A stretch of 48,490 bases of DNA from sequence record OZ035751.1. One strand, 5' to 3'. Below the pieces are notes generated by a model. That model was not told where the DNA came from. It saw only the letters and a list, made by a program, of their open reading frames with translations, and did no database searches. How positions within the stretch are numbered: position 1 is the stretch's first letter; every line of letters starts with the position of its first letter. The position numbers were made by a program, and so were the translations under genes. The stretch is from Lambdavirus PDP110P1. Positions 1 to 48,490 of the stretch are shown one piece after another.

Positions 1-29
1 ACTGGACTGTACTGGACGGATGGTGAAAC

Positions 30-515
30 ATGGCTGCACTAAAACCAGAGGTGAAAGCCGCCATTGTTCAAATGCTTGCGTGCTATGACACGCCTTCGCA
101 GGTGGTCGAGGCTGTCCAGAAAGATTTCGGTATCACCATCACCAGGCAGCAGGTTGAAACTCACGACCCGACAAAGGTTAGCGGGAAGACTCTCGCCAAA
201 AAATGGGTCGAACTTTTCAACCTTACCCGCGACCGCTTCCTCAACGAAATCTCCGACATTCCGATCGCCAATAAAGCCTACCGCCTGCGAGTCCTTCAGC
301 GAATGTCTACGACTGCCGAAGGTATGAAAAACCTCGGCATGACAGCTCAGTTACTGGAGCAGGCTGCAAAAGAGGTTGGCGACGCCTACAGCAACAAGCA
401 AAAGGTCGAGCTGACCGGTAAAGACGGCGGCCCACTGAATCAGGTGACGTACACCGCTGAAGACTATGCGAAGGCCCAGCAGAAGCTGGAGGGAAGGTTA
501 GAAGGGCTGGACTGA
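30..515 (+). CDS. terminase small subunit (putative)
   Basis: 161-aa ORF immediately upstream of and abutting the large terminase gene; role inferred from position. Confidence 0.5.
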   Translation: MAALKPEVKAAIVQMLACYDTPSQVVEAVQKDFGITITRQQVETHDPTKVSGKTLAKKWVELFNLTRDRFLNEISDIPIANKAYRLRVLQRMSTTAEGMKNLGMTAQLLEQAAKEVGDAYSNKQKVELTGKDGGPLNQVTYTAEDYAKAQQKLEGRLEGLD

Positions 516-516
516 T

Positions 517-2193
517 ATGAGCGGAATTATCGAATGGGATGACCTATCATTCCCGGAGCGCGTGATCATCCGTTCAAAGTCCACGAAGTCATTCCTGAAC
601 TTCACCCGGATATGGTTCGAGCTGATTCAGGGCGACCGGCTGCTGGTTAACTGGCATCACCGCCTGATGGCTTCGAAAATTGATGATCTGCTTGCCGGGC
701 GTCTTGTCCCGCGAAACCTGATTATCAACATCCCGCCAGGCGGTACAAAAACAGAGTTCTTCTCCATCCACTTCCCGGCGTATGTCAACGCCCTGGTGCA
801 GGAGAAGCGGCTTAAACGCTTTCGCAACCTGAATATCTCTTTTGCTGACACGCTGGTAAAGCGTAACAGCCGGCGCACCCGCGACATCATCGCAAGCCGC
901 GAATATCAGGAGTTCTGGCCCTGCTCGTTTGGTGTCAACCAGGCGGAAGAGTGGGAGATAAAGGACGAGAGAGGGCGCTCTATAGGGCAGACGGTATCGC
1001 GCTCAAGCAACGGGCAGATCACCGGTGGTCGTGGTGGCTACTACGGACCAGAGTTCTCCGGCATGGTGATGCTGGACGACTACAACAAGCCGGTGGACAT
1101 GCTCAGCGAGTCCCGACGCAAAAGCGCGAATACGCTGCTGGTAAACACCATTCGATCACGCCGCGGCGATAAGTCGAAAGAGCACCCGACTCCGTTTGTG
1201 AGCATCCAGCAGCGCCTGCACACCGACGACGCAACGGGCTTCATGCTTGCCGGCGGAATGGGCGTGCCGTTTCACCATGTCGCTATACCGGCCATGATCG
1301 ACGAGAAGTACATCCAGTCGCTCGATGAGCCATGGCGTTCGCTTTGCTGGGAAACGGTAAAAGATACCGATTCTGTGGTCGTTGGTGGCGTTCGCTACTG
1401 GTCCTACTGGCCGCAGATGGAAGACGTTAACGACCTCCTGCAGCTGTGGGAAAAGGACCGCTACACCTTCCTGTCGCAATACCAGCAAAACCCGACGGCG
1501 CTGACTGGCGGGATTATCGACACCAGCTGGTTCAGAACGTACACCACGCTGCCGAAGCTTACGCACCGTGCCGTGTATGTCGATACGAACAGCGGGAAGG
1601 TAGAGGACTGGCTGGATTACACCGTGTTTACGCTGGCTGGCATGGGCGTGGACGGGAATCTGTACATCATCGACGTCGTTCGCGGCCGGTGGGACCCGGA
1701 AGACCTCCTGAAGAAAGCGGAAGAGGTTTGGGAAAAATGGCGCCTGTCTGGCTCCATGCGGGTTATGCCGCTCCGCCACATGGCCATTGAAGAGAAGCAA
1801 GCCGGACAGGGCCTCATCACCACGCTGAAAAAACGTAGTCAGACCCCAGGGCAACTCGCCATCCCGGTGAGGGAAATCCCGCGCGGAACCGGACAGAACA
1901 AGCTCGTTCGCTGCCTTAACGTCATCCCCCAAATCAAAACCGGGAAAGTGTTTGTCCCCGCGACGCACACCGAAGACGGACAGAAGCTTTCCAGCATCTT
2001 CTACGAGGACGGCACGATCGCAGGCTCAACGGAGTGGGTGCTGACGGCGATGACGGAATGCGCTGCTTTCTCCGCTGATGACAGTCACGACAACGACGAC
2101 ATCCTCGATACCTGGATGGACGCAATCGACGACAACCTGATTTCCGGCCCGCAGCCGATGGTTATCGACCCGAATCAACTCAGGAGAATTTAA
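517..2193 (+). CDS. terminase large subunit
   Basis: 558 aa; N-terminal ATPase-like segment (NIPPGGTKTEF), acidic C-terminal nuclease-like region; followed by portal gene. Confidence 0.85.
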   Translation: MSGIIEWDDLSFPERVIIRSKSTKSFLNFTRIWFELIQGDRLLVNWHHRLMASKIDDLLAGRLVPRNLIINIPPGGTKTEFFSIHFPAYVNALVQEKRLKRFRNLNISFADTLVKRNSRRTRDIIASREYQEFWPCSFGVNQAEEWEIKDERGRSIGQTVSRSSNGQITGGRGGYYGPEFSGMVMLDDYNKPVDMLSESRRKSANTLLVNTIRSRRGDKSKEHPTPFVSIQQRLHTDDATGFMLAGGMGVPFHHVAIPAMIDEKYIQSLDEPWRSLCWETVKDTDSVVVGGVRYWSYWPQMEDVNDLLQLWEKDRYTFLSQYQQNPTALTGGIIDTSWFRTYTTLPKLTHRAVYVDTNSGKVEDWLDYTVFTLAGMGVDGNLYIIDVVRGRWDPEDLLKKAEEVWEKWRLSGSMRVMPLRHMAIEEKQAGQGLITTLKKRSQTPGQLAIPVREIPRGTGQNKLVRCLNVIPQIKTGKVFVPATHTEDGQKLSSIFYEDGTIAGSTEWVLTAMTECAAFSADDSHDNDDILDTWMDAIDDNLISGPQPMVIDPNQLRRI

Positions 2194-3714
2194 GTGTGGT
2201 GGTTTAAAAAGAAAGAAGTCGCCGCGCCTGAGCCGGCAAAAGAACCTGAAGCACCGAAGGTCGGGATCAGGCCAGAGGCCGTGGCCGAAGTCCGCGCATT
2301 ACCGAAAAGAGAGTTTCAGCGCTACGAGCCGCCGAAAGGGGTGATCCCCGAGGCTATCAAAAGCGCCATTCTGGCAATGGACTCCACGCCTTACGATGCT
2401 CTCAATGCTGCGTATGGCGGCTACGGCTACGGCGACTTTGATAGCTTCCCCGGATACCCGTATCTGGCCACGCTGGCGCAAAAGCCTGAATATCGCAAGA
2501 TGGTCGGCACCATCGCGGAAGAAATGACCCGCAAATGGATAAAGCTCAAAACTGTCGGCGATGAAGACAAGGCGGATCGGGTAAAACAGCTCGAAGAGGC
2601 CATGAAGCGGTTTAAGGTGCGCGAGCGCTTTAAAGAAGCCGCAGAGCATGACGGCTACTTTGGCGGCGGCCAGATTTACATCGACGTTCGTTCGCCGCGG
2701 GGCATCTCCGCATGGATGGACGACAACGAGCTGCAATCGAAGCTCTTCATGAGCGACAAGAAGATCACGAAAGGCAGCCTGCAGGGGTTCAGGGTCATCG
2801 AGCCTATCTGGACCTATCCGGGAATTTATAACTCCGACAACCCGCTGAGCCCGGATTTCTACAAGCCGACGCAGTGGTTTGTCATGGGACGGACCGTACA
2901 TGCAAGCCGGATGATTGATTTCGTCTCTCGGCAGGTGCCGGATCTGCTGAAAGCATCGTATAACTTCCGCGGCCTGTCTCTCTCGCAGATTGCCGAGCCA
3001 TACGTGAATAACTGGCTTCGCACCCGCGACAGCGTCAGCGACATGATTCACTCCTACTCGATACCGGTTTTCGGTACGGATATGAGCCAGATCCTGACAG
3101 GTGGCGCAGCGGATACGCTGATTGCCCGCCTGCAGGTTATGAATCAGTGTCGTGATAACCGCGGGGCGTTCGCTATCAATAATGATAAGGAAAAGCCGGA
3201 GACCGTGGAGTTCGTCAGCGCCCCTATCGCCGGCCTTGATGCCCTGCAGGCTCAATCTCAGGAGCACATGTCAGCAGTATCGAGCATCCCGCTCGTCAAA
3301 CTACTGGGCATTACTCCAAATGGCCTTAACGCAACGTCTGACGGCGAAATTCGCGTTTTCTACGACTACATTCACGCCCTGCAGCAGTCTGTTTTTAAAG
3401 ACAACCTGAAGCGCGTGATGGACATCATTCAGCTCTCTGAGTTCGGCGACATTGACGATGGCATAACCTTCGACTTTGAGCCGCTGTACGAAATGAGCGC
3501 TAAAGAGCGGGCGGAAATTCGCAAAGTAGACGCTGACACGGACGCTGTCTATGTGGCCGCCAGCGTGCTCTCTGGCAACGAAGTCCGCGAAAAAATCGCC
3601 GGTGACCCGGACTCTCCCTATCACTCTCTGGACCTGAATGATGACCTCGAAATCGAAGACGACTACGACGAAGAGGAAGAAACAGACCCTGACGATAAGG
3701 GCGGTTCATCCTAA
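2194..3714 (+). CDS. portal protein (putative)
   Basis: 506 aa directly after TerL, GTG start, acidic C-terminal tail; size and order typical of portal. Confidence 0.65.
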   Translation: MWWFKKKEVAAPEPAKEPEAPKVGIRPEAVAEVRALPKREFQRYEPPKGVIPEAIKSAILAMDSTPYDALNAAYGGYGYGDFDSFPGYPYLATLAQKPEYRKMVGTIAEEMTRKWIKLKTVGDEDKADRVKQLEEAMKRFKVRERFKEAAEHDGYFGGGQIYIDVRSPRGISAWMDDNELQSKLFMSDKKITKGSLQGFRVIEPIWTYPGIYNSDNPLSPDFYKPTQWFVMGRTVHASRMIDFVSRQVPDLLKASYNFRGLSLSQIAEPYVNNWLRTRDSVSDMIHSYSIPVFGTDMSQILTGGAADTLIARLQVMNQCRDNRGAFAINNDKEKPETVEFVSAPIAGLDALQAQSQEHMSAVSSIPLVKLLGITPNGLNATSDGEIRVFYDYIHALQQSVFKDNLKRVMDIIQLSEFGDIDDGITFDFEPLYEMSAKERAEIRKVDADTDAVYVAASVLSGNEVREKIAGDPDSPYHSLDLNDDLEIEDDYDEEEETDPDDKGGSS

Positions 3715-4465
3715 CGCTGGCGTCGAAGCATGGTACCGCCGACAGCTTGATAAGCAGGTGCAGGAAATGCAGGCATCTGTTGTCTACTGGCTGTCGGCAA
3801 ACTATCGGGCCAGCGGCGCGGCTGTCGCCATGGATGCATCGCCTGCAGTGATGATGCGGAATGCCATGCAGAAACTGGCTAAGCGCTGGACGCGGCGGTT
3901 TGATGACATGGCGCAAAAGCTGGCCGACAGATTCGCTAACGACGCCATGAAAAACGCGGATGCGTCACTGGCCACAGCCTTCAAAGATGCGGGGTTTACT
4001 GTCGAGTTCAAGATGACCTCGCAGATGAATAACGCTCTTCAGGCGACCATCGCCGAGAACGTCGGCCTTATCCGATCCATCCCCGAGAAGTATTTCACCG
4101 AGGTGGAAGGGCTGGTTATGCGGTCGGTAGCGCGTGGGCGCGACCTGTCCTATCTCACCGATGAACTCCAGAAGCGATACGGGATTACCCGGCGCCGTGC
4201 GGCGTTCATTGCCCGAGATCAGAACAACAAGGCCACCTCAGTCGTTCAGTCTGCGCGACAGCAGGCGCTAGGCATTACCCAGGGTATATGGAAGCACTCC
4301 CATGCAGGTAAGAAGCCTCGCCAGTCCCATGTGAAAGCTAATGGCAGGCTTTTCGACCTCTCGGAGGGGATGCTCATTGATGGCGAGCACATCATGCCAG
4401 GCGAATTACCAAATTGTCGTTGCACCTGGGAGGCTGTCATTCCAGGGCTTTCAAAACAGGATTGA
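3638..4465 (+). CDS. head morphogenesis protein (Mu F / SPP1 gp7-like)
   Basis: 275-aa ORF after portal; true start may be the internal ATG near 3764, since the track start overlaps the portal gene by 77 nt. Confidence 0.55.
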   Translation: MMTSKSKTTTTKRKKQTLTIRAVHPNAGVEAWYRRQLDKQVQEMQASVVYWLSANYRASGAAVAMDASPAVMMRNAMQKLAKRWTRRFDDMAQKLADRFANDAMKNADASLATAFKDAGFTVEFKMTSQMNNALQATIAENVGLIRSIPEKYFTEVEGLVMRSVARGRDLSYLTDELQKRYGITRRRAAFIARDQNNKATSVVQSARQQALGITQGIWKHSHAGKKPRQSHVKANGRLFDLSEGMLIDGEHIMPGELPNCRCTWEAVIPGLSKQD

Positions 4466-5635
<1,170 letters not shown>

Positions 5636-5636
5636 C

Positions 5637-6119
5637 ATGGCAGGTTTTCAGACACGAATTAACCAGTATCCGGCCCCCGGCGTCGAAGGGGCCTTTGCTG
5701 GCACCAACCCTCACGCGACCTATCAGGCCGGCGAGGGAGCTCTGGTTGCTGGCGAGGACGGCCTGACTGTCGGCCGCTTCGCCTGGGACGTTGACGGTGT
5801 GGCTTCCAATGCCGGTAGCGGTGTTCCGTCTGGCTTTGTCCATCGTGACGGTCAGGCCTCGATCACCATCTGGCTGGGCCAGGCATCCATGCTTATCCAG
5901 CCCGGACGCGAAATCACCCTGATGGTTGCCGGTGACTTCTGGGCCAAAACGTCAACCGCTGCCACCCGCGGGCAGAAGGTTTTTGCATCCCTGACCACCG
6001 GTGAGGTGCAAGTCGCCGCAGCCGGCGCGACCGTGGCCGGTTTTATCGAGACCGCATTCTATGCCGCAAGCGATTGTGACGCTGGCGAGCTGGTCAAAAT
6101 CAGCACCTGGAGCAAGTAA
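5637..6119 (+). CDS. putative head structural/decoration protein
   Basis: 160-aa Gly/Ala-rich ORF immediately upstream of the major capsid gene. Confidence 0.4.
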
Positions 6120-7156
6120 TGAACGAATTTCAGCGACACTACGCCGCAGCCAGCGGGAAATATGGCATTGTGCTGCCCGGCGCGAAGGACTACCTGAAGC
6201 CGGAGTTTGCGGAGAATTTCGCGCTGGCGATGGATGCCCAGCCGCAAATGGTCACTGCGAATAACGCCGGCATCCCGGCCTACTTCACTAACTACGTCGA
6301 TCCGGAACTTATCCGCGTTCTCGTAACGCCGATGAAGGCCGCAGAGATTATCGGTGAAGTGAAAAAAGGCGACTGGACCACGCTGACCTCGCAGTTCCCG
6401 ATCGTCGAGTCGACTGGTGAAACCAGCGCTTACGGCGACTTCAACAACAACGGCATGACGTCTGCCAACGTCAACTGGGTACCGCGCCAGTCGTTCCATT
6501 ATCAGACTCACACCCGCTGGGGTGAGCGCGAGCTGGACATGTATGGCGCCGGGCGTATCGGCTATGCCGCCGAACTCAACGTGGCCTCTGCGCTTGTGCT
6601 GAACAAGTTCCAGAACAAGTCCTACTTCTACGGCATCGCCGGGCTGGAAAACTACGGTCTGCTCAACGATCCGTCTCTGAGCGCTTCGGTTACTCCGGCG
6701 GCGACTGGTTCCGGCGGTGGCGTTACCTGGGCAACGAAAGACGGGCAGGCTGTATATGACGACATTTCCGGTCGCCTCTATAAGCAGCTGGTATCTCAGA
6801 CCAAAGGCCTCGTAGAGCGTACCGATCGCATGGTGCTCGGCATGTCGCCGGAAATGGAAGTCAACCTGACCAAGACGAACCAGTACAACGTGAACGTCAC
6901 CGATCAGCTGAAGAAAAACTTCCCGAACATGCGTATCGAAACCGCTGTTGAATACAGCACCGCCTCAGGCGAGCTGGTGCAACTGATTGTTGAGCGTCTG
7001 GGTGAGCAGGACACCGCTTACGCAGCATTCACCGAGAAGATGCGCGCGCACGCTGTCGTGGTAGAAGAGTCTTCCTGGCGGCAGAAAAAATCCGGTGGCA
7101 CCTGGGGTGCAATCATTCGTCAACCGCTGGGCATCGCCAGCATGATCGGGGTGTAA
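6119..7156 (+). CDS. major capsid protein (putative)
   Basis: 345 aa; position in head module; ATGA overlap with upstream gene. Confidence 0.6.
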
Positions 7157-7157
7157 C

Positions 7158-7484
7158 ATGGCCGAAACAGTAACTGTAGGATGCAAACTGCCGAACGGCC
7201 TGATCCTGGAGCAGGGCGAGTACAAAGTGGAGCTTAACGGCTCCAACTCCTCTATCGTTGTCGGCGGCTACGGCCTGACCGAAAACGTGGACAAGGAAGC
7301 CTTTGAGGCGTGGCTGGCCGTACATGCTGATCAGCCCTATGTTCGCAAAGAGCTGGTGTTTGCCCAAGCGAAAACCAGCAGCGCCCAGGCGAAAGCGAAT
7401 GAAAACGCTTCGGAGAAAACCGGTCTGGAAGGTCTGGATCAGAACAACCCGGCCCCGGGCGTTGAGAAGGCGGACAAAAAATAA
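7158..7484 (+). CDS. hypothetical head-associated protein
   Basis: 108-aa ORF tightly packed after capsid gene. Confidence 0.4.
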
Positions 7485-7927
7485 TGGCGATCGTTGTCTT
7501 TGATGTTGCCGCATTTCGTGAGCGTTATCCGGAGTTCGATGCCGTAAGTAATACGCTACTTAATGCGTACTTCACGGAGGCAACGATTTATCTGAATAAC
7601 ACGGACAGCAGCCCGGTAAAAGATATCTCTATCCGGGCTCTTTTCCTGAACATGCTGGTTGCGCACATTGCGGCGCTGAATTCAGGCGTAAACGGCGAAA
7701 AGGCTTCTGGTCTGGTTGGCCGTGTGGCAAGCGCATCGGAGGGGTCAGTGTCAGTATCAGCTGACGCAGGGCCCTCAAGCGAAAACTCCTGGTGGTATAA
7801 GCAGACTACTTACGGGTCAGCTTACTGGGAGGCCACAAAGCCTTACAGGACTGGTTTTTATGTCCCGGGCTCATCCCCTTCAATGTACCCGGGCCATTAT
7901 AATCGTCGCTCATTCATCCGGAGGTAG
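7484..7927 (+). CDS. putative head-tail adaptor protein
   Basis: 147-aa ORF, start overlaps upstream stop; role from gene order. Confidence 0.35.
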
Positions 7928-7929
7928 CT

Positions 7930-8493
7930 ATGGATGGAATGTCAGGCGGCGATAAGCTTATGGAGCACCTGCAGTCTATCGCAAAGGGTCTGTCCTCTGG
8001 CGATGATTTGAAGGTGGGTTTCCTTGAGGGGGCTAAGTACCCAGACGGGACGCCGGTAGCACTTGTGGCAGCCACCAACGAATTTGGCGGCACTGTAAAA
8101 ATCCCGGCGCATACCCGGGATTTGAACTTTTACGTTCGCCGTGACGGCGTTTCGCGCTTCGCAAAGCCATCAAAGGCCAATTTCGCGAAGTCAGTAATGA
8201 TACCCGAGCATATCGTTACGATCCCATCCCGGCCGTACTTCAGGAAGACCATTTCTGAACATGGTCCGGAGTGGGGCGGAGAGCTCGGGAAACTCATGAA
8301 GGCAAACGATTTTGACGCCCGCAAAAGCCTGGCGCTGATGGGGGAGCGGATCAAGGGGCAGATTCAGTCGTCAATCATCGCCTTTTCTGAGCCGCCGAAC
8401 GCAAAAAGCACGGTCGACAAAAAAGGGTTTAATGACCCGTTAATAGACTCGGCCCACATGCTGAACTCGGTCGACTACGAGGTGAAAGAGTGA
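7930..8493 (+). CDS. putative head completion/neck protein
   Basis: 187-aa ORF in head-tail joining region. Confidence 0.35.
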   Translation: MDGMSGGDKLMEHLQSIAKGLSSGDDLKVGFLEGAKYPDGTPVALVAATNEFGGTVKIPAHTRDLNFYVRRDGVSRFAKPSKANFAKSVMIPEHIVTIPSRPYFRKTISEHGPEWGGELGKLMKANDFDARKSLALMGERIKGQIQSSIIAFSEPPNAKSTVDKKGFNDPLIDSAHMLNSVDYEVKE

Positions 8494-8858
8494 ATCTTCA
8501 TTCCATAGTGCGAGGCGCCATTAGTGCGGTTAATCCTCGCGTCGAGGCGCAGATTTACCGCTCGATCGGACCAATCAAAAACCCGGATTACTCGACCTCT
8601 CCAGGTTTCGCGCCGCCGGTAACGATGATGGTGCAAAAGCAGGCGCTGAGTCAGGCTGATATCAGGCACATGGATAACATGAACATCCAGGGTGTGCTGG
8701 TCAGTATCTGGACGGATGGCAACTGGTGTGGGATTAACAGGGAGCGGCAGCAGGGCGGCGATAAGTTCGTTATCGGCGATGAAACATGGCTGGTTGTGGA
8801 TGTGCCTGAAATCTGGCCGGACTGGACGAGGGTTATCGCATGTCAACAATTGACGTAG
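8490..8858 (+). CDS. putative neck protein
   Basis: 122-aa ORF, ATGA-type overlap with neighbour. Confidence 0.35.
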   Translation: MNLHSIVRGAISAVNPRVEAQIYRSIGPIKNPDYSTSPGFAPPVTMMVQKQALSQADIRHMDNMNIQGVLVSIWTDGNWCGINRERQQGGDKFVIGDETWLVVDVPEIWPDWTRVIACQQLT

Positions 8859-9391
8859 GCCTGCAGGTCACTGAAAGCGATCTGTTTAAGGCGACTGGCG
8901 ATTTCCTTTCTGTCCTCTTCCCGGATGCAGAGATCACGCAGACTCAGCAAAATCAGACCCCCATGCCGAAAGGCGGTTTCATTACCATGACTCCGCTTTT
9001 TCTGACTGACCTCTCAACCAGTGCTGTCAATTACGAGTATGACGGTGTGAGTGATTACGGGCGGGCAGAACTTCGCCGCGTTGATGAATGGCAATGTCAG
9101 CTCGATTTCTACGGAGATCAGGCACAAAACAATGCCACCATCTTTTCGCGCATCGCCCGCTCCGAATTCGCATGTACCTGGTTCAGGGAAAACGCGAATG
9201 TCCTGGTTCCGATTTATTCCGGCCCCCCGCGGCAAACCTCGATGATCAACGGCGAGAAGCAGTGGGAATCCCGCTGGACGCTTGAATTCCACGCAAACCC
9301 GCTGATTGTCGTCAGCGTTCCTCAGCAGTTTATGACAGGCGCAGATGTGATATCGCAGCCAGTCGACGTGAGATTTCCTCCGGAGAAATAA
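8840..9391 (+). CDS. putative tail completion protein
   Basis: 183-aa ORF preceding the sheath-like gene. Confidence 0.35.
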   Translation: MSTIDVGLQVTESDLFKATGDFLSVLFPDAEITQTQQNQTPMPKGGFITMTPLFLTDLSTSAVNYEYDGVSDYGRAELRRVDEWQCQLDFYGDQAQNNATIFSRIARSEFACTWFRENANVLVPIYSGPPRQTSMINGEKQWESRWTLEFHANPLIVVSVPQQFMTGADVISQPVDVRFPPEK

Positions 9392-9394
9392 TAA

Positions 9395-10876
9395 ATGGCA
9401 ATTTCGCTATCAAAAATCGCCCAGATGCTTCCCGGCGTACTGAAGGCGACAGGGACAGCTATTGATCTCAATGGCCTGTTCCTGACCGACAGCGCATACG
9501 CGCCGGTTGGTGCAGTACCCTCATTTTCCAGTGCGGATGAGGTAAAGGCGTACTTCGGCAGCGCGTCGATTGAGTACACCGCCGCGGTGCTGTATTTCGC
9601 CGCATTCACCGGTAAAACACAGATGCCTGGCAAGCTGTATTTTAGCCGATTCAATACCGCAGCAGTGGCGGCATTCCTTCGTTCCGGATCGCACGCAGCG
9701 ACCACGCTGGCACAGCTCAAGTTGCTTTCTGGTACGTTGACTCTGACAGTTGACGGCACGGAGGAGACTTCTGCGGCTATCAACCTCAGCGGCGCCACCA
9801 GTTTTGATAATGCGGCAGAGCTGATTGAAACCGGCATTGGCTCCTCGGTTGTAGTGACCTGGGATAGCGTGCTGAAGAAATTCATCATCACCTCTGCCAC
9901 CACGGGCGTGGATAGCACCATTACCTTTGCCGATGAAGGTACGCTTGCTACGGGTCTGAAACTGACCGAAGCGACCGGCGCGGTGATCTCTCAGGGTGCG
10001 GCGCCGGCAGTGGTTGACGATATCTTTACTGCCATTCTGGCCAAAGAGCAGGACTGGGTAACATTCTCCACGACGTTCGCTGTCACCAAAGACCAGGCTA
10101 ATGCGTTTGCGCTCTGGACAAACAGCCAGAACCACCGCTTTGCCTATGTCCCATGGGACGCATCAGGAACGGCAATCGTGGCGGGCAGCTCGAATGCACT
10201 GGTGTACGACATCATCAACACCTACGCCTATAACGACACCTGCCCGGTGTATGGTTACCCGAACCACGCAGCAAACGCGATGGGGTTTGTGGCTGCGCTG
10301 AACTTCACGCAGGCCAATGGTCGCTGTTCGCTGAATGGTCGTCAGGTGTCCGGCCTGCTGCCGATGATCAGTAACGATACTGATTACGAGGCGGCTAAGG
10401 CCAACGGCTATAACTTCTACGGCAACTATGCCTCGAATGCGGTCGAAACCAACCAGTGGGCGCCCGGCTCTATTACCGGTGATTACGCTTGGCTTGACGC
10501 CTGGGCGGGTCAGGTATGGGTAAATGCTCAGCTTCAGGCGGCTCTTGTTGCGCTGTTCCAGCAGGCGAGCAATCTGCCCTTCGCAGCAGCCGGGAAAGCT
10601 CGTATTGAGTCGTGCATGAAGCCGACCATTGAGCAATTCAGGGCGTGGGGTGGCATGACGGCAGGAACCGATCTTGACCAGTCGCAGATCGACCAGATTA
10701 ACGCCATCGCTGGTGTCGATGTTACGGATTCGCTTATGGCTGAAGGTTATTACGTCTACATCGGCCCGTTCACCGCGGCAATGCGCGCCGCGCGTACCAA
10801 GCCAACGGTTTACTTCTGGTACACCGACGGCGGGATCATCCAGGGTATCACCGTTAACAGCACGGAGGTGCAGTAA
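9395..10876 (+). CDS. tail sheath protein (putative)
   Basis: 493 aa followed by a 147-aa tube-like gene, chaperone and tape measure: the gene order of a contractile tail. Confidence 0.5.
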   Translation: MAISLSKIAQMLPGVLKATGTAIDLNGLFLTDSAYAPVGAVPSFSSADEVKAYFGSASIEYTAAVLYFAAFTGKTQMPGKLYFSRFNTAAVAAFLRSGSHAATTLAQLKLLSGTLTLTVDGTEETSAAINLSGATSFDNAAELIETGIGSSVVVTWDSVLKKFIITSATTGVDSTITFADEGTLATGLKLTEATGAVISQGAAPAVVDDIFTAILAKEQDWVTFSTTFAVTKDQANAFALWTNSQNHRFAYVPWDASGTAIVAGSSNALVYDIINTYAYNDTCPVYGYPNHAANAMGFVAALNFTQANGRCSLNGRQVSGLLPMISNDTDYEAAKANGYNFYGNYASNAVETNQWAPGSITGDYAWLDAWAGQVWVNAQLQAALVALFQQASNLPFAAAGKARIESCMKPTIEQFRAWGGMTAGTDLDQSQIDQINAIAGVDVTDSLMAEGYYVYIGPFTAAMRAARTKPTVYFWYTDGGIIQGITVNSTEVQ

Positions 10877-11319
10877 TGGCCGGTCAAAATATTACGTCGG
10901 CAGACGCCATCATTGAGCTGGTCATTGCTGAGCTCTACCCATCCGGGTTTAACCTGGAACAGTTCGAAGCGCAAAACATCTTCGAAATGGGTGATACCGA
11001 TATGGCAGAGTACCAGCGTACTGCTGACGGTAAACTGCTGGGTGGTTTTGTTTATGGTGATCTGCCGTGGACTTTCCATCTGGCGGCATCATCCCCGTCG
11101 ATTAAGTACATCGACAACTGGCAAACCACGCAGATGACCACGCGGTCTGTGCTGCGTGTCAATGGGACTGTGATCCTGCCGTCGCTGGGTAAAAAGTACA
11201 TCATGACTAACGGTATCCTGCAGCGCGCACGCCGCATGCCGTCTGCCGGCCGTGTTCTTCAGCCGGTAACTGGACTCATCCAGTGGGAAACTGTCACCCC
11301 GGCAGACTACTCAGCATAA
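10876..11319 (+). CDS. tail tube protein (putative)
   Basis: 147 aa directly after sheath-like gene. Confidence 0.5.
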   Translation: MAGQNITSADAIIELVIAELYPSGFNLEQFEAQNIFEMGDTDMAEYQRTADGKLLGGFVYGDLPWTFHLAASSPSIKYIDNWQTTQMTTRSVLRVNGTVILPSLGKKYIMTNGILQRARRMPSAGRVLQPVTGLIQWETVTPADYSA

Positions 11320-11353
11320 AAAAAATCAGCCCGGCTAAGTCCGGGCTTTTTTA
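11318..11353 (+). terminator. rho-independent terminator
   Basis: hairpin AGCCCGG-CTAAGT-CCGGGCT followed by TTTTTTAT, directly after the tube gene stop. Confidence 0.7.
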
Positions 11354-11501
11354 TACCCGCAATACCCCGCGCTTCACACGCGCACATCACAACACAGAAC
11401 CTTTCAGGATGACCCTTGAGGATACCGGTTTGGCTATCGGTGCCTTTCTGTGGGCCGGATTCCTGTGTGACAAGGTTCATCACTAAAAGGTAATTACCGA
11501 G

Positions 11502-12257
11502 ATGTCTAATATCATCCCCATGAATTACGATGACCGTTCATTTCCTTTTACTGCTGACTGCTGGTTCAATGCCACGGTTGCCGCAAAGCATCACGGCAAG
11601 CTACCAAAGGACTGGCTAAAGACTGAGGCGACAAAAATTTATATCGCCGAATTGGCTGAGGAGCTTGGAATTGCTGGCTCCGGCGTAAAAGAGGATTTTT
11701 CTCCCCTTTTAGTCAGAGTGGAGAAAGGGCGAAACGGCGGGACCTGGCTTCATCCGGAGTTGGCGGTGGAGTTCGCCCGCTGGTTGTCAGTAAAATTCGC
11801 CCGAGCCTGTGACCGACACATTAAAAATCTGCTACTGAGTAAAAACTTCCAGCTCACTGAAGATCAAATTGTCGGCCTGATGGTCTGTCAGCAACCCACC
11901 TCTTGGGAAAAACGATTTAAAGACCCGTTCTACCAGGCGCTGTCGAAAATGTCCGGCCTTCCTTACTTTGGTCATGTCGGTGGTTGCCCGGCGCTGTTCG
12001 GTCAGATCACCGCTCGATGGGTGTACGGTGTCGCACTTCCCGATTATGTCTATCAGGCAGCAAAACAAGCAGCGGGCGACAGCAGAGAGAAGATTCACCA
12101 GCACCTCAAGCCTGATGCGCTGGATAAGGTCGAGCAGCAATTGATCGCCGTTACCAATATCGCGAATTGCAGCATTGACCAGAAGGACTTCGAGGCCCGT
12201 TGCATGGCCGCGTTTCCCGTTAAGGGTCAGATGAAACTGCTGTATGCGGCGGCGTGA
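11502..12257 (+). CDS. KilA-N domain protein (moron)
   Basis: 251 aa; N-terminal KilA-N-like region (…GTWLHPELAVEFARWL…); sits between two terminators inside the tail module. Confidence 0.6.
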   Translation: MSNIIPMNYDDRSFPFTADCWFNATVAAKHHGKLPKDWLKTEATKIYIAELAEELGIAGSGVKEDFSPLLVRVEKGRNGGTWLHPELAVEFARWLSVKFARACDRHIKNLLLSKNFQLTEDQIVGLMVCQQPTSWEKRFKDPFYQALSKMSGLPYFGHVGGCPALFGQITARWVYGVALPDYVYQAAKQAAGDSREKIHQHLKPDALDKVEQQLIAVTNIANCSIDQKDFEARCMAAFPVKGQMKLLYAAA

Positions 12258-12514
12258 CCATGAATAACCGAATCGTTGAGTGTGCCTCCAGAGCGGGGCG
12301 CGACTTCTCAGAGTTCATGACTGGCGAGAAGAACATGATGGAGGCGCTGCGTTCTGCTGAAGAGTTCACCGAGCAGTTACGCATTCACGGCTGCGTTAAT
12401 CACCATTTCGTCAATTTCATGATGATGAAAGCGATCATGAAGGTATTTGACGACTTGCGCCGAGAGGAGTTGCGGGAAGAACGACGACGCAAACGTGAAG
12501 AGAAGAAGAAATGA
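12254..12514 (+). CDS. hypothetical protein with basic/acidic C-terminal tail
   Basis: 86-aa ORF translationally coupled to the KilA-N gene; C-terminus EELREERRRKREEKKK. Confidence 0.45.
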   Translation: MTMNNRIVECASRAGRDFSEFMTGEKNMMEALRSAEEFTEQLRIHGCVNHHFVNFMMMKAIMKVFDDLRREELREERRRKREEKKK

Positions 12515-12537
12515 GCCCACCACGGTGGGCTTTTATC
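12513..12537 (+). terminator. rho-independent terminator
   Basis: GCCCAC-CACG-GTGGGC followed by TTTTAT. Confidence 0.65.
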
Positions 12538-12589
12538 CTCCCCCGCATCCCTGCTAATCTGTCGAAAACAAACCAACGGGGATAGGGAT

Positions 12590-12970
12590 ATGAAAAAGGT
12601 TCTATTGGTTGCAGCAATAGCGGTTGTACTTGCCGGTTGTGCTTCTGGCGGCAATAAGTCGATTGAGCAAGAAACGCAGATTGGCGTTCAGAGTAAAATA
12701 ATCAAAGGAAAGACGACGAAGCAAGAAGTTAAGGCTGCATATGGAGATCCAGCTGGGGTATCAATCTCCAGTGATGGGAAAGAACAGTGGCACTATGTTT
12801 TCACAAACACACAGATCAGCGGGAAAGCATTTATTCCCATCTATGGACTATTTGATAACGGCGCTACTACCAACATGAAGCAGCTTATAATCGTGTTTAA
12901 GGGCGATATTGTAGATAATTACTTATTTAATAATTCAAATACAGAAGTTAAATCAGGCCTCCTAAACTAA
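12590..12970 (+). CDS. outer-membrane lipoprotein, BamE/SmpA-OmlA-like (moron)
   Basis: signal peptide with lipobox LAG-C; core IKGKTTKQEVKAAYGDPAGVSISSDGKEQWHYVF resembles the BamE/OmlA fold motif; visibly AT-rich; own terminator. Confidence 0.6.
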   Translation: MKKVLLVAAIAVVLAGCASGGNKSIEQETQIGVQSKIIKGKTTKQEVKAAYGDPAGVSISSDGKEQWHYVFTNTQISGKAFIPIYGLFDNGATTNMKQLIIVFKGDIVDNYLFNNSNTEVKSGLLN

Positions 12971-12988
12971 CCAACTTCCATGTTATAG

Positions 12989-13014
12989 ACCTCGCTCCGG
13001 CGGGGTTTTTTATT
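12989..13014 (+). terminator. rho-independent terminator
   Basis: CCTCGC-TCCG-GCGGGG followed by TTTTTTAT. Confidence 0.7.
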
Positions 13015-13041
13015 GCCAGATAACTCATTCAGGAAACAAAA

Positions 13042-13518
13042 ATGGCTCGTAAAAGCATCGTATTCACGGTTGAAGCAGATAACCGTGACAAGGGTAAGCA
13101 GTTCAAAATCACCGAAATGCCGGCGAGAAAGGCCGAAGAGTGGGCGATCCGCCTGGCGTGTGCCGTGATTGGCGCCGGCGTTACCGTTCCCGACAATATG
13201 ATGATGGCCATCGGTGCTGCGGTGGCGCCGGCCCCAGCCGAGGATAACGCAGAAGCTCGCGAGCTGTACGAAAGCGTGATGGCCAGCGGTATGGCCGGAC
13301 TCGCTCAGTGGGGTATCACTTCACTGGCTAAAGTTCCGTTCGCACAGTCAAAGCCTCTGCTTGATGAGTTGCTTGGCTGCGTGAAATTCCTCGGCGGTAA
13401 TGGTATCGAAACAGCGCTTGTTGACGAAGGTCAGATCGAAGAAATCAGCACCTGGTCGCGCCTGAAAATCGAAGCCTTCAAACTCCATATCGCTTTTGTA
13501 GCAGCCACCGCAAGTTAG
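13042..13518 (+). CDS. tail assembly chaperone (putative)
   Basis: 158 aa immediately upstream of tape measure gene; RBS AGGAAA; a -1 frame stays open to the tape measure start. Confidence 0.45.
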   Translation: MARKSIVFTVEADNRDKGKQFKITEMPARKAEEWAIRLACAVIGAGVTVPDNMMMAIGAAVAPAPAEDNAEARELYESVMASGMAGLAQWGITSLAKVPFAQSKPLLDELLGCVKFLGGNGIETALVDEGQIEEISTWSRLKIEAFKLHIAFVAATAS

Positions 13519-13716
13519 AAATTCCCCTATCCGTCCCGGAAGATTCAGATCGCGGCTTCATACAGTATGCGAATGTACCGCGCACCATCGCCGCGGTGAT
13601 CTCCGGGAAAATGGCGACACTCCACGAACTGGACACGGTATACAGCGTTCAGGATATGTGGTGGCTGATAGAAATAATGACCGTGGATAACACCAACAGA
13701 GCCATAGCAGCGGAGA

Positions 13717-15681
13717 GTGATCATGGCAGCAACGGTAATTGACGCCCTCCTGGTTACGCTGGGCCTTGATACTTCTCAGTTCCGCAAAGGCCAGCAGGAA
13801 GTCAGTGATGACCTGAAAAAGCAGCGCGAAGATGCCAAAAATACCGCCAAGGAAATGGCGGAGCAGGGCAAGAAAGCCGCTTCGTTCTTCAGCAGCATAA
13901 AGACGGAATTGCTGGCACTAACTGGTGTTACTGTCACTGCCGGCGGCCTGATAAGCTTTGTGAAAAGCACCACTTCCGGCCTGATGGATTTATCGATCCA
14001 GTCGAAAGTGCTGGGGCTGTCAGCCCGTGAGCTTGATGGTTGGTCGAAGTCAGCAGAGGCAGCAGGGAGTTCAGCTGAGAAGATAAGCGCTTCTCTGCAG
14101 GGGTTTCAGGGCGCTATACAGGGCGCGAGGGTCGGCGATTACAGTAGCTCTATTTTTGGTGGTCTGGCGCAATTAAATGCTCTGACGGGCCAGAATTTTG
14201 ACGTGTGGGGACAGGATGCCAGTTCCCTGGCCAAAACATCCCTTGATGCGCTACGGAAAATCAGCGATCCAAACCTTCGCCGGCAGGTCGGGTTAAGTCT
14301 TGGATTTGATGATGCAACCTTGCAGCGTAATCAGGAAGGGAAATTCCTGCCTGACGTTGATCGCCTGACTAAAAGCTCCGGCATTACAGACGCCTCAACC
14401 AAAGGCGCAAAGGAAGTTACAGCTGCATGGGCGGAGCTGGGACAAAATCTTGACACGGTAAAAAACCAGATTTACGTGGGTTTGATACCAACCATTCGCG
14501 ATCTGAATGATTTCCTCATAGAGTGGTCGTCTGGTAACGCAAAATCCTCTTCATTCTTCAAAGAGCTGAAGCGGGACATTAACGACATTACTGGTATTGA
14601 CCTTGGTAGCTGGACGCTATCAGGCGATCTGCGCAACCTCAAAGATAACTTTTCCATGCTCGGAAAAGTGCTCAATCACCTGGGTAACGCTTTAAACGAG
14701 CTCAATAACGGCAACTTCTCCAAGGCTGCCGATGAGTTTAAAAAGGCGTGGTATGGCACTGAAGACGGAAAGCCTACCGGTAATGATGCGCTGCCCGGAG
14801 TGACCAAGGCAGCCGAGCAGGCGCTGAAGAAAAACGGCGGAACACTGGATTTTAAACCTGATCAGGACTCTGCGTATCTAAGCCCGCAGCAGCAGGCAAC
14901 GCAGAAAATGCTGGATGCAGTTAAGTTTCAGCCGCTTCCTGAACAGCGCAGGCAGCAGCAGGATGAGAGAGACTACTGGGAAAGCACCAAAAATCTCCTT
15001 TCAAAAATCGCTGATGCCCTGATCTCTCCAGCTGGCGCGGCAACAATGCAGCCAGATACCTCGGGATACCAGCCAAACGTCCCGCTTAACGCACAGGCTG
15101 CTCGCCTTGGCGCCAAAGGAAGGGCATTTCTTCAGGCTATGGCTGGCGAATTCGGGGCGCTGGAAGGTAAATATGGACTTCCCGCTGGGCTGCTGTCTTC
15201 GGTGGCTGGTACTGAATCGGGTGGCGACCCGTTCGCAGTATCCCCCAAAGGGGCGAAAGGCCCATTCCAGTTTATGGATGGAACTGCCAGAGACTTGGGT
15301 TTGAAGGGGATGGACGTTTATGACCCCCACAAGTCAGCTGATGCCGCTGCAAGATATTTGCGCTATCTGCTGGATGCTACTGGTGGCGATCTGGAAAAAG
15401 CTCTTGCCTCCTATAACTGGGGGCTCGGAAACGTCCAGAAGAAAGGCATGGACAACCTACCGTCGGAAACTCGCAATTACGTCCCTAAAGTCATGGCCGG
15501 AATGCGCCCCGGCGCCGGGATGGCCGTAGACCGAGCGATGCCCGTGCAGTCCGGTGCGACTTATCAGTTTTATGGCACCAAAATCACCACCCAGGCCCAG
15601 AACGTGGAACAGCTTACCAGCGACATCAAAAAGCACGGCGACAACCGTGTCATGCTTTTGGCTGGCTACTCAGGACAATAA
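13717..15681 (+). CDS. tail tape measure protein with C-terminal lytic transglycosylase (SLT) domain
   Basis: 654 aa; coiled-coil-rich N-terminal part; SLT motif …GTESGGDPFAVSPKGAKGPFQFMDGTARDLG…; ATG at 13723 has the better RBS. Confidence 0.7.
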   Translation: MIMAATVIDALLVTLGLDTSQFRKGQQEVSDDLKKQREDAKNTAKEMAEQGKKAASFFSSIKTELLALTGVTVTAGGLISFVKSTTSGLMDLSIQSKVLGLSARELDGWSKSAEAAGSSAEKISASLQGFQGAIQGARVGDYSSSIFGGLAQLNALTGQNFDVWGQDASSLAKTSLDALRKISDPNLRRQVGLSLGFDDATLQRNQEGKFLPDVDRLTKSSGITDASTKGAKEVTAAWAELGQNLDTVKNQIYVGLIPTIRDLNDFLIEWSSGNAKSSSFFKELKRDINDITGIDLGSWTLSGDLRNLKDNFSMLGKVLNHLGNALNELNNGNFSKAADEFKKAWYGTEDGKPTGNDALPGVTKAAEQALKKNGGTLDFKPDQDSAYLSPQQQATQKMLDAVKFQPLPEQRRQQQDERDYWESTKNLLSKIADALISPAGAATMQPDTSGYQPNVPLNAQAARLGAKGRAFLQAMAGEFGALEGKYGLPAGLLSSVAGTESGGDPFAVSPKGAKGPFQFMDGTARDLGLKGMDVYDPHKSADAAARYLRYLLDATGGDLEKALASYNWGLGNVQKKGMDNLPSETRNYVPKVMAGMRPGAGMAVDRAMPVQSGATYQFYGTKITTQAQNVEQLTSDIKKHGDNRVMLLAGYSGQ

Positions 15682-15684
15682 CTC

Positions 15685-16524
15685 ATGTCGTTTTCTCTGA
15701 ATGTCTCGACAGTGCTATCCGCCATTCAGGGAGGAAGCCTGTTATCCGTCCTTAACAGCGCTCTGTCGCCAACTTACCGGATCACCTATAACACCGTTGA
15801 CGAGTCGCTTTTGACGGCTGCAGCCGGGCAGGAGGTTTTCTCTCCTTCCGGATGGGTTAGCGTTGATCGCTACGGTGATGCGGCGGTGACTAAGGGGCCG
15901 GTAGAAAAGGGCCGGTACACGTCCTACAACAAAGTGAAACAGCCGTCTGAACTGAGGATCATTTTTGCCCTTGAGGGGTGGACGGCTTTTTCCGGGTCAC
16001 TGCCTAACCTGACCAATTTCTCTTTGCTGAGCCGTAACAATTTCATTCAGAAACTGGATGAGATGAAAAACACGGCCAGCACCTACAACATCGAGACGCC
16101 GGACACGGTGTATTACAGCTACGATCTGACCCACTTCGATTATTTTGTGGGGTCATATCGCGGGCAGACGTTGTTGATGGCGAACTGCACTTTCGAGGAG
16201 ATCATGGACGGCGGGGAGGTCATGCTTTCAAATGCTGTTATTGAAGGGCCGCCGACCAGCAACGCAAAAACCAACAATGGCGCCGCAGCATCAACGCAGG
16301 TGATCACCGGGGCAACGAAAGAGGTGACATTGAGCGATGTTAAGAATGCCTGGTCAAGTGCAGATACAACCTTATCAGACGCTCTCCAGACGACCGGGGC
16401 GGGGATTGTATCTAACGTTAACTCGGCGGCCGAGTCGGTCTCTAAGGCGTGGGACAGCTCTTCGACTGCAGTTTCTAAGCAGATAAAAAGCACCGTCTCC
16501 GACTTTCTGGAAAAGGTGATGTGA
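15685..16524 (+). CDS. putative tail/baseplate protein
   Basis: 279-aa ORF directly after tape measure. Confidence 0.4.
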   Translation: MSFSLNVSTVLSAIQGGSLLSVLNSALSPTYRITYNTVDESLLTAAAGQEVFSPSGWVSVDRYGDAAVTKGPVEKGRYTSYNKVKQPSELRIIFALEGWTAFSGSLPNLTNFSLLSRNNFIQKLDEMKNTASTYNIETPDTVYYSYDLTHFDYFVGSYRGQTLLMANCTFEEIMDGGEVMLSNAVIEGPPTSNAKTNNGAAASTQVITGATKEVTLSDVKNAWSSADTTLSDALQTTGAGIVSNVNSAAESVSKAWDSSSTAVSKQIKSTVSDFLEKVM

Positions 16525-16525
16525 C

Positions 16526-16831
16526 ATGCAGGAAATTAGCTTATCACCGTCACTATCCCAAAAGGTCTATGTCACGCTTGGCGGCCAGAACTGCGCGATC
16601 AAGTTACATCAGCGTTCAACCGGGTTTTACGCCGATCTGTATGTCGATGACAAGCCGATATTTCAGGGTGTTCTCTGCCTGAACTGCGTTTACCTGGTTC
16701 GGTATAAATATCTGGGGTTCAGTGGCGATCTGGTTTTCGTTGACTCAAAAGGTACAGCTGATCCCTATTACGACGAAATCGGCACCAGATTCAAGCTGTA
16801 TTATGCGACGAGCAGTGAGGTCGGCAGATGA
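16526..16831 (+). CDS. putative baseplate-associated protein
   Basis: 101-aa ORF in baseplate cluster. Confidence 0.35.
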   Translation: MQEISLSPSLSQKVYVTLGGQNCAIKLHQRSTGFYADLYVDDKPIFQGVLCLNCVYLVRYKYLGFSGDLVFVDSKGTADPYYDEIGTRFKLYYATSSEVGR

Positions 16832-17697
16832 GTTACAAGGAGAGAGAGCTTACCGTATCGTTCACGCTGGCTAACGGTACGTTTGACGGCGGAATTGGTA
16901 ATACGCTGACGGTTAAAGGCTTCAAGTGTGAGGCTGCTATATCTGCCTTTGGCGGCGCTACAGGCACAATGATGGAGCTAAGCCTGTGGGGCCTGTCACT
17001 GGAGAACATGGCCAAGCTGACGACCAACGCGCAAAAAATAATCGCCGCCGAGCAAAATGCTATCGTCGTTTATGCTGGCGACACCCGTGTTTTTTCCGGG
17101 TCAATAACATCAGCCAGGATTAACCTGAACCAGATGCCGGATGCGCCGATTGAGATAACCGCGGCGGCCGCCGGCAGGGAGCGCCTGATCCCCTGTGAGC
17201 CCACATCCATTCGCGGCGATGCGGATGTGGCTGATATGATTCGCGCTCTTGCCTTTAAAGTTGGCCTGAAATTCATCAATGTCGACGTCAAAAGCACCGA
17301 GCGCAACCCGGTGTACAAAGGCAATGCGATAAAGCAGATCATTGAAATAGCAGCTGCGCATAAAATAACGGTAAATATTGATTTTGGCACCGTCACTATT
17401 TACACCGGGAAGAAACCCTCTGACTCTGTCGTTCCATATGTTTCTCCATCAACAGGGCTTATTGGGTATCCGATTTTTTATGACATGGGGATTAACTTTC
17501 GCTGCATTTACTCTCCATCTCTGAAACTGAATACCAAAATCATCCTTGAGACTGACCTGCCGCACGCAAGCGGGGAATGGATTATTCAGGCAGGAACCAC
17601 TCATTATCTTTCCTGTAAAGTTCCCGGTGGTCTGTGGGAAACGTTCGTCGTGGCCGCGCCTGGGTATCTTGTAAAAGGTGATGAAAATGCTAACTAA
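16828..17697 (+). CDS. putative baseplate hub protein
   Basis: 289-aa ORF, overlapping starts and stops with neighbours. Confidence 0.4.
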   Translation: MSYKERELTVSFTLANGTFDGGIGNTLTVKGFKCEAAISAFGGATGTMMELSLWGLSLENMAKLTTNAQKIIAAEQNAIVVYAGDTRVFSGSITSARINLNQMPDAPIEITAAAAGRERLIPCEPTSIRGDADVADMIRALAFKVGLKFINVDVKSTERNPVYKGNAIKQIIEIAAAHKITVNIDFGTVTIYTGKKPSDSVVPYVSPSTGLIGYPIFYDMGINFRCIYSPSLKLNTKIILETDLPHASGEWIIQAGTTHYLSCKVPGGLWETFVVAAPGYLVKGDENAN

Positions 17698-18277
17698 CCA
17701 GACCCCTGAGAGCGTGTCATCACAGGGTAACGCCATATTATCGCTGCTACATTCAGCGCTGAAAGGAATGACGTTTGTTGATATTGTTCTGGTTAGGGAG
17801 GTTGAAGGCGATGTGTTGACCGTTCTCCCCCTGGTTAATGATGTAGACGTTTCAGGCCGGGCCATTGCCAATCAGGACGTTTACCAGATCCCATATCTCA
17901 GACTTCAGGCGGGAAACAGCGCGGTAAAAATGGAGCCAAGGCCTGGAGACATTGGTCTGGTTGTTATCTGCGACAAGGACACCACGAACGTTAGGGAAAC
18001 CAGATCAGAGGGGCCCGCACCAACTCAGCGCCGCCACTCGTATTCCGATGCGATGTACATAACCGCAATAGCCAGCATGAATGGGGAACCTACTGAATTT
18101 GCTGAATTTACTGGAAGTGGCATAAATATAAAAAGCCCGGGCGTGGTTAACATCAATGGCTTGAAAGTCCACTCAGATGGCAAACTTGAGCTTGTCGATG
18201 GCTCTATCGTTGATGGGCATGACCATGGCGGGGTAATATCAGGGGGAAGCCGAACCGATCCTCTGGCGCCGGCATAA
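17678..18277 (+). CDS. putative baseplate spike/assembly protein
   Basis: 199-aa ORF in baseplate cluster. Confidence 0.35.
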   Translation: MMKMLTNQTPESVSSQGNAILSLLHSALKGMTFVDIVLVREVEGDVLTVLPLVNDVDVSGRAIANQDVYQIPYLRLQAGNSAVKMEPRPGDIGLVVICDKDTTNVRETRSEGPAPTQRRHSYSDAMYITAIASMNGEPTEFAEFTGSGINIKSPGVVNINGLKVHSDGKLELVDGSIVDGHDHGGVISGGSRTDPLAPA

Positions 18278-18288
18278 AGGGAATAAAA

Positions 18289-18669
18289 ATGTCGCTCTTA
18301 GTCATAGCTGCTCTGCTTGGATTAATTCCTGCCTTTATCGCTCAAAGTAAGGGGAGGTCATTTGGCGCGTGGTGGTTGTATGGATTCCTTCTTTTCATCG
18401 TCGCCATTATTCATGTTCTTTTCGTTACGCCACACAATACAGCAGGCACCGTTGCCAGTGACTCAATCGGCCCCATGCGAGATTGCCCATATTGTGCAGA
18501 GCCAGTGAAGTATCAGGCCTCAAAATGCAAGCATTGTGGTAGTGAGATAGAACCTATACCGATCCCTGAGCCAAAATATAATGGAACTCAGATAGCCTGG
18601 AGCAGAATTGCAATTTTGATTGGAGGGATTGTGTTGCTGGCTATCATTTCAGGCATCATAGGCAAATAA
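18289..18669 (+). CDS. membrane protein with zinc-ribbon (moron)
   Basis: 126 aa; two N-terminal and one C-terminal hydrophobic helices flanking CPYC…CKHC; followed by a strong terminator. Confidence 0.55.
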   Translation: MSLLVIAALLGLIPAFIAQSKGRSFGAWWLYGFLLFIVAIIHVLFVTPHNTAGTVASDSIGPMRDCPYCAEPVKYQASKCKHCGSEIEPIPIPEPKYNGTQIAWSRIAILIGGIVLLAIISGIIGK

Positions 18670-18693
18670 ACCCGCTAAAAACTCAAAAATAAA

Positions 18694-18719
18694 AACCTCG
18701 CTTCGGCGGGGTTTTTTTA
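18694..18719 (+). terminator. rho-independent terminator
   Basis: CCTCGC-TTCG-GCGGGG followed by TTTTTTTAT; near-identical to the terminator at 12989-13014. Confidence 0.7.
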
Positions 18720-18731
18720 TGGGCGAAATCC

Positions 18732-19088
18732 ATGAAAACAATATCTCTCAAACTTGACCCAGATACCTGGGATCTTGTCCTTGATGAGCTGGGTAATATC
18801 GCCACGGTTGAAAACCCCTACGCCTGCGCTCAGGACGTAGCGACGGCATGCCTGGCTATACGCGGCGAGTGCATTTACGAAAAAGACACCGGCGTTAATT
18901 ACAAAGAGCTGCTTAACGTTAAGGCCAGCACTGGCGCCATGGCGGCCGCGCTTCAGGTTGAAGCGTTGCGGATGAGCTATATCGCGCGAGCTGAGCCGAC
19001 GCTGATTAACAACAGCGATACGCGCCGCACTACCGGCGTTATTGCGATCGTGGATACCAACGGCCTGGATTCCAGCGTCACCCTGTGA
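18732..19088 (+). CDS. putative baseplate protein (gp25/W-like position)
   Basis: 118-aa ORF preceding the J-like baseplate gene. Confidence 0.35.
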   Translation: MKTISLKLDPDTWDLVLDELGNIATVENPYACAQDVATACLAIRGECIYEKDTGVNYKELLNVKASTGAMAAALQVEALRMSYIARAEPTLINNSDTRRTTGVIAIVDTNGLDSSVTL

Positions 19089-19095
19089 GGAAAAA

Positions 19096-20328
19096 ATGAC
19101 GACAATCTCTACGGCGGTACCGGCCGTGACCTTTTCCACCACTGGCCTTGATGTTCCGGATGAGGGAGACATTCTTGCCGGGCGTATAGCAGATATTGGT
19201 TCTGCATTCGGGACGGCGATGAGCACGAACCTCAAGACGCCACAGGGGCAACTGGCTGTCACTGATACTGCAATCATCGCAGACAAGAACGATCAGCTTC
19301 TGGCTATCGTCAACAACATGAACCCGGACTTTTCCTCCGGAAGATTTCAGGATGGCATTGGCAGGATTTACTTCCTCGATCGTATTGCTGCTGCGGGTAC
19401 GGTTGTAACGGCCACATGCTCCGGCGTACCGGGAACGGTTATTCCGGCACAGTCCTATGCAACCGACGATAACGGTTATATGTACGTGTCCCTGGCGGCC
19501 GGAACGATTGGCGCAGACGGGACGGTAAAAATTGAGTTCCAGAACCTGACTACCGGTCCGATAGCTTGCCCCATCGGTACGCTGACAAACATCTATGTCG
19601 CGGTAAGTGGCTGGTCGAGTATCACCAACGAGACCGCGGGTGTACCGGGCTCGAATGTTGAAGGGCGATCTGCATTTGAGTATCGCCGTCGCCAGTCAGT
19701 GGCACGTAACGCCTTCAACACGGCGGCGGCTGTGCGGGCTGCTGTCCTGGAAGTCGACGGGGTGCTTGATGTTTATGTGATCGACAACAAAGAGCCGACT
19801 TCCGTCGAAAAAGGTTCCACGAATTACACACTGCTGGCCAGCTCGATTTATATCGGGGTTTATGGCGGGGCAGTAGCTGAGATTGCAGCGGCCATCAATA
19901 AAAAACTCCCCCCGGGCACCGTTATGAACGGTGACACCACCGGGACCGTGCAGGATACCGAAAATTATGACGCCCCTTATCCGGAGTACACCTACAGGTG
20001 GAAAACGCTGGACGCGGTGAGTGTTCATATCAAGGTGGAATATGAGGAAAATGATGGCCTTCCGTCAGATATCAACGCGCAGATCAGAACGGTCGTCCTG
20101 AATGCCTTTACCGGCGCAGATGGAGGTACCCGGGCGCGTGCCGGCGCGCGAATTTATGGCAGCCGCTATATCGGACCCATTCAGGCGCTCGATGCACAGA
20201 ACATGAACGTTCTTTCTGTCCAGATCTCTCTGAACGGAACCACCTGGTCTAGTGCGCTGACTATGGGGATAGATCAGGAACCGACCCTCGATGCGACAAA
20301 CATCATAACGGAGGCGGTAAGTGAATAA
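19096..20328 (+). CDS. baseplate J-like protein (putative)
   Basis: ~410 aa from ATG 19096 (RBS GAGGAA); track ORF starts earlier at 19042; position before tail fibres. Confidence 0.45.
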   Translation: MTTISTAVPAVTFSTTGLDVPDEGDILAGRIADIGSAFGTAMSTNLKTPQGQLAVTDTAIIADKNDQLLAIVNNMNPDFSSGRFQDGIGRIYFLDRIAAAGTVVTATCSGVPGTVIPAQSYATDDNGYMYVSLAAGTIGADGTVKIEFQNLTTGPIACPIGTLTNIYVAVSGWSSITNETAGVPGSNVEGRSAFEYRRRQSVARNAFNTAAAVRAAVLEVDGVLDVYVIDNKEPTSVEKGSTNYTLLASSIYIGVYGGAVAEIAAAINKKLPPGTVMNGDTTGTVQDTENYDAPYPEYTYRWKTLDAVSVHIKVEYEENDGLPSDINAQIRTVVLNAFTGADGGTRARAGARIYGSRYIGPIQALDAQNMNVLSVQISLNGTTWSSALTMGIDQEPTLDATNIITEAVSE

Positions 20329-20908
20329 TGTCGACTGGACGATCTACGCGCAGTACGTGAACTCAACCAGCCTGCGGTCACTGATTGACACCTTTAACGC
20401 TTCTGTAGCGCCAGAGGACTGGATAGACACGTTCTATGACCTCGTATTCAACATCGAGACCTGTGGTGATTACGGGCTGATGTGCTGGGGTAAAATCGTT
20501 GATGTAGAGCGCTTGCTGACTGTGACGCCATCCCAGCAGTTTCTGGGGTTTGGCGAAGCGACCAGTACCCCGGCAGAACTCACCGACCCGCAACCCTTTA
20601 ACCAGGCACCTTTCTATACCGGCGTACAGGACACGAATACTGTTGTCCTGACCAATGAGGCATACCGCAAGCTGATCATGTGCAAAGCGATGGCGAACAT
20701 CAGCGACTGCACTGTACCGGTCATGAACCGCATGCTGATGTACATGTTCGGCACCAGCGGGCGGGCTTACGTGCGTGACGATGGCAACCATGTCATGAGC
20801 TACGTATTCGAATTCCAGCTTTCCGATTCTGAGCTGGCCATAGTGCAAAGCTCCGGCGCGCTTCCTTCCCCTCCCGGGGTAAAAGTTAACATCGTTCAGG
20901 AGGTCTGA
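20321..20908 (+). CDS. putative baseplate/tail-fibre attachment protein
   Basis: 195-aa ORF between J-like gene and first tail fibre. Confidence 0.35.
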   Translation: MNNVDWTIYAQYVNSTSLRSLIDTFNASVAPEDWIDTFYDLVFNIETCGDYGLMCWGKIVDVERLLTVTPSQQFLGFGEATSTPAELTDPQPFNQAPFYTGVQDTNTVVLTNEAYRKLIMCKAMANISDCTVPVMNRMLMYMFGTSGRAYVRDDGNHVMSYVFEFQLSDSELAIVQSSGALPSPPGVKVNIVQEV

Positions 20909-20909
20909 A

Positions 20910-22205
20910 TTGAATAATTCAGCCATACCGTCACGTCTGACGGTTGTCTTTTCTGTGAGCGGCGATAAAAACACGATCCCGGTCAATTCCACCTCTGAAA
21001 CGCTGGCCGACGGCCTGGCGGCTATGGATTCCGGTTTCCCGCCGCTGACCCGTATCGCACTTTCTGCCGGCGGTAAGCCGCCAAAGGGTCAGGACTTTAA
21101 CGGCATTTTTAATGATCTTTACACTCGCCTGCAATGGTCGGATGCCGGGATGGGGTACCCCTTTAACGCAGATTTCAGAACAGCCATTTCAGGCTACCCT
21201 AAAGGTGCGGTGATCCCTTCCAGCGATTACTCGGTGTCGTGGCTCAACACCATTGACTCCAATAACACCGCACCGGAAAAAACCGATGCAACGGCATCTG
21301 GCTGGATGCCTTCATGGGGATGCGGAGCGGCCAGCATTTCAATATCGACGGCTAACGTTAACGCCACCGATCTGCAGGCTGCTAACCCACGGCTAATTCT
21401 CACCGGCGCGCTAACTGGCAACCGGGTCCTTTATCTTCCGCCCTGGGTGAAAGACTGGACCATCGAAAATAACTGCACCGGCAGCGCTTACTACGTTCAG
21501 TTAAGCACCAGGGCAGCGGGCGCAACGGTTGTCAGCAAGCCAGGCACAGTTACTCAAGTCCACTCCGATGGAATCAACGTAACCTCCCTTTCTACGCCTC
21601 ATGGAAACATCGCTTACGCAGTCAACGGGACATATTCGTTCGTCGTGCCTGCAGGGGTGACGCGTATTCGTTACACCGTGACGGGTGCAGGTGGATCGGG
21701 AAGCGGTTGTCAGGCGTCCTCCTCAAGTGAGTCCTATAGCGGTGGCGGGGGCGGGGCTGGAGGCACAGCAATAGGCTGGCTGGATGTTGTTCCGGGAACG
21801 ACCTTGTCAGTTGTTGTGGGCAAAGGCGGTGCAGCGGTTTTAGGTGCCGTATCCGGCAATGACGGTGGTGACTCTTCTTTGGGTGGGATCATCTTCGGTC
21901 GCGGCGGCAAAAAAGCCAACAAGGCCAGCATCGTGAACAGCGCCGGTGGTGATGGTGGTCTTGCATCAGGTGGCGATATCAACATTCAGGGTGGTACCGG
22001 TCAGGACGGCCAGGCAGCGACAAACATGCTTACCGGTTCTGGCGGTGCTTCGTTCTGGGGTGGTGGCGGACGTAGCGGCGCAACCGGCGGTGTGAAAGGG
22101 AAAGCAGCAGGCTCTGGCGGTGGTGGTGCTTACGATATTGATTTCAGCGGAATAGCTTACCCATCCGGCGATGGCGCCGATGGCATTGTGCATATCGAGT
22201 GGTAA
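20910..22205 (+). CDS. tail fibre protein with glycine-rich C-terminal domain
   Basis: 431 aa; TTG start with GGAGG RBS; C-terminal Gly-rich domain paralogous to that of 25986-27017. Confidence 0.55.
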   Translation: MNNSAIPSRLTVVFSVSGDKNTIPVNSTSETLADGLAAMDSGFPPLTRIALSAGGKPPKGQDFNGIFNDLYTRLQWSDAGMGYPFNADFRTAISGYPKGAVIPSSDYSVSWLNTIDSNNTAPEKTDATASGWMPSWGCGAASISISTANVNATDLQAANPRLILTGALTGNRVLYLPPWVKDWTIENNCTGSAYYVQLSTRAAGATVVSKPGTVTQVHSDGINVTSLSTPHGNIAYAVNGTYSFVVPAGVTRIRYTVTGAGGSGSGCQASSSSESYSGGGGGAGGTAIGWLDVVPGTTLSVVVGKGGAAVLGAVSGNDGGDSSLGGIIFGRGGKKANKASIVNSAGGDGGLASGGDINIQGGTGQDGQAATNMLTGSGGASFWGGGGRSGATGGVKGKAAGSGGGGAYDIDFSGIAYPSGDGADGIVHIEW

Positions 22206-22219
22206 TAACAGGAAAAATT

Positions 22220-25030
22220 ATGGCGACTACCGACACACAGCAAACGGCACAGTTCGCGGCAGAGGCTGCTGTTAGTGCCGCAGAGGCGAAGCAGTACTTG
22301 ATCGAGGTCCAGCAGGGCTATCAGGACATAAGCGCCACCACTCAGGAAGCGATTAATGCAGCCACAGCGGCAGAGGCGGCGAAGATCGCCGCAGAAACTG
22401 CTGAGCAAAATTCATCTACTTCGGCCGCAGCCTCATCCGAATCGGCAACGGCAGCCGCAGGTTCAGCAGCACAGGCTGAAGAGTATGCAAATAACGCTTC
22501 TGACTACGCACAGAATAAGTTCACGTTCTATAAGACTGCCAGCGATCCTGATGGCACCATTGCAGGGTTGGCAGCAACTACTGACGGCCAGTCGTTCTGG
22601 GTAGCTCAGGGGCCAGATGCGCTTTCTGCTGCATGGCAGTATCAAAACAATGCTGGCGTGGCCGTATTGCAGGCAAAGCAGCCAGGCACGGCAGCCATAA
22701 CCGGGACAATCCGCGAATTCCCCACGCTGGAGGCGGCACAGGATGATGCCGATGCCGGCAATATTCCTACAGGTTCAACTGCGTATTATCGAAGCGCTGA
22801 CGACGAAACTCTTGCGATTGAGGTTATTAACACTTCAGGAACGCTGCAGCCTACTGGACGAAAAATGCCATCCGCAATGCCAATGGGTTACCAGTCTGCT
22901 ACAGCTGTGAGTAGCGGTGCGGCTAATACCATTGCTATCACTATCCCCGGATTATTAGTGGATGGCAGTTTGATTTATTTCCTGTCTCCTATTTTGAATA
23001 CGGCGGCTGTTAGCGTTACCGTGACAGATGCCAGGGGGAACTCGGTTACTCGGGCAATACAGAAACAAAATAATGCAGCTTTAGTTGGGAATGAGTTGCT
23101 TCTCAATCAGCCCGCACTGATGGAATTCCGCACTGGGACTGCTAACAATTTTGTCCTTGTGGCATCCGGCCCAGTAGCTGCTGAACTTGCGTCAAGAATT
23201 TCCACGCTTGAATTAAATAGCGTAGCGTTATTGTCTGGCGTTGCTAATACTGCGGACGCCTACACCGCGTCAGCGTCAGCGATACCAGGCCTGGTTGCCT
23301 CTGACCGCGTTTTCCTTTTCACTCCGAGTGCGACGAACACGACACGGACGCCGACCTTATCCGTGAATGGCGGCACTGCGCGCCAGATCAAACAGGCGAA
23401 TGGTACCAACGTCGCAGCGGGAGACCTGGTCTCTGGCTACCCTTATTTATTAAAATTCAATTTTGCATCGGCTGACTTTCGTATGCTCACATACCCAGCG
23501 GACCGGACGCGTCTGCTCAGCGGCCAGCAGAAGGCCACCGTAACCAGTGACGCAACAAGCCCGAACGCTATATCTTTAACAATCCCGGGCCTTATCGCGG
23601 ACGGCACACAAATCACATTCGAGCCAGCTGTCACCAATACCGGGGCGGTGACGCTGCTAATCACCAACATGTATGGCGACACCGTGACTCGCACCCTGAT
23701 GAAAGGGGCTAACACTCCTCTCGTCGGTGGTGAACTGAAGTACGCCATGCCGGTTTCTATCATGTTCAGGGGGGCTCCACAGAACAACTTTAAGCTCCTA
23801 TATGCTGGCGACCCTACCACGGATATACAGACCCTATCGAACGACGTTACGACGCTCAAGGGGTCGCTGACAGACCCTTATGCTGCTCTGGCGGATAAAC
23901 TCGTGGGCACCGGGGTATTATCAGACCAGTCACCATTCGGTACTATAACTTGGTCCGCGGGGGTTAAGAGCGTCACTAAGCGGCAGATCATTTGTACGTC
24001 TGTCGGGTCTTCTGTTGGCGTTGGGGCCGGCTCTACTGGCGGTGGTGCGGCAGGTGCCGCTTATGCACCGAACACACTGTTCGTCAACGCCTTGAAGGAA
24101 GAGCTTAAACAGTACGGCGAGTTTGACGTCATCGATGACAACCAGTGCATACCAACTCAGGCGATTCAGCAGTTCGCTGCCCAGCTAGCGAATTCGCCTT
24201 ATTCAACCTCCGACTTTGTTTTGATTGTAGGGGGGATGAATGATGCGCCAGTTGGTAACTTCAACATGGGGCGCACATTCCCCGGTCAACAAACGTCTCT
24301 CGAGTCGCTGGTAGACTTGTGTCTGGCACGAGGAGCGATTCCAATCATTTGCACTACTCCACATCATAATGTGGAAATGTCTCAGACGTACCCCACAATC
24401 CCCGGTGGTAACCCGCTGTTCTGGCCGTTCAGGACATATAATGTCACAAGTACATATGTCTTCGACGCCGTTGCAAATACCATCACGCAGAGTAACTTTG
24501 CTAACCCGAATTATGGCGGCAATATTCTGAAGCCGGGGCATACTCTGCGCGTAGAAAGTGGAGACAATATCGGCAACTATACTATCACGGCCATTTCCTC
24601 TGACCGGAATACCATAACCGTCCAAGAGACAATCCCGGTAAGTGGAAGCTACTCGACAACGGTCAGACACTTTAACCTGCAGTCCATCGCTGAGGATATT
24701 CTTTACCCTGCACCGTCGGTTTCCTTTGTAACAAAAGACTGGTCCGGTAGCGGCGTTAAGGTACAGGGAGATGTGCGGTTCGAAATGGTGAATAATATGC
24801 AAAGGGTCGTCGCACGCAAAAAAGGCGCGTTCCTCGCAGACTGTGAAAAGTCGTTCTTTAAGTATGGTGTAGAGGTTGGTGGTTACTCGTCGGTATATAA
24901 CGTCCCAGCTGGAAACTACAATCACATGAACGATAACGGGTACACAGTAACTTTCGACTACACGCTGAAAGTCGCAGCAAGGAAGATTGCCAATCTCATA
25001 TTCGGAGATAAATATTACTCTGCAGCATAA
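22220..25030 (+). CDS. tail fibre/tailspike with SGNH/GDSL-hydrolase-like domain
   Basis: ~936 aa from ATG 22220; Ala-rich coiled-coil N-terminus typical of fibres; GDSL-like segment (…ICTSVGSSVG…LIVGGMNDA…). Confidence 0.5.
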   Translation: MATTDTQQTAQFAAEAAVSAAEAKQYLIEVQQGYQDISATTQEAINAATAAEAAKIAAETAEQNSSTSAAASSESATAAAGSAAQAEEYANNASDYAQNKFTFYKTASDPDGTIAGLAATTDGQSFWVAQGPDALSAAWQYQNNAGVAVLQAKQPGTAAITGTIREFPTLEAAQDDADAGNIPTGSTAYYRSADDETLAIEVINTSGTLQPTGRKMPSAMPMGYQSATAVSSGAANTIAITIPGLLVDGSLIYFLSPILNTAAVSVTVTDARGNSVTRAIQKQNNAALVGNELLLNQPALMEFRTGTANNFVLVASGPVAAELASRISTLELNSVALLSGVANTADAYTASASAIPGLVASDRVFLFTPSATNTTRTPTLSVNGGTARQIKQANGTNVAAGDLVSGYPYLLKFNFASADFRMLTYPADRTRLLSGQQKATVTSDATSPNAISLTIPGLIADGTQITFEPAVTNTGAVTLLITNMYGDTVTRTLMKGANTPLVGGELKYAMPVSIMFRGAPQNNFKLLYAGDPTTDIQTLSNDVTTLKGSLTDPYAALADKLVGTGVLSDQSPFGTITWSAGVKSVTKRQIICTSVGSSVGVGAGSTGGGAAGAAYAPNTLFVNALKEELKQYGEFDVIDDNQCIPTQAIQQFAAQLANSPYSTSDFVLIVGGMNDAPVGNFNMGRTFPGQQTSLESLVDLCLARGAIPIICTTPHHNVEMSQTYPTIPGGNPLFWPFRTYNVTSTYVFDAVANTITQSNFANPNYGGNILKPGHTLRVESGDNIGNYTITAISSDRNTITVQETIPVSGSYSTTVRHFNLQSIAEDILYPAPSVSFVTKDWSGSGVKVQGDVRFEMVNNMQRVVARKKGAFLADCEKSFFKYGVEVGGYSSVYNVPAGNYNHMNDNGYTVTFDYTLKVAARKIANLIFGDKYYSAA

Positions 25031-25417
25031 GGAATTATCATGGCTTTTAAAATTTCAGCAGTAAAACTGTCCAGATTTATTATCTCGGAGGATTTCTGTG
25101 TGAAAAGGATATCGGTATTGACCTCATTTACTCAGTAGAAAGCGTCAGGCAGGATGATGCAGGTCAAGTTAAAGCCTCAGTATCTGTTCGATATAATGAT
25201 GCGTCCAGAGTTAACGCTGGAGAGTATGCGGTAACTCTGGACACTTCGTCATCAAAACCGTGGACAGAACAGGCTGAGCAGCAACTTATGCAAGCTGAAG
25301 AGTTTGCTGGGGCAGTTGTCCTGTAACCACAAAAAAAACCTACGCAGACTGAACTGGGTTGACTGCCCTCCGATAAAACTACTGTATATAACAACAGTGT
25401 TTATCGGAGGGCAGATC

Positions 25418-25657
25418 ATGCTTCGACAGTCAGACATCGCCGCGGCTTTCCGCGAGTCCATTTTGCGCAGTTCCAAGGGGTTCCAGTACCTCCACACCCG
25501 CGACTTCGTTACCGCGCTTCGCCGGCGTGGCATCCATTTTTCCGAGGTGGAGGCGAACTCCTGGATCGCACGCGAGCAGACGTATTTCGTCGATAAGACG
25601 CCGGACCATAGCGAAAACAGGCTGTGGATGATGGCCAACATGGGGAGGGTGATCTAA
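25418..25657 (+). CDS. hypothetical protein
   Basis: 79 aa from ATG 25418; its RBS GGAGG lies in the 3' arm of a 15-bp perfect hairpin. Confidence 0.4.
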   Translation: MLRQSDIAAAFRESILRSSKGFQYLHTRDFVTALRRRGIHFSEVEANSWIAREQTYFVDKTPDHSENRLWMMANMGRVI

Positions 25658-25974
25658 TGGGATTCCCTTCACCAGCGACGGACTACGTTGAGCAAAGGTT
25701 GTCTGTTAACTCGATCTGCAATGTCGGCCCAAACACGCTAGTTTTCGAGCGATCTGGCGGTTACGTTGTGCTGGATATCTCCCTGAAGCCAAAGCAGGGT
25801 AGTCAGGTTCTTATCCAGCACGGCGGCGGGACGGAGCTTGCCACGCTGAGAGGAAAGTCACTGATTACTGAAGATGGTGAAGCGATCGAGGGCGAAGCCC
25901 TGGACGATGTTACTGTCATCGGCGTCGTGACGTTTACTATCTGCGATGTTCGTTCCGATAATTCTATTATTTAA
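25657..25974 (+). CDS. hypothetical protein
   Basis: 105 aa; RBS GGGGAGGG; TAATG overlap with upstream gene; directly upstream of third tail fibre. Confidence 0.4.
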   Translation: MGFPSPATDYVEQRLSVNSICNVGPNTLVFERSGGYVVLDISLKPKQGSQVLIQHGGGTELATLRGKSLITEDGEAIEGEALDDVTVIGVVTFTICDVRSDNSII

Positions 25975-25985
25975 CTGGGGTATAT

Positions 25986-27017
25986 ATGGCGCTGAAGCTA
26001 TTAGCCAATAATAACGCAAAGAGTGTTCTCGCTGCGGGTATTAGCGCGTCCGCTACCGTTATTACCGTGGGTACTGGAGCTGGGTCTTTATTCCCGTCCC
26101 CTGTATCTGGGCAGAGTTATTTCAAATTAACGATAACCGACGCGGCCACGAAAACAATTTCTGAAATTATGCACGTCACGTCTGTATCCGGTGACGTGAT
26201 GACAGTAATTCGTGGTCAGGAAGGAACTACGGCACGCGTATGGTCAACGAATGACATTGTCGCGAATTTAATGACCGCCGGATCATTGTTGTCGTTCCTG
26301 CAGATCAGCAATAACCTGTCAGAAATTAAAGATGCCGGTGAGGATGCGATAAATGAAGCCCGTTATAACCTCGGAATATCTGATTCCTCTGGTTTTGTCG
26401 GGCGTTCACTTGGCGCTCCAAAAGCTTTCTATGCAAACGGAACCTATACGCGATCTCCTCTGGCCCGTTATGCAAAAGTAACGTTGACCGGTGCCGGTGG
26501 CGGCGGTGGCGGCTGCCAGGCCTCCAACAATACAGAAACCTTCTCCGGTGCTGGCGGCGGCGCGGGCGCGACCATTATCGTATGGGTTGACCTGTCTGCT
26601 GCCAGTTCTTATGCGATTACTGTCGGCAAGGGTGGTAAGGGCGGAGTTGGCGCAGTAAGTGGTGCGGATGGTGGGGCCACCTCGTTTGCCAGCCTGTTCT
26701 CAGCTCCTGGCGGGAAAGGAGGAGTGAAGTCAGGCGTGTCCAATACCGCCGGCGGCGCCGGAGGTACGGCGGCGACCGGAGATATCAGGATCAACGGTGG
26801 TACCGGCTCAGATGGACAGACAGGCTCAAGCCTTCTGACGGGCAACGGCGGGGCGTCGTATTTTGGCGGCGGTGGCCGGGCGGGTTCTCAGGCCGGTATT
26901 GCTGGCGCAGCTCCCGGATCCGGTGGTGGTGGCGCGTATGACCTTGGGTTTACCGGTACGGCATTTACCGGTGGTGATGGTGCTACTGGCATGGCGATCG
27001 TGGAAGAATTCGCGTAA
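25986..27017 (+). CDS. tail fibre protein with glycine-rich C-terminal domain
   Basis: 343 aa; C-terminal ~170 aa paralogous to C-terminus of 20910-22205. Confidence 0.55.
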   Translation: MALKLLANNNAKSVLAAGISASATVITVGTGAGSLFPSPVSGQSYFKLTITDAATKTISEIMHVTSVSGDVMTVIRGQEGTTARVWSTNDIVANLMTAGSLLSFLQISNNLSEIKDAGEDAINEARYNLGISDSSGFVGRSLGAPKAFYANGTYTRSPLARYAKVTLTGAGGGGGGCQASNNTETFSGAGGGAGATIIVWVDLSAASSYAITVGKGGKGGVGAVSGADGGATSFASLFSAPGGKGGVKSGVSNTAGGAGGTAATGDIRINGGTGSDGQTGSSLLTGNGGASYFGGGGRAGSQAGIAGAAPGSGGGGAYDLGFTGTAFTGGDGATGMAIVEEFA

Positions 27018-27159
27018 TGGCTTACACTCCTGCACGACCATCGATGTAATCAGCCCACCACTGCATCATCTACCTGCGCTTATCGAGATACTGAGCATGG
27101 TTGTAAATTCAACTAACCCAGTGCATTGACAAAAAATTAGCGCAAGAAGACAAAAAATC

Positions 27160-27420
27160 ACCTTGCGCTAATGCTCTGTTACAGGTCACTAATACCATCT
27201 AAGTGGTTGATTCATAGTGACTGGATATGTTGTGTTTTGTAGTATTATGCAGTCTATTATTTAGACTAAATCTTTCATAACATATTGATATTTACAGTGT
27301 TTTCTGTTTATTGTTCAGCTTTTTTATACTAAGTTGGCATTATAAAAAAGCATTGCTTATCAATTTGTTGCAACGAACAGGTCACTATCAGTCAAAATAA
27401 AATCATTATTTGATTTCAAT
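27160..27420. other. attP: attP (lambda-type; core 27318-27332)
   Basis: lambda core GCTTTTTTATACTAA with flanking lambda arm sequence (…ACAGGTCACTA…), adjacent to int. Confidence 0.85.
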
Positions 27421-28476
27421 TTTGTCCCACTCCCTGCCTCTGTCATCACGATACTGTGATGCCATGGTGTCCGACTTATGCCCGAGAAGATGTTGAGCAA
27501 ATTTATCGCTTATCTGCTTCTCATAGAGTCTTGCAGACAAACTGCGCAACTCGTGAAAGGTTGGCGGATCCCCTTCGAAGGAGAGACCTGATGCTTTTCG
27601 TGCGCGCATAAAATACCTTGATACTGTGCCGGATGAAAGCGGTTCACGACGAGTAGATGCAATTATGGTTTCTCCGCCAAGAATCTTTTTGCATTTATCA
27701 AGTGTTTCCTTCATTGATATCCCGAGAGCATCAACATGCAATGTTGTTGGGATAGCAATTTTTACGCCTGTTTTGCTTTGCTCGACATAAAGATATCCAT
27801 CTACGATATCAGACCACTTCATTTCGCATAAATCACCAACTCGCTGCCCGGTAACAACAGCCAGTTCCATTGCAAGTCTAAGCCAACATGGTGATGATTC
27901 TGCTGCTTGATAAATTTTCAGGTATTCGTCAGCCGTAAGTCTTGATCTCCTTACCTCTGATTTTGCAGCGCGAGTGGCTGCGACCGGGTTTGTTGTTATA
28001 TGGCCTTCAGCTATAGCCTCTCGGAATGCATCGCTCAGTGTTGATCTGATTAACTTGGCTGATGCCGCCTTGCCCTCGTCTATGTATCCATTGAGCATTG
28101 CCGCAATTTCTTTTGTGGTGATGTCTTCAAGTGGAGCATCAGGCAGACCCCTCCTTATTGCTTTAATTTTGCTCATGTAATTTATGAGTGTCTTCTGCTT
28201 GATTCCTCTGCTGGCCAGGATTTTTTCGTAGCGATCAAGCCATGAATGTAACGTAACGGAATTATCACTGTTGATTCTCGCTGTCAGAGGCTTGTGTTTG
28301 TGTCCTGAAAATAACTCAATGTTGGCCTGTATAGCTTCAGTGATTGCGATTCGCCTGTCTCGGCCTAATCCAAACTCTTTACCCGTCCTTGGGTCCCTGT
28401 AGCAGTAATATCCATTGTTTCTTATATAAAGGTTAGGTGGTAAATCCCGGCGCTCATGACTTCGCCTTCTTCCCAT
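27406..28476 (-). CDS. int: integrase (lambda Int, tyrosine recombinase)
   Basis: 356-aa protein MGRRRSHERRDLPPNLYIRNNGYYCYRDPRTGKEF…, recognised as lambda Int. Confidence 0.95.
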   Translation of the reverse strand: MGRRRSHERRDLPPNLYIRNNGYYCYRDPRTGKEFGLGRDRRIAITEAIQANIELFSGHKHKPLTARINSDNSVTLHSWLDRYEKILASRGIKQKTLINYMSKIKAIRRGLPDAPLEDITTKEIAAMLNGYIDEGKAASAKLIRSTLSDAFREAIAEGHITTNPVAATRAAKSEVRRSRLTADEYLKIYQAAESSPCWLRLAMELAVVTGQRVGDLCEMKWSDIVDGYLYVEQSKTGVKIAIPTTLHVDALGISMKETLDKCKKILGGETIIASTRREPLSSGTVSRYFMRARKASGLSFEGDPPTFHELRSLSARLYEKQISDKFAQHLLGHKSDTMASQYRDDRGREWDKIEIK

Positions 28477-28672
28477 TTCTGATCCTCTTCAAAAGGCTAC
28501 CTGTTACTGGTCGATTTAAGTCAACCTTTACCGCTGATTCGTGGAACAGATACTCTCTTCCATCCTTAACCGGAGGAGGGAATATCCTGCACTCGCGTAC
28601 CCATCGACGAACTGTTTCAAGGCTTCTTGGGCGTCGCTGGCGAGCGTTCCACTCCTGAAGTGTCAAGTACAT
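28454..28672 (-). CDS. xis: excisionase Xis
   Basis: 72 aa MYLTLQEWNARQRRPRSLETVRRWVRECRIFPP…; overlaps int start as in lambda. Confidence 0.9.
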   Translation of the reverse strand: MYLTLQEWNARQRRPRSLETVRRWVRECRIFPPPVKDGREYLFHESAVKVDLNRPVTGSLLKRIRNGKKAKS

Positions 28673-28757
28673 CGCAAAGTCTCCGCAATTACTCGCAAGG
28701 GAACGAGTAGTGGTTGATTTTTCTCCAACAAAAAAGGAGCCGAAGCTCCTTTGATGA

Positions 28758-29381
28758 TTAAAATTCGAATTGTCTCGCCCGAAGGCTTTTCAACATTGGT
28801 CTTGCCCGTTCGAAAACGGCGCTTGTCTGGTCAAGTCGTGTCGCCTCCCTGAGCAGTACATCTCTGTTTTTCGTCACCGCATAGAAGGTTTCAAACGCAA
28901 TGTCATACAGCTTACTCGCGTATGATGAGTTAAGTTCCTTCATTATCGGGTACAGGAGTTTGCAGATGTCCTGTGCATTCTCCATCTGTACCTGCATGTA
29001 GCAGAGGAGGATGATTTCCTCGTCTGTGAATTGCTGCGCTGGTTGCATGCTGCGAAGTTTCTTTTCGCACTCGATGAAGTATCGGCGTATCTGGCGGCCT
29101 TTTTCGTTGCGCTCCACCATAGCCAGTTCTTTGGCTGTATCGAGGGTGAGGTGGTAGTCCTTGCGGTTGTGACCGCCTCTACCAGATGTTTGCTTTCCCA
29201 AATTGGAAAGCAAAATATAGTCTTGATTTTCAATGAATTTGTATTCTGAAATGCGATTTGTAATCCATGCCGCAAACACCTTTTTCACGCCTAAAAAAGC
29301 ATGCAGATCGCGGGCATTGCAGAGTAGGGCTGTTTCGTTGGCGATAGTGCCGTTGAATACGGGGATGAGTTGACTGGTCAT
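28758..29381 (-). CDS. antirepressor-like protein (AntA/ORF6N-type N-terminal domain)
   Basis: 207 aa from ATG 29381 with RBS AAAGGAGG; N-terminal domain resembles the phage antirepressor/Bro-N family. Confidence 0.5.
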   Translation of the reverse strand: MTSQLIPVFNGTIANETALLCNARDLHAFLGVKKVFAAWITNRISEYKFIENQDYILLSNLGKQTSGRGGHNRKDYHLTLDTAKELAMVERNEKGRQIRRYFIECEKKLRSMQPAQQFTDEEIILLCYMQVQMENAQDICKLLYPIMKELNSSYASKLYDIAFETFYAVTKNRDVLLREATRLDQTSAVFERARPMLKSLRARQFEF

Positions 29382-29736
29382 GATGACCTCCTTTGAAGTT
29401 TTAGTTAGCAATCACCAGTTAGTGGCTGGTGATCGGGTGTCAACTAGAGCCTTCAAAGATGCTCCGGGCATATTCCCCTTGCGGGTATTGTATTACGCCT
29501 CTCCACCCGACCTTTGTACGGATGTGACTATGCCAAATTGCAGGCATAAAAAAGCCGCAAAGCTATCGGGTGCGGATGACCGCTTTGAAGTTCTAGTGCG
29601 GTCAGTATGCGATAGCTCTGGCGGATTTGTCAAATCATGTGGTCTTTATCTTGCTGTAAGCCGCGCCATTCGGGATTTTCCCCAAATTTGGGGGAAACTA
29701 TCTGCGAAGTATTCACCTTTGACGGCAAGTTTCAGG

Positions 29737-30021
29737 TTAGCCACGACCTTCCTCCTTTGGCTTGTGAATTTGTATCGTCATGCCGCTTTGAGTGGTGACT
29801 ACAATGACAGAACCAGGCTGAAGGCTGTTAAGATTGAATGCTTCGTAAAACGAATCCAATGCCAGTGCTTTTTTATTCTTTCGGTCCCACCAACGCCATC
29901 CCTTGCTACAGGCTACACTGACAATCCACTGTCCACTCCTGTAAGCCATATAAAACCAGATGAGCAAAACCTGAAGGAAGACTATCCAGTCAATAATCGT
30001 ATATTTCGCGAAGGAGTCCAT
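29737..30021 (-). CDS. small membrane protein
   Basis: 94 aa; N-terminal hydrophobic helix; ATGA overlap with upstream gene. Confidence 0.4.
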   Translation of the reverse strand: MDSFAKYTIIDWIVFLQVLLIWFYMAYRSGQWIVSVACSKGWRWWDRKNKKALALDSFYEAFNLNSLQPGSVIVVTTQSGMTIQIHKPKEEGRG

Positions 30022-30935
30022 TACTTCATCTCCTGCGGCGGTTCCGGTAGCGGCATCCAGTGAGTTGCTTGCTCAATACCATTACCCGGCTTAATCGTTG
30101 CATCTCCGCGCCGAAAGGTGCTTCCGGTATAGCGTGCGGAGCATATTAGCGGTTCAACCAGAGAGCTATCGAAATTCACCGAAATAAGCACGTTCTGGCC
30201 ATTTTCAGGCATTCGATCACTACAGCTTATCCAACTATCCGGAGTTCCCGGAGAGTTGCCATTTACATCGAAGTTTGGCTCTGCGTCCTGAACCAGGAGG
30301 ATGTAACCATTCTTGGCTGTATCAAGTTCTAACGCCTCGGTGACGGTGCCGAAATAGCGATTACCTAAATCAGCATCACAAGTGCTTACATCAATGGAAA
30401 CTTCCATGCCTTCGATTAATTCTGGCAAGTTGTAAGTTTGGCTTACAGGTTGGCTACCCTGAAGCATGGCAGCGTGGCAGGCTTCATCAACCATAGCTTC
30501 TACGTTTTCGAGAAGTACGTAACTGTACTGCTGCCCACTAACCCATTCTTTTCTGCGAGGTAATGCGCGTGGGTCCGCTACAATGGTTCGCAAACGTTCC
30601 AGAACAGCAGGCACTACCGGCTCTACTGCCAACTGACTGGCATATTTGTTAATGGTAACGATAAGCTCTTGCTCGGCCTCATCCAGACAATCACCGATAC
30701 CTCGCCTGTCACCGTCAAAATCATCGAAATCGGCACGAATCCTGGCAACCTCCCGGATTGCGGACAACACTTCACCAGGAATAAGCGGAGAGTTGCCCGA
30801 TAGTGCATTCTGCTCCAGTGATGCCAGTGCAATCCGTGCCAGCTCACGAATCTCACCGCCGTCTATATCGTCAATGTCATCACGGCCAGAAATGTTAGCC
30901 AGCCATTGCAGTCGCTCTTTGGTAATAGTGGTCAT
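30021..30935 (-). CDS. DUF551-domain protein
   Basis: 304 aa; RBS AAGGAG; C-terminal motif …ATHWMPLPEPP resembling DUF551. Confidence 0.5.
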   Translation of the reverse strand: MTTITKERLQWLANISGRDDIDDIDGGEIRELARIALASLEQNALSGNSPLIPGEVLSAIREVARIRADFDDFDGDRRGIGDCLDEAEQELIVTINKYASQLAVEPVVPAVLERLRTIVADPRALPRRKEWVSGQQYSYVLLENVEAMVDEACHAAMLQGSQPVSQTYNLPELIEGMEVSIDVSTCDADLGNRYFGTVTEALELDTAKNGYILLVQDAEPNFDVNGNSPGTPDSWISCSDRMPENGQNVLISVNFDSSLVEPLICSARYTGSTFRRGDATIKPGNGIEQATHWMPLPEPPQEMK

Positions 30936-30945
30936 GTGTTACTCC

Positions 30946-31209
30946 TTAACCAGCTGTGCTTTCAACTGACGAGGGGAACAAAATCTTTTCTTCAAATCCG
31001 GCATTCATATCATGGACAGCAACACACCAATCCATTGACGAACGATTATCAAGAGCCTCCATGATTTCATCCATGCGGCGTAGGTCATACAGGTAAATGT
31101 TTTTATCACCAATGGTGTAAAAACCAATTTTTTTCGGTGACGGGCAGCGATCAATAACGTTCTGTAATTCGCTCAACCATGCCTGTTCCTTTTTTGTCAA
31201 AGTTGCCAT
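30946..31209 (-). CDS. hypothetical protein
   Basis: 87-aa ORF in early-left operon. Confidence 0.45.
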   Translation of the reverse strand: MATLTKKEQAWLSELQNVIDRCPSPKKIGFYTIGDKNIYLYDLRRMDEIMEALDNRSSMDWCVAVHDMNAGFEEKILFPSSVESTAG

Positions 31210-31210
31210 A

Positions 31211-31618
31211 TCACTCTCCTTTGATGCGAATGCCTGCGGCGCGGATTGCAGCGATGACTTCAGAAACTTTGTATGCCATTACCGTTTGGTAATCATCGTG
31301 AAAATCTGTTCGATGAAGCATGCTGCTACGTTCCGGGAGCAGTATTTCCCGCGCTTCCAGTTCTGCAATGCGCTTTTTTGCTGCTTCCAGTTCATCCAGT
31401 AATTCCAGCACGGTAGCCGGATTAGCCTTGGCAACAAAATCCCGGACTGGCTTACAATCAATCTCCGCAATTGGTTGATACAATGTGTAGCCATGCTGTC
31501 TTGTATAACTACCGTGACGAATAACGAAAAAATCACCATTTATTTTTTTAGCCTGCCACTTATCTTCACCGGCTTTCTCTGCCGCTTCACGCAGTGCCTG
31601 ATAGTCAATCTTGCTCAC
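31211..31618 (-). CDS. hypothetical protein
   Basis: 135 aa; GTG start in context AGGAGGCAACCAGTGAG. Confidence 0.45.
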   Translation of the reverse strand: MSKIDYQALREAAEKAGEDKWQAKKINGDFFVIRHGSYTRQHGYTLYQPIAEIDCKPVRDFVAKANPATVLELLDELEAAKKRIAELEAREILLPERSSMLHRTDFHDDYQTVMAYKVSEVIAAIRAAGIRIKGE

Positions 31619-31859
31619 TGGTTGCCTCCTGCTTCTCTGCCTTCAACACCATGCGAGAACCATCATCAAGTTCCCACGCGATCTCACCACCTTCAGCCAT
31701 GACCAGTCGCCACACCAATTGAGCAGCCTCATTGGTAACATCACGACCTGGATCATTGCCAACGCGCATACGTCCACCTTCAACATCGCGCATTTTTGCC
31801 AGCATGATAGTTTTTGATAGCGGTGAAAAACCAAGCTGTAGTCGTGCTGAATTACTCAC
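31605..31859 (-). CDS. hypothetical protein
   Basis: 84 aa from GTG 31859 with the same AGGAGGCAACCAGTGAG start context; track ORF extends further 5'. Confidence 0.4.
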   Translation of the reverse strand: MSNSARLQLGFSPLSKTIMLAKMRDVEGGRMRVGNDPGRDVTNEAAQLVWRLVMAEGGEIAWELDDGSRMVLKAEKQEATSEQD

Positions 31860-32089
31860 TGGTTGCCTCCTTTGCGTAACTGGGCGGCGCTTCTGATCTT
31901 TCCACTCTTGACCCCAGCGAAAGCCTTTAGCCAAAGCTTACGGTTGAGTGGATCATCTGTTGAATACGGATTGTCAGTTACCTCGAGGCCTATTACGGCG
32001 GCGTAGATTCCCTCCTCGTAAGCGTTGTCGACGTCTCTGGCATTACCATCTGCATCAATTCTTCTGGCAGGCTTAATCTGATTGCTCAT
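31856..32089 (-). CDS. hypothetical protein
   Basis: 77-aa ORF, coupled to neighbours. Confidence 0.4.
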   Translation of the reverse strand: MSNQIKPARRIDADGNARDVDNAYEEGIYAAVIGLEVTDNPYSTDDPLNRKLWLKAFAGVKSGKIRSAAQLRKGGNQ

Positions 32090-32526
32090 GCTGCACCTCC
32101 TTCGCGAAGCTGAGTGGCGAATTCATTAAGCTCAGCTAACAATTCATCAGCCCACTGAGCCGCTCTGCTTGCGTAGAGCATCTCCACACCCTGCGCCCGG
32201 ACTTCAGCCAGGAAAGCATCTGTGGCTGGGGTGTCTGATTGCAGAGACTTTGCGCGATAGTCATTCCACCCTCTTGCATACATGGGATTAACTTGCACTC
32301 CATCTTTTACGCAATATGCCTGACCTCCACGGTTGATAACCTTGATTTCGTCCATAGCGCCAGACTTCAGCCCCGCATTCTCCGCCGCCAGCGCCGCGCA
32401 CTTGGCCTCCGCTTCAGCAAATTTACGCACCAGATATTCAGCGTTTGTTTCGTTAACCTTTAAATCACTTGGAATGCATTTACCTTTCAGAAATCCATCC
32501 ATCTCAATTAGTGACATTTGTTTCAT
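32086..32526 (-). CDS. hypothetical protein
   Basis: ~146 aa from ATG 32526 (track ORF from 32544). Confidence 0.4.
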
Positions 32527-32687
32527 TTTTTCCCACTCCGCCACATCGCATTCAGATATTTGTTTTGATTTACTGACGGAAAAGAATTTCTCTTAAGTAA
32601 TTCCTCTCTCGATGGCATTGGCTTTACGCGTTGGCGAATAATCATTTCTGCCGGAAGAATGCCGGGATTGTATGCAAGTCCTCTCAT
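32523..32687 (-). CDS. small hypothetical protein
   Basis: 54-aa ORF with RBS AAGAGGAA; stop overlaps next start; below the track size cutoff. Confidence 0.3.
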
Positions 32688-32703
32688 GGTAAATTCCTCT
32701 TTG

Positions 32704-33018
32704 TTAATTTATTCGTATGCCTGCTCTTTCTTCATCGAGTTTTTTTAGCTTGTATCGCATAGCTCTTACTGAATAAATTGAGCGGCAGGTTGCAATTGCT
32801 ATTTCTTCTGCGGAGAACTTACCGAAAAGTGATACTTCGGCTCTTGTCCAGCGTCTTCCACGAAGTCGGCTAACAATGTCAGCGCCAATCCTTGTTGCTT
32901 TCGCCATAACTGCTTTTTCAGTCCTTTCCAGTTTTTCAGCAATAACTTCAACTGGCATTGTCGCCGATACTTCGCGCAAGAAATCGACTTCCCATTTCTC
33001 CCATGGAGCCTTTTTCAT
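32704..33018 (-). CDS. hypothetical protein
   Basis: 104-aa ORF. Confidence 0.45.
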
Positions 33019-33029
33019 AGGCGATACCG

Positions 33030-33518
33030 TTATTTGATAAGAAGTGAAGGTTTACCAACCTTGAGTTGAGCACCGGGAATATTTATTCCTGCTTTTAGTT
33101 GGTGCTTGATTGCCAACTTGTCGGCTTTAATTGTCGTTTCAAACTCAACGTAATCAGGAGGAAGGGCGCTTGAGTCGATGATTTCTACAGTTTCTGACGG
33201 TTTGCGGATTGTTACCTGGTGAATACCTGCTCTAATCTTTTTCTTGCCAACCATTTCAAGCGATGAGGCTATATATGACATAATGCTATCAATCTTATTT
33301 TGAATTACTGCGGCTCGTTCATTTAGTGACTTTGCCTCTTCCTTGAGGCGTTCAGCATAACCAGATTCATTTTTAATAATGGCAAGAAGTTGCTCTATTT
33401 TATCGGTAAATTCTCCTTCCATGCCTTCTATTGTGTCAGCAATCATCTCTGGCTCTAAATCTGAATCCATCAATTTTGCGTATTCATTGGCAATTTCATA
33501 TAGTTTGCTCACTGGCAA
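33030..33518 (-). CDS. Gp157-like protein (RecT-associated)
   Basis: 162 aa immediately upstream of RecT-like gene, the usual pairing. Confidence 0.45.
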   Translation of the reverse strand: MPVSKLYEIANEYAKLMDSDLEPEMIADTIEGMEGEFTDKIEQLLAIIKNESGYAERLKEEAKSLNERAAVIQNKIDSIMSYIASSLEMVGKKKIRAGIHQVTIRKPSETVEIIDSSALPPDYVEFETTIKADKLAIKHQLKAGINIPGAQLKVGKPSLLIK

Positions 33519-34407
33519 CCTCCAGTTTTGCTTTGCATTCTGCGTAAATGGCTTGTACGTTCTGCTGCAATTTCATTCCAGATGTCAGGCGATATGCTTC
33601 TGCAAAATATCGCTTCAAATCATCCATGTTTTCTGCCTGAGCCATTTCATCACAAAGAAGTTGAGCTTTTTCCATAATTTCCTGCTGGCGTTTCCGTTCA
33701 TCTTCGCGGATATCTTCCTCTGATTTGTGCGGCATAACTGGTTCAGTCCATACACCTTCTTCTTCGTTTAGTACGTGAATAGCACTATCAAGACGTGATG
33801 CCTTAGGCCAATACTTGCTTGCACGCTTTACGACCGTCTTTCGCGCCATCTCATTCCAGTGATTTACCCATGGTCCTTTATCGCTGAATGCCGCCTTGCT
33901 TGTTTTCCTTACAGCCTCAATTTCAGCCAGACTCATCTCTTCCGTTAGATAATCACCTGCTGGCGTCTTAACTGTGCAGTAAACGCCAACGATATCACCA
34001 CGATCACCGAAGGCGTTGTATTTATGGGTTGGTGCTTTATCAAGCCCGTTTGACTCATAGGTATCGTTAGCATGAACAAGTTTTGCCTGACCCCATGAGA
34101 TAACACCAGACTCCATTGCAATATGGAGCAATCCCATATAACTGATATCAAGGCACACCATGCCGTCGCGCGGAACCAGATAAGCCAGTTTGCTAGCCGG
34201 GTTTAAGGTGATGCCGATCGCCGCAACATTGATGATGGCGTTCTGTGCGCTGGTTGGATTTGCCAGTGCTGTTTTAGCCAGGTAATCATTTTTCTGGAAA
34301 TACTGAATTGCAAACTGGCTTTCCTTAGCCCATGTCACCGTCTGTTCAGTCAATGCTCCGCAGAATAACTGCTCTTGCTGTTTAACGAATTCAACGATAT
34401 TGCTCAT
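33496..34407 (-). CDS. recT: RecT-family single-strand annealing recombinase
   Basis: 303 aa; segment GPWVNHWNEMARKTVVKRASKYWP matches the conserved RecT region. Confidence 0.8.
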   Translation of the reverse strand: MSNIVEFVKQQEQLFCGALTEQTVTWAKESQFAIQYFQKNDYLAKTALANPTSAQNAIINVAAIGITLNPASKLAYLVPRDGMVCLDISYMGLLHIAMESGVISWGQAKLVHANDTYESNGLDKAPTHKYNAFGDRGDIVGVYCTVKTPAGDYLTEEMSLAEIEAVRKTSKAAFSDKGPWVNHWNEMARKTVVKRASKYWPKASRLDSAIHVLNEEEGVWTEPVMPHKSEEDIREDERKRQQEIMEKAQLLCDEMAQAENMDDLKRYFAEAYRLTSGMKLQQNVQAIYAECKAKLEVASEQTI

Positions 34408-34715
34408 GCTGCTTCTCCAAAAATGTGTCTGCGTTTGAATATTGCGAAGGCATATTCAGCCTTAACTCTTTTGGTTATTGCATCCCAGAACCATTCAGCG
34501 GCTTTTTCCTGATAGTCACAGTCATCATCTTCCAGCCAGTCGATAGCGTCCTTAGTGTGTTCATCTGGCTTATATGAGCGAAGCATTTCGCTTATTGGGT
34601 CACAACGTTTGCAGAGGCGATCAACTTCACTGTTGATTCGTTCGTAATCTTCATCAGTAAAACTTGCGATGATTTGCGATATTTCACGCTTATCATTCAG
34701 AGTCAGAATCATCAT
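34404..34715 (-). CDS. hypothetical protein (upstream of recT)
   Basis: 103-aa acidic protein, ATGA-coupled to recT. Confidence 0.45.
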   Translation of the reverse strand: MMILTLNDKREISQIIASFTDEDYERINSEVDRLCKRCDPISEMLRSYKPDEHTKDAIDWLEDDDCDYQEKAAEWFWDAITKRVKAEYAFAIFKRRHIFGEAA

Positions 34716-34800
34716 CTTTCTCCTGTTCTTTGTGCTGATTGAGCATTTTGTTCATCTGACGAATGAATTCTTCGTCTGACCAGTTATCTGTAAAACTCAT
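34693..34800 (-). CDS. small hypothetical protein
   Basis: 35-aa ORF, start overlaps upstream stop (CCATGA). Confidence 0.3.
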   Translation of the reverse strand: MSFTDNWSDEEFIRQMNKMLNQHKEQEKDDDSDSE

Positions 34801-34967
34801 GGACGGCCTTGTTGTTTCAAAATATCCCAAAGCTTTTCGAGCAAACTTTTCATTCTTGGTTGTTTAAAGTCTGCTCCGGTTAAAATATTTTTTCGTGAAT
34901 GCTGCACCGATAAAATCGGGTTGAAAGGGCGAACCGATGCCGCCCCTGCAATAGCGAACTGTTGCAT
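34797..34967 (-). CDS. cIII-like small protein (putative)
   Basis: 56 aa; RBS GAAGGAG; N-terminus MQQFAIAG and C-terminal LWDILKQQG resemble lambda CIII. Confidence 0.35.
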   Translation of the reverse strand: MQQFAIAGAASVRPFNPILSVQHSRKNILTGADFKQPRMKSLLEKLWDILKQQGRP

Positions 34968-35030
34968 AGGATGCTCCTTCTGTTTGATTGCATAACGAAA
35001 ACGCCTCGAGTGAAGCGTTATTGGTATGCA

Positions 35031-35057
35031 TATAAAAAAGCCCTCACATTAGAGGGC
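35031..35057 (-). terminator. rho-independent terminator
   Basis: on - strand: GCCCTC-TAATGT-GAGGGC followed by TTTTTTAT. Confidence 0.6.
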
Positions 35058-35193
35058 AAAGAAGATTTCCAATAATCAGAACAAGTCGGCTCCTGTTTAG
35101 TTACGAGCGACATTGCTCCGTGTATTCACTCGTTGGAATGAATACACAGTGCAGTGTTTATTCTGTTGTTTATGCCAAAGATAAAGGCTACCA

Positions 35194-35394
35194 TCAGGCA
35201 GCCTTGTTATTCTGTTTACCAATTTCTCTGGCAATCATTGCCGTCGTTCGTATTGCCCATTTATCGACATATTTCCCATCTTCCATTACAGGAAACATTT
35301 CTTCAGGCTTAACCATGCATTCCGATTGCAGCTTGCATCCATTGCATCGCTTGAATTGTCCACACCATTGATTCTTATCAATAGTCGTAGTCAT
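35194..35394 (-). CDS. ral: Ral-like restriction-alleviation protein (putative)
   Basis: 66 aa, four-Cys motif CGQFKRCNGCK…C; same size and position relative to N as lambda ral. Confidence 0.5.
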   Translation of the reverse strand: MTTTIDKNQWCGQFKRCNGCKLQSECMVKPEEMFPVMEDGKYVDKWAIRTTAMIAREIGKQNNKAA

Positions 35395-35464
35395 ACGGAT
35401 AGTCCTGGTATTGTTCCATCACATCCTGAGGATGCTCTTCGAACTCTTCAAATTCTTCTTCCAT
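35378..35464 (-). CDS. small acidic peptide (putative)
   Basis: 28-aa ORF MEEEFEEFEEHPQDV…, RBS GAGGTG, overlaps the ral-like start. Confidence 0.3.
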   Translation of the reverse strand: MEEEFEEFEEHPQDVMEQYQDYPYDYDY

Positions 35465-35572
35465 ATCTCACCTCAAATAAGTGGTTTGCTGCCTAATTTC
35501 ATTTTCTGGCGACCAACACAAGTCACACCCATTTCACTGCGTGGCTTGCGGTAGTAAATTAGGTTTTTTCAG

Positions 35573-35600
35573 ACAATAAAAAACCCACCGAAGTGGGCTA
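35573..35600 (-). terminator. rho-independent terminator (tL1-like)
   Basis: on - strand: CCCAC-TTCG-GTGGG followed by TTTTTTATT, just after the 114-aa gene stop. Confidence 0.65.
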
Positions 35601-35942
35601 TGACCATTTTTTATTTGGATTTCGTTGGTGAGCGTGATTAACAACTCTGTGCATTACATCCTCATATTTTTCATCTTCAATTTTTTCGACATCGCGAGGA
35701 AATGGTGTTGCTAATGCTTTGTCAACTTTATCCATTGGGTCTTCATTAATCTTATATTCAGGACCGTCATCTATAGCATTAAATCCAGGTGTTACACCGT
35801 TTTTTAATGCATATGCTATCCTCTTTTCCCATCTCGCTATTCTCCTCCTGTCTCGAGATGTAAGACCTCTATCAGATACTTTTCTGTTTTGTCCGCGGTC
35901 AGGATTAACATAAATAGTCTTTTTCACCATAAGCATACTCAA
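35598..35942 (-). CDS. hypothetical protein (first gene after N)
   Basis: 114-aa hydrophilic ORF, ATGA overlap with N. Confidence 0.45.
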   Translation of the reverse strand: MSMLMVKKTIYVNPDRGQNRKVSDRGLTSRDRRRIARWEKRIAYALKNGVTPGFNAIDDGPEYKINEDPMDKVDKALATPFPRDVEKIEDEKYEDVMHRVVNHAHQRNPNKKWS

Positions 35943-36274
35943 TAAGCACCGTACGGTAGTTTACTGTACAATTTTATTTTTTGGACTGCATGTATTTTGT
36001 TTCCTAATGGGTTTGAATCTTTGTAATAAATACTTCTATTTTTTCGAACGACTTCTTCTTTCTTCTTGCAGCAAAGGATTCCTAGTGATGCTGCTTTGTC
36101 TGCTTTGACGCAACCAGAGAGCTTTAGCGCAATTTTTCGCGCCAGTGCTTCATTACTGCGTCGCTCGGCAATAAGTTCTGCTCTGCGAGCTTTGTAGCGG
36201 CTTTTTGCCGTACCTTTGGATTCTTTCCAGACAATGGTTACCATGATGGTCTCCTTTAAGTGGCTTTGGCGCAT
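35939..36274 (-). CDS. N: antitermination protein N
   Basis: 111 aa; N-terminal arginine-rich motif GTAKSRYKARRAELIAERR; first gene of the leftward operon, downstream of a nut-like site. Confidence 0.75.
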   Translation of the reverse strand: MRQSHLKETIMVTIVWKESKGTAKSRYKARRAELIAERRSNEALARKIALKLSGCVKADKAASLGILCCKKKEEVVRKNRSIYYKDSNPLGNKIHAVQKIKLYSKLPYGAY

Positions 36275-36349
36275 GACGCGTCGAGGTGCTTATCTTCTCG
36301 ATCGCTGTCTTGCAGCTGCAATTCGCGCCATCCCCAAAACCACTCAAGT

Positions 36350-36396
36350 TCTGGTCTCAACGGTTAGGTTGAGAGTCCGTCGATGTTAAAGAGCCT
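36350..36396 (-). promoter_or_regulatory. nutL (boxA and boxB)
   Basis: on - strand boxA GGCTCTTTAA, then 11 nt later hairpin TCTCAAC-CTAACC-GTTGAGA. Confidence 0.6.
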
Positions 36397-36435
36397 GCCA
36401 ATCTGTTCCGTTTGGCTTCCAGCGTCCTGCTGATG

Positions 36436-36530
36436 GAAATGATAGTCACATATTGTGATTTAATGGTCAATCACAAAATGTGTAAAATAAAGGTGTGACA
36501 CGTTATGTGTATGATTTTTTTGTGTAAATA
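36436..36530 (-). promoter_or_regulatory. OL/pL region
   Basis: repeated TCACA…TGTGA operator-like inverted repeats and a leftward -35 TTGACC / -10 GACTAT candidate. Confidence 0.5.
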
Positions 36531-36720
36531 GTTTTACCCGCGATGGTTTTGCTTACTTAAGTCGGTGGCAACAGCAGGATGGGTGCTGAAAAGTTCGAAA
36601 AACGAGCGAAGGTGGTGGTGGCGAGATGGCGGGATATGGGAGTTGTATTAAGAATTATAGTAATTTAATCAATAGTTTGGACCGGCGGGCAGGTGCTGTC
36701 CTGATAGTGATCGGCGGACA

Positions 36721-36751
36721 ATAAAAAACCCGGCTCGGTGGCCGGGTTTAT
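36721..36751 (-). terminator. rho-independent terminator ending the cI operon
   Basis: CCCGGC-TCGGTG-GCCGGG hairpin flanked by A-run and T-run, immediately after the 216-aa gene stop. Confidence 0.75.
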
Positions 36752-37402
36752 TTATTGCTTAGGAGCTTGTTGTGATGACGATTGGTTAGTTGGAGCGCTC
36801 GTTAATGGTTGCTGTGTCGGTACCTGTATTATAATTGGAGCCGGGCTGGTTACTGATGGTGACTTGTCATTGCCGGAGATAATCCAACTTGAGGCTAACA
36901 TCACGCCAGACAGAATCACAGTAACTAAAGTCAAGCCAACGGCCATCGCCCACTGAGTCGTTGTAAGTCCCGTTTTCAAACCGCCGATTTCACCTTTAAT
37001 TTCAGCAATACCTCTCTCAATAGAAGAAAATTGCTGAGTATAATAGGTTTTAAAGTCAGCTGATTCGCGACGCATTTCCGCAGCAATAGACTCTACCTCT
37101 GATTTGTTTTGTGAAAGCTTTGCGTCAAGTTCTTCTCTGGACATTCCGCTCACGCTTACCTCCAGGGTATCACTCTTCATCGCTACATCTTCCTTACTTG
37201 GGCGCAAACCCGTTTCGTCCATGGCGTATGAAACTCTATTTGATACCTTAGCATCAATACCAATACTTTGGTACTGAGATGGATCCCCATAAGGAGAAAC
37301 GGTTGTCGCTGCTAGGGTTGCACTAACTATAATACTTGGAAGAACTGATGATGTTGTTCCTGAGGTAGGTTGAACTGAAGAAACTGGCTTCAGTCTTTCC
37401 AT
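36752..37402 (-). CDS. coiled-coil, single-pass membrane protein (third gene of cI-distal cassette)
   Basis: 216 aa; Ser/Thr-rich N-terminus, central charged helical region, hydrophobic helix WAMAVGLTLVTVILSGVMLASSWII, Pro/Gln-rich C-terminal tail; start overlaps upstream stop. Confidence 0.5.
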   Translation of the reverse strand: MERLKPVSSVQPTSGTTSSVLPSIIVSATLAATTVSPYGDPSQYQSIGIDAKVSNRVSYAMDETGLRPSKEDVAMKSDTLEVSVSGMSREELDAKLSQNKSEVESIAAEMRRESADFKTYYTQQFSSIERGIAEIKGEIGGLKTGLTTTQWAMAVGLTLVTVILSGVMLASSWIISGNDKSPSVTSPAPIIIQVPTQQPLTSAPTNQSSSQQAPKQ

Positions 37403-37656
37403 AGCCCATTATCCCTGAGAGCTACCTGTAATGATTTTACTAATGCAACAGCTTGATCCGGGCTCATTGAGACTGACATGTTAGGGGTCAACTCAACTTT
37501 TACTTGGAAGCTATTATTTCCTTGCTCATCAGACTGCATGTGATGCTCAAATTCATGGCGGTAAAAAGTAATGATTGTTTCAGCACGATCAGGCGTAATA
37601 AGAACTGATGTGGCGGTCATGTGCTGAGGTATGATTTTAATAGTGTTATCTGACAT
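37390..37656 (-). CDS. small soluble protein (second gene of cI-distal cassette)
   Basis: 88 aa from ATG 37656 with RBS AAGGAAAC; track ORF extends to 37797 without an RBS. Confidence 0.45.
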   Translation of the reverse strand: MSDNTIKIIPQHMTATSVLITPDRAETIITFYRHEFEHHMQSDEQGNNSFQVKVELTPNMSVSMSPDQAVALVKSLQVALRDNGLWKD

Positions 37657-37848
37657 AAGTATCCTTTTTGTTTCCTTAGTATTTTTTTGCATTGACATCA
37701 GAAATAGCGAATCCACAAGAGTATGAGTAAAGCTAATCAGTTTAGTGATACGGTGACTATTAAAGTGGTAAACCACATCAAAGCTCGCAGAGTGCATACC
37801 AGGCTGTCACACATGACAAAGTAACGAGGATGCCTGATCTCATAGCGC

Positions 37849-38004
37849 TCAAAGAGACATGCCGATAATGGCATTAACCACGCATGACGCCATAAACACG
37901 CCGCCAACGATGAAGCTGGCTTGGTTCTTCCTGGTAGCGCCAAGAGTCAACAGAACCACTGAAAGGGCAAAAAAAGGTATCGCGATTATGCTGAACGTGT
38001 TCAT
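37849..38004 (-). CDS. small two-helix membrane peptide (first gene after cI; putative)
   Basis: 51-aa ORF MNTFSIIAIPFFALSVVLLTLGATRKNQASFIVGGVFMASCVVNAIIGMSL with RBS GAGGT 5 nt upstream; below the track size cutoff. Confidence 0.35.
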   Translation of the reverse strand: MNTFSIIAIPFFALSVVLLTLGATRKNQASFIVGGVFMASCVVNAIIGMSL

Positions 38005-38081
38005 GTTGACCTCAACTTATTTCGATTCTCCATCACCCTTAATCCGCCGCCCCATGTGTTTGTTGTGATTCGTTGCTGGCC

Positions 38082-38726
38082 TTAACCAAACGTCTCTTCA
38101 GGCCACTGGCTGGCGATAACTTTCCCCACAACGGAACAACTCTCATTGCATGGGATCATTGGGTACTGTGGGTTTAGTGGTTGTAAAAACACCTGACCGC
38201 TATCCCTGATCAGTTTCTTGAAGGTAAACTCATCACCCCCAAGTCTGGCTATGCAGAAATCACCTGGCTCAACAGCCTGCTCAGGGTCAACCAGAATTAA
38301 CATCCCGTCAGGAAAACTAGGTTTGGATCCTGTTGGCGCGGTCATGGAATTACCTTCAACCTCAAGCCAGAAAGCTTTTTCGCTGGCTTTTGTGGTCGTT
38401 GGGACCCATGCCTTTGCATCGCTGGCTGTGTAGCTTCCCACCTCCGAAAATGGCCCGGCCTGCACTGAAGAAAATAACGGGTATTCATATTGGCGAAATA
38501 CGGCGTCTGAATCCTCGCCAAACATTATTTTTGCCGGAGATACGCCGAGTGCCGCCCCAAGAACCAGCGCGTCATCCGCGCTAACCTTTCTTGTTCCTAA
38601 CTCGTAGTTCCCCAGGCGTGAAGGCGCAGCCCAGCCGCAAAGCTTGGCCAATTGAGCCTGGCTAAGTCCTTTAGCTTCTCTAAGGGACTTGATCCTTTCC
38701 CCGATAATTTCATGCATCGTTTTCAT
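38082..38726 (-). CDS. cI: CI-type repressor (HTH plus LexA-like S24 peptidase domain)
   Basis: 214 aa; N-terminal HTH (…[24 protein letters not shown]…), C-terminal autocleavage domain; divergent from cro across operators. Confidence 0.85.
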
Positions 38727-38834
38727 CCCTTAAATGTAACACGCAACGTGATTGAACTCTGTACACGAATTGAGGTTGACTGTTAATCACAAATTGTGTG
38801 TAATGGGTGTGTGATTAATGCTAGGGAGACCGCA
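38727..38834. promoter_or_regulatory. OR operators with divergent pR/pRM
   Basis: pR candidate TTGACT-N17-TGTAAT (38776-38804); operator-like repeats AATCACAAATTGTGTGTAAT and GTGTGATTAAT. Confidence 0.6.
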
Positions 38835-39053
38835 ATGAACAAAATTGCCCAGCAGCGAAAAAAAATCGGAGTTTCGCAAGCTGTACTAGCTTCAGCAATT
38901 GGTTGGGGGCAATCCCGCATCGCCAACTATGAGCTGAATATCCGTACTCCTGGCCTTAACGATTGCCGAATGATCGTAGAAGGCCTCAGGAAGTTAGGGT
39001 GCCAATGTTCTTTGGATGATGTTTTCCCTCCATCCAGTAACAAAGCCGCCTAA
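38835..39053 (+). CDS. cro: Cro-like repressor
   Basis: 72 aa from ATG 38835 (RBS GGGAGA); HTH …IGVSQAVLASAIGWGQSRIANYEL…. Confidence 0.7.
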   Translation: MNKIAQQRKKIGVSQAVLASAIGWGQSRIANYELNIRTPGLNDCRMIVEGLRKLGCQCSLDDVFPPSSNKAA

Positions 39054-39060
39054 GCAGTAC

Positions 39061-39101
39061 CCGCTCTTTAACAGTCATGGCCTTTCACCTCTAACCGGGT
39101 G
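39061..39101 (+). promoter_or_regulatory. nutR (boxA and boxB)
   Basis: boxA CGCTCTTTAA, then hairpin TCACC-TCTAACCG-GGTGA; loop shares CTAACC with nutL. Confidence 0.6.
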
Positions 39102-39170
39102 AGCAAACATCAGCGGCAAATCCATTGGGTGTGCCGCTATAACTCAATATCAATATAGGAAAATTAACAA

Positions 39171-39467
39171 ATGGCACAAGCAAGCTACAGCAAGCCAACA
39201 CAGCGAGAAATTGATCGCGCTGAAACTGATTTACTCATCAACCTGTCAACGCTTACCCAGCGCGGTCTGGCAAAGATGATTGGCTGTCATGAATCGAAGA
39301 TAAGCAGAACGGACTGGAGATTTATTGCTTCGGTCTTGTGTGCTTTCGGAATGGCATCAGACATCAGTCCGATTAGCAGGGCTTTTAAGTATGCGCTTGA
39401 TGGACTCACCAATAAAAAACGCCCGGCGGCAACCGAGCGTTCTGAACAAATCCAGATGGAATTCTGA
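39171..39467 (+). CDS. cII: CII transcriptional activator
   Basis: 98 aa; C-terminus …LTNKKRPAATERSEQIQMEF matches lambda CII, N-terminal two-thirds divergent. Confidence 0.8.
   Translation: MAQASYSKPTQREIDRAETDLLINLSTLTQRGLAKMIGCHESKISRTDWRFIASVLCAFGMASDISPISRAFKYALDGLTNKKRPAATERSEQIQMEF
39412..39440 (-). terminator. oop-type terminator antisense to the cII 3' end
   Basis: on - strand a GC-rich hairpin followed by TTTTTTATT, at the position of the lambda oop terminator. Confidence 0.45.
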
Positions 39468-39499
39468 GGTCATTACTGGATCAATCCACAGGAGTCATT

Positions 39500-40399
39500 A
39501 TGACAAATACAGCAAAAATACTCAACTTCTGCAGAGGTAACTTTGCCAAACAGGAGCGTAATGTGGCAGATCTCGATGATGGTTACGCCAGACTATCAAA
39601 TATGCTGCTTGAGGCTTATTCAGGCGCAGATCTGACCAAGCGACAGTTTAAAGTGCTGCTTGCCATTCTGCGTAAAACCTATGGGTGGAATAAACCAATG
39701 GACAGAATCACCGATTCTCAACTTAGCGAGATTACAAAGTTACCCGTCAAACGGTGCAATGAAGCCAAGTTAGAACTCGTCAGAATGAATATTATCAAGC
39801 AGCAATGCGGCATGTTTGGACCAAATAAAAACATCTCAGAATGGTGCATCCCTCAAAACGAGGGAAAATCCCTTAAAACGAGGGATAAAACATCCCTCAA
39901 ATTGGGGGATTGCTATCCCTCAAAACAGGGGGACACAAAAGACACTATTACAAAAGAAAAAAGAAAAGATTATTCGTCAGAGAATTCTGGCAAATCCTCT
40001 GACCAGCCAGAAAACGACCTTTCTGTGGTGAAACCGGATGCTGCAATTCAGAGCGGCAGCAAGTGGGGGACAGCAGAAGACCTGACCGCCGCAGAGTGGA
40101 TGTTTGACATGGTGAAGACTATCGCACCATCAGCCAGAAAACCGAATTTTGCTGGGTGGGCTAACGATATCCGCCTGATGCGTGAACGTGACGGACGTAA
40201 CCACCGCGACATGTGCGTGCTGTTCCGCTGGGCATGCCAGGACAACTTCTGGTCCGGTAACGTGCTTAGCCCGGCCAAACTCCGCGACAAGTGGACCCAA
40301 CTCGAAATCAACCGTAACAAGCAACAGGCTGGCGTGACAGCAGGAAAATCAAAACTCGACCTGACAAACACTGACTGGATTTACGGGGTGGATTTATGA
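39500..40399 (+). CDS. O: replication initiator O
   Basis: 299 aa MTNTAKILNF…, recognised as lambda O; contains the ori iterons. Confidence 0.95.
   Translation: MTNTAKILNFCRGNFAKQERNVADLDDGYARLSNMLLEAYSGADLTKRQFKVLLAILRKTYGWNKPMDRITDSQLSEITKLPVKRCNEAKLELVRMNIIKQQCGMFGPNKNISEWCIPQNEGKSLKTRDKTSLKLGDCYPSKQGDTKDTITKEKRKDYSSENSGKSSDQPENDLSVVKPDAAIQSGSKWGTAEDLTAAEWMFDMVKTIAPSARKPNFAGWANDIRLMRERDGRNHRDMCVLFRWACQDNFWSGNVLSPAKLRDKWTQLEINRNKQQAGVTAGKSKLDLTNTDWIYGVDL
39846..39980 (+). repeat. lambda-type origin: iterons plus AT-rich region
   Basis: four direct repeats of the TCCCTCAAAACGAGGGA type followed by an A/T-rich stretch, inside O. Confidence 0.85.
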
Positions 40400-41097
40400 A
40401 AAACATCGCCGCACAGATGGTTAACTTTGACCGTGAGCAGATGCGCCGGATCGCCAACAACATGCCGGAACAGTACGACGAAAAGCCGCAGGTACAGCAG
40501 GTAGCGCAGATCATCAATGGTGTGTTCAGCCAGTTACTGGCAACTTTCCCGGCGAGCCTGGCTAACCGGGACCAGAACGAACTGAACGAAATCCGCCGCC
40601 AGTGGGTGCTGGCTTTCCGGGAAAACGGGATCACCACAATGGAACAGGTTAACGCAGGAATGCGCGTAGCCCGTCGGCAGAATCGACCATTTCTGCCATC
40701 ACCCGGGCAGTTTGTTGCATGGTGCCGGGAAGAAGCATCCGTTATCGCCGGACTGCCAAACGTCAGCGAGCTGGTTGATATGGTTTACGAGTATTGCCGG
40801 AAGCGAGGCCTGTATCCGGATGCGGAGTCTTATCCGTGGAAATCAAACGCGCACTACTGGCTGGTTACCAACCTGTATCAGAACATGCGGGCCAATGCGC
40901 TTACTGATGCGGAATTACGCCGTAAGGCCGCAGATGAGCTTGTCCATATGACTGCGAGAATTAACCGTGGTGAGGCGATCCCTGAACCAGTAAAACAACT
41001 TCCTGTCATGGGCGGTAGACCTCTAAATCGTGCACAGGCTCTGGCGAAGATCGCAGAAATCAAAGCTAAGTTCGGACTGAAAGGAGCAAGTGTATGA
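40396..41097 (+). CDS. P: replication protein P (helicase loader)
   Basis: 233 aa MKNIAAQMVNFDREQMRRIANNMPEQ…, recognised as lambda P. Confidence 0.95.
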   Translation: MKNIAAQMVNFDREQMRRIANNMPEQYDEKPQVQQVAQIINGVFSQLLATFPASLANRDQNELNEIRRQWVLAFRENGITTMEQVNAGMRVARRQNRPFLPSPGQFVAWCREEASVIAGLPNVSELVDMVYEYCRKRGLYPDAESYPWKSNAHYWLVTNLYQNMRANALTDAELRRKAADELVHMTARINRGEAIPEPVKQLPVMGGRPLNRAQALAKIAEIKAKFGLKGASV

Positions 41098-41384
41098 CGG
41101 GCAAAGAGGCAATTATTCATTACCTGGGGACGCATAATAGCTTCTGTGCGCCGGACGTTGCCGCGCTAACAGGCGCAACAGTAACCAGCATAAATCAGGC
41201 CGCGGCTAAAATGGCACGGGCAGGTCTTCTGGTTATCGAAGGTAAGGTCTGGCGAACGGTGTATTACCGGTTTGCTACCAGGGAAGAACGGGAAGGAAAG
41301 ATGAGCACGAACCTGGTTTTTAAGGAGTGTCGCCAGAGTGCCGCGATGAAACGGGTATTGGCGGTATATGGAGTTAAAAGATGA
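41094..41384 (+). CDS. ren: Ren
   Basis: 96 aa MTGKEAIIHYLGTHNSFCAPDVAALTG…, recognised as lambda Ren. Confidence 0.85.
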   Translation: MTGKEAIIHYLGTHNSFCAPDVAALTGATVTSINQAAAKMARAGLLVIEGKVWRTVYYRFATREEREGKMSTNLVFKECRQSAAMKRVLAVYGVKR

Positions 41385-41457
41385 CCATCTACATTACTGA
41401 GCTAATAACAGGCCTGCTGGTAATCGCAGGCCTTTTTATTTGGGGGAGAGGGAAGTC

Positions 41458-41898
41458 ATGAAAAAACTAACCTTTGAAATTCGATCTCCAGCACATCAGC
41501 AAAACGCTATTCACGCAGTACAGCAAATCCTTCCAGACCCAACCAAACCAATCGTAGTAACCATTCAGGAACGCAACCGCAGCTTAGACCAAAACAGGAA
41601 GCTATGGGCCTGCTTAGGTGACGTCTCTCGTCAGGTTGAATGGCATGGTCGCTGGCTGGATGCAGAAAGCTGGAAGTGTGTGTTTACCGCAGCATTAAAG
41701 CAGCAGGACGTTGTTCCTAACCTTGCCGGGAATGGCTTTGTGGTAATAGGCCAGTCAACCAGCAGGATGCGTGTAGGCGAATTTGCGGAGCTATTAGAGC
41801 TTATACAGGCATTCGGTACAGAGCGTGGCGTTAAGTGGTCAGACGAAGCGAGACTGGCTCTGGAGTGGAAAGCGAGATGGGGAGATCGGGCTGCATGA
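41458..41898 (+). CDS. ninB: NinB
   Basis: 146 aa from MKKLTFEIRSPAHQQNAIHAVQQ…. Confidence 0.85.
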   Translation: MKKLTFEIRSPAHQQNAIHAVQQILPDPTKPIVVTIQERNRSLDQNRKLWACLGDVSRQVEWHGRWLDAESWKCVFTAALKQQDVVPNLAGNGFVVIGQSTSRMRVGEFAELLELIQAFGTERGVKWSDEARLALEWKARWGDRAA

Positions 41899-42422
41899 CT
41901 ATCAAATCAAATACGCCAGCACACGACAAGGACTGCTGGCAAACGCCGCTTTGGCTTTTTGATGCACTGGATATTGAGTTTGGATTCTGGCTGGATTCGG
42001 CAGCGAGCGACAAAAATGCTCTGTGTGCTCACTGGCTAACTGAGGCCGACGACGCGCTCAATTCTGAGTGGGTAAGCCACGGTGCAATCTGGAATAACCC
42101 ACCGTACAGCAATATCAGGCCGTGGGTGGAAAAAGCCGCTGAGCAGTGCATACAACAGCGACAGACGGTAGTTATGCTTGTGCCAGAGGATATGTCAGTC
42201 GGATGGTTCAGCAAGGCTCTGGAGAGTGTCGACGAAGTTCGCATTATCACTGATGGACGGATTAATTTTATCGAACCATCGACAGGGCTGGAGAAGAAGG
42301 GAAACAGCAAAGGCTCCATGCTGCTGATTTGGCGACCGTTCATCAGTCCTCGACGGATGTTTACTACCGTATCCAAAGCGGCATTGATGGCGAACGGGCA
42401 GGGCGTCAGGAGGTACGAATGA
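41895..42422 (+). CDS. phage DNA N6-adenine methyltransferase (Dam-type)
   Basis: 175 aa from ATG 41895; NPPYS motif; ATGA overlap with ninB; sits where lambda carries ninC. Confidence 0.65.
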
Positions 42423-42595
42423 GACGACAGCGACGAAGTATCACCGACATCATCTGCGAAAACTGCAAATACCTTCCAACGAAACGCTCCAGAAATAAAC
42501 GCAAGCCAATCCCAAAAGAATCTGACGTAAAAACCTTCAATTACACGGCTCACCTGTGGGATATCCGGTGGCTAAGACATCGTGCGAGGAAATGA
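42419..42595 (+). CDS. ninE: NinE
   Basis: 58 aa [30 protein letters not shown]…. Confidence 0.7.
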
Positions 42596-42999
42596 CAATG
42601 CTTTTAATTCAACCTGGATTTGGCCTTAGCATCAAAAAAGGGCACATGTTTGGCGAGAAAGAATCTCAACGAAAAATGGTGTCGATACAGTTGCCATTTA
42701 TCAGTATTTATTGGCTAAACAGGGAGGCAACAAATTATTGGTATACATGCGCCAGAGCAGCATTTAACGACCCTGACTGGTTTGTGAAAAACCACCACGC
42801 AGTTCGTCAGGCAAAGAGAAAGGCCAATACGACATACATGAAGGCGTATCGAAAAGCATGGAAAGAACACTGCGATCGATACCAGCAAGATATGGAAAAG
42901 CTTGAATCAGAAAACATGGAATTAAGACGAAAGCTTGGTGAAGCAAAACGAGACATTGATGCTTACAAGCGACTTTTTAATGGTGAAAGCCATGCTTAG
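42556..42999 (+). CDS. hypothetical protein (nin-region insert)
   Basis: 147-aa ORF between ninE and ninF; C-terminal coiled-coil; start uncertain. Confidence 0.4.
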
Positions 43000-43168
43000 T
43001 CCATCCCAATCTCTTCAATACCAGAAAGAAAGCGTCGAGCGGGCTTTAACGTGCGCTAACTGCGGTCAGAAGCTGCATGTGCTGGAAGTTCACGTGTGTG
43101 AGCACTGCTGCGCAGAACTGATGAGCGATCCGAATAGCTCAATGCACGAGGAAGAAGATTATGGCTAA
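42992..43168 (+). CDS. ninF: NinF
   Basis: 58 aa [29 protein letters not shown]…. Confidence 0.75.
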
Positions 43169-43766
43169 ACCAGCGCGAAGGAAATGCAAAATATGCAAGG
43201 AATGGTTTCACCCGGCATTCTCAAATCAGTGGTGGTGCTGCCCGGAACACGGAACTCAGTTAGCACTCAAACTACAAAGTAAACAGCGAAAAAAAGCGGA
43301 AAAAGCAGCAGAGAAGAAACGACGACGAGAGGAGCAGAAACAGAAAGATAAACTTAAGATTCGAAAACTCGCCTTAAAACCCCGCAGTTACTGGATTAAA
43401 CAAGCCCAACAAGCCGTAAACGCCTTCATCAGAGAAAGAGACCGCGACTTACCATGTATCTCGTGCGGAACGCTCACGTCTGCTCAGTGGGATGCCGGGC
43501 ATTACCGGACAACTGCTGCGGCACCTCAACTCCGATTTGATGAACGCAATATTCACAAGCAATGCGTGGTGTGCAACCAGCACAAAAGCGGAAATCTCGT
43601 TCCGTATCGCGTCGAACTGATTAACCGCATCGGGCAGGAAGCAGTAGACGAAATCGAATCAAACCATAGCCGCCATCGCTGGACTGTCGAAGAGTGCAAG
43701 GCGATCAAGGCAGAGTACCAACAGAAACTCAAAGACCTGCGAAATAGCAGAAGTGAGGCCGCATGA
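43161..43766 (+). CDS. ninG: NinG (Rap) recombination endonuclease
   Basis: 201 aa; Cys-rich [18 protein letters not shown]…; lambda nin order. Confidence 0.85.
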
Positions 43767-43969
43767 CGTTCTCAGTAAAAACCATTCCAGACATGCTCGT
43801 TGAAGCATACGGAAACCAGACAGAAGTAGCACGCAGACTGAAATGTAGTCGCTGTACGGTCAGAAAATACGTTGATGATAAAGATGGGAAAATGCACGCC
43901 ATCGTCAACGACGTTCTCATGGTTCATCGCGGATGGAGTGAAAGAGATGCGCTATTACGAAAAAATTGA
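43763..43969 (+). CDS. ninH: NinH
   Basis: 68 aa [32 protein letters not shown]…. Confidence 0.8.
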
Positions 43970-44618
43970 TGGCAGCAAATACCGAAATATTTGGGTAGTT
44001 GGCGATCTGCACGGATGCTACACGAAACTGATGAAAAAACTGGAGACGATAGGATTCGACACCAAAAAAGACCTGCTTATCTCGGTTGGCGATTTGGTTG
44101 ATCGCGGTACAGAGAACGTCGAATGCCTGGAATTAATCACATTCCCCTTTTTCAGAGCTGTACGTGGAAACCATGAGCAAATGATGATTGATGGCTTATC
44201 AGAGCGTGGAAACGTCAATCACTGGCTGTTTAATGGCGGTGGCTGGTTCTTTAATCTCGATTACGACAAAGAAATTCTGGCTAAAGCTCTTGCCCATAAA
44301 GCAGATGAACTTCCGTTAATCATTGAACTGGTGAGTAAAGGTAAAAAATATGTCATCTGCCACGCCGATTATCCTTGTGACGAATACGAATTTGGAAAGC
44401 CAGTTGATTATCAGCAGGTAATCTGGAACCGCGAACGAATCAGCAACTCACAAGACGGGGTCGTGAAAGAAATCAAAGGCGCGGACACGTTCATCTTTGG
44501 TCATACGCCAGCAGTGAAACCACTCAAATTTGCCAACCAGATGTATATCGATACTGGGGCAGTGTTCTGCGGAAATCTCACATTGATTCAGGTACAGGGA
44601 GAAGGCGCATGGGAATAA
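43947..44618 (+). CDS. ninI: Ser/Thr protein phosphatase (NinI)
   Basis: 223 aa from MRYYEKIDG; calcineurin-like motifs GDLHG, GDLVDRG, GNHE. Confidence 0.85.
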
Positions 44619-45127
44619 GAGAATTAAACCTCACCAAAGAGCAGCACGAGTGGCTGAATGGCTGGCTTGAACTGTGGGGGGCATGGGTTTATTCAGGTCG
44701 TCTGGAAAAGCGCATGAGCAGCGTAATAGCTAAGTTCATGGAGAGCGTAGAGCCGGGAAGAGTTATGACAAGGCCAATGTGTAATGATGATGATGGAATG
44801 TTGATTTCTCAGGTCGTCGATTCCGTCATGTACATTGACAAGAAAGCCTTTGGCATCCTCCTCAGCTACTACGCTCATGGTTCATCTAAGCGAGCAATTG
44901 CATCCTACTATCACGCGACTGCAAAGCCACGCAAGATGTGTGGACGTGGTGGCGAGGGATGGAGAAAACCTTCACTGGCAACCTGTAGAAACGAAATTGA
45001 CGACATCCTGAAAGCGTCGTTATTTGTTTTGTACCAACCAATGCAAAATGCTTTCAAAATGCGTAAACGTGTTGAGAAAGTTAAGCATGTTGCTGTTAAA
45101 AGCCTTGACATGCAATTAGCCATTTAG
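44609..45127 (+). CDS. late antiterminator Q-like protein (non-lambda type)
   Basis: 172 aa, unlike lambda Q; sits between ninI and the lysis genes; Cys-rich; a strong promoter lies in its 3' end followed by an early terminator. Confidence 0.5.
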
Positions 45128-45134
45128 CCATAAT
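45105..45134 (+). promoter_or_regulatory. late promoter pR'-like
   Basis: TTGACA-N18-CATAAT overlapping the end of the Q-like gene. Confidence 0.6.
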
Positions 45135-45146
45135 TAGAAGGTAAGC

Positions 45147-45190
45147 TGCCGTTAGTGACTCTTAAGTTGCAACGGTGGCTTTTTTATTTG
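45147..45190 (+). terminator. early late-operon terminator (tR'-like)
   Basis: hairpin GCCGTT…AACGGTGGC followed by TTTTTTATTT about 10-50 nt downstream of the predicted start. Confidence 0.5.
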
Positions 45191-45262
45191 CACAACAGGT
45201 AAGAGCATTGAACCCGCAGACCTGCGGAATTGGTGAAAGGTGCCGCGCAGTTCTCTTATCGT

Positions 45263-45392
45263 TGTGGTGAAGCTCAATGGCGAGCTAGCAGATAGGCGAT
45301 AGTGAAAATACTAGTCATGTAGCTGACCGCCGCGCGTACTGCAATCGGCAGCGCACCGATGGAAGCCGGTTCGATTCCGGCCGCCACAACCC
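45263..45392 (+). other. tRNA-like element (split or degenerate)
   Basis: 5' acceptor TGTGGTG plus D-arm GCTC…GAGC (45263-45286) and T-arm GCCGG-TTCGATT-CCGGC plus 3' acceptor CGCCACA (45365-45388), separated by ~55 nt of non-canonical sequence. Confidence 0.3.
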
Positions 45393-45634
45393 AAACTGAG
45401 CCGTAGCCACTGGCTATCCTGAATTCATCAGTGATAGTTATGCTGCGGCCTTCTACACATGACCTTCGTGAAAGCGGGTAGCAAGATGCTGCGCTAACAA
45501 CCTCATGCCGTTTTGCCCGTGCATATCGGTCACGAACAAATCTGATTACTAAACACAGTAGCCTGGATTTGTTCTATCAGTAATCGACCTTATTCCTAAT
45601 TAAATAGAGCAAATCCCCTTATTGGGGCTAAGAC

Positions 45635-45958
45635 ATGAAGATGCCAGAAAAACATGACCTGTTAGCCGCCATTCTCGCGGCAAAGGAACAAGGCATCGGG
45701 GCAATCCTTGCGTTTGCAATGGCGTACCTTCGCGGCAGATATAATGGCGGTGCGTTTACAAAAACAGTAATCGACGCAACGATGTGCGCCATTATCGCCT
45801 GGTTCATTCGTGACCTTCTCGACTTCGCCGGACTAAGTAGCAATCTCGCTTATATAACGAGCGTGTTCATCGGCTACATCGGTACTGACTCGATTGGTTC
45901 GCTTATCAAACGCTTCGCTGCTAAAAAAGCCGGAATAGAAGATGGTGGAAATCAATAA
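45635..45958 (+). CDS. S: holin S
   Basis: 107 aa [22 protein letters not shown]… with Met1-Lys2-Met3 dual start; recognised as lambda S. Confidence 0.9.
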
Positions 45959-46418
45959 TCAACGTAAGGCGTTCCTCGATATGCTGGCGTGGTCAGAGGG
46001 AACTGATAACGGACGTCAGAAAACCAGAAATCATGGTTATGACGTCATTGTTGGCGGAGAGCTATTCACTGATTACTCCGATCACCCTCGCAAACTTGTC
46101 ACGCTAAACCCCAAACTCAAATCAACAGCCGCCGGACGCTACCAGCTTCTTTCCCGTTGGTGGGATGCATACCGCAAGCAGCTTGGCCTGAAAGACTTCT
46201 CTCCGAAAAGCCAGGACGCAGTGGCACTGCAACAGATTAAAGAGCGTGGCGCTTTACCGATGATTGACCGCGGTGATATTCGTCAGGCAATCGACCGTTG
46301 CAGCAATATCTGGGCTTCACTGCCGGGCGCTGGTTATGGCCAGTTCGAGCATAAGGCTGACAACCTGATTGCAAAATTCAAAGAGGCTGGCGGAACGGTC
46401 AGAGAGATTGAGGTATGA
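45942..46418 (+). CDS. R: endolysin R (lytic transglycosylase)
   Basis: 158 aa [26 protein letters not shown]…; recognised as lambda R. Confidence 0.9.
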
Positions 46419-46882
46419 GCAGAGTAACCGCGATTATCTCAGCTCTGGTTATCTGCATCATCGTTTGCCTGTCATGGGCTGTTAATCATTACCGTGATAA
46501 CGCCATCGCCTACAAAGAGCAGCGCGATAACAAGGCCAGTGAACTGGAGAAGGTGAACGCCACCATTACTGACATGCAGCAGCGCCAGCGTGATGCTGAT
46601 GCACTCGATGCTAAATACACGAAGGAGTTAGCCGATGCAAAAGCTGAAAATGATGCTCTGCAGCGCAAGCTTGATAATGGTGGTCGGGTGCTCGTCAAAG
46701 GCAAGTGTCCAGTGTCAGCCGCAACCCAAACCACCGGCGCCGCCAGCATGGGCGATGATGCCACCGTCGAACTCTCTGCAGTTGCTGGACGAAACGTTCT
46801 TGGTATCCGATCCGGAATCGTCAGCGACCAAACAGCCCTGAGAGCGCTGCAGGAATACATCACCACGCAGTGTTTGAAATAA
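46415..46882 (+). CDS. Rz: spanin inner-membrane subunit Rz
   Basis: 155 aa; N-terminal TM helix then coiled-coil; lambda Rz-like. Confidence 0.85.
46635..46841 (+). CDS. Rz1: spanin outer-membrane lipoprotein Rz1 (embedded in Rz, +1 frame)
   Basis: 68-aa ORF inside Rz; lipobox VVG-C; Pro-rich; RBS GAAGGAG. Confidence 0.7.
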
Positions 46883-46940
46883 GGCATTCATTGAATGCCT
46901 GTGATAATGTTTCCCCATGTACTAATCAAGCGGGAAAAAA

Positions 46941-47180
46941 ATGAATCAGGTCATTCTCATTCTTGAAGGGCAAAAGCCTCAGTCAATCAATGTCGCTGAT
47001 GGTATTAAATCAGTCAGGCATCTTCTTTCTGATGGACGTGAGGTGTGCATAGATATCATGACTGCTATCGTCAGGACTTCACACGGTGGGGAAGAGTCAT
47101 ACCTTGTCGCAACGGATATTGATGATATTTCTCCGCGAGAAATACAGCTCGCGGCGGAGTTATTGTTTCCCCGTACTTAA
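46941..47180 (+). CDS. hypothetical protein
   Basis: 79-aa ORF after the lysis cassette, followed by a weak terminator hairpin. Confidence 0.45.
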   Translation: MNQVILILEGQKPQSINVADGIKSVRHLLSDGREVCIDIMTAIVRTSHGGEESYLVATDIDDISPREIQLAAELLFPRT

Positions 47181-47202
47181 TTTTGACTCTTCGAAGCCAT
47201 CA

Positions 47203-47228
47203 CAAAGGCCACCCACGGGTGGCTTTCC
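47203..47228 (+). terminator. putative terminator hairpin
   Basis: GCCACC-CACG-GGTGGC followed by TTTCC; T-tract is weak. Confidence 0.4.
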
Positions 47229-47852
47229 TATGTTTAGTTCTGCAGACACACCGATCCCCGGAATGGAGGTTCCGTTCACGTGGCAGGCTAGCCTGGAGTT
47301 AAACGCGAAGCTTTACTCTGCGCTGGGGCAGTGCAATCTGGATAAGGCGGGGATTAGAAAGGTAGAGGAAGAACGCCGTAGTACTTTGCAATGATGCTGC
47401 AGATTAGGATGACGATGGCATTAATTGCCGGGGCAAACGGTGCCAATGTATTTAGTACTTCTAACATGTATACCTCCTTGGTTGTGAATGGTTGTCAGCG
47501 CTTCTCTTGTGTAACTTATTCCTCCTGTGGCTGTTCCTACTCGTTTAACATTAAAGGCCTTGAACGGTTATTTTTCGTTCTATACTCGCCACTATTGAGT
47601 GTCCAACGTGTTGGACAAGCCCTTCCTAATAGTGAGTCTTAATAGCTTCTGAGCAGTCTTTGTCTCTTATAAGAGACAAGCACATCCATGCCGGCAGACA
47701 AAGGTAGGTACCGAAAGAGGCGTTCAATAATTTTATAAAGTTCTGCAAATGATGCCTTTTTGTATCATTGACAGAGTTTTATGTGAGTTTACGGGTGCTG
47801 CGGTGTCGAAATTACCGAAATGGCATCAAAGCAACCCAGAGGATTATTCTGT

Positions 47853-48488
47853 ATGGCTGGAAATGACAATCGCAGACCATACCCTCCCGTCAACTTCACT
47901 GGCGAAAACTGGCTGCCTTATACCCGGCTGATCCCTGCTGCCGAAATCGGCGAATGGGTAAATCAGAACATCCTCTCCGAAGATGGCCGAATCCATAACC
48001 CTGACCATGCGCACTTGCTCGATGCTGATGTCGCGTTCATGTGGGCCTCTGGCTCATTCGCCAAAAGCGGCCGCATTGTGCTGGGCCAGTGTGAGCAGGT
48101 AATGATGCGCGCCGGTGGCTGGCAGAAAGCCAGAATGGAGCAGCAGATGCATGAATGGTTCGGACGCATACCGAAGTTCATCATCACCCTGGCTGCTGAC
48201 TACTGCGAGCAATGCAACGATCTGGAGTTCTGCGCACTGGTAGAGCATGAGCTTTACCACATCGCCCAGGCTACCGATGACTATGGCGCGCCGAAATTCA
48301 ACAAAGAGACCGGTATGCCGGTGCTCAAACTTCGCGGCCACGACGTCGAGGAATTCGTCGGAGTTGTCCGGCGTTACGGCGCCAGCAAAGACGTGCAGGA
48401 AATGGTGGATGCGGCGAACAGGCCGGCGGAGGTTGCTCATATCGATGTTGCCAGAGCGTGTGGGACGTGCATGCTGAAACTGGCTTAA
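47853..48488 (+). CDS. HExxH-motif protein (putative metallopeptidase) upstream of the packaging genes
   Basis: ~211 aa from ATG 47853 (RBS GAGGA); motif HELYH; track ORF starts at 47820. Confidence 0.45.
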   Translation: MAGNDNRRPYPPVNFTGENWLPYTRLIPAAEIGEWVNQNILSEDGRIHNPDHAHLLDADVAFMWASGSFAKSGRIVLGQCEQVMMRAGGWQKARMEQQMHEWFGRIPKFIITLAADYCEQCNDLEFCALVEHELYHIAQATDDYGAPKFNKETGMPVLKLRGHDVEEFVGVVRRYGASKDVQEMVDAANRPAEVAHIDVARACGTCMLKLA

Positions 48489-48490
48489 TA

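Follow-up and report, generated by a model that had tools for sequence, protein, structure and literature searches.

We consider it likely, with a rough probability of 0.7, that the gene at positions 22220 to 25030 of the window (the whole stretch of 48,490 nucleotides analyzed here) encodes the distal receptor-binding fibre of a temperate phage, and that the SGNH esterase tip of this fibre deacetylates a surface polysaccharide without cutting the chain. An esterase-tipped receptor-binding fibre had been proposed in a preliminary description of this DNA, and this interpretation is supported, as it fits the fold of the protein, its position in the tail module and its family membership. The fibre adds a new member to a documented kind of Klebsiella-prophage receptor-binding protein, here in an E. 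coli prophage, and is no new system; since it leaves the current picture unchanged, it is of practical use rather than a surprise. The gene, its upstream neighbours and the regions of its product are as follows.

19042..20908, + strand: baseplate J-like gene (from 19042) and DUF2612 gene (20321-20908), from Pfam/PHROG matches
20910..22205, + strand: upstream neighbour, a 431-aa tail-fibre protein with a glycine-rich domain (PF21722); phrog_12796 tail fiber protein, E = 9e-177
22220..25030, + strand: complete tail-fibre gene, an intact ORF of 936 aa plus stop
22220..22510, + strand: aa 1-97, Ala-rich (34% Ala) helical N-terminus, from composition, model helices and PHROG matches
22511..22885, + strand: aa 98-222, alpha/beta adaptor and conserved junction module (contains GTLQPTGRKMPS), from PHROG matches and alignments
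22886..23812, + strand: aa 223-531, three tandem beta-rich shaft repeats of ~95 aa, from repeat alignment and model
23813..23905, + strand: aa 532-562, helical neck joining shaft and enzyme domain (helices 532-549 and 553-562 in the model)
23942..24424, + strand: aa 575-735, N-terminal part of the SGNH hydrolase domain with blocks I-III, from profiles, structure search and family alignment
24425..24709, + strand: aa 736-830, beta-rich insertion within the SGNH fold, lying between blocks III and V, from the model
24710..25027, + strand: aa 831-936, C-terminal SGNH part with block V (N899-Y-N-H902), from profile alignment and family columns

An AGGA ribosome-binding site lies 7 nt 5′ of the ATG, and the product is identical to WP_050008813.1, which carries only the name "hypothetical protein" in the database. 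The complete ORF, its slot in the tail module and its matches to tail-fibre PHROG families bear out the large tail fibre of about 936 aa that had first been described. Given the baseplate J-like and DUF2612 genes upstream, the fibre gene belongs to a baseplate-type tail module, in which it follows these two genes and the glycine-rich fibre gene. This module was 92-96% identical to that of Klebsiella temperate phages, and the prophage has an E. coli host and a lambda-type lysogeny arm. A tail-fibre assembly chaperone was sought 3′ of the gene (25031-25417), and none was evident among the broken short ORFs of this region, which had no PHROG match; the region is identical in PDP110P2. In the RefSeq genome, the fibre gene is wrongly annotated as a 654-nt pseudogene fragment. 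The PGAP name given there to the first 654 nt, "SGNH/GDSL hydrolase family protein", was rejected as independent evidence, since N-terminal fragments without an SGNH domain carry the same label.

We describe the N-terminus, shaft and insert on the basis of the family alignment and of a full-length AF2 model. In this model, helices span residues 4-31 and 38-97 (pLDDT 45-73), which together with the 34% Ala over aa 1-97 agrees with the Ala-rich coiled-coil N-terminus noted earlier; the tail-fibre N-terminal families phrog_31000 and phrog_38670 also match here, and the region probably serves as a trimeric coiled-coil stalk or for attachment. Residues ~95-222 are common to lambda-Stf-like PF08400 proteins, and matches to PHROGs 9750, 3257 and 31290 were restricted to aa ~165-220. 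The PDP110P2 fibre can be aligned only from aa 165 onward (98% identity), and the alignment to the Klebsiella homologue P0081 starts only at aa 223. As judged from these alignments, N-terminal adaptor exchange occurs upstream of or inside the junction module at aa 98-222. The shaft repeats (223-318, 334-428 and 434-531; mutual identity 28-43%) are built of beta strands in the model and separated by short helices at 318-331 and 426-433. When scanned separately against Pfam, the N-terminus (1-225) and the shaft (223-532) matched no family; in a search of the family profile against the PDB, the shaft matched the Pseudomonas phage Pa193 tail fibre gp47 (9B45 aa 233-349, E = 3.5e-12), a resemblance of the shaft module only, with no tip similarity found.

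The tip has the three-layer alpha/beta/alpha SGNH fold. Pfam Lipase_GDSL_2 matched its N-terminal half only (E = 9.3e-6), and at 26.7 bits the match stayed below the 32.9-bit gathering cut-off, as it likewise did for the homologues P0081, P0012, P0016 and P0132. An NCBIfam scan returned nothing relevant, and phmmer with the whole protein recovered nothing from the PDB sequences but a spurious low-complexity match. The inserted domain contains strands 741-749, 775-778, 785-792, 798-801 and 809-818 (pLDDT >90), and no Pfam family was found when it was scanned alone (aa ~733-836). It is kept in close relatives, and in most of the distant relatives the match falls into two parts on either side of it; it may act as a lid that binds substrate, or serve oligomerisation.

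Among the enzymatic receptor-binding proteins that Klebsiella prophages encode, esterase-tipped fibres are the most frequent type (PMC13123978), and one of them, 174_38-KL55 (WP_255896696.1; Otwinowska et al., PLoS Biol 2026), is an acetyl esterase active on pNPA, with no depolymerase activity across 118 K-types (PMC13123978). Such pNPA esterase activity without depolymerase activity was demonstrated only for 174_38-KL55 and 164_08-KL2 (PMC13123978). In our comparisons, P0081 served as a stand-in for 174_38-KL55, their identity having been checked over the 399 aa printed in the supplement, plus equal length. The fibre and P0081 share 62% identity over 726 aa (fibre aa 223-933). Since pNPA, a surrogate, was the only substrate used on 174_38-KL55, polysaccharide deacetylation is a putative activity family-wide.

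Searches for the family gave 234 word-index matches and 247 representatives at 50% identity (E ≤ 1e-3). Residue equivalences were taken from profile-to-PDB-sequence alignments and family columns. In block I (G596-S597-S598), Ser598 (codon 24011-24013) aligned to the GDS of 9otv and was found in 284 of 285 family domains, and the middle residue was variable (S, D, N, T, M or C). Asn674 (codon 24239-24241) of block III (G672-M-N674-D675) was kept in 290 of 291 domains, as was the block V His902 (codon 24923-24925), which aligned to the DRIH His of LAE5 (5jd3). Together with the fold, these blocks confirm the SGNH/GDSL-hydrolase-like segment that had been noted from the letters. The catalytic Ser-Asp-His arrangement was recovered in part: Ser598 and His902 are present, the canonical Asp position is occupied by Asn899 (codon 24914-24916), and in block II (N641...P645-T646) Thr646 (codon 24155-24157) takes the place of the canonical Gly. 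Family-wide, the Asp position holds N in 159 domains, E in 74, Q in 37 and D in 13, and the block II position holds Gly in 247 and Thr in 37, the latter being the fibre's own Pro-Thr subclade. Fibres of this subclade at ≥90% identity come from both E. coli and Klebsiella prophages, and the cluster at 90% identity has 59 members.

With two of five canonical positions deviating, the SGNH fold could have been retained in a catalytically dead or very weak form, leaving only a lectin-like carbohydrate-binding fibre tip; moreover, the active homologue 174_38-KL55 (via P0081) keeps the block II Gly (I-I-G-Q, versus I-P-T-Q in the fibre). We nevertheless regard this as unlikely. Ser598, Asn674 and His902 are near-invariant in ~290 domains, and all three are retained across the Pro-Thr subclade, even at 46% identity; a loss of catalysis would not be expected to leave such conservation. 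Asn or Gln three residues before the His is the family majority (196 of ~290) and P0081 also has Asn. As the block II oxyanion contribution in the SGNH mechanism is made by a backbone amide, a residue other than Gly could in principle provide it. In this conserved subclade the Gly of block II and the Asp of block V are both missing, and it provides a natural experiment on which SGNH residues can be dispensed with.

For an active esterase tip, we propose the following mechanism. The Ala-rich helical N-terminus and the exchangeable adaptor would dock the fibre, presumably a trimer, to the baseplate, with the three beta-rich repeats forming the shaft and the SGNH-fold esterase with its inserted beta domain forming the tip. 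On cell contact, the tip would bind O-acetylated surface polysaccharide and hydrolyse its acetyl esters, leaving the chain uncut; SGNH esterases take off acyl groups and do not cleave glycans. Ser598 would be the nucleophile and His902 the base, oriented by Asn899 instead of the usual Asp, and the oxyanion hole would be formed by Asn674 and backbone amides, including that of residue 646. Binding and deacetylation could then let the virion pass through, or commit to, the glycan layer, and in our proposal the esterase module would thereby set host range. We infer that the fibre is catalytically competent and takes part in adsorption. The likeliest substrate would be a Klebsiella-type group 1 capsule, with O-antigen as the alternative. 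On average, clusters of SGNH receptor-binding proteins show lower K-locus specificity than beta-helix depolymerases do (PMC13123978), so the target need not be capsule.

Other activities were weighed for the tip. It is very improbable that its target is an acyl ester of a lipid or lipopolysaccharide and that it breaches the outer membrane as a lipase, phospholipase or lipid A deacylase: "lipase" names are assigned automatically at family level, the tested family member 174_38-KL55 cleaves an acetyl ester, and the first layer that a distal fibre tip encounters is glycan. Of its structural neighbours among phage receptor-binding proteins, G7C gp63.1 is described as an O-antigen deacetylase, and the PP99 spike is reportedly an O-antigen/O-polysaccharide deacetylase. 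We rejected an SGNH-like O-acyltransferase of the PatB/OatA/AlgX type modifying the surface glycan, which we think hardly credible, as these types rank well below hydrolases, 174_38-KL55 frees acetate from pNPA in water, and an acyl donor for a virion fibre outside the cell is not apparent. Depolymerases account for many of the receptor-binding proteins of Klebsiella phages (PMC13123978), but a capsule or O-antigen depolymerase is the least probable reading and was likewise rejected, since Pfam, PHROG and NCBIfam gave no beta-helix, lyase or glycosidase signal, the full-length model contains only helical segments, the SGNH domain and three small repeats of beta structure, and 174_38-KL55 depolymerised none of the 118 K-types. 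Thus, of the "enzymatic tailspike that deacetylates or degrades" put forward in the preliminary description, the enzymatic, deacetylating part fits the fold, the slot and the homology to 174_38-KL55; "degrades" finds no matching domain, and "tailspike" gives way to a fibre with three shaft repeats and no beta-helix.

Judging by gene content, the E. coli lysogen, 20KM2222, appears to have a capsule locus of Klebsiella type that includes an acyltransferase gene of its own (Acyl_transf_3, WP_021514683.1), which points to the capsule type and its acetylation. No relative of the lysogen's Wzy was found in species-representative genomes searched for K-locus typing. Tentatively, the Pro645-Thr646/Asn899 variant may be an old, constrained fibre-esterase subclade for an O-acetylated, Klebsiella-type group 1 capsule that both genera can carry; this module would then have let Klebsiella virion genes, recombined onto a lambda lysogeny/replication backbone, settle in E. 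coli. If so, this would be a concrete case in which capsule chemistry, rather than host genus, bounds phage gene flow, and an SGNH esterase would function without the canonical Gly and Asp. Host, phage and putative substrate form a trio tractable for direct demonstration of polysaccharide deacetylation.

Among known systems, cellular SGNH/GDSL carbohydrate esterases (E. faecalis 1yzf; Axe2, 3w7v; rhamnogalacturonan acetylesterase, 1deo; Ape1, 4k3u) share the core fold and blocks I, III and V, but are single-domain, soluble proteins with the canonical Gly and Asp, without fibre context or inserted beta domain. Phage G7C gp63.1 (PDB 4QNL), the O-antigen O-deacetylase fibre of an N4-like E. coli podovirus, has 11% sequence identity to the fibre, with no sequence-level match by phmmer against the PDB, and differs in N-terminal and shaft architecture, phage type and virulent lifestyle; no homology was found to gp63.1 or to its N-terminal domains for particle binding. 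The best viral structural matches were two proteins with an SGNH esterase domain, F8R4T7 (517 aa) of Escherichia phage K30, a phage named after the E. coli K30 group 1 capsule, and A0A2I7RXG8 of Vibrio phage 1.249.B (Foldseek E 1e-15 to 4e-17, TMq 0.57-0.59, ~350-360 alignment columns), and phrog_18703 (a 517-position profile, "tail fiber protein") matched fibre aa 594-769. Unlike the fibre, these K30 and 1.249.B proteins (~20% identity) are far shorter and have no three-repeat shaft. The tail spikes/fibres of Pectobacterium phages PP99 and Possum are SGNH receptor-binding proteins (Foldseek E 1e-6 to 2e-5) with 10-11% identity and other overall architectures; polysaccharide deacetylation is reported for them in the literature (title of PMC9569702). 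174_38-KL55, through P0081, has an unrelated N-terminus of ~220 aa, an adaptor swap, but is otherwise collinear with the fibre, with the three shaft repeats, the helical neck, the SGNH domain with its inserted beta domain, block I G-S-S, block III GGMND and block V N-Y-N-H with Asn for Asp, and it lies in the same sort of prophage tail module.

The tail-fibre gene is an intact ORF that begins with ATG, has AGGA upstream and runs for 936 codons to a TAA stop. The genes upstream of it are those of a tail module with a baseplate, in which it occupies the fibre slot.

Genes of the fibre slot (window coordinates)
from 19042: baseplate J-like gene
20321-20908: DUF2612 gene
20910-22205: glycine-rich-domain (PF21722) tail-fibre gene, 431 aa, preceding the SGNH fibre gene
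22220-25030, + strand: tail-fibre gene

Starting instead from a GTG at 22199 would extend the reading frame so that it overlapped the stop codon of the upstream gene, and this version was set aside as unnecessary. An identical 936-aa protein is on record at NCBI under the accession WP_050008813.1, named 'hypothetical protein [Escherichia coli]', and is seen on 47 contigs. In the RefSeq/PGAP record of the lysogen E. coli 20KM2222 (NZ_CP151050.1 3444345-3447155), annotation covers no more than its first 654 nt, which are called a pseudogene ('SGNH/GDSL hydrolase family protein, missing C-terminus'), and the remaining 2.1 kb of the intact ORF is unannotated. Because this name derives from proteins sharing the N-terminal adaptor, and is also given to N-terminal fragments without the domain, it is not independent support for an SGNH domain.

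The domain layout was drawn from a full-length model (pLDDT 80.3), internal sequence comparisons and PHROG matches.

Predicted layout of the fibre
aa 1-97: Ala-rich helices
aa 98-222: alpha/beta adaptor; at its end, a junction module that is widely shared (...GTLQPTGRKMPS...)
aa 223-531: beta-rich repeats of ~95 aa, three in tandem, with 28-43% identity among themselves
aa 532-562: helical neck
aa 575-936: SGNH domain, split by a beta domain at ~736-830

The Ala-rich N-terminus of the preliminary description was borne out (34% Ala in residues 1-97 versus 14% in the whole protein), and it was modelled, with modest confidence, as two long helices. The shaft repeat was similar to the solved tail fibre gp47 of Pseudomonas phage Pa193 (9B45; E 3.5e-12). 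The beta domain at ~736-830 was confidently predicted and had no match in Pfam; in many distant relatives, the profile match consisted of two separate stretches flanking this insert. In 'Wanchaivirus PDP110P2' (OZ035745) the fibre has 857 aa, was 98% identical from aa 165 on and had a different N-terminus, and the 90% cluster contained forms of 843, 857, 873, 936, and 968 aa from E. coli and Klebsiella; judging by these comparisons, N-terminal adaptors have evidently been swapped among relatives.

Both GDSL-like motifs quoted previously were located, at aa 590-600 and 668-676. In the first, G596 and S598 are kept in the family, while the 'TS' at 593-594 is not conserved. Pfam Lipase_GDSL_2 aligned to aa 596-724 over the first half of the profile only, with an E value of 9.3e-6 and 26.7 bits, below the gathering score of 32.9. 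The sequence was thus suggestive of SGNH but short of conclusive, and the fold was therefore tested by structure prediction. The AF2 model of aa 550-936, built from an alignment of 42 family members, had a mean pLDDT of 91.6 and a pTM of 0.88. The top Foldseek matches in the PDB were all SGNH/GDSL enzymes, among them the putative GDSL lipases 4q9a and 1yzf, acetylxylan esterase Axe2, rhamnogalacturonan acetylesterase, and E. coli TAP, as well as Shigella phage Moo19 gp82. Among predicted viral structures, SGNH-domain proteins from a Vibrio phage and from Escherichia phage K30 ranked first (E 4e-17 and 1e-15, ~350 columns), and the Pectobacterium phage PP99 tail spike came next. The domain has the SGNH fold.

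Residue equivalences came from three sources that agreed: alignments of the family, profile alignments against SGNH sequences of solved structure, and counts per column in ~290 domains of the family.

Active-site residues of the fibre and their conservation in the family
Block I: canonical G-D-S; here G596-S597-S598; G596 285/285, S598 284/285, middle residue S, D, N, T, M or C
Block II: canonical Gly; here Thr646 after Pro645; Gly 247, Thr 37
Block III: canonical G-x-N-D; here G672-M-N674-D675; N674 290/291, D675 272/291
Block V: canonical D-x-x-H; here N899-Y-N-H902; H902 290/291, position 899 N 159, E 74, Q 37, D 13

The Ser-Asp-His arrangement sought was present in part: Ser598 and His902 were there, but the Asp position was Asn899. 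With the canonical Gly and Asp both replaced, the main alternative is a catalytically dead domain that serves for binding only. However, the 37 Thr646 sequences form the window protein's own subclade, in which divergence extends down to 46% identity, and Ser, Asn, and His are strictly conserved: G596, S598, N674, and D675 were kept in 37/37, and N899 and H902 in 35/35, the other two sequences being fragments that end earlier. This retention argues against the binding-only reading and marks the Pro-Thr variant as an old, constrained state of the active site and not a recent lesion.

Most likely the protein would be a distal receptor-binding fibre, presumably trimeric, with an acetyl-removing tip that acts in adsorption. 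The tip would bind an O-acetylated surface polysaccharide and strip its acetyl groups, leaving the chain uncut, as for G7C gp63.1, for which deacetylation without chain cutting was shown on O-antigen according to the summary in PMC13123978. In this scheme Ser598 would act as nucleophile and His902 as base, Asn899 would take over from the usual Asp in orienting the base, and the oxyanion hole would be formed by Asn674 and backbone amides. The SGNH-bearing fibres 164_08-KL2 and 174_38-KL55 of Klebsiella prophages hydrolysed p-nitrophenyl acetate, and depolymerase activity was absent on 118 K-types (PMC13123978). The superfamily would also allow a lipase or LPS deacylase, or an acyltransferase, but nothing in the nearest phage neighbours or in the assay of the homologue 174_38-KL55 speaks for either. 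A depolymerase, the 'degrades' half of the preliminary description, found no support, since neither Pfam nor the full-length model gave a beta-helix or glycosidase signal.

The window is identical to the prophage at the lambda attachment site (attB), beside ybhB-bioA, of 20KM2222 (dog wound, Switzerland). By sequence identity the phage is a hybrid, with a virion/baseplate arm (1-22900) 92-96% identical to Klebsiella temperate phages, e.g., ST15-VIM1phi2.1, RCIP0114, and KP12, and an int-to-nin arm (27000-47000) ~96.6% identical to lambda. The lysogen's genome includes a group 1 capsule locus of the Klebsiella type (wzi, wza, wzb, wzc, wbaP, flippase (wzx), glycosyltransferases, wzy, GH28-like, Acyl_transf_3, GT, gnd) adjoined by an O9-family polymannan O-antigen locus (wzm/wzt/wbdA) (NZ_CP151050.1 1941595-1958451 and 1968754-1980660); no relative of the capsule-locus Wzy was found among GTDB species representatives. 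Acyl_transf_3 is a family of membrane O-acetyltransferases for surface glycans, and its presence in the locus makes an O-acetylated capsule a reasonable candidate substrate, which fits the Klebsiella-phage origin of the virion module.

Other features of the window were also observed. The ~390 bp after the fibre gene (25031-25417) hold nothing but broken short ORFs (one of 32 aa, followed by an out-of-frame reading of ~70 aa); PHROG gave no match there, and a tail-fibre assembly chaperone was not found. PDP110P2 has an identical stretch, and in E. coli strain 126 a 252-aa gene takes its place. A LexA-box-like palindrome, TACTGTATATAACAACAGTG, at 25380-25399 (16/20 against the SOS-box consensus, CTGT-N8-ACAG intact) precedes, by ~20 nt, a gene of 79 aa (phrog_3893) and, behind that, a UmuD-like gene of 105 aa (pair at 25418-25974); the box is kept in strain 126 and PDP110P2, and suggests an SOS-regulated moron between fibre genes. 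Beyond this pair, adjoining attP/int, a second PF21722 glycine-rich tail-fibre-like protein of 343 aa is encoded at 25986-27017; with two such separate proteins (431 and 343 aa), the virion may carry more than one receptor-binding protein. PDP110P2 (OZ035745.1 14621-28873) likewise has baseplate hub, baseplate J-like, DUF2612, and glycine-rich fibre genes upstream of its SGNH fibre; its 'Wanchaivirus' label denotes Hendrixvirinae, an HK97-like group, and probably reflects the lambdoid arm, not the tail type. At ~11300-13500, amid the structural cluster and between tail genes, there are matches to KilA-N, Rha, and antirepressor genes from a variety of Klebsiella phages (ORFs 11502-12257, 12590-12970, and 13042-13518).

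An exhaustive search (E <= 1e-3) gave 247 representatives of the C-terminal domain family at the 50% identity level; its members are numerous in Klebsiella pneumoniae, quasipneumoniae, variicola, and oxytoca and in Raoultella, and a few come from E. coli. Over most of its length, the fibre gene occurred in 1 of 5,426 complete E. coli genomes, the source strain. Proteins of this kind have been published before, as have their prevalence in prophages and the esterase activity of a relative with 62% identity: in Klebsiella prophages analysed by Otwinowska et al. (PLoS Biol 2026; PMC13123978), 6 of 16 GWAS capsule-type predictors carried the SGNH domain, and an independent survey found such domains prevalent in tail proteins of Klebsiella prophages (PMC12115436). 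Of mild interest are the conserved Pro-Thr/Asn active-site variant, the crossing of genera, seen in an E. coli that has a capsule of Klebsiella type, and the faulty public annotation. The 839-aa homologue P0081, our proxy for 174_38-KL55, is of equal length to that fibre and 100% identical to the 399 residues printed in the supplement (PMC13123978). It is 62% identical to the window protein over 726 aa (window aa 223-933) and shares its G-S-S, GGMND, and N-Y-N-H motifs, but retains the block II Gly where the window protein has Thr646.

Follow-up and report, generated by a model that had tools for sequence, protein, structure and literature searches.

The small gene lying immediately 3' of the large tail-fibre gene in Lambdavirus PDP110P1 (OZ035751.1; the 48,490-nt stretch analysed here, referred to below as the window) is, with a probability that we put at roughly 0.9, an allele that has recently lost its function or is at best severely hypomorphic; in its intact form, the gene has 95 codons, is conserved and is linked translationally to fibres of the SGNH-esterase type in temperate phages of Klebsiella, E. 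coli and Raoultella. Alignment with its relatives identifies it as a disrupted member of a family of 95-amino-acid (aa) fibre-linked proteins (P0001-P0037), one A having been lost from a run of five in the window allele. The frameshift thus arose by recent mutation of an ordinary kind rather than being a programmed one.

The original prediction of an ATG at 25040 (plus strand) opening a frame of only 32 codons was confirmed; this frame (25040-25138; MAFKISAVKLSRFIISEDFCVKRISVLTSFTQ) ends at a TAG at 25136-25138 and, when aligned to the family, consists of nine native residues (MAFKISAVK) followed by 23 out-of-frame residues. The start-less second frame of about 90 codons that had been described as reaching 25326 is likewise present, since 91 sense codons run without interruption in the -1 frame (codons at 25042+3n), from 25051 to a TAA at 25324-25326, and the sole ATG, GTG or TTG of that frame is an ATG close to its end (M84 of the family), while the third frame contains stops throughout. 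The start codon at 25040 is served by a Shine-Dalgarno (SD) sequence, AAGGA at 25029-25033, which overlaps the stop codon of the upstream partner of the split gene, a tail-fibre gene of 943 codons read from GTG 22199 (22199-25030); the fibre stop (25028-25030) and the ATG are separated by 9 nt. Joining the two frames at 25063-25066 yields a product of 95 aa that starts MAFKISAVKTVQIYYLGG / MAFKISAVKTVQIYYLGGFLCEKDIG and ends AVVL, its peptide spanning K9 and T10 being AVKTVQIYYLGGFLCEK, as opposed to LSRFIISEDFCVK in frame 0. By tblastn, family residues 9-95 map to 25063-25323, with the frames joining at residue 9, and no second copy or paralogue of the gene was found elsewhere in the window. 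The shift itself had been placed near a G-AAA-AGG stretch around 25100, which turned out to be wrong by about 40 nt: the frame changes upstream, at 25063-25066, and a slip site around 25103 is impossible because, ahead of 25100, family residues 10-22 (TVQIYYLGGFLCE) lie in the -1 frame already.

The joined product matched 38 related proteins in a collection of 5.8 billion (best E 1.5e-50; 65-95% identity over residues 1-95), and therefore the two-frame pattern is far beyond what chance would produce. These proteins, 27 of which are exactly 95 aa long, come from Klebsiella, E. coli and Raoultella assemblies as well as gut metagenomes and are all unnamed; several open with the identical decapeptide MAFKISAVKT. 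None of the 38 invariant columns of the alignment (A1) is altered in the window, although the nearly invariant (>=90%) A56 and K57 are. We also translated each of about 47 loci drawn from IMG/VR, metagenomes and assemblies, and about 44 of them carry the gene as a single-frame open reading frame (ORF) of 91-96 aa (counting L025, which has a C-terminal extension to 106 aa, and L054, which is cut by a contig end), with K9-T10 (AAA ACN) invariant across these single-frame loci. In contrast, the window allele is split into 32 and 86 codons. The only other loci without a single frame, apart from the clade that shares the window allele, are L044, a metagenome contig with a separate frameshift near the C-terminus, and L037. 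The latter retains a 5'-truncated remnant (residues ~37-93; 4990-5174 of that locus) preceded by an AT-rich insert with two unrelated ORFs, and hence the accessory gene has been lost independently at least one more time. Compared pairwise with intact relatives (Nei-Gojobori), the repaired window allele gave dN/dS values of 0.06 to 0.29, which means that the family represents a real gene under purifying selection. Among annotated phages, blastn and tblastn returned PDP110P2 as the sole match, a DNA-pattern and protein scan of the GTDB representative genomes gave no match, and our literature search found no paper on the 95-aa family. The family is small, strictly fibre-linked and absent from Pfam and PHROGs.

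The linkage to the fibre is tight. The gene begins 9 nt 3' of a fibre gene in 40 of 43 loci, where the fibres are ~835-1000 aa long (shorter only if cut by a contig end), share at least ~52% identity with the window fibre over the last 200 residues and end in ...LI[FY]G[DE]KYY. The remaining three loci have one extra small ORF in between, and the upstream fibre of two of them (L022 and L023) is also of the SGNH/GDSL type; the linkage to SGNH-type fibres covers every checkable locus, L020 being left out. The window fibre itself combines a fibre-type N-terminus with an SGNH/GDSL-like region at about residues 600-780 (Pfam Lipase_GDSL_2, E 1e-5, which is under the gathering score), falls in PHROG tail-fibre families and carries the PGAP name 'SGNH/GDSL hydrolase family protein'; its ORF is uninterrupted in the window and in the prophage of E. 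coli 20KM2222. PGAP starts the fibre of the sister prophage at an ATG corresponding to 22220 of the window rather than at GTG 22199. Receptor-binding proteins with SGNH esterases are common in Klebsiella prophages (PMC12115436). In the record of this sister prophage (L001, NZ_CP151050.1; positions 3271-6090 correspond to window positions 22220-25039), the fibre has been given by PGAP only as a 654-nt partial pseudogene ('missing C-terminus'), ~2.5 kb carries no annotation and the split small gene is left out; the 943-codon ORF is nevertheless intact there and identical to that of the window. The fibre module is flanked by two proteins with a Gly_rich_2 (PF21722) C-terminal domain, encoded at 20910-22205 (431 aa) and 25986-27017 (343 aa), both of which match PHROG tail-fibre families, one of these families being labelled 'tail fiber assembly'.

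The lesion is evident from comparison with six close relatives (L002-L007) and about 40 more loci. The six relatives read GTAAAAAC where the window has GTAAAAC, with near-identical flanks otherwise (...GCAGTAAAAACTGTCCAG... in the relatives vs. ...GCAGTAAAACTGTCCAG... in the window), so that GTA AAA ACT has become GTA AAA CT at the boundary of codon 9 (AAA, K) and codon 10 (ACT, T), leaving a tract of four A's (A4) at 25063-25066. All six have the five-A (A5) tract, and one of them, L006, is otherwise the same as the window over 25 nt upstream and 30 nt downstream. The stranded remainder (25066-25326; codons T10-L95 plus TAA) is 100% open and has no start codon of its own. Its freedom from stops and further indels speaks against inactivation, but would be expected of a very young lesion. 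Ribosomes would thus initiate at ATG 25040, just past the fibre stop, translate nine native codons and then 23 codons in the wrong frame, and terminate at TAG 25136, leaving the remaining 86 codons unreadable in the -1 frame. We infer that the truncated product is non-functional; what the analysis shows is the lesion and where it lies, that it arose only once, and that the relatives are intact and under purifying selection. The frameshifted-pseudogene alternative of the original prediction is therefore supported by the change from A5 to A4 relative to intact relatives that are under purifying selection.

Within the census of IMG/VR, metagenome and assembly loci, the A4 allele is limited to one haplotype (clade), represented by four records. 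Besides the window, these are a prophage of E. coli 20KM2222, with two mismatches over window positions 1-27336 (27.3 kb) but mosaic, with a different early region; Wanchaivirus PDP110P2 (Hendrixvirinae), whose homology is restricted to the fibre region (22778-30062) plus scattered early-region matches; and IMGVR_UViG_2541047706_000005, which is homologous only from 22463 onward, with unrelated sequence upstream, and shows five mismatches over 23250-27017 and an extra D39G. All four share the substitutions N26G, A56S/K57R and A69T, found in no A5 allele, and a nearly identical fibre module of ~4 kb set in differing backbones. Since a single haplotype recurs across several projects and backbones, the split reflects a single, real and recent deletion that has been spread by recombination, not an error and not recurrent switching. 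On this reading, the deletion arose once, in one haplotype, and the ~4-kb fibre module carried it via recombination into at least three phage backbones, a spread which suggests that the loss is tolerated.

The segment shared with PDP110P2 (L008, OZ035745.1), an HK97-like phage, is 100% identical over 22809-27374 (4.5 kb) and takes in the fibre (its distal three quarters) together with the split gene, the genes for a 79-aa and a UmuD'-like protein (below) and a Gly_rich_2 protein. The tail genes of the window itself belong to the baseplate-J type and are unrelated to PDP110P2. This indicates that phages of differing tail types exchanged a host-range module very recently. The window as a whole looks like the full genome of a temperate phage (48.5 kb), cut open immediately before a small-terminase-like DUF2280 gene and carrying a lambda-type integrase at 27406-28476; its near-twin in E. 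coli 20KM2222 (L009) is located between ybhC and ybhB/bioA, which is where the classical attB of lambda lies.

The A4 branch shows four non-synonymous codon changes (N26G, A56S, K57R and A69T) against one synonymous change (K73), and one member of the clade (L019) adds D39G at a column that is invariant in the family. At the codon level, A56 and K57 are invariant in 19 of 19 relatives (the protein P0005 has V at 56). This pattern is suggestive of relaxed constraint, albeit weakly, given that the events are very few and that A56S and K57R are probably one. Specifically, the haplotype-specific triple substitution that produces TCC AGA (S56 R57) at 25204-25209 changed GGCGAAAG to GTCCAGAG, turning three bases into the exact complement of TCTGGA at 25236-25241 and lengthening an inverted repeat from 17-19 to 20 matches of 25; in the window (25193-25252) it gives an 11-nt perfect complement to TAACTCTGGAC (25232-25242). 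From this arrangement, a single quasi-palindrome template-switch event is the probable origin of A56S/K57R.

It could be argued that one A of the homopolymer was dropped in sequencing or assembly and that the gene is really intact, given that A5-to-A4 is a typical homopolymer miscall on some platforms and the rest of the frame is undamaged. We consider this extremely improbable, however, because A4 is present in four separate records from differing projects and genome backbones and always occurs together with the same distinctive substitutions, while assemblies with identical local context give A5 (L006). Even less credible is that the remainder is translated from a non-canonical start or that minus-strand ORFs (25164-25394 and 25252-25641; 76 and 129 aa) that overlap it are the real genes. 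The -1 frame does contain ATT, CTG and ATC codons, but no SD sequence precedes any near-cognate codon, the relatives start at an ATG 9 nt past the fibre gene, and it is the plus-strand frame that is conserved, with low dN/dS across the family. An internal restart at GGAGG 25087-25091 was also considered and rejected, both nearby GTG codons being in the wrong frames.

Another possibility, again a highly improbable one, is that -1 frameshifting, programmed or usefully leaky, supplies the normal 95-aa protein at a lower level. Here, tRNA-Lys would slip from AAA at 25064-66 to AAA at 25063-65 and decoding would continue with ACT GTC CAG...; the re-pairing on A_AAA would be perfect, the slip would restore the exact family sequence, and persistence of the broken allele across several phage backbones could be read in the same way. 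The programmed-frameshift alternative in the original prediction was not supported, though. The usable overlap (25051-25068) offers four A's and no X_XXY_YYZ heptamer; the A4 tract is the sole place where a -1 slip of tRNA-Lys could restore the frame, through a single-tRNA slip on A_AAA_C, and the next 0-frame codon is CUG, a common codon that is decoded quickly. No 3' stimulatory structure was predicted over 25058-25150 (93 nt; MFE -15.1 kcal/mol vs. a shuffle mean of -17.7, z +0.9), nor is there an SD-like element upstream of the tract. Further, only one haplotype of near-identical members shows the two-frame layout, against ~44 single-frame relatives, and the sequence downstream of the tract is essentially that of relatives needing no frameshift. 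Rare spontaneous slippage on A_AAA_C may yield some full-length protein, but nothing suggests selection for it. Compared to known programmed -1 genes (lambda G/GT, dnaX), the window similarly has two overlapping frames related by -1 and an A-rich site, but differs in having no heptamer, stimulator or conserved split, and in a short frame-0 product without conserved identity. Hence, we favor the ordinary frameshift mutation as the explanation of the split.

The label of assembly chaperone that the 95-aa protein had been given from its N-terminus remains unproven: its first 16 residues are Tfa-like and the gene is fibre-adjacent, but Pfam, PHROG and PDB returned no match. Specifically, neither Pfam (at E<=1, only an unrelated flgK fragment) nor PHROG assigned a family to either frame, to the joined product or to intact relatives, and a PDB sequence search with the 95-aa protein was also negative. 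In hhalign against lambda Tfa, only 16 N-terminal residues aligned (probability 15.7%). The N-terminus MAFK.S...K T.QIY.L resembles that of lambda Tfa, MAFRMSEQPRTIKIYNL. Known tail-fibre assembly proteins (TFAs) consist of a variable, N-terminal, fibre-binding beta domain and a conserved C-terminal trimerising helical domain (PMC9608196), and the 95-aa gene resembles those of the TFA / Caudo_TAP family (PF02413: lambda Tfa, Mu TfaMu and P2 G; PMC9608196) in being small and immediately 3' of the fibre. A confident AlphaFold2 model of the 95-aa protein (pLDDT 87) has a long beta-hairpin (residues 2-38), two more strands and a helix (75-84), i.e., a predicted layout similar to that of TFAs in that a beta-rich N-terminal part is followed by a conserved C-terminal helix; the protein lacked the combination of a TfaMu-like fold (PDB 5YVQ) and a conserved C-terminal trimerising helical domain. 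The 95-aa protein could be a miniature TFA analogue, but is not a demonstrable member of the TFA family. When the model was compared with BFVD by Foldseek, all the matches were proteins of 85-96 aa from Klebsiella phages (P184, FBKp27, Kp2, KpV41 and others; E 6e-6 to 6e-4, TM 0.67-0.79), none of them characterised, which are like the 95-aa protein in size and predicted fold but share just 14-29% sequence identity with it.

A profile search of 1.84 billion representatives returned 20 matches at E<=0.001. Five or six of these are small proteins (89-100 aa) without a family in Pfam or PHROG, and the others are short fragments or giant surface proteins containing repeats. Three giants were scanned, and two of them (P0044 and P0046) have MBG_3 repeats, to which family residues ~41-76 weakly match, in up to 11 stretches per protein. 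We considered homology to these repeats and set it aside, the match probably reflecting a generic G-x-Y-x-V-T beta-hairpin motif instead, although residues ~41-76 (window ~25160-25270) may have a distant adhesin-repeat relationship. Taking position alone as the basis, a fibre-specific accessory role for the family, as assembly chaperone or distal adaptor, comes close to an even chance without quite reaching it. It is less likely, and we advance it tentatively, that the family constitutes an undescribed, non-TFA class of accessory (chaperone or distal adaptor) for SGNH-esterase fibres, with the A4 allele as a circulating natural knock-out.

Downstream of the split gene, a TTGACT hexamer resembling a -35 element precedes an inverted repeat with perfect 15-nt arms (25363-25377 / 25400-25414). 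Its loop contains TACTGTATATAACAACAGTG (25380-25399), fitting CTGT-N8-ACAG, the LexA-box consensus. A gene for a 79-aa protein of unknown function (25418-25657; phrog_3893) has its ribosome-binding site, GGAGGG, within the right arm of the repeat, and is overlapped by a 105-aa UmuD'-like gene (25657-25974; phrog_3469). The product of the latter begins with M-GFPSPATDY, at precisely the point where UmuD is cleaved, and shows GGY in place of the UmuD catalytic GDS. The predicted LexA box is retained in most relatives having the 79-aa gene; the two arms of the repeat change in concert in L023 and L024, most relatives have an imperfect left arm, and the 25363-25414 repeat is perfect only in the window's lineage. 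Region 25359-25974 thus looks like an SOS-regulated moron, in which the hairpin might mask the ribosome-binding site when late transcripts read through the region, while leaving it accessible on those started at the SOS promoter.

The closest parallel to the situation described here is the stf gene of lambda PaPa, which Hendrix & Duda (1992) reportedly found to be split by a frameshift into orf-401 and orf-314. Both cases involve a lambdoid phage, a single-base frameshift and a non-essential gene of the fibre module in genomes that are otherwise viable. However, it is the small downstream accessory gene, not the fibre, that is hit in the window, and in natural prophages as opposed to a laboratory lineage. 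For annotation purposes, the locus should be represented as a conserved gene for a 95-aa fibre-linked protein, here disrupted by a frameshift, rather than as two small ORFs or a recoding site. If the family is indeed an accessory class for SGNH-esterase fibres with A4 as its natural knock-out, the accessory would be dispensable for the fibre of the A4 haplotype, or rare slippage on A_AAA_C would supply enough of it. In this respect, the natural knock-out allele would offer a ready test of whether SGNH-esterase fibres need their 95-aa partner.

Follow-up and report, generated by a model that had tools for sequence, protein, structure and literature searches.

The window, by which we mean the entire 48,490-nucleotide stretch of Lambdavirus PDP110P1 (OZ035751.1), belongs to a lambdoid temperate phage. 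Its part from 25000 to 26000 is 100% identical to Wanchaivirus PDP110P2 and has close kin among many Klebsiella prophages. Structural and late genes occupy the + strand from 30 to 27017, and all late genes are on this strand. Integrase (27406-28476) and the CI repressor, which has HTH and Peptidase_S24 domains (38082-38726), are encoded on the - strand, and the Q antiterminator gene lies at 44609-45127. The region of interest starts just after the gene for a 943-aa tail-fibre/tail-spike protein (22199-25030). Part of this protein resembles GDSL/SGNH-type esterases (PF13472, below the cut-off with an E of 1e-05), a match that hints at a receptor-modifying deacetylase/esterase domain. A small co-directional gene follows (25040..25326, +), the last ORF before the hairpin that is our subject, and it is frameshifted in this phage. 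The sister loci L032 and L066 have it whole, as a 95-aa gene; in the window and in locus L018 one A has been lost from an A5 run at about 25065-25068, so that it could be a pseudogene or contain a slippage site, unless the loss is an error of sequencing. An imperfect inverted repeat (25193-25252, 15-nt core at 93%) lies inside the frameshifted ORF. A terminator scan reported no terminator-like site between the tail-fibre gene or this ORF and the hairpin. Downstream of the hairpin and of the two-gene cassette that it precedes is a glycine-rich, tail-fibre-like gene (25986..27017, +; PF21722; phrog_863). Late transcripts must run through the hairpin to reach this gene, if it relies on them for its expression. 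A second imperfect inverted repeat (27129-27179, 18-nt arms at 83%), between the tail-fibre-like gene and int, is possibly a terminator or part of attP.

The first gene of the cassette (25418..25657, +) encodes a 79-aa protein of phrog_3893 (function unknown), which has homologues in phages of Klebsiella, E. coli, Enterobacter and Erwinia and gave no match in Pfam, NCBIfam or PDB sequence searches. Its stop overlaps (TAATG) the start of the second gene (25657..25974, +), whose 105-aa product is UmuD'/HumD-like. In fact, the N-terminus of this product, MGFPSPATDYVEQR (MGFPSPA), is that of processed UmuD', the GFPSPA.DYVEQR motif of UmuD' is present, and the match to phrog_3469 ('UmuD-like') extends over the full length with an E of 1.5e-46. 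UmuD' in the PDB aligns over residues 2-43 only, the position of the catalytic Ser60 is a Val, and a Pfam search found no S24 match. Phage-borne UmuD'-like genes are also known from P1, whose humD is LexA-controlled, and from the DinI-UmuD' modules of N15 and phiKO2; the annotations of mEp390 and HK140 cite similarity to P1 HumD and to phiKO2 gp22/gp23. With the NCBIfam HumD model, the window protein reaches 48 bits, short of the cut-off of 120, and unlike the DinI-UmuD' modules, window-type loci have no dinI partner. The cassette is found in 209 of 5426 complete E. coli genomes and in many Klebsiella prophages, and its UmuD'-like protein could influence SOS mutagenesis in clinical strains. 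We also considered the 79-aa protein as an antirepressor, like those of Gifsy or Tum of phage 186. This idea was rejected because CI, with its Peptidase_S24 domain, is self-cleaving, so that no such module is needed; in Gifsy, moreover, the LexA sites have another location, beside dinI and close to the replication genes (PMC3121763).

Between the upstream gene and the cassette, CTGCCCTCCGATAAA (25363-25377, +) and TTTATCGGAGGGCAG (25400-25414, +) are 100% complementary and, as an earlier note on this DNA had claimed, form a perfect 15-bp stem around a 22-nt loop. The 3' arm carries the Shine-Dalgarno (SD) GGAGG (25406-25410), 7 nt before the ATG (25418) of the 79-aa ORF, which is where the same note had placed it, and the 5' arm carries the anti-SD CCCTCC. 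No other perfect inverted repeat of at least 15 nt with a short loop exists in the 48.5-kb window, and the chance expectation for such repeats is about 0.002 by a rough calculation. Folding calculations agree with this picture: the RNA from 25340 to 25440 is predicted at -44 kcal/mol (z = -7.1), and none of 200 shuffles is as stable. The stem with its 15-bp core comes to about -37 kcal/mol at 37 °C. Further pairs lengthen the core on its flanks and on its inner side, where a stem formed by the SOS box described below adds 6 bp. In temperature-series folding, at least 99.8% of the SD is predicted to be paired from 25 to 80 °C. The stem was also considered as an intrinsic terminator and rejected: what follows it is AUCAUGCUUCG and no U-tract, its loop has 22 nt where a terminator has a short one, and the terminator scan did not report it. 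On the - strand, a T8 run lies 24 nt beyond the stem.

The loop, which had escaped the earlier reading, holds a LexA SOS box. The operator TACTGTATATAACAACAGTG (25380..25399, +) matches 16 of the 20 positions of the LexA consensus, TACTG(TA)5CAGTA (PMC6590174), and 18 of 20 in the E. coli umuDC box; within it, CTGTATATAACAACAG (25382-25397) is the sole CTGT-N8-ACAG in the window. The first six bases of the box, TACTGT (25380-25385, +), double as a -10-like hexamer, and a -35-like hexamer, TTGACT (25359..25364, +), sits at the outer edge of the hairpin, where relatives have TTGATC, as do E. coli umuDC and sulA. To follow this arrangement, 14 annotated phage relatives and 80 IMG/VR loci were collected, which gave 65 unique box-bearing upstream regions; a genome-contig scan gave 2 loci only. 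In 63 of these 65 regions we found TTGAnn, 17 nt, TACTGT and then the SOS box, with about 22 nt from box to ATG. The window and L018 have a spacer of 15 nt, not 17, which is atypical for a working promoter. The loop is thus, as its motifs would have it, almost certainly a LexA operator with its promoter.

The relatives' consensus box, TACTGTATATAAAAACAGTA, is identical to the operator of E. coli K-12 umuDC, and the umuDC region, TTGATC-17-TACTGTATATAAAAACAGTA...GGCAGAT..ATG, aligns with the phage regions along ATTGATAGCC...TTGATCTGC-spacer-TACTGT-box...GGCAGAT..ATG. The relatives therefore share with umuDC the hexamers and their spacing (TTGATC-17-TACTGT, which is also that of sulA), the box, the ATTGATAGCC block and a GCAGAT just before the ATG, and in both cases the first conserved gene product is UmuD-related. 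Sequence comparison establishes the candidate phage promoter/operator as a homologue of that of E. coli umuDC. There are differences too. The window has TTGACT and a 15-nt spacer, unlike umuDC and sulA; the phage cassette has the 79-aa gene interposed and no umuC; its UmuD homologue is short, pre-processed (UmuD'-like) and devoid of the catalytic Ser; and pairing between spacer and SD is much stronger (-30 kcal/mol in the window and -17 on average in the phages versus -13 in umuDC). With its heterology index of 2.77, the umuDC box ranks among the tightest LexA sites (PMC2994835), and a synthetic fragment of 47 bp works as an SOS-inducible promoter although it contains only a -35, the umuDC spacer and the box (PMC9074414).

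Two smaller features accompany the shared promoter. The ATTGATAGCC block lies about 21 bp upstream of the -35 ATTGATC in many phage cassettes as well as in E. coli umuDC (L098, 185-215), so that block and -35 make two ATTGAT repeats roughly two helical turns apart. In most window-type relatives, moreover, the operator lies between a pair of Dam GATC sites, of which that in the outer 5' arm (GATCTGC) belongs to the -35 TTGATC and that in the outer 3' arm (GCAGATC) to AGATCATG at the start codon. The window is without the -35 site (TTGACT).

The position of this promoter changes the meaning of the hairpin. With the -10 in the loop, transcription would start at about 25391-25394, inside the loop, and the 5' arm is promoter spacer. 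The cassette's own SOS-induced mRNA should thus hold the 3' arm only, and only RNA entering from upstream would include the 5' arm as well. For the window, opening the SD is predicted to cost 25.6 kcal/mol in read-through RNA and 6.0 in loop-initiated RNA. The earlier note had proposed a translational switch, be it an RNA thermometer, a structure that a protein or ligand opens, or one dependent on upstream translation. Such a switch would have both arms in the gene's own 5' UTR. Part of this stands: the stem is very stable, the SD is in its 3' arm and, if both arms are on one RNA, it is fully sequestered. The kinds of switch that had been proposed find no support. The hairpin occludes a Shine-Dalgarno as RNA thermometers such as ROSE and fourU do, but thermometers are weak, mismatched stems that melt at 37-42 °C, whereas this one has a perfect 15-bp core and is predicted to be fully paired from 25 to 80 °C. 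Upstream translation is a poor candidate, given that 37 nt separate the stem from the end of the upstream ORF at 25326, a gap across which a terminating ribosome would not melt it. As for an opening ligand or protein, no Rfam family was found at threshold, the hits being sub-threshold chance matches such as a miRNA model with 21 bits against a gathering score of 60. The 5' arm is also highly variable among loci whose proteins are about 77% or more identical, which argues against a sequence-specific site for a ligand or protein. Finally, the conserved -35/17/-10 arrangement places the 5' arm in the promoter spacer, and a consensus scan found no promoter-like site upstream on the + strand. A switch within the gene's own leader thus appears improbable.

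To explain these results we propose that the hairpin sorts transcripts by their start point, with no sensor operating within any one transcript. The hairpin region would be the control region of an SOS cassette, made of the 79-aa and UmuD'/HumD-like genes, that ends the late operon of a lambdoid Klebsiella/E. coli prophage. Once LexA is cleaved, RNA polymerase would start in the loop, at the site suggested above, and the resulting mRNA, lacking the 5' arm, would leave its Shine-Dalgarno comparatively accessible. Late transcripts antiterminated by Q would carry both arms, and the stem would bury the Shine-Dalgarno, so that the 79-aa gene and the umuD'-like gene translationally coupled to it would stay untranslated on late mRNA. 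Such transcripts should indeed cross the hairpin, since Q is present, there is no terminator upstream and a tail-fibre-like gene lies beyond the cassette. Most likely, then, the hairpin silences the 79-aa gene only on read-through late transcripts and spares the damage-induced mRNA.

A similar logic is familiar from mobile elements. In IS10 and IS50, the 5' arm of a fold-back structure lies upstream of the transposase gene's own start and the 3' arm lies over the ribosome-binding site, so that read-through alone is silenced; this protection of the transposase against external transcription was reportedly described by Davis, Simons and Kleckner in 1985 and by Krebs and Reznikoff in 1986. The phage hairpin likewise covers the SD with its 3' arm, its 5' arm would lie upstream of the start predicted from homology, and co-directional transcription can enter the cassette from outside, with late genes on the + strand, a Q protein and no terminator upstream. 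Unlike these elements, the phage structure protects an SOS cassette, not an insertion sequence, and the promoter in its loop would be under LexA control. IS200 offers a different solution, in which the SD is sequestered within the element's own 5' UTR and a terminator adds protection against impinging transcription (PMC4513863), whereas the 5' arm of the phage cassette would, from the likely start, lie in the promoter spacer and not in the cassette's own 5' UTR.

If the fold-back serves as insulation, it should not be peculiar to one phage. Among 67 unique variants, the duplex between a 5' segment (the -35 plus spacer) and a 3' segment (the SD to the ATG) averages -17.4 kcal/mol, versus -9.3 when the spacers are shuffled, and 84% of the 67 reach p <= 0.05 despite widely differing spacers. 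The window's duplex, at -30.4 kcal/mol, is the extreme among them; its perfect 15-bp version is the extreme of a family-wide tendency. At least three of the four SD bases are paired in 47 of 65 variants. Opening the SD is predicted to cost 12.6 kcal/mol on average in read-through RNA, as against 5.3 when the RNA starts in the loop, and in 55 of 64 variants read-through RNA is the costlier by more than 3 kcal/mol; loop-initiated mRNA would still have to pay 5-6 kcal/mol. We lean towards the view that the fold-back is a selected insulator against read-through.

Tests that look for matched change in the two arms speak less clearly. Column-wise covariation was absent (0.665 permuted versus 0.660 observed, in a gap-free subset at fixed register) because the 3' arm is almost invariant. 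Variants pair better with their own arms (-17.09) than with arms swapped between variants (-15.97; 0 of 5000 permutations as low), and yet swapping the non-majority 3' arms gave -16.7 for own arms and -16.9 for swapped ones, which leaves the outcome mixed. Pairing is slightly better on the + strand than on the - strand, with about twice as many G-U pairs, an excess that may reflect only the T-rich spacers. Given the covariation and swap results, compensatory evolution is not claimed as proof, and since the relatives' sequences are phylogenetically non-independent, the case for selection rests mainly on the shuffle tests and on one phylogeny-confounded contrast between clades.

These mixed results bring forward the main rival explanation, a neutral quasipalindrome: pairing would have been inherited in part from umuDC (GATCTGC / GCAGAT) and sharpened now and then by intrastrand template switching, in which one arm serves as the copy for the other. 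The promoter would then work under LexA just as that of umuDC does, and the hairpin would be a by-product with no regulatory role. The E. coli umuDC region is in fact partly paired (-13.2, p = 0.016), while sulA is not, and we know of no co-directional gene upstream of chromosomal umuDC that would create an obvious need for insulation. Part of the stem may thus be inherited rather than selected for insulation. The window itself lends this idea its best example. Loci L032 and L066 share its flanks and have an imperfect 17-nt spacer, CCTTCCCTCTCAATAAA, from which the window differs by two deletions and two substitutions within 13 nt. All four changes create complementarity to the 3' arm, and their clustering in this direction is the signature of quasipalindrome-templated mutation. 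The perfect stem is probably the product of such a recent change, which took the spacer from 17 to 15 nt. The same changes removed the GATC from the window's -35, and with a shortened spacer and an altered -35 the cassette's own promoter may be weakened in this phage. Templated mutation can account for the origin of the perfect stem but not for the persistence of pairing across the clade. The spacers are near-saturated with changes, and 84% of them nevertheless beat their own shuffles; five loci (L003, L036, L096, L019 and LAU1) show coordinated changes in both arms; and a clade that has the same promoter in a dinI context, to which we now turn, shows no pairing at all. With these points in hand we regard a purely neutral origin as unlikely.

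This sister clade comprises HK225, mEp390, HK140, Eeyore and 80 IMG/VR loci, and its protein is about 50% identical to that of the window type. It has the same TTGATC-17-TACTGT and the same box, but no fold-back: duplex energies average -6.3 kcal/mol versus -6.4 after shuffling, and 4% of 54 unique variants have p <= 0.05. What differs is the neighbourhood. A divergent dinI homologue lies immediately upstream in 73 of the 80 HK225-type loci, as determined by a dinI homology search that replaced a noisy ORF-based call of upstream orientation, and in none of 80 window-type loci. All 11 annotated window-type loci have co-directional genes upstream. Two loci, LAU1 and L175, encode an HK225-like protein, with no dinI and a umuDC-like 3' region, and in both the fold-back is strong (-20.8 and -23.8, respectively); where the window type has a C-G pair, a compensatory change has made it A-U. 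The fold-back thus tracks contexts in which co-directional transcription can enter the cassette, a link that comes from a small number of independent comparisons. In HK225-type loci (L101-L104, L109-L188), dinI lies about 50-350 nt upstream of the 79-aa gene across a shared intergenic region with the LexA box, an arrangement of dinI and umuD' that looks like a bidirectional SOS unit.

The variation among relatives also bears on two explanations that leave translation aside. The stem could be an RNase III site or an exonuclease barrier that separates the decay of adjoining segments, in late (+) or leftward (-) transcripts. It is long and nearly perfect and can form on either strand, and lambdoid phages do use processing sites of this kind (lambda sib). 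In most relatives, however, the stem is interrupted and of some 8-12 pairs, a poor RNase III substrate; the hairpin is 2 kb from int, which is not the position of sib; and what is consistently paired is the SD, which points to translation. A role in processing or stability is accordingly quite improbable. Even less credible is an element acting as DNA, whether the arms bind a dimeric protein on either side of the LexA box or promoter activity is modulated by a cruciform. The arms do lie symmetrically about a palindromic operator and, in this phage, are perfect as DNA, but arm sequence is not conserved among relatives with the same proteins, and pairing often relies on T-G, a mismatch in DNA. 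A 22-nt spacer, in addition, disfavours cruciform extrusion.

Putting insulation and mutation together, we tentatively envision a mobile, self-insulating SOS cassette, whose fold-back is kept by selection, renewed by templated mutation and lost where a divergent dinI shields the cassette; we would place this fuller scenario just short of probable. If it is true, the architecture has been kept across many prophages of Klebsiella, E. coli and Enterobacter, and it allows a phage 'moron' to stay under pure LexA control within a strongly transcribed, antiterminated late operon. Silencing by transcript origin, known from insertion sequences, would then extend to the cargo genes of prophages. For annotation, the gene pair should be described as LexA-regulated, and the hairpin should not be called a thermosensor or riboswitch.

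The operator may also be a target for other elements. In L100 (MK448228.1), a group II intron (about 780-2680, - strand; Rfam RF02005, 183.5 bits, with an RT ORF) is inserted exactly after the ...ACAGT of the SOS box, with the junctions AAAACAGT|GTGCGCC and CGCGAC|ATTTATCGGAGG, and the same insertion is found in L007, L009, L017, L030, L053, L068, L074 and L108. L042 and L047 carry the intron in the opposite orientation, and there the same end of it adjoins, on the opposite strand, the other box half. It thus seems to use the palindromic LexA operator as a homing site in both directions. In four further loci (L120, L152, L161 and L168), just upstream of the 79-aa gene, unrelated sequence ending ...GGGAAGACCC|ATAT... 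takes the place of the left half of the box, a sign that some other element has gone into the operator at its centre.

Follow-up and report, generated by a model that had tools for sequence, protein, structure and literature searches.

The stretch of DNA analysed here, which we call the window, comprises 48,490 nucleotides of Lambdavirus PDP110P1 (sequence record OZ035751.1). Next to its integration module lies an antirepressor-like gene, ant, which is surrounded by the following features:

29381 to 28758, minus strand: ant, antirepressor-like, 207 amino acids, from the ATG at 29381 to the stop at 28758 (open reading frame list and Pfam)
29394-29387, minus strand: Shine-Dalgarno sequence AAAGGAGG, 5 nt ahead of the ATG at 29381 (read from the sequence)
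28752-28733, minus strand: intrinsic terminator AAAGGAGC-UUCG-GCUCCUUU with a U run, 6 nt past the ant stop (terminator scan)
28454-28672, same strand as ant: xis, directly 3' of ant, with int
29604-29633, minus strand: candidate ant promoter, TTGACA (29633-29628), 18-nt spacer, CATACT (29609-29604) (pattern scan and conserved position)
29646-29744, minus strand: remnant open reading frame of 32 amino acids, the first 13 being the N-terminus of an ASCH-domain protein and the remainder unrelated
29680-29693, no strand: exact 14-bp palindrome CCCCAAATTTGGGG, probably not functional

The ant product matches two Pfam families, AntA with its N-terminal domain (E=2e-26) and P22_AR_C with its C-terminal domain (E=6e-9). 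At 36.3 bits, against a cut-off of 22.4, the P22_AR_C match indicates homology to a characterised antirepressor domain. The antirepressor activity of proteins with AntA and P22_AR_C domains is putative, as it is taken from the family names, and Ant presumably inactivates the CI of Lambdavirus PDP110P1, which is encoded at 38082-38726. EDL933_RS07045, annotated as 'phage antirepressor Ant', shares 78% amino acid identity with the protein of the window; a PDB sequence search with Ant gave no homologue. Two candidates from Phi24B were rejected as counterparts, both being different genes: the ant associated with the 24B_1 RNA and its d_ant lies downstream of R, and the experimentally studied ant sits in the pR operon before qut. 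A sequence-only reading of the same DNA had called an antirepressor-like gene with a perfect ribosome binding site, adjacent to the integration module. Both calls are borne out by the domain matches, by xis and int directly downstream, and by AAAGGAGG at its place ahead of the start codon.

Homology of the window to the ant module of Stx phages begins at 28730, and the remnant with the ASCH-type N-terminus marks the upstream recombination joint. The region 28730-29705 is best read as a cassette that is self-contained and horizontally mobile and that has inserted into the leftward early operon, between a DUF4752 gene and xis. The independent regulation of ant that had been proposed from the sequence fits this picture of a self-contained unit, with a candidate promoter and a terminator (28752-28733) of its own.

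The sequence-only reading had placed the promoter at TTGACA-N17-GCATAC. Its -35 hexamer is retained, and the better -10 is CATACT with an 18-nt spacer (10 of 12 positions matching), because GCATAC lacks the invariant final T. Transcription is predicted to start near 29597. By pattern alone the site is not significant (2 kb contain 1 such site, where 2.5 would be expected), and it is conservation that argues for a sigma-70-like promoter belonging to ant. Among the relatives of the leader RNA described below, a sigma-70-like site with 11-16 nt between the end of its -10 and the first leader target is present in 52 of 64 viral and 49 of 75 genomic members, as compared to 3 of 64 and 1 of 75 when the same search is made in a control interval. 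The hexamers are kept in three diverged copies, and homology to 933W-type phages ceases precisely at the 5' border of the -35.

The palindrome had been suggested as an operator. The site itself is exact, as claimed; the operator role was rejected on the basis of shuffle counts, a search of the window for related sites and a check of conservation. Two perfect 14-bp palindromes occur in the window, against 2.98 +/- 1.7 in shuffles. Related copies are absent from the window: the one near match (2 mismatches) belongs to the ori iterons within the O gene, so that the cI-cro interval has none. PA28 and Lyz12581Vzw carry the imperfect CCCCAAATCTGGGG in its place, and in 933W-type phages and the relatives L067, L039 and L017 the sequence upstream of the -35 at this position is unrelated to that of the window. 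The palindrome begins 46 bp upstream of the -35, within the non-homologous tail of the truncated ASCH gene at the recombination joint. The dyad expected of an operator, which is conserved, lies on or next to the hexamers and usually has repeats or resembles other operators of the phage, was not found here. It looks like a product of chance.

The leader of ant is 216 nt long and had not been picked up in the earlier reading. It folds better than shuffled sequences (z = -4.6) and contains, on the minus strand and in the order of transcription:

29597-29592: a1-like leader copy ACUAGA
29590-29583: b1 leader copy CUUCAAAG
29575-29548: leader terminator or attenuator, CCGCA, 11-nt loop, UGCGG, C, U6 (comparative support)
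29512-29423: c4-like antisense RNA, Rfam RF02221 (sRNA-Xcc1) (cmscan and our own covariance model)
29512-29504 with 29439-29431: closing stem of this RNA
29460-29451: specificity loop of hairpin 2, AUCUUUGAAG, with pairing part CUUUGAAG
29445-29440: single-stranded junction AGUUGA, after hairpin 2
29432-29412: hairpin 3, UCACCAG-CCACUAA-CUGGUGA, with an RCCA-like tail, between the RNA and the downstream targets
29407-29402: a2-like target UAACUA, complementary to the junction UAGUUG with one G-U pair, weak in the subgroup of the window
29398-29391: b2-like target CUUCAAAG, a perfect complement of the hairpin-2 loop, overlapping the 5' half of the Shine-Dalgarno sequence

The RNA is a member of RF02221: cmscan aligned it to model positions 1-87 of 87 with 65.4 bits (gathering score 53, E=1e-11), and our own covariance model of the family gives 69.9 bits. 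It has the closing stem, a conserved hairpin 1 with an internal loop and a tetraloop, and then hairpin 2 which carries the specificity loop. The structure of the family is supported by 99 distinct sequences, in an alignment that had been fitted to the model: both partners change in 21 of 23 pairs, 74.9% of the cells are paired as compared to 62.3% in shuffles, and the covariation score is 0.337 versus 0.154, a level reached by none of 500 shuffles and above all slid controls. Hairpin 3 has a fold energy of -9.4 kcal/mol; an equivalent was seen by eye, uncounted, in many members of the sRNA-Xcc1 family.

The loop of the window, CUUUGAAG, pairs with CUUCAAAGGAGG, and ant starts 49 nt past the closing stem. 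The a1 and a2 sites in the subgroup to which the window belongs are 5-6 nt long and weaker than in most family members. The hairpin with U6 in the leader is missing from the terminator-scan output because of its 11-nt loop. Its stem changes compensatorily in Lyz12581Vzw (CCAAC/GUUGG), and a run of at least 5 T after b1 is found in 71 of 85 family members. Termination at this hairpin would leave a short transcript of about 50 nt with a1 and b1, resembling IsrK and c4-a1b1. For the window by itself, the duplex between the variable segment and the translation-initiation region has an energy of -19.1 kcal/mol, as compared to -13.7 +/- 3.1 kcal/mol in shuffles (p about 0.05). As the gain over shuffles is marginal, we base the case on comparative covariation.

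For that comparison we used about 175 distinct members of the sRNA-Xcc1 family from viral and bacterial contigs, divided into a viral set of 87 distinct loci and a replication set of 88 loci with one genome per species from many phyla. In the viral set, a perfect complement to the loop of at least 7 nt occurs in the RNA's own 150 nt downstream in 55% of the cases (3.0% for non-cognate pairs) and in its own 160 nt upstream in 62% (3.1%). For the junction, complements occur downstream in 56% of the loci (7.4% for non-cognate pairs) and upstream in 64% (7.2%). The genome set gives the same type of result, with 43% versus 1.5% for the loop downstream, 48% versus 2.2% for the loop upstream and 76% versus 8.7% for the junction upstream (cognate versus non-cognate pairs). 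The hairpin-2 loop and the junction are thus variable single-stranded segments that co-vary with short sites flanking the RNA. Family-wide, the loop target ends 7-12 nt ahead of the next start codon (mode -9) and therefore overlaps the Shine-Dalgarno sequence; in 78 of 86 loci, a distance of 25-77 nt separates the RNA from the start of the next open reading frame.

Among the closest relatives of the window the three sites switch together, while other cassette sequence is about 88-100% identical. The specificities, in the order b1, loop, b2, are:

window: CUUCAAAG / CUUUGAAG / CUUCAAAG
933W-type: CAAAUAAG / CUUAUUUG / CAAAUAAG
L039: CACAAAAG / CUUUUGUG / CACAAAAG
L017: CACAUAG / CUAUGUG / CACAUAG

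The genes 3' of sRNA-Xcc1 RNAs encode mostly antirepressor-like proteins or SymE toxins. Pfam domains in the downstream open reading frames of the viral set (n=77) are P22_AR_C (14), KilA-N (12), Bro-N (10), P22_AR_N (9), AntA (8), Rha (6) and ORF6N (5); in the genome set (n=72) these are Rha (10), Bro-N (7), P22_AR_N (5), SymE_toxin (5) and ORF6N (3). A leader of the window type is present in 382 of 5,426 complete E. coli genomes (about 7%), and many of the carriers are Stx phages. Among the matches listed, no annotated feature is found at this leader in E. coli.

Published data show that members of the family are made as RNA. In Xanthomonas (Xcc 8004), Northern blotting and end mapping revealed sRNA-Xcc1 as a discrete 88-nt RNA (PMC2996969). 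For sRNA-Xcc1 of EHEC EDL933, an RPKM of 25,609 in the transcriptome and a ribosome coverage of 0.02 were reported (PMC5331693). In the EDL933 assembly a family member lies about 30 nt upstream of the ant that is 78% identical to that of the window. From the coordinate offset (the assemblies are about 2.5 kb apart) we infer that this copy is the locus of the RNA-seq paper; by these data, the family member ahead of the EDL933 ant homolog is an abundant, untranslated RNA.

We consider it rather probable (roughly 0.7) that an antisense RNA in the leader gates the translation of ant, in a self-contained cassette that resembles immI (c4-icd-ant). In the proposed mechanism, transcription would initiate near 29597 at the sigma-70 promoter TTGACA-18-CATACT. 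The first ~50 nt would bear the decoys a1 and b1 and close with the hairpin and U6, where part of the transcripts would terminate. Transcripts that read through would hold the ~88-nt RNA of the sRNA-Xcc1 family (29512-29423), which, by analogy with c4, would be excised and accumulate. Processing by RNase P may be involved, as the (A/U)AU-G flank and RCC tail are similar to their counterparts in c4. The loop CUUUGAAG and the junction UAGUUG would then pair with CUUCAAAG and UAACUA at the ant Shine-Dalgarno sequence, either on the same transcript or in trans, and prevent ribosome loading, so that Ant would be absent in the lysogen. Ant would be produced once the RNA is outrun or titrated, which could result from a burst of transcription from pL or the ant promoter, from an excess of the short leader RNA, or from an incoming phage whose cassette has a different loop specificity. 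We therefore propose that the hypervariable loop and its targets represent an immunity specificity. The direction of control is probably repression of ant translation, and the short leader RNA probably serves as a decoy; in principle, pairing at the Shine-Dalgarno sequence might instead activate translation, as the short IsrK RNA does.

It is improbable that the RNA is an independent trans-acting sRNA for host or virulence genes that lies before ant by coincidence. Published accounts describe sRNA-Xcc1 as integron-encoded, trans-acting, virulence-associated and controlled by HrpG/HrpX, with computationally predicted targets in host and plant, and the RNA is abundant in EDL933, all of which would suit such a role. 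However, the published trans targets are computational predictions, and an independent sRNA leaves unexplained why the two variable segments co-vary with short stretches some 10-45 nt 3' and some 70-120 nt 5' of each copy, why the loop target is always found at the Shine-Dalgarno sequence of the following gene, and why the downstream genes fall into a narrow functional set. The position of sRNA-Xcc1 upstream of an ORF6N gene (APSE phages) or symE (integron cassettes) has been mentioned in passing, and our literature search found no paper that ties sRNA-Xcc1 to c4-type control or to antirepressors.

Slightly less probable is a structured leader that works in cis only, by attenuation or by sensing temperature or a ligand, without a diffusible RNA. 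The position of the RNA within the 5' leader, with a terminator-like hairpin before it and a hairpin after it, would agree with this, as would the intramolecular pairing of the loop with b1 in the minimum-free-energy fold of the leader. Hypervariable specificity segments are, however, not expected in a ligand sensor. The P1 and P7 c4 RNAs, which have the same layout, act in trans. A cis-only element is also at odds with the discrete 88-nt species in Xanthomonas (PMC2996969) and with the ribosome-free read density in EDL933, which far exceeds the level of an mRNA leader (PMC5331693).

Least probable is the earlier model in which a dedicated protein repressor binds the palindrome and controls ant mainly at transcription: an exact palindrome does lie upstream of a plausible promoter, a segment of ~70 bp with the near-palindrome accompanies the promoter in PA28 and Lyz12581Vzw, and the P1 immI promoter P51a does carry a C1 operator, but the cassette has no candidate repressor gene, the site is too distant from the -35 to occlude RNA polymerase, and its chance-level frequency, poor conservation, location in the ASCH remnant and lack of similar sites save the iteron match all speak against it.

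If antisense gating of ant is extended to the relatives, we incline slightly to the view that RF02221, instead of being a Xanthomonas virulence sRNA, represents c4-like immunity RNAs of very wide distribution that gate an adjacent antirepressor-like or SymE gene. Members occur in Proteobacteria; in Bacteroidota, Acidobacteriota, Planctomycetota and others they are recognised by exact motif matches, with lower model scores. Each RF02221 copy would then consist of two reprogrammable recognition segments with a leader decoy, and the c4 logic of P1, a paradigm of the 1990s, would extend to lambdoid phages, integron cassettes and many phyla. In E. coli, it would depend on loop specificity (CUUCAAAG in the window, CAAAUAAG in Stx phages of the 933W type) which lambdoid phages, co-resident or incoming, mutually silence Ant, and prophage induction and the release of Shiga toxin could be influenced in this way. 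One may reasonably suppose that ant feeds into the lysis-lysogeny switch separately and can sense other resident elements; an immunity layer that is specified by RNA and lies over an antirepressor would add a second induction input beyond RecA-mediated CI cleavage and permit cross-talk between co-resident prophages. For an unannotated intergenic stretch this offers a concrete, testable mechanism, and the natural loop-target pairs would be a ready set of orthogonal translational repressors.

The layout of the window is that of P1 immI, in which promoter, a1, b1, a hairpin with a T-run, an RNA of ~80-90 nt, a2 and b2 follow each other in the same order and spacing. In both RNAs a closing stem encloses two hairpins and a 6-7-nt single-stranded junction, with the hairpin-2 loop serving as b' and the junction as a' in P1 c4 and the same parts providing recognition in the window. 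The flanks are alike as well, with (A/U)AU-G on the 5' side and RCC in the 3' tail. As in c4-type systems, two exposed elements of the window RNA complement a2 and b2, with b2 at the ribosome binding site, and the leader copies a1 (weak in this subgroup) and b1 are followed by a hairpin and T-run. The AntA/P22_AR_C gene downstream would be the co-transcribed antirepressor gene. As in P1/P7 immI, the downstream product in the window is a putative antirepressor, and the recognition sequences are variable and would provide immunity specificity.

There are also differences. In P1, b2 ends 11 nt before icd of the icd-ant operon, whereas the window has no icd-like upstream reading frame and the loop target lies at the Shine-Dalgarno sequence of ant, so that the RNA aims directly at the ant ribosome binding site. 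Unlike P1 immI, the promoter has no recognisable repressor operator, and Ant is of the AntA plus P22_AR_C type instead of Ant1/Ant2. Hairpin 1 of the window family exceeds that of c4 in length and has an almost invariant motif, AUACAAnACCCGnAAGGGGAA, which is absent from c4. The Rfam models C4, c4-a1b1 (RF03163) and isrK gave no match at E<=1 in 29300-29800, nor did our own family model against P1 c4; sequence homology to c4, being undetectable with these models, is not claimed. By covariance model the element falls outside Rfam RF01695 C4 (clan CL00128), and sRNA-Xcc1 is outside this clan in the Rfam copy used. Since neither C4 nor our model recognises the other's RNA, we call the window element c4-like in its working and do not file it in RF01695. 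As compared to the published sRNA-Xcc1, it is a full-length RF02221 member above the gathering score; the literature on sRNA-Xcc1 proposes targets in trans, whereas the comparative analysis of the family points to the adjacent gene as the target.

Gifsy-1 offers a further parallel. In the isrK-orf45-anrP region (IsrK, RF01394) the promoter-proximal leader ends in an intrinsic terminator, as in the window. The mRNA made by read-through encodes the antirepressor-like AnrP and is translationally silent; IsrK, the short terminated leader, acts on it in trans and activates its translation (PMC4825925). The published role of IsrK is thus activation by the short RNA, and a c4-like RNA is not discussed there (PMC4825925). 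The Rfam isrK model has no match to the window, and it gives a sub-threshold score of 35.1 bits (gathering score 50) with the a1b1 leader of P1.

In immI of P22, ant is silenced in lysogens by Mnt, Arc and the sar antisense RNA. The Ant proteins of P22 and the window share the P22_AR_C domain. P22 sar is transcribed from the strand opposite the ant leader and P22 has two protein repressors with operators, whereas the window has neither arrangement. With lambdoid morons the cassette shares its own promoter, a strong terminator and sharp homology boundaries (28730 and 29633/29705). Its position varies between phages: it adjoins xis in the window, and 933W-type phages carry it at the end of the prophage. 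Unlike morons, the cassette carries a regulatory RNA circuit, and its cargo is a component of the switch instead of a gene for lysogenic conversion.

The substantive finding at ant, the antirepressor-like gene beside xis, is a probable antisense circuit of the c4 kind, built from an RNA family which has been read differently in the literature. The window, a lambdoid phage genome or prophage, has the following features:

25986-27017 (+), ORF of 343 amino acids
27406-28476 (-), lambda-type int
28454-28672 (-), xis (Pfam Exc, E=4e-41)
28752-28733, strong intrinsic terminator directly past the ant stop (terminator scan)
29381-28758 (-), ant, from ATG to stop, 207 amino acids, upstream of xis on the same strand
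29394-29387 (-), ant Shine-Dalgarno sequence AAAGGAGG, 5 nt before the ATG
29680-29693, palindrome CCCCAAATTTGGGG, starting 46 bp upstream of the ant -35
29744-29646 (-), ORF of 32 amino acids, GTG to TAA, with a perfect ribosome-binding site (AAAGGAGG, then GTG), overlapping the stop of the DUF4752 gene
29737-30021, DUF4752 gene, same strand as ant and separated from its ATG by 355 bp
30021-30935, DUF551 gene, same strand as ant
38082-38726, CI of the phage, in the CI/Cro/O/P region (38-41 kb)
39850-39930 (+), iterons of a lambda-type ori within the O gene (39500-40399), made up of ATCCCTCAAAACGAGGGA repeats
47663-47676, the other perfect 14-bp palindrome, TCTCTTATAAGAGA

Since the int, xis, ant, DUF4752 and DUF551 genes all point leftward, transcription from pL would also pass through the ant region. 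The ant product combines AntA (E=2e-26) and P22_AR_C (E=6e-9) domains (Pfam). The ORF at 25986-27017, which immediately precedes int on the other side of the attachment region, has a long, glycine-rich and repetitive C-terminal half and may encode a tail-fibre or side-fibre protein.

The sequence-only reading had proposed an independently regulated antirepressor with a perfect ribosome-binding site, its own promoter and a palindromic operator. The ribosome-binding site is found as described, and an independently expressed antirepressor-like cassette is borne out by a promoter conserved as part of the unit, an AntA/P22_AR_C gene and a terminator past the stop. A consensus scan of 28300-30300 gave a single sigma-70-like site, TTGACA (29633-29628), 18 nt and CATACT (29609-29604), with 10/12 matches; site and -35 are those proposed, and the earlier -10 (GCATAC, 17-nt spacing) had this site shifted by one base. 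In the RNA family described below, a promoter-like site with its -10 ending 11-16 nt ahead of the leader target copy a1 occurs in 52/64 viral and 49/75 genomic loci, against 3 viral and 1 genomic loci for a control interval; because the site is common at this fixed position, the promoter is a conserved part of the unit. Its hexamers are kept across the diverged copies of the window and phage Lyz12581Vzw (TTGACA/TGACGA; CATACT/TATATT/TATACT).

The palindrome is present exactly, and its proposed role as operator is unlikely to hold. The window contains 2 perfect 14-bp palindromes vs 2.98 +/- 1.7 in shuffled sequence, and similar sites are absent elsewhere in the window except for a near match in the ori iterons. 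The closest relatives, PA28 and Lyz12581Vzw, have CCCCAAATCTGGGG at this position, and four further close cassette relatives carry unrelated DNA 5' of the -35. The palindrome also falls within the 32-aa ORF. Residues 1-13 of this ORF are identical in 12 of 13 positions to the N-terminal residues of an ASCH-domain protein of 94 amino acids, the matching proteins being from P22-like and lambdoid phages. Similarity then ends, which places the palindrome at a recombination joint, in the end portion of a gene remnant; the ORF is a truncated gene that remained after insertion of the ant cassette. The palindrome is therefore probably not meaningful and a chance feature. In the 933W-type phage PA4, an inverted repeat (TTAACGCAA, 15 nt, TTGCGTTAA) is located ca. 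50-85 nt upstream of the ant promoter, in sequence unrelated to that upstream in the window; it may be a coincidence, or each context may bring a dyad of its own.

Between the ant promoter and the ant ribosome-binding site lies the one Rfam match of the whole window (cmscan), a full-length RF02221 (sRNA-Xcc1) at 29512-29423 (-) with 65.4 bits (gathering score 53). Compared with shuffled sequences, the 231-nt leader has a much more stable fold (z = -4.6). An exact-pattern search for the invariant core ATACAAnACCCGnAAGGGGAA found at least 120 loci in viral contigs and at least 120 in one-genome-per-species contigs. The genome loci listed include Pseudomonas, Xanthomonas, Haemophilus, Pasteurella, Neisseria, Bartonella, Azospirillum and Desulfovibrio, as well as Bacteroidota, Acidobacteriota, Planctomycetota, Verrucomicrobiota and Gemmatimonadota; the Bacteroidota, Acidobacteriota and Planctomycetota loci checked scored 30-56 bits with the family model, below proteobacterial loci. 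This covariance model was built from 97 sequences, and 109 matches were re-aligned. The alignment, which is fitted to the model, supports the structure: in 21/23 pairs both partners vary, and covariation scores 0.337 vs 0.154 in shuffles, with 0/500 shuffles as high. The RNA is mostly conserved, the hypervariable parts being the hairpin-2 loop and the junction after hairpin 2. The hairpin-1 motif AUACAAnACCCGnAAGGGGAA (29494-29472) stands outside the predicted target pairing and may bind a protein, make a tertiary contact or act as a processing signal. As the exact search pattern it is invariant within the collected set by construction; the Rfam consensus is an independent sign of its conservation, and the pattern gave at least 120 loci in each collection, across several phyla.

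The two variable segments often match their own flanks. The longest perfect complement of loop or junction was sought in the flanks of the same locus, with the flanks of all other loci as control (87 viral and 88 genome loci).

Loci with a complement of the variable segment, in own flanks and in those of other loci
Loop, 150 nt downstream, at least 7 nt: viral 55% own, 3.0% other; genome 43% own, 1.5% other
Loop, 160 nt upstream: viral 62% own, 3.1% other; genome 48% own, 2.2% other
Junction, downstream: viral 56% own, 7.4% other; genome 41% own, 5.8% other
Junction, upstream: viral 64% own, 7.2% other; genome 76% own, 8.7% other

The first ORF preceded by a Shine-Dalgarno sequence begins 25-77 nt past the RNA in 78/86 viral loci, and the loop target ends 7-12 nt before the start codon (mode -9), so that it overlaps the 5' part of the Shine-Dalgarno sequence. 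The window loop, CUUUGAAG (29458-29451), is exactly complementary to CUUCAAAG at 29398-29391, where the target runs into AAAGGAGG, and again in the leader at 29590-29583; in the junction, UAGUUG matches UAACUA (29407-29402) and UCUAGU matches ACUAGA (29597-29592). Aligned with its nearest relatives, the cassette is ca. 88-100% identical outside b1, loop and b2, and these three sites change together; this alignment is the cleanest single item of evidence.

Leader target (b1), loop (b') and target at the Shine-Dalgarno sequence (b2) in the nearest relatives
Window: b1 CUUCAAAG; loop CUUUGAAG; b2 CUUCAAAG
933W-type (PA4, L067): b1 CAAAUAAG; loop CUUAUUUG; b2 CAAAUAAG
L039: b1 CACAAAAG; loop CUUUUGUG; b2 CACAAAAG
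L017: b1 CACAUAG; loop CUAUGUG; b2 CACAUAG

Most loci share the order sigma-70-like promoter, small hairpin whose loop holds a1, b1, GCGG..., hairpin with T-run (present after b1 in 71/85 loci), a spacer of 40-75 nt, and RNA. In the subgroup of the window the a1 hairpin is reduced and b1 begins 13 nt after the -10; the hairpin before the T-run shows compensatory change between copies (CCGCA...TGCGG vs CCAAC...GTTGG). Homology of the Stx-phage ant cassette to the window begins at 28730, just beyond the terminator, and that of 933W-type phages stops at 29633/4, where the -35 begins. In 933W-type phages the cassette is found at the prophage end instead of next to xis, and in PA28-type phages its context is as in the window. 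Among 5,426 complete E. coli genomes, 382 contain the leader (29382-29640), and the matches listed overlap no annotated feature. Tandem units also occur. Lyz12581Vzw (NC_049917, 1190-3423) has three 'antirepressor' genes in succession, and two of these each have their own promoter, leader and sRNA-Xcc1 (1860-1945; 2396-2484) with different loop specificity, forming a tandem array of RNA-gated ant cassettes. A viral contig (IMGVR_UViG_2595698223_000002, 7569-9505) carries five sRNA-Xcc1 units in tandem at intervals of ca. 381 bp, and each unit precedes an ORF of ca. 127 amino acids without Pfam match; five copies with the same periodicity are reported from a Xylella fastidiosa genomic island (PMC12189769).

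Among 77 downstream ORFs of the viral set, Pfam identified P22_AR_C (14), KilA-N (12), Bro-N (10), P22_AR_N (9), AntA (8), Phage_pRha (6) and ORF6N (5), the remainder having no Pfam match and many being of ca. 80 amino acids. The 72 of the genome set include Rha (10), Bro-N (7), P22_AR_N (5), SymE_toxin (5), ORF6N (3), KilA-N (2), P22_AR_C (2), AntA (1) and a few HTH proteins. These counts agree with remarks in the literature that sRNA-Xcc1 precedes an ORF6N gene in APSE phages and symE in Xanthomonas integron cassettes. Small SymE-toxin ORFs follow the RNA in Xanthomonas loci (L126, L130, L158 and others; 5/72), which suggests that in integron cassettes this RNA design may be the antitoxin half of a type I-like toxin-antitoxin pair.

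Expression of other family members is reported. In X. campestris 8004, sRNA-Xcc1 is an 88-nt RNA according to Northern blot and end mapping (PMC2996969). In EHEC EDL933 grown in LB, the sole sRNA-Xcc1 entry has 40,293 transcriptome reads and an RPKM of 25,609, above CsrB (6,763), with a ribosome coverage of 0.02 (PMC5331693). The family model locates a member in the EDL933 assembly at 1394608-1394714 (-), ca. 30 nt upstream of EDL933_RS07045 ('phage antirepressor Ant'), whose product is 78% identical to that of the window. We infer that this is the reported locus, because a coordinate offset of ca. 2.5 kb also fits the adjoining hok/sok.

The comparison across loci shows an RNA with two recognition segments and matched targets on both sides, one of them on the Shine-Dalgarno sequence, together with a conserved promoter, a conserved leader terminator and antirepressor-like cargo. 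By analogy with phages P1 and P7, the RNA would be excised from the leader, and its pairing with the target would block ribosome binding, so that Ant would be silent while the RNA is in excess; differing loop-target pairs would then give differing immunities. By analogy with IsrK of Gifsy-1, the short leader RNA with a1 and b1 could titrate the antisense RNA and turn translation on.

In P1, the c4 RNA is excised from the leader by RNase P. The P1 record has annotations for operator Oc4, promoters P2c4 and P1c4, a1 (48255-61), b1 (48269-76), c4 RNA (48343-48419), a2 (48423-29), b2 (48452-59) and icd (from 48470), then ant1/ant2. The Rfam C4 consensus combines a closing stem and two hairpins with a junction of 7 nt; its tail is CCaCC and its 5' flank uuAU-GG. 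In P1, the hairpin-2 loop UCACUAAC serves as b' and pairs with GUUAGUGA adjoining GAGG, while the junction CUGUCAA serves as a' and pairs with UUGACAG. The short, terminated IsrK RNA of Gifsy-1 stimulates translation of isrK-orf45-anrP, its own read-through transcript, by 140-fold in the case of anrP (PMC4825925), and the Rfam isrK model matches the P1 a1b1 leader with a sub-threshold 35.1 bits (gathering score 50). Unlike c4, sRNA-Xcc1 has a longer hairpin 1 with a nearly invariant AUACAA...ACCCGnAAGGGGAA motif, and unlike P1 the window unit is without an icd-like ORF. None of the covariance models from the C4 and RF02221-family sides crosses between the two families, and in the Rfam data used C4 and c4-a1b1 belong to clan CL00128 whereas sRNA-Xcc1 belongs to no clan. 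Shared with P1 c4 are the topology, the flanks and the functional use of loop and junction, and the P1 and sRNA-Xcc1 leaders align as b1-GCGG-N4-CCGCA-loop-UGCGG-U run. Given this layout, and as neither models nor clans join the families, the window element is best described as functionally c4-like, yet not to be filed under RF01695.

Follow-up and report, generated by a model that had tools for sequence, protein, structure and literature searches.

The segment between positions 30946 and 33018 of the window, which is the whole 48,490-nucleotide stretch of Lambdavirus PDP110P1 DNA that was analysed (sequence record OZ035751.1), is a lambdoid PL-operon accessory segment that lies between the recombination module and xis/int and is encoded on the same strand as both. 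Our data indicate that this run of seven small genes is most probably an accessory segment of the kind known as the 'ea' region in P22 and the 'exo-xis' region in lambda, and that it is composed of independent, horizontally shuffled single-gene modules and not of the parts of one system. The segment is of an already described type and is not a new system, and all seven of its proteins are present in public collections as hypothetical or DUF proteins.

The run is 2,073 bp long and is filled by seven tightly packed minus-strand genes, here named gA to gG, that extend from the Gp157/Mu-Gam-like gene to the DUF551 gene (Table 1). A previous sequence-only reading of this DNA had described seven short ORFs at this location between the Gp157-like and DUF551 genes, and had proposed that they are coupled and belong to the early-left operon. 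These statements were borne out, as short gaps or overlaps were found at every junction and the gene order from cI to xis and int agrees with the early-left location. The reading did not recognise, however, that this is the ea / exo-xis segment known from other phages. All seven are real genes. In the size range that it gave (54–152 aa), the 152-aa ORF corresponds to a protein of 146 aa after correction of its start, and the sizes listed in Table 1 are the corrected ones.

Table 1. Coordinates of the seven genes, their flanks and the repeated junction motif (positions in the window).
Feature	Position	Strand	Description
Recombination module, upstream flank	33030..34407	-	RecT 33496-34407 (PF03837); Gp157 / Mu-Gam-like end-protection gene 33030-33512 (PF05565)
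gA	32704..33018	-	104 aa, pI 10.0, two tandem helix-turn-helix repeats, Abc1-like (phrog_323 / phrog_11492)
gB	32523..32687	-	54 aa, pI 11.0, DUF2737, homologue of P22 orf56
gC	32086..32526	-	146 aa, EaE / Ea22-like
gD	31856..32089	-	77 aa, rare, Rmf/CrpP-like core motif (sub-threshold)
Junction motif GGAGGCAACCAGTGAG	31855..31870	-	ribosome-binding site, GTG start and overlapping stop at the gD/gE boundary
gE	31605..31859	-	84 aa, DUF7446, acidic, pI 4.9
gF	31211..31618	-	135 aa, Ead/Ea22-like N-terminal region
gG	30946..31209	-	87 aa, acidic, pI 4.8, phrog_1714
DUF551 gene, downstream flank	30021..30935	-	304 aa, P22 EaA-like; PF04448, tblastn match to P22 eaA

Two of the starts differ from those of the longest ORFs. 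The start of gC was placed at the ATG at 32526, which lies within an ATGA overlap, and the start of gE was placed at the GTG at 31859, which lies within a GTGA overlap and results in a protein of 84 aa as opposed to 109 aa in the longest-ORF reading. The PGAP annotation of E. coli MS 85-1 has the same starts for both genes, with gE as a 255-nt gene, and the public collection holds exact proteins with the corrected gC and gE starts. A ribosome-binding site could be read in the sequence before six of the seven genes, with only a weak one before gA (33018). The junctions are a 16-nt gap between gA and gB, ATGA overlaps at gB/gC and gC/gD, a GTGA overlap at gD/gE, a 14-nt overlap at gE/gF, a 1-nt gap at gF/gG, and a 10-nt gap between gG and the DUF551 gene. 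The 16-mer GGAGGCAACCAGTGAG recurs as an identical copy at 31614-31629 (gE/gF) and as a three-mismatch variant at 33508-33523, where the Gp157 gene starts; five matches with at most three mismatches were found, compared to 0.5 expected.

Five of the genes passed curated or strong family models (Ead_Ea22, DUF7446, DUF2737, phrog_1714 and phrog_614), protein length is conserved in the gD and gG families down to approximately 50–60% identity, and the allele differences in gA, gB and gE pile up at third codon positions (for example, 72/54/298 in gB). Because the families are conserved and the differences are biased to third codon positions, the possibility that the ORFs are spurious was rejected. 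Long ORFs on the plus strand also cross this stretch, among them 30646-30969 and 32333-32596, and they are shadows antisense to the conserved genes of the minus strand.

On the minus strand, the genes are arranged in the order cI, N, Nun-like, ral, cIII, orf103, RecT, Gp157, the seven genes, DUF551, DUF4752, Ant-like, xis and int, so that ral is located upstream of the run in the same operon. The Gp157 gene matches phrog_253, 'Mu Gam-like end protection', and the types of recombination module have been set out previously (PMC12315714). A consensus scan of the minus strand detected no terminator-like or promoter-like sites within 30946-33018, and two weak promoter-like matches (9/12) on the same strand just outside the run.

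The P22 'ea' region consists of orf56, eaE, eaF, eaD, eaI, eaA, eaG and eaC, located between abc2 and xis. The run has the same position in the early-left operon and the same strand, gB corresponds to orf56, gC resembles EaE and the flanking DUF551 gene resembles EaA, gF carries an Ead/Ea22 N-terminal domain, and in both phages an Abc1-type helix-turn-helix gene borders the recombination module. The two regions differ in that the recombination module here is RecT with a Mu-Gam-like protein whereas that of P22 is Erf/Abc1/Abc2, in that tblastn found no P22 counterpart for gD, gE or gG, and in which cargo genes are present and how they are ordered. The exo-xis region of lambda and the Stx phages (orf60a, orf63, orf61, orf73, ea22 and ea8.5) is similar in being a PL-driven early block that extends from the recombination genes to xis and includes an Ea22-family protein. 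Phages can do without this region, which influences the choice between lysis and lysogeny (PMC10834534), and its published roles are the modulation of lysis-lysogeny and of host physiology. However, the orf60a-orf63-orf61-orf73 cassette of lambda is absent here, and therefore the lambda phenotypes may not transfer. When the seven proteins were compared with lambda 27500-33500 by tblastn, the sole match was a weak one between gF and Ea22, and neither gC nor gF has a C-terminal part related to the solved C-terminal domain of lambda Ea22. Judged by these sequence comparisons, the region is of the P22 type and not of the lambda type.

Of 5,426 complete E. coli genomes, 2,683 contained parts of the 2,073-bp run, as did 325 phage records; none of these genomes or records had at least 80% of the run in one place. 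Among 80 IMG/VR loci with the same gA, gC-like genes were present in 41, gF-like genes in 44 and gE in 13, and gD and gG in none, while gD was present in 3 of 160 related loci; these 160 loci (80 selected by gA and 80 by gB) are close relatives and therefore not independent observations. The same gB allele follows either Abc2 or gA. In the Eco_70239 prophage, which is otherwise 100% identical, a natural deletion extends from the C-terminus of gC to the N-terminus of gE, taking gD and parts of gC and gE and leaving the neighbours intact, and this deletion bears indirectly on whether the run is dispensable for phage growth. In a related prophage, AJ5, the slot from gC to gE is occupied by a Lar restriction-alleviation gene. 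The genes gC to gG are freely shuffled single-gene cargo, and their relatives are found in other combinations, in the nin region and in P2-like phages.

The first two genes behave differently from this cargo. gA and gB behave as a constant tail of recombination modules and not as free takeover genes, which speaks against extending the earlier candidate-inhibitor view to every gene. In the 80 IMG/VR loci with the same gA, Gp157 was found directly before gA in all 80, RecT was present in 79, and gB was found within 3 kb in 79; in the 80 loci with the same gB allele, Abc2 was directly upstream in every case. Diverged gA relatives (57–59% identity) follow YqaJ, in the arrangements RecT-YqaJ-gA'-DUF2737 and Gam-?-YqaJ-gA''-Dam. 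The gB protein matches PF10930 (DUF2737) over its full length (residues 1-52 of 53) with 107.7 bits against a cutoff of 25, and is 75% identical to P22 orf56; a scan of species-representative genomes for DUF2737 returned just 8 loci. gB is a boundary gene, and the recombination modules that it adjoins are of more than one type. gA and gB could be linked to these modules because they serve as recombination anchors and not because of a shared function.

With respect to the identity of gA, the protein matched phrog_11492 (E=1e-22) and phrog_323 (E=3e-19), and P22 Abc1 matched the latter PHROG as well (E=1e-23). The gA family aligned to Abc1 by hhalign with both repeats in register at a weak score (E=0.0019, probability 14.5%). 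Relatives of gA of approximately 150 aa contain a third repeat and a sub-threshold precomputed match to Sigma70_r4_2, and one three-repeat relative, P0250, matches the same region of the phrog_323 profile as Abc1. In phage Gally, a 98%-identical gene is annotated as 'similar to P22 Abc1'. gA is similar to Abc1 in size, in its basic character, in having two helix-turn-helix repeats with a W-x3-E ... RS-x3-V-[RK] signature, in belonging to the same PHROG, and in its place beside an anti-RecBCD gene where the recombination module ends. It differs in that the partner of gA is a Mu-Gam-like protein whereas that of Abc1 is Abc2, and in that neither BLAST nor HMMER gave a significant pairwise similarity, with no match by tblastn and only 7.3 bits for Abc1 with an HMMER profile of the gA family. 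P22 Abc1, which bears the name 'anti-RecBCD protein 1', was reported to sensitise several hosts to phage and to trigger P4-dependent cell death (Silas et al., bioRxiv 10.1101/2023.04.06.535777).

gC and gF are the Ea22-type proteins of the run. gC matched phrog_614 (E=2e-51) and, over residues 41-150 of the 152-aa ORF, phrog_368 (E=4e-16), and it is 35% identical to P22 EaE and 44% identical to a protein annotated by PGAP as 'ead/Ea22-like family protein' in locus L002. gF matched PF13935 (Ead/Ea22-like) over residues 2-108 with 67.8 bits against a cutoff of 27, as well as phrog_1667 (E=1e-57), and its match to the N-terminus of lambda Ea22 was weak (32% identity, E=0.001). The search of solved structures with the gC sequence returned nothing significant, and no similarity of its C-terminal part to the solved C-terminal domain of Ea22 was detected. 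For gF, the same search by sequence returned no relative, the solved domain of lambda Ea22 included, and the C-terminal part of gF is unrelated to that domain. Ea22 is a pro-lysogenic, coiled-coil tetramer with three parts, a character known only for the lambda and Stx-phage proteins, and its C-terminal domain varies among phages (PMC10834534). Lambda Ea22, which acts on the lysis-lysogeny decision, is the sole experimentally studied relative among the cargo genes.

gE matched PF24233 (DUF7446) with 66.1 bits against a cutoff of 24.1 and phrog_1578 with E=2e-33, and had no relative in the search of solved structures by sequence. gG matched phrog_1714 (E=4e-50) and belongs to a family of about 140 clusters across the Enterobacterales, in which the motifs CPSPxKxG, YDxR and a C-terminal FPSxVESTAG are strictly conserved. 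AlphaFold2 predicted a confident alpha/beta fold for gG (pLDDT 85.8, pTM 0.68); no characterised relative was found, and searches of solved structures gave no significant match. Relatives of gG follow gene A in P2-like prophages and also occur in an early-left region from Edwardsiella. No functional work on DUF2737, DUF7446 or the phage Rmf/CrpP proteins was found in literature searches. The sequence-only reading had stated that the seven genes have no assignable function, which is only partly accurate because most of them have family assignments; none has a known biochemical function. It had also named matches of all the proteins to housekeeping phage functions as the outcome that would speak against it. 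No protein matched such a function, and so it was not overturned on that ground.

The same reading had regarded each gene as a candidate inhibitor of a host system. In its strongest form, this means that the run consists mostly or entirely of proteins dedicated to the early inhibition of host immune systems, and our data make this unlikely. The circumstances that favour it are that ral lies upstream in the same operon, that the Mu-Gam-like anti-RecBCD gene adjoins the run, that Lar occupies the gC-gE slot in the AJ5 prophage, that gA shares phrog_323 with Abc1 and its counter-defence phenotypes in several ECOR hosts, that gC, gE and gG are small and acidic (pI 4.8–5.0) like many protein inhibitors, and that gene content turns over fast. 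However, the claim for each gene is a regional prior and not evidence from the genes themselves. Profile searches, which the reading had suggested as a check, gave no match to any known anti-defence or defence protein in Pfam, NCBIfam, PHROGs or PADLOC: families of the Ocr, Ard, Ral, Lar, Gam and Abc2 types had no match among the seven in Pfam, NCBIfam or PHROGs, and PADLOC had none for the seven genes or their neighbours. Structure searches, its other suggestion, were equally negative, with nothing significant for gA, gC, gD, gE, gF or gG against solved structures by single-sequence or profile searches. Short peptide motifs from six of the genes (gA, gB, gD, gE, gF and gG) were all absent from the supplements of the accessory-gene screen of Silas et al. 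In addition, the one characterised relative of the cargo, Ea22, acts on lysogeny and not on immunity, and gA and gB travel with the recombination module. A putative anti-defence role of genes in the run is plausible.

A narrower alternative concerns gD only, which may be a phage-encoded mimic of ribosome modulation factor (RMF) that would attach to the 30S subunit and, early in infection, weaken or redirect translation in the host. The gD family is extremely small, with just 13 clusters at 90% identity, and 9 representatives were found in a set of 1.84 billion proteins; no phage record was matched by tblastn, and the relatives lie either in the nin region or within other groups of small early genes. 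The gD motif YEeGiYaavIG..dNPY..lNrkLWlKgF has a core like that of the RMF and CrpP families (PF04957, NF041886), and the helix-loop-helix layout is probably shared. The signal is consistent through the family: gD scored 22.5 bits against NF041886 (Rmf_CrpP_fam; cutoff 28), with sub-threshold matches in 14 of 14 family members, and 18.7 bits against the Pfam RMF model PF04957 (cutoff 27.9), with sub-threshold matches in 11 of 15. RMF (2jrm) was also the top match when a broadened profile was compared with solved structures, but at E=1.1. An hhalign alignment placed the shared G..A...G....PY....W..G motif in register, and the predicted helices flank the NPY loop. Against this, every score is below the curated cutoff, the AlphaFold2 model is poor (pLDDT 52) and its Foldseek search gave noise only, and gD differs from RMF and CrpP in an extra N-terminal segment of approximately 20 residues, in being phage-borne within early accessory regions, and in not being conserved as a basic protein (family pI 4.5–9.3 vs 10.9 for E. 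coli RMF). The related CrpP and phage Rmf-like families are not known to have an established ribosome role. True membership of gD in the RMF family was rejected because the scores are under the cutoffs and the family is not basic, and the mimic is improbable.

It is very unlikely that the genes are morons, that is, defence or superinfection-exclusion genes expressed from the prophage that protect the lysogen. Such genes are frequent in prophages, and sieB and Rex-type genes occur in or near lambdoid early-left regions. However, the run lies deep inside the repressor-controlled PL operon, and all of its products are at most 146 aa with no enzymatic Pfam domain above threshold; this explanation was rejected because the coding strand within the run has no promoter-like site and PADLOC was empty for all seven. 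Finally, a single machine or pathway with the seven coupled genes as its subunits or steps, to which the tight translational coupling and the single transcription unit would point, is highly improbable and was rejected because the genes assort independently (gB after Abc2 or gA, gD in so few loci and in the nin region, gG in P2-like prophages), and the natural deletion of gD with parts of gC and gE leaves the neighbours unharmed.

In summary, the best explanation for the run is an accessory segment of independent modules, and a working model can be drawn from it. From their position and the consensus scans, the seven genes would be expressed by N-antiterminated PL transcription within minutes of infection or induction and would be silent in the lysogen. 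Each product would act alone, as a dispensable modulator that binds a target in the host or in a rival element. gA probably binds DNA and, if it resembles P22 Abc1, may support the anti-RecBCD/recombination function and perturb resident elements. gC and gF are probably coiled-coil oligomers that present variable C-terminal domains to a host partner and, if they act as lambda Ea22 does, would shift the balance between lysis and lysogeny. gD, gE and gG would be small soluble binders, of which one or more may be an anti-defence protein.

The region itself is a textbook lambdoid mosaic block, and the value of the analysis lies in the sorting of its genes. The chance that at least one cargo gene represents a new class of early phage effector is small, and the candidates are gD and gG. 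From its Rmf/CrpP-like core, gD could be a phage-encoded modulator of the ribosome or translation from an extremely rare family, and gG, which occurs in early operons of both lambdoid and P2-like phages, could represent a novel inhibitor directed at a conserved target in the host or in a defence system. These two are the best leads, as compact and well-defined candidates for expression screens. Given their fixed linkage to recombination modules, gA and gB can be tested alongside anti-RecBCD functions, while gC and gF, as modular proteins of the Ea22 type, bear on the control of prophage induction. If any of these genes is an anti-defence protein or a translation modulator, the result would apply to a large share of E. 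coli and Salmonella prophages, including the Stx phages.

The stretch is a lambdoid temperate phage, and positions 30946-33018 are tiled exactly by seven minus-strand open reading frames, gA to gG, in the ORF listing. As the sequence-only reading had stated, these small genes are flanked by a Sipho_Gp157 gene on one side and a DUF551 gene on the other (Pfam), and they are tightly coupled: gB/gC and gC/gD share ATGA overlaps, gD/gE a GTGA overlap, gE and gF overlap by 14 nt, and gF/gG have a 1-nt gap. A ribosome-binding site (read on the reverse complement) precedes six of the seven genes; the gA site is weak. Unlike in the longest-ORF reading, gC starts at ATG 32526 and gE at GTG 31859. PGAP gives identical starts in E. 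coli MS 85-1, and public collections hold the exact resulting proteins. The claimed size range of 54-152 aa therefore needs correction at its upper end, since gC is 146 and not 152 aa. Strong family models match five of the seven genes (Pfam, PHROGs), the gD and gG families keep their length down to about 50-60% identity, and where alleles of gA, gB and gE differ, it is mostly at the third position of a codon. By these sequence features, all seven genes are real.

Features of the early-left operon in minus-strand order, followed by those of the comparison loci
Feature	Position	Strand	Size (aa)	Assignment
cI-type repressor	38726-38082	-		
Two genes without assignment	36752-37797	-	135, 216	phrog_26809, phrog_5820
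N-like antiterminator	35939-36274	-		
Nun-like transcription-termination factor	35598-35942	-		phrog_5632, E=5e-71
ral		-		
cIII		-		
orf103		-		
RecT	33496-34407	-		
16-mer variant, 3 mismatches	33508-33523	-		
Gp157 / Mu-Gam-like	33030-33512	-		
gA	32704-33018	-	104	phrog_323
gB	32523-32687	-	54	DUF2737
gC	32086-32526	-	146	EaE-like
gD	31856-32089	-	77	
16-mer at gD/gE	31855-31870	-		
gE	31605-31859	-	84	DUF7446 (Pfam)
16-mer at gE/gF	31614-31629	-		
gF	31211-31618	-	135	Ead_Ea22 (Pfam), N-terminal region
gG	30946-31209	-	87	phrog_1714
DUF551	30021-30935	-		P22 EaA-like
DUF4752		-		
sRNA-Xcc1	29423-29512	-		Rfam RF02221
AntA-type		-		
xis		-		
Integrase		-	356	lambda-type
gC-gE fusion, Eco_70239 prophage (NZ_CM160040.1)	2583-2902 (~ window 31706-32311)			
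Lar family, E. coli AJ5 (NZ_OZ547122.1)	3111-3353			Restriction alleviation
Gene between ninF and ninG, Atlantibacter hermannii prophage	about 7598-7825		75	Single-repeat gA relative

The run corresponds to the 'ea' region of P22 and the 'exo-xis' region of lambda, the latter described as a dispensable block, transcribed early from PL, that can affect the lysis-lysogeny decision as well as host replication (PMC10834534). A survey of 325 lambdoid phages takes a recombination module to be an uninterrupted group of genes for SSB, nuclease, annealing and anti-RecBCD functions, and it counts Mu-Gam-type proteins as anti-RecBCD (PMC12315714); the seven genes thus start directly after an anti-RecBCD gene. 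A closely related gB-gF arrangement occurs in the E. coli MS 85-1 prophage adjoining ybhC, but with an Erf/Abc2 module ahead of it instead of RecT/Gp157.

Several observations concern the surrounding phage. Positions 1-20000, the structural half (GC 0.48-0.58), share 92-96% identity with prophages of Klebsiella pneumoniae such as ST15-VIM1phi2.1, and the early region at 27000-39000 (GC 0.40-0.50) shares 96-100% with lambdoid prophages of E. coli; the phage is a chimera of a Klebsiella-like structural half and an E. coli-like early region with a lambda-type integrase. The two genes between the cI-type repressor and N occupy the position of lambda rexAB and are a candidate prophage-expressed exclusion pair; they had no Pfam match, and the sole PADLOC match was marginal (PDC-S52, E=0.0095). 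The N-like and Nun-like genes overlap by 4 nt, and to our knowledge it is unusual to find them side by side. Just downstream of the run in the direction of transcription, the sRNA-Xcc1 match (65.4 bits vs a gathering score of 53) fills the gap between the DUF4752 and AntA-type antirepressor genes.

The gA protein (pI 10.0) has two helix-turn-helix repeats, and relatives of about 150 aa have a third repeat and a weak Sigma70_r4_2 signal. Both gA (E=3e-19) and P22 Abc1 (E=1e-23) match phrog_323, and hhalign placed both repeats in register at a weak score (E=0.0019); BLAST and a plain HMMER profile did not find the link. A 98%-identical gA gene in phage Gally is annotated 'similar to P22 Abc1'. 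P22 Abc1 itself, a protein with a helix-turn-helix domain, is poorly characterised; in one screen it caused cell death that depended on P4 and made several wild hosts more sensitive to phage (10.1101/2023.04.06.535777). The gA gene directly follows Gp157 in 80 of 80 IMG/VR loci with the same gA, which are close relatives and not independent. Its relatives with 57-59% identity occur in two other module types, where the gene ahead of them encodes a YqaJ exonuclease; the position is thus conserved. The gA-family profile matches the 75-aa Atlantibacter gene in the nin region at 30 bits; this gene is related to the helix-turn-helix unit of gA, so the gA repeat also circulates as a stand-alone early-right operon gene. 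The gB protein (pI 11.0) is 75% identical to P22 orf56. In all 80 loci with the same gB allele (again close relatives, not independent) the gene immediately upstream is Abc2, and in RecT/Gp157 phages gB is just downstream of gA, sometimes with a DUF5405 gene between them. Because gB is found beside Abc2 as well as beside gA, it marks the left border of differing recombination modules. Both gA and gB may be unrecognised recombination-module members.

Among the remaining genes, gC shares 44% identity with a protein annotated by PGAP as ead/Ea22-like, and gC and gF match complementary halves of phrog_368. This fits the modular design of lambda Ea22, in which an N-terminal region and a coiled coil are joined to a C-terminal domain that varies (PMC10834534). 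A sequence search of solved structures found no resemblance of gC or gF to the solved Ea22 C-terminal domain, and no relative of gE.

Among 5,426 complete E. coli genomes, 2,683 contain parts of the 2,073-bp run, as do 325 phage records, and none of the 5,426 genomes or 325 records had at least 80% of the run in one place. In loci with an identical gA or gB allele, the genes towards the recombination module are constant and those towards the integrase vary; gD is present in 3 of 160 such loci. In the E. coli Eco_70239 prophage, a clean deletion extends from the C-terminal part of gC to the N-terminal part of gE, with 100% identity to the window on either side; it fuses the 72 N-terminal gC codons to the last 34 gE codons and removes gD. 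Both remnants are pseudogenes according to PGAP, and the deletion means that the cargo is dispensable for prophage carriage. In E. coli AJ5 the Lar-family gene sits in the gC-gE slot, with both the RecT-Gp157-gA-DUF2737 block and the Ead/Ea22-like gene of the window retained; closer to the integrase gene there is a DNA polymerase III theta-like pseudogene. An exact 16-mer, GGAGGCAACCAGTGAG, comprising a ribosome-binding site, GTG start and overlapping stop, is shared by the gD/gE and gE/gF junctions, and its variant is found where the Gp157 gene begins (5 matches vs 0.5 expected, allowing up to 3 mismatches). Such shared junctions would be plausible crossover points for module swapping.

The run is probably an ordinary mosaic accessory segment, composed of a recombination-module tail (gA, gB) and independent cargo (gC-gG). 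All seven genes would be dispensable and expressed early from PL, and each product would act on its own separate target. The region is of a known kind in a new mosaic combination, and databases already list all of its proteins as hypothetical. The earlier proposal that each small gene is a candidate inhibitor of a host system is reasonable as a prior, and an island in which most or all seven proteins are dedicated inhibitors of host immune systems draws modest support from the gA-Abc1 link, from Lar in the same slot in AJ5 and from ral upstream. However, the profile searches named as its check (Pfam, PHROGs, NCBIfam, PADLOC) matched none of the genes to a known anti-defence or defence family, and the Ea22 precedent points to lysogeny control; we regard such an island as unlikely. 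Defence genes expressed from the prophage are a very improbable explanation because the run is positioned in the PL operon and a consensus scan of its coding strand found no promoter-like (or terminator-like) site. Independent assortment of the genes effectively excludes a single seven-gene system.

The gG protein is widespread in Enterobacterales, with relatives in an Edwardsiella early-left region and, in P2-like prophages, immediately behind replication gene A. AlphaFold2 gives it a confident model (pLDDT 85.8), for which no significant structural neighbour was found. The gD protein is rare, with 13 clusters when grouped at 90% identity and 9 representatives in a set of 1.84 billion proteins, and tblastn matched no phage record; its relatives lie in an Atlantibacter prophage nin region and elsewhere among other small early genes. 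The gD family matches Rmf/CrpP models below threshold (14 of 14 members with NCBIfam, 11 of 15 with Pfam RMF), and the top solved-structure match is RMF, at a non-significant score. Membership of RMF was rejected because the family, unlike RMF, is not basic and the AlphaFold2 model is poor (pLDDT 52), yielding no usable Foldseek match. A 1317-aa protein from an exhaustive search (P0280) carries five dispersed copies of an Rmf/CrpP-like motif as in gD, for example AYKEGKEAYYNGLNISDNPY...WLDGYQDA. The leads most worth pursuing are gD for its rarity and its Rmf/CrpP-like motif, gG as a conserved orphan fold that P2-like phages also carry, and gA and gB as possible members of the recombination module.

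Follow-up and report, generated by a model that had tools for sequence, protein, structure and literature searches.

Does the small acidic protein encoded directly upstream of recT in Lambdavirus PDP110P1 inhibit a host nuclease, and if it does, is it a relative of lambda Gam or a factor of another kind? Lambda Gam is a textbook case of phage counter-defence and serves as a tool in recombineering, base editing and the labelling of double-strand breaks. We analysed the whole 48,490-nt stretch of this phage (OZ035751.1), called the window below, and within it the minus-strand open reading frame (ORF) that we call the target. The first-pass annotation of this DNA had described a 103-aa acidic ORF abutting and overlapping recT. 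This ORF was found, with a pI of 4.73, a net charge of −8 (24 Asp and Glu against 16 Lys and Arg) and a 4-nt ATGA overlap of its TGA with the recT ATG (34404-34407; GCAGCATGAGC). Reading from the first ATG gives 103 aa. Two ATGs adjoin at the start, however, and because nearly all homologues begin at the second (MILT/MRLT) and the spacing from the AGGAG Shine-Dalgarno sequence suits this second ATG (34712) better, the product is likely to be 102 aa long (34404..34712). The target is a genuine gene and not a chance ORF, since it matches PHROG 3486 (E 1e-58; function not assigned there) and its 82 full-length homologues, which range from 89 to 110 aa (median 102 aa) with identity down to 18%, are alike in length, helix pattern and acidity. 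The pI of these 82 proteins is 4.3-5.5 throughout, and their median net charge of −9 equals that of Gam.

The window is a lambdoid phage genome, and its early-left region is ~97% identical to those of HK140, mEpX1, Gally and Kapi1. Along the minus strand the pL order is a Nun-like gene, a 28-aa ORF, ral, hairpins, cIII, a 35-aa ORF, the target, recT, a Gp157/Mu-Gam-like gene and a 104-aa gene (Table 1), and the cluster from cIII through the target to recT would be read by antiterminated pL transcription. A chain of coupled small ORFs of 35, 56 and 28 aa had been proposed to lead into the target. The 35-aa ORF and the 56-aa ORF, which is cIII, do overlap, but the 28-aa ORF lies outside the coupled chain because ral and a 226-nt spacer with terminator-like hairpins part it from cIII. 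A second putative anti-RecBCD gene of the module, the Gp157/MuGam-like gene downstream of recT, had been missed. In addition, the first 16 residues of the 35-aa ORF are those of HK75 gp33, and its WSDEEFI motif is shared with P22 Arf.

Table 1 Features of the pL region around the target, in window coordinates
Feature	Position (strand)	Remarks
Nun-like gene	35598-35942 (-)	
28-aa ORF	35378-35464 (-)	upstream of ral
ral	35194-35394 (-)	
Two terminator-like hairpins	35000..35057 (-)	upstream of cIII; consensus scan only
cIII, 56 aa	34797..34967 (-)	PHROG 550, E 1e-22; ATGA overlap with the 35-aa ORF
35-aa acidic ORF, kil/arf slot	34693..34800 (-)	overlaps the target start by 23 nt
Target Shine-Dalgarno AGGAG	34720..34724 (-)	within the 3' end of the 35-aa ORF; sequence read ACAGGAGAAAGATGATG
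Target gene	34404..34715 (-)	102/103-aa acidic all-helical protein; PHROG 3486; predicted Gam fold
Coupling junction	34404..34418 (-)	last target codons G-E-A-A contain GGAG; TGA overlaps the recT ATG
recT, single-strand annealing protein	33496..34407 (-)	Pfam RecT, E 3.7e-32; PHROG 148
Gp157/Mu-Gam-like gene, putative DNA-end protection	33030..33518 (-)	Sipho_Gp157, E 1.8e-36; weak Phage_Mu_Gam, E 0.009; PHROG 253
104-aa gene	32704..33018 (-)	after Gp157; also with the module in SEN22, Dewey and one Salmonella prophage

Ordinary searches said little about the function of the target. Neither the single protein nor the family profile had a meaningful match in Pfam, NCBIfam or the PDB sequences, the PADLOC defence models gave 0 families at E <= 0.1, and all database names found for the family were 'hypothetical protein'. 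We attribute weak matches to ribosomal protein S15 and TipA (E > 0.02) to helical noise. With tblastn, the target was found in 18 phage records (the HK140 group, SEN22, ENT47670 and Midgardsormr38), with identities of 93% in Salmonella SEN22, 48% in Cronobacter ENT47670 and 40% in Erwinia Midgardsormr38. The PHROG 3486 family is small: among 1.84 billion representative proteins, a profile search and an exhaustive HMM scan brought up no more than 71 clusters (E < 1e-3). With few exceptions these are stand-alone proteins of ~100 aa, and every member with a named source organism comes from Enterobacterales.

The genomic surroundings of the family were more informative. Its members lie beside recombination genes in 14 of 15 distinct contexts and upstream of them in 13, directly so except for one 292-nt gap (L017/L018) and one intervening 49-aa ORF (L028). 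At least five kinds of recombination module are accompanied in this way, namely RecT with Gp157 (window, L010, L017), RecT with a YqaJ exonuclease (ENT47670, Midgardsormr38, L011, L022, L028), a DUF3799 PD-(D/E)XK nuclease with or without RecT (SEN22, L024, L027), a 167-aa protein with YqaJ (L007, L025) and a Sak4-type AAA_24 module, where the family gene stands at the module end (L013-L015). The family protein P0064 is found, in identical form, ahead of two different modules. cIII and a kil gene or small ORF precede the family gene in the window, Midgardsormr38, L007, L024 and L025; in L025 the order is cIII, Lambda_Kil (Pfam), family gene, 167-aa protein and YqaJ. Where it is recognisable, the order of the family loci matches the lambda order cIII-kil-gam-annealase-exonuclease, and the target occupies the lambda gam slot (cIII - small ORF - X - annealase). 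The earlier placement of the target in a nuclease-inhibitor slot was thus confirmed, with the lambda gam of phage Dewey and the gamL of phi80 alternating there.

This alternation was seen directly when related phages were aligned. Between 32413 and 34410, the segment that comprises the 104-aa gene, Gp157 and recT, the window is 95% identical to Dewey (97% identity for RecT). This homology breaks off shortly before the recT start codon, and in Dewey the slot is filled by a Gam that matches PF06064 (E 1.5e-50). With SEN22, the window has only 34404-35118 in common (the target, the 35-aa ORF and cIII), beginning at the target stop codon, and another recombination module lies downstream of the family gene in SEN22; cIII moves with the target as one mosaic block. 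ENT47670 and phi80 are 81% identical in RecT and 86% in Exo, and upstream of RecT phi80 has gamL and ENT47670 has a member of the target family. The target family, gam and gamL replace one another ahead of orthologous recT genes, and the family is independent of the recombinase type. Neither the window nor any of the 24 loci bearing the family yielded a match to Gam, GamL or Abc2; the four control loci (phi80, Dewey, HK75 and P22) all gave matches. We reject the idea that the target is a RecT-specific partner, since the family serves unrelated modules and the mosaic breakpoints coincide with the gene boundary or miss it by only a few bases.

Structure prediction, which the first-pass annotation had suggested as a check, returned a confident all-helical fold whose best match in the PDB was lambda GamS, ranked first of 48,164 chains. 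The AlphaFold2 model (44-sequence alignment; pLDDT 88.4, pTM 0.72) has helices at residues 5-16, 20-34, 39-47, 53-63 and 65-101. A lambda-type Gam modelled by the same method has helices at 2-37, 41-54, 59-68 and 70-90, and the helices of the two models are co-linear with boundaries within a few residues of each other. The arrangement that defines the GamS fold, a long N-terminal helix followed by three more of which the last is long, is found in the target model, and the predicted fold is both confident and Gam-like. GamS had been named as the candidate beforehand from the gene position, before the folds were ranked. A Foldseek search of the full PDB with the target model gave nothing significant (E > 2). 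Six GamS chains were among its 54 weak matches, including the match with the highest probability (0.41) and those with the highest TM-scores, which is a weak concordant signal for Gam. Foldseek against BFVD returned one unnamed 107-aa match (probability 1.0, TM 0.59) and nothing on Gam or GamL. The two predicted structures also differ. In comparison with lambda GamS, the target's N-terminal helix shows a kink at residues 17-19, and its last helix is ~15 residues longer, with a conserved H..E-A/V-A tail in the place of the putative ribosome-binding site of the next gene. The target also lacks the long N-terminal extension of lambda Gam, and its model is more compact (pTM 0.72, against 0.35 for the model of a Gam monomer).

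We then compared sequences with lambda Gam, using GamS, Pfam PF06064 and PDB entries 2UUZ, 2UV1 and 5MBV as references. PF06064 gave no match to the target at E <= 0.1, and 0 of 44 family members matched it even at E <= 10; the Dewey Gam was the positive control. By the usual criteria the family has no sequence homology to Gam. In a single hhalign comparison specified beforehand, the 82-sequence family profile aligned to the Gam profile with a score of 21.6 (P 0.0015) and a probability of 17% (5-17% across runs), and none of 300 column-shuffled Gam profiles reached this score (mean 10.8, sd 2.1, max 17.8). The core of the alignment pairs target L60-EDDDCDYQEKAAEWF with GamS A65-FDDDVEFQERMAEHI and includes a motif common to the family and Gam, DDDx[DE][FY]QE..AE, at the start of the last helix. 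A relaxed alignment is co-linear over 82 columns and pairs P39 with Gam P40. In the N-terminal helix, D7, E10 and I14 of the family (78-89% of the 82 sequences) pair with D8, E11 and W15 of Gam, of which D8 is nearly invariant and the other two are invariant in the Gam alignment. With the target against single GamS or GamL sequences, the hhalign probability was only 2-3%. When the whole window was searched by tblastn with lambda GamS, the best match, a non-significant one, fell inside the target ORF; the best match of GamL was at an unrelated site (E 0.73).

How far the target stands from the known inhibitors can be judged against GamL. Gam and GamL align with a probability of 88% (E 3e-6). 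The target family aligns with GamL at 2-3% and with Gam at 5-17%, and so lies further from Gam than GamL does. A Gam-like predicted fold despite divergent sequence is reported for GamL in a recent survey (PMC12315714). In size and charge the three proteins are close: 102 aa, pI 4.73 and −8 for the target, 98 aa, pI 4.99 and −10 for GamS, and 93 aa, pI 4.70 and −7 for GamL. The target resembles lambda Gam in its length of ~100 aa, its pI of ~4.7-5.0, its net charge of about −9, a proline-containing break after helix 1, and the position of its gene, which follows cIII/kil and precedes the annealase in the pL operon. It resembles phi80 GamL (PHI80_39, 'host RecBCD/SbcCD enzymes inhibitor') in being acidic and encoded directly upstream of a RecT-type annealase; the phi80 annealase is 59% identical to the RecT of the window and 81% to that of ENT47670, and in ENT47670 and Midgardsormr38 members of the target family hold the GamL slot. 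Unlike the window, where the best tblastn match to agt had an E of 1.8, phi80 pairs gamL with the antitoxin-like agt/mog.

The target showed no sequence similarity to P22 Abc2 or Abc1 (BLASTP E 8.8 and 3.8). Abc2, too, is small, modulates RecBCD and is encoded in the corresponding operon region of P22-like phages, but in P22 its gene lies downstream of the annealase, and it binds RecC and hijacks RecBCD instead of blocking it. Mu Gam and Gp157 represent a putative end-protection activity in the same module, which belongs to the neighbour at 33030-33518 and not to the target; they differ from the target in size, fold family and mechanism, as they bind the DNA ends and not the enzyme. With a MuGam-like end protector already in the module, a second inhibitor is not strictly needed. 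In Dewey, however, the same Gp157 occurs together with a true Gam, and both GamL and MuGam are reported for HK639. The first-pass annotation had held that the target resembles neither Gam nor Abc. This view holds only for ordinary sequence searches; the predicted fold, the size, the charge, the helix order and the DDDxxFQE motif match Gam.

The gam slot, the exchange with gam and gamL, and the service to at least five kinds of module together make an anti-RecBCD role our best guess for the target. Since its predicted fold, size, charge, helix order and DDDxxFQE motif are like those of Gam, a very divergent Gam is more likely than a factor of a different kind. The suggestion of a different anti-RecBCD or anti-defence factor is accordingly kept in its first part and modified in its emphasis on difference. 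We think it reasonably probable that the target is a RecBCD inhibitor with the Gam fold, of a third and cryptic sequence type, and does the job of lambda Gam.

By analogy with lambda Gam, we infer how such a protein could work. The target would be a small acidic protein of four or five helices that dimerises as lambda Gam does, and the dimer would occupy the DNA-end entry site of host RecBCD, acting both as a DNA mimic and as a steric plug. In the cryo-EM structure of RecBCD with GamS, the N-terminal helix plugs the ssDNA channel of RecB and acidic side chains mimic duplex phosphates (PMC5218532). With ExoV switched off, linear and rolling-circle phage DNA would survive and the phage RecT pathway would take over. 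The protein would be made from the antiterminated pL transcript, translationally coupled to the preceding small ORF and to recT, and its C-terminal codons would carry the ribosome-binding site of the next recombination gene.

One variant of this reading seems rather improbable to us and is still worth stating: the target could be a third Gam-fold lineage, diverged to the point of having a different interaction surface, by which it would block RecBCD and evade guards of Gam (retron Ec48, P2 Old or a Gabija-like logic) or hit another DNA-end-processing or defence complex, maybe jointly with the 35-aa Gp33/Arf-like peptide. The HK75 relative of this peptide is a reported trigger of P2 Old. With obligatory translational coupling, and with its last codons providing the ribosome-binding site of any recombination gene that comes next, the target would be a portable 'leader cassette' of recombination modules.

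It is unlikely, in our estimation, that the target mimics DNA as Gam does but acts mainly on something other than RecBCD, such as SbcCD, KwaB of Kiwa, or a restriction or Gabija-type system. The evidence from fold, charge and position fits such a protein as well as it fits a RecBCD inhibitor. Lambda Gam also acts on SbcCD, a Kiwa preprint reportedly discusses Gam, and the phi80 GenBank record names both RecBCD and SbcCD for gamL. The extreme divergence of the target from Gam points the same way, and the end protection already offered by Gp157/MuGam leaves room for specialisation. On the other hand, replacement by bona fide gam or gamL in orthologous modules suggests functional equivalence, all the hosts are RecBCD-bearing Enterobacterales, and no specific alternative target is indicated.

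We give a similarly low chance to an accessory recombination factor like Arf or Abc1 of P22, which would aid or load the annealase or nuclease and inhibit no host enzyme. Such a factor would explain why the family gene lies within or beside recombination modules in nearly all contexts and why it is so tightly coupled to the first recombination gene: in the 10 loci whose junctions were read, stop and start codons overlap in eight and abut in one, and GGAG or GGAGG is present in eight. The Arf-like motif of the 35-aa neighbour upstream also fits. A specific cofactor should travel with its partner, however, and here the same or nearly the same protein is found with RecT, a DUF3799 nuclease, the 167-aa protein and Sak4, which are unrelated. 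The mosaic breakpoints fall on the target/recT boundary or a few bases from it, so the target does not co-evolve with recT, and the Gam-like fold would be left unexplained. That the fold match is a coincidence, and the target a helical host-takeover or lysis-lysogeny factor working with cIII and the small ORF, is very unlikely, because GamS came first among the 48,164 chains after being predicted from gene position, the profile score exceeded every shuffle, several family members without an adjacent cIII still directly precede recombination genes, and lambda gam itself adjoins kil and cIII.

A third type of Gam-fold inhibitor would bear on the current census of these proteins. The main text of Zheng, Casjens, Davidson, Amundsen and Smith (2025; PMC12315714) gives Gam, GamL, Abc2 and MuGam as the lambdoid anti-RecBCD types, lists HK140 as having RecT with MuGam only and the SEN22 module type as having no anti-RecBCD gene, and states that canonical Rec modules hold few genes of unknown function. 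As far as this main text shows, the target family is not counted there as anti-RecBCD, including in HK140 and SEN22 (PMC12315714). Our results suggest that some modules scored there as inhibitor-less (SEN22 type) or MuGam-only (HK140 type) may carry an inhibitor, and rescoring them would bear on the link reported in that text between inhibitors and Chi depletion. According to the same main text, Chi is mostly missing from phages that have a Rec module and a RecBCD inhibitor (PMC12315714); no Chi octamer was found on either strand of the whole 48.5 kb window. With the fold and slot of Gam and no sequence kinship recognisable by ordinary searches, the family would enlarge the repertoire of RecBCD inhibitors, and the gam slot would become annotatable by fold where sequence searches fail. 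Its members would also be natural variants for asking which surfaces of Gam are essential and which are sensed by retrons and P2 Old. This proposal is plausible and useful for annotation and for the study of Gam-RecBCD recognition, and it introduces no new principle.

Two smaller points concern the neighbours of the target. In Gally, the 104-aa gene bears the label 'Anti-RecBCD protein 1, similar to P22 Abc1', which we found to be unsupported: BLASTP of its product against P22 Abc1 gave no match at E <= 10, and P22 is not among the matches when 50,697 phage records are searched by tblastn.

The other point is the junction with the gene downstream. The GGAG in the last target codons can serve as the Shine-Dalgarno sequence of recT. 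In the eight family loci with GGAG or GGAGG, it is the tail of the family gene, typically encoding E-A/V-A, that provides this sequence, 6-9 nt before the next start codon, and the remaining two of the 10 junctions have GAGG (L010, L024) or GGGG (L027). The pattern is kept whichever gene comes next, and the family as a whole seems to be translationally coupled to its recombination modules. The conserved C-terminal E-A-A could be taken for a functional protein motif, but a constraint at the nucleotide level is the more likely cause. Since this tail is conserved and yet is the least confident part of the AlphaFold2 model, and GGAG(G) recurs at the junctions, it is probably constrained as the ribosome-binding site of the next gene.

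The conserved C-terminal E-A/V-A codons of the family, comprising the acidic protein encoded just upstream of recT and its homologues, spell the sequence GGAG(G), which lies 6–9 nt before the start of the next gene. The junctions read were the one in the window (34404-34418) and those of nine other loci carrying a family member (L001-L003, L007, L010, L022, L024, L025 and L027); eight of these ten have GGAG or GGAGG, and the pattern was independent of which gene comes next. Judging from these sequences, the tail of the family protein seems to be kept as a ribosome-binding site and not for protein function.

The start of the acidic protein gene is overlapped by a 35-aa acidic ORF, whose residues 1-16 are identical to those of HK75 gp33 (56 aa) and which has a [WF]SDEEFI motif in common with P22 Arf; the C-terminal halves are wholly unlike. 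According to a preprint (bioRxiv 2026, 10.64898/2026.07.10.737580), HK75 gp33 alone is enough to set off the abortive system P2 Old, and the protein is proposed there to be a new RecBCD inhibitor or manipulator.

Features of the window and of related loci, with strand and supporting match or position
Feature	Position	Strand	Match or context
sRNA-Xcc1 (RF02221)	29423-29512	-	Rfam, 65.4 bits, E 1e-9
104-aa gene	32704-33018	-	next after Gp157
35-aa acidic ORF MSFTDNWSDEEFIRQMNKMLNQHKEQEKDDDSDSE	34693-34800	-	overlaps start of acidic protein gene
28-aa extremely acidic ORF MEEEFEEFEEHPQDVMEQYQDYPYDYDY	35378-35464	-	PHROG 16060, E 7e-19, full length
First pL gene, HK022 Nun-like	35598-35942	-	PHROG 5632, E 5e-71
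167-aa protein	L007 4300-4803; L025 723-1226; L026 477-980		flanked by family member and YqaJ exonuclease

The 104-aa gene also goes with the recT module in SEN22, Dewey and a Salmonella prophage; its PHROG label is D5-like regulator, and in Gally it is labelled "Anti-RecBCD protein 1, similar to P22 Abc1". The latter likeness was not recovered by BLASTP against P22 Abc1, which gave no match at E <= 10. By eye, SANT/Myb-type HTH-like repeats are seen in both proteins, and because of these repeats the two may be distantly related.

In three loci carrying a family member, a 167-aa protein with no match in Pfam occupies the usual position of the annealase, and because of this placement it may itself be a single-strand annealing protein that has gone unrecognised.

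Among the other early-left genes, the first pL gene matches the family of the HK022 Nun-like transcription termination factor, not an N antiterminator. The 28-aa ORF extends into the start of ral, and its PHROG match is to a family of unknown function.

Chi (GCTGGTGG) was absent from both strands of the 48.5-kb window (1-48490). Base composition predicts ~1.5 sites, and the density of the E. coli chromosome would give far more. The sole Rfam match at the gathering threshold across the window, sRNA-Xcc1, lies between ORFs to the left of the early operon.
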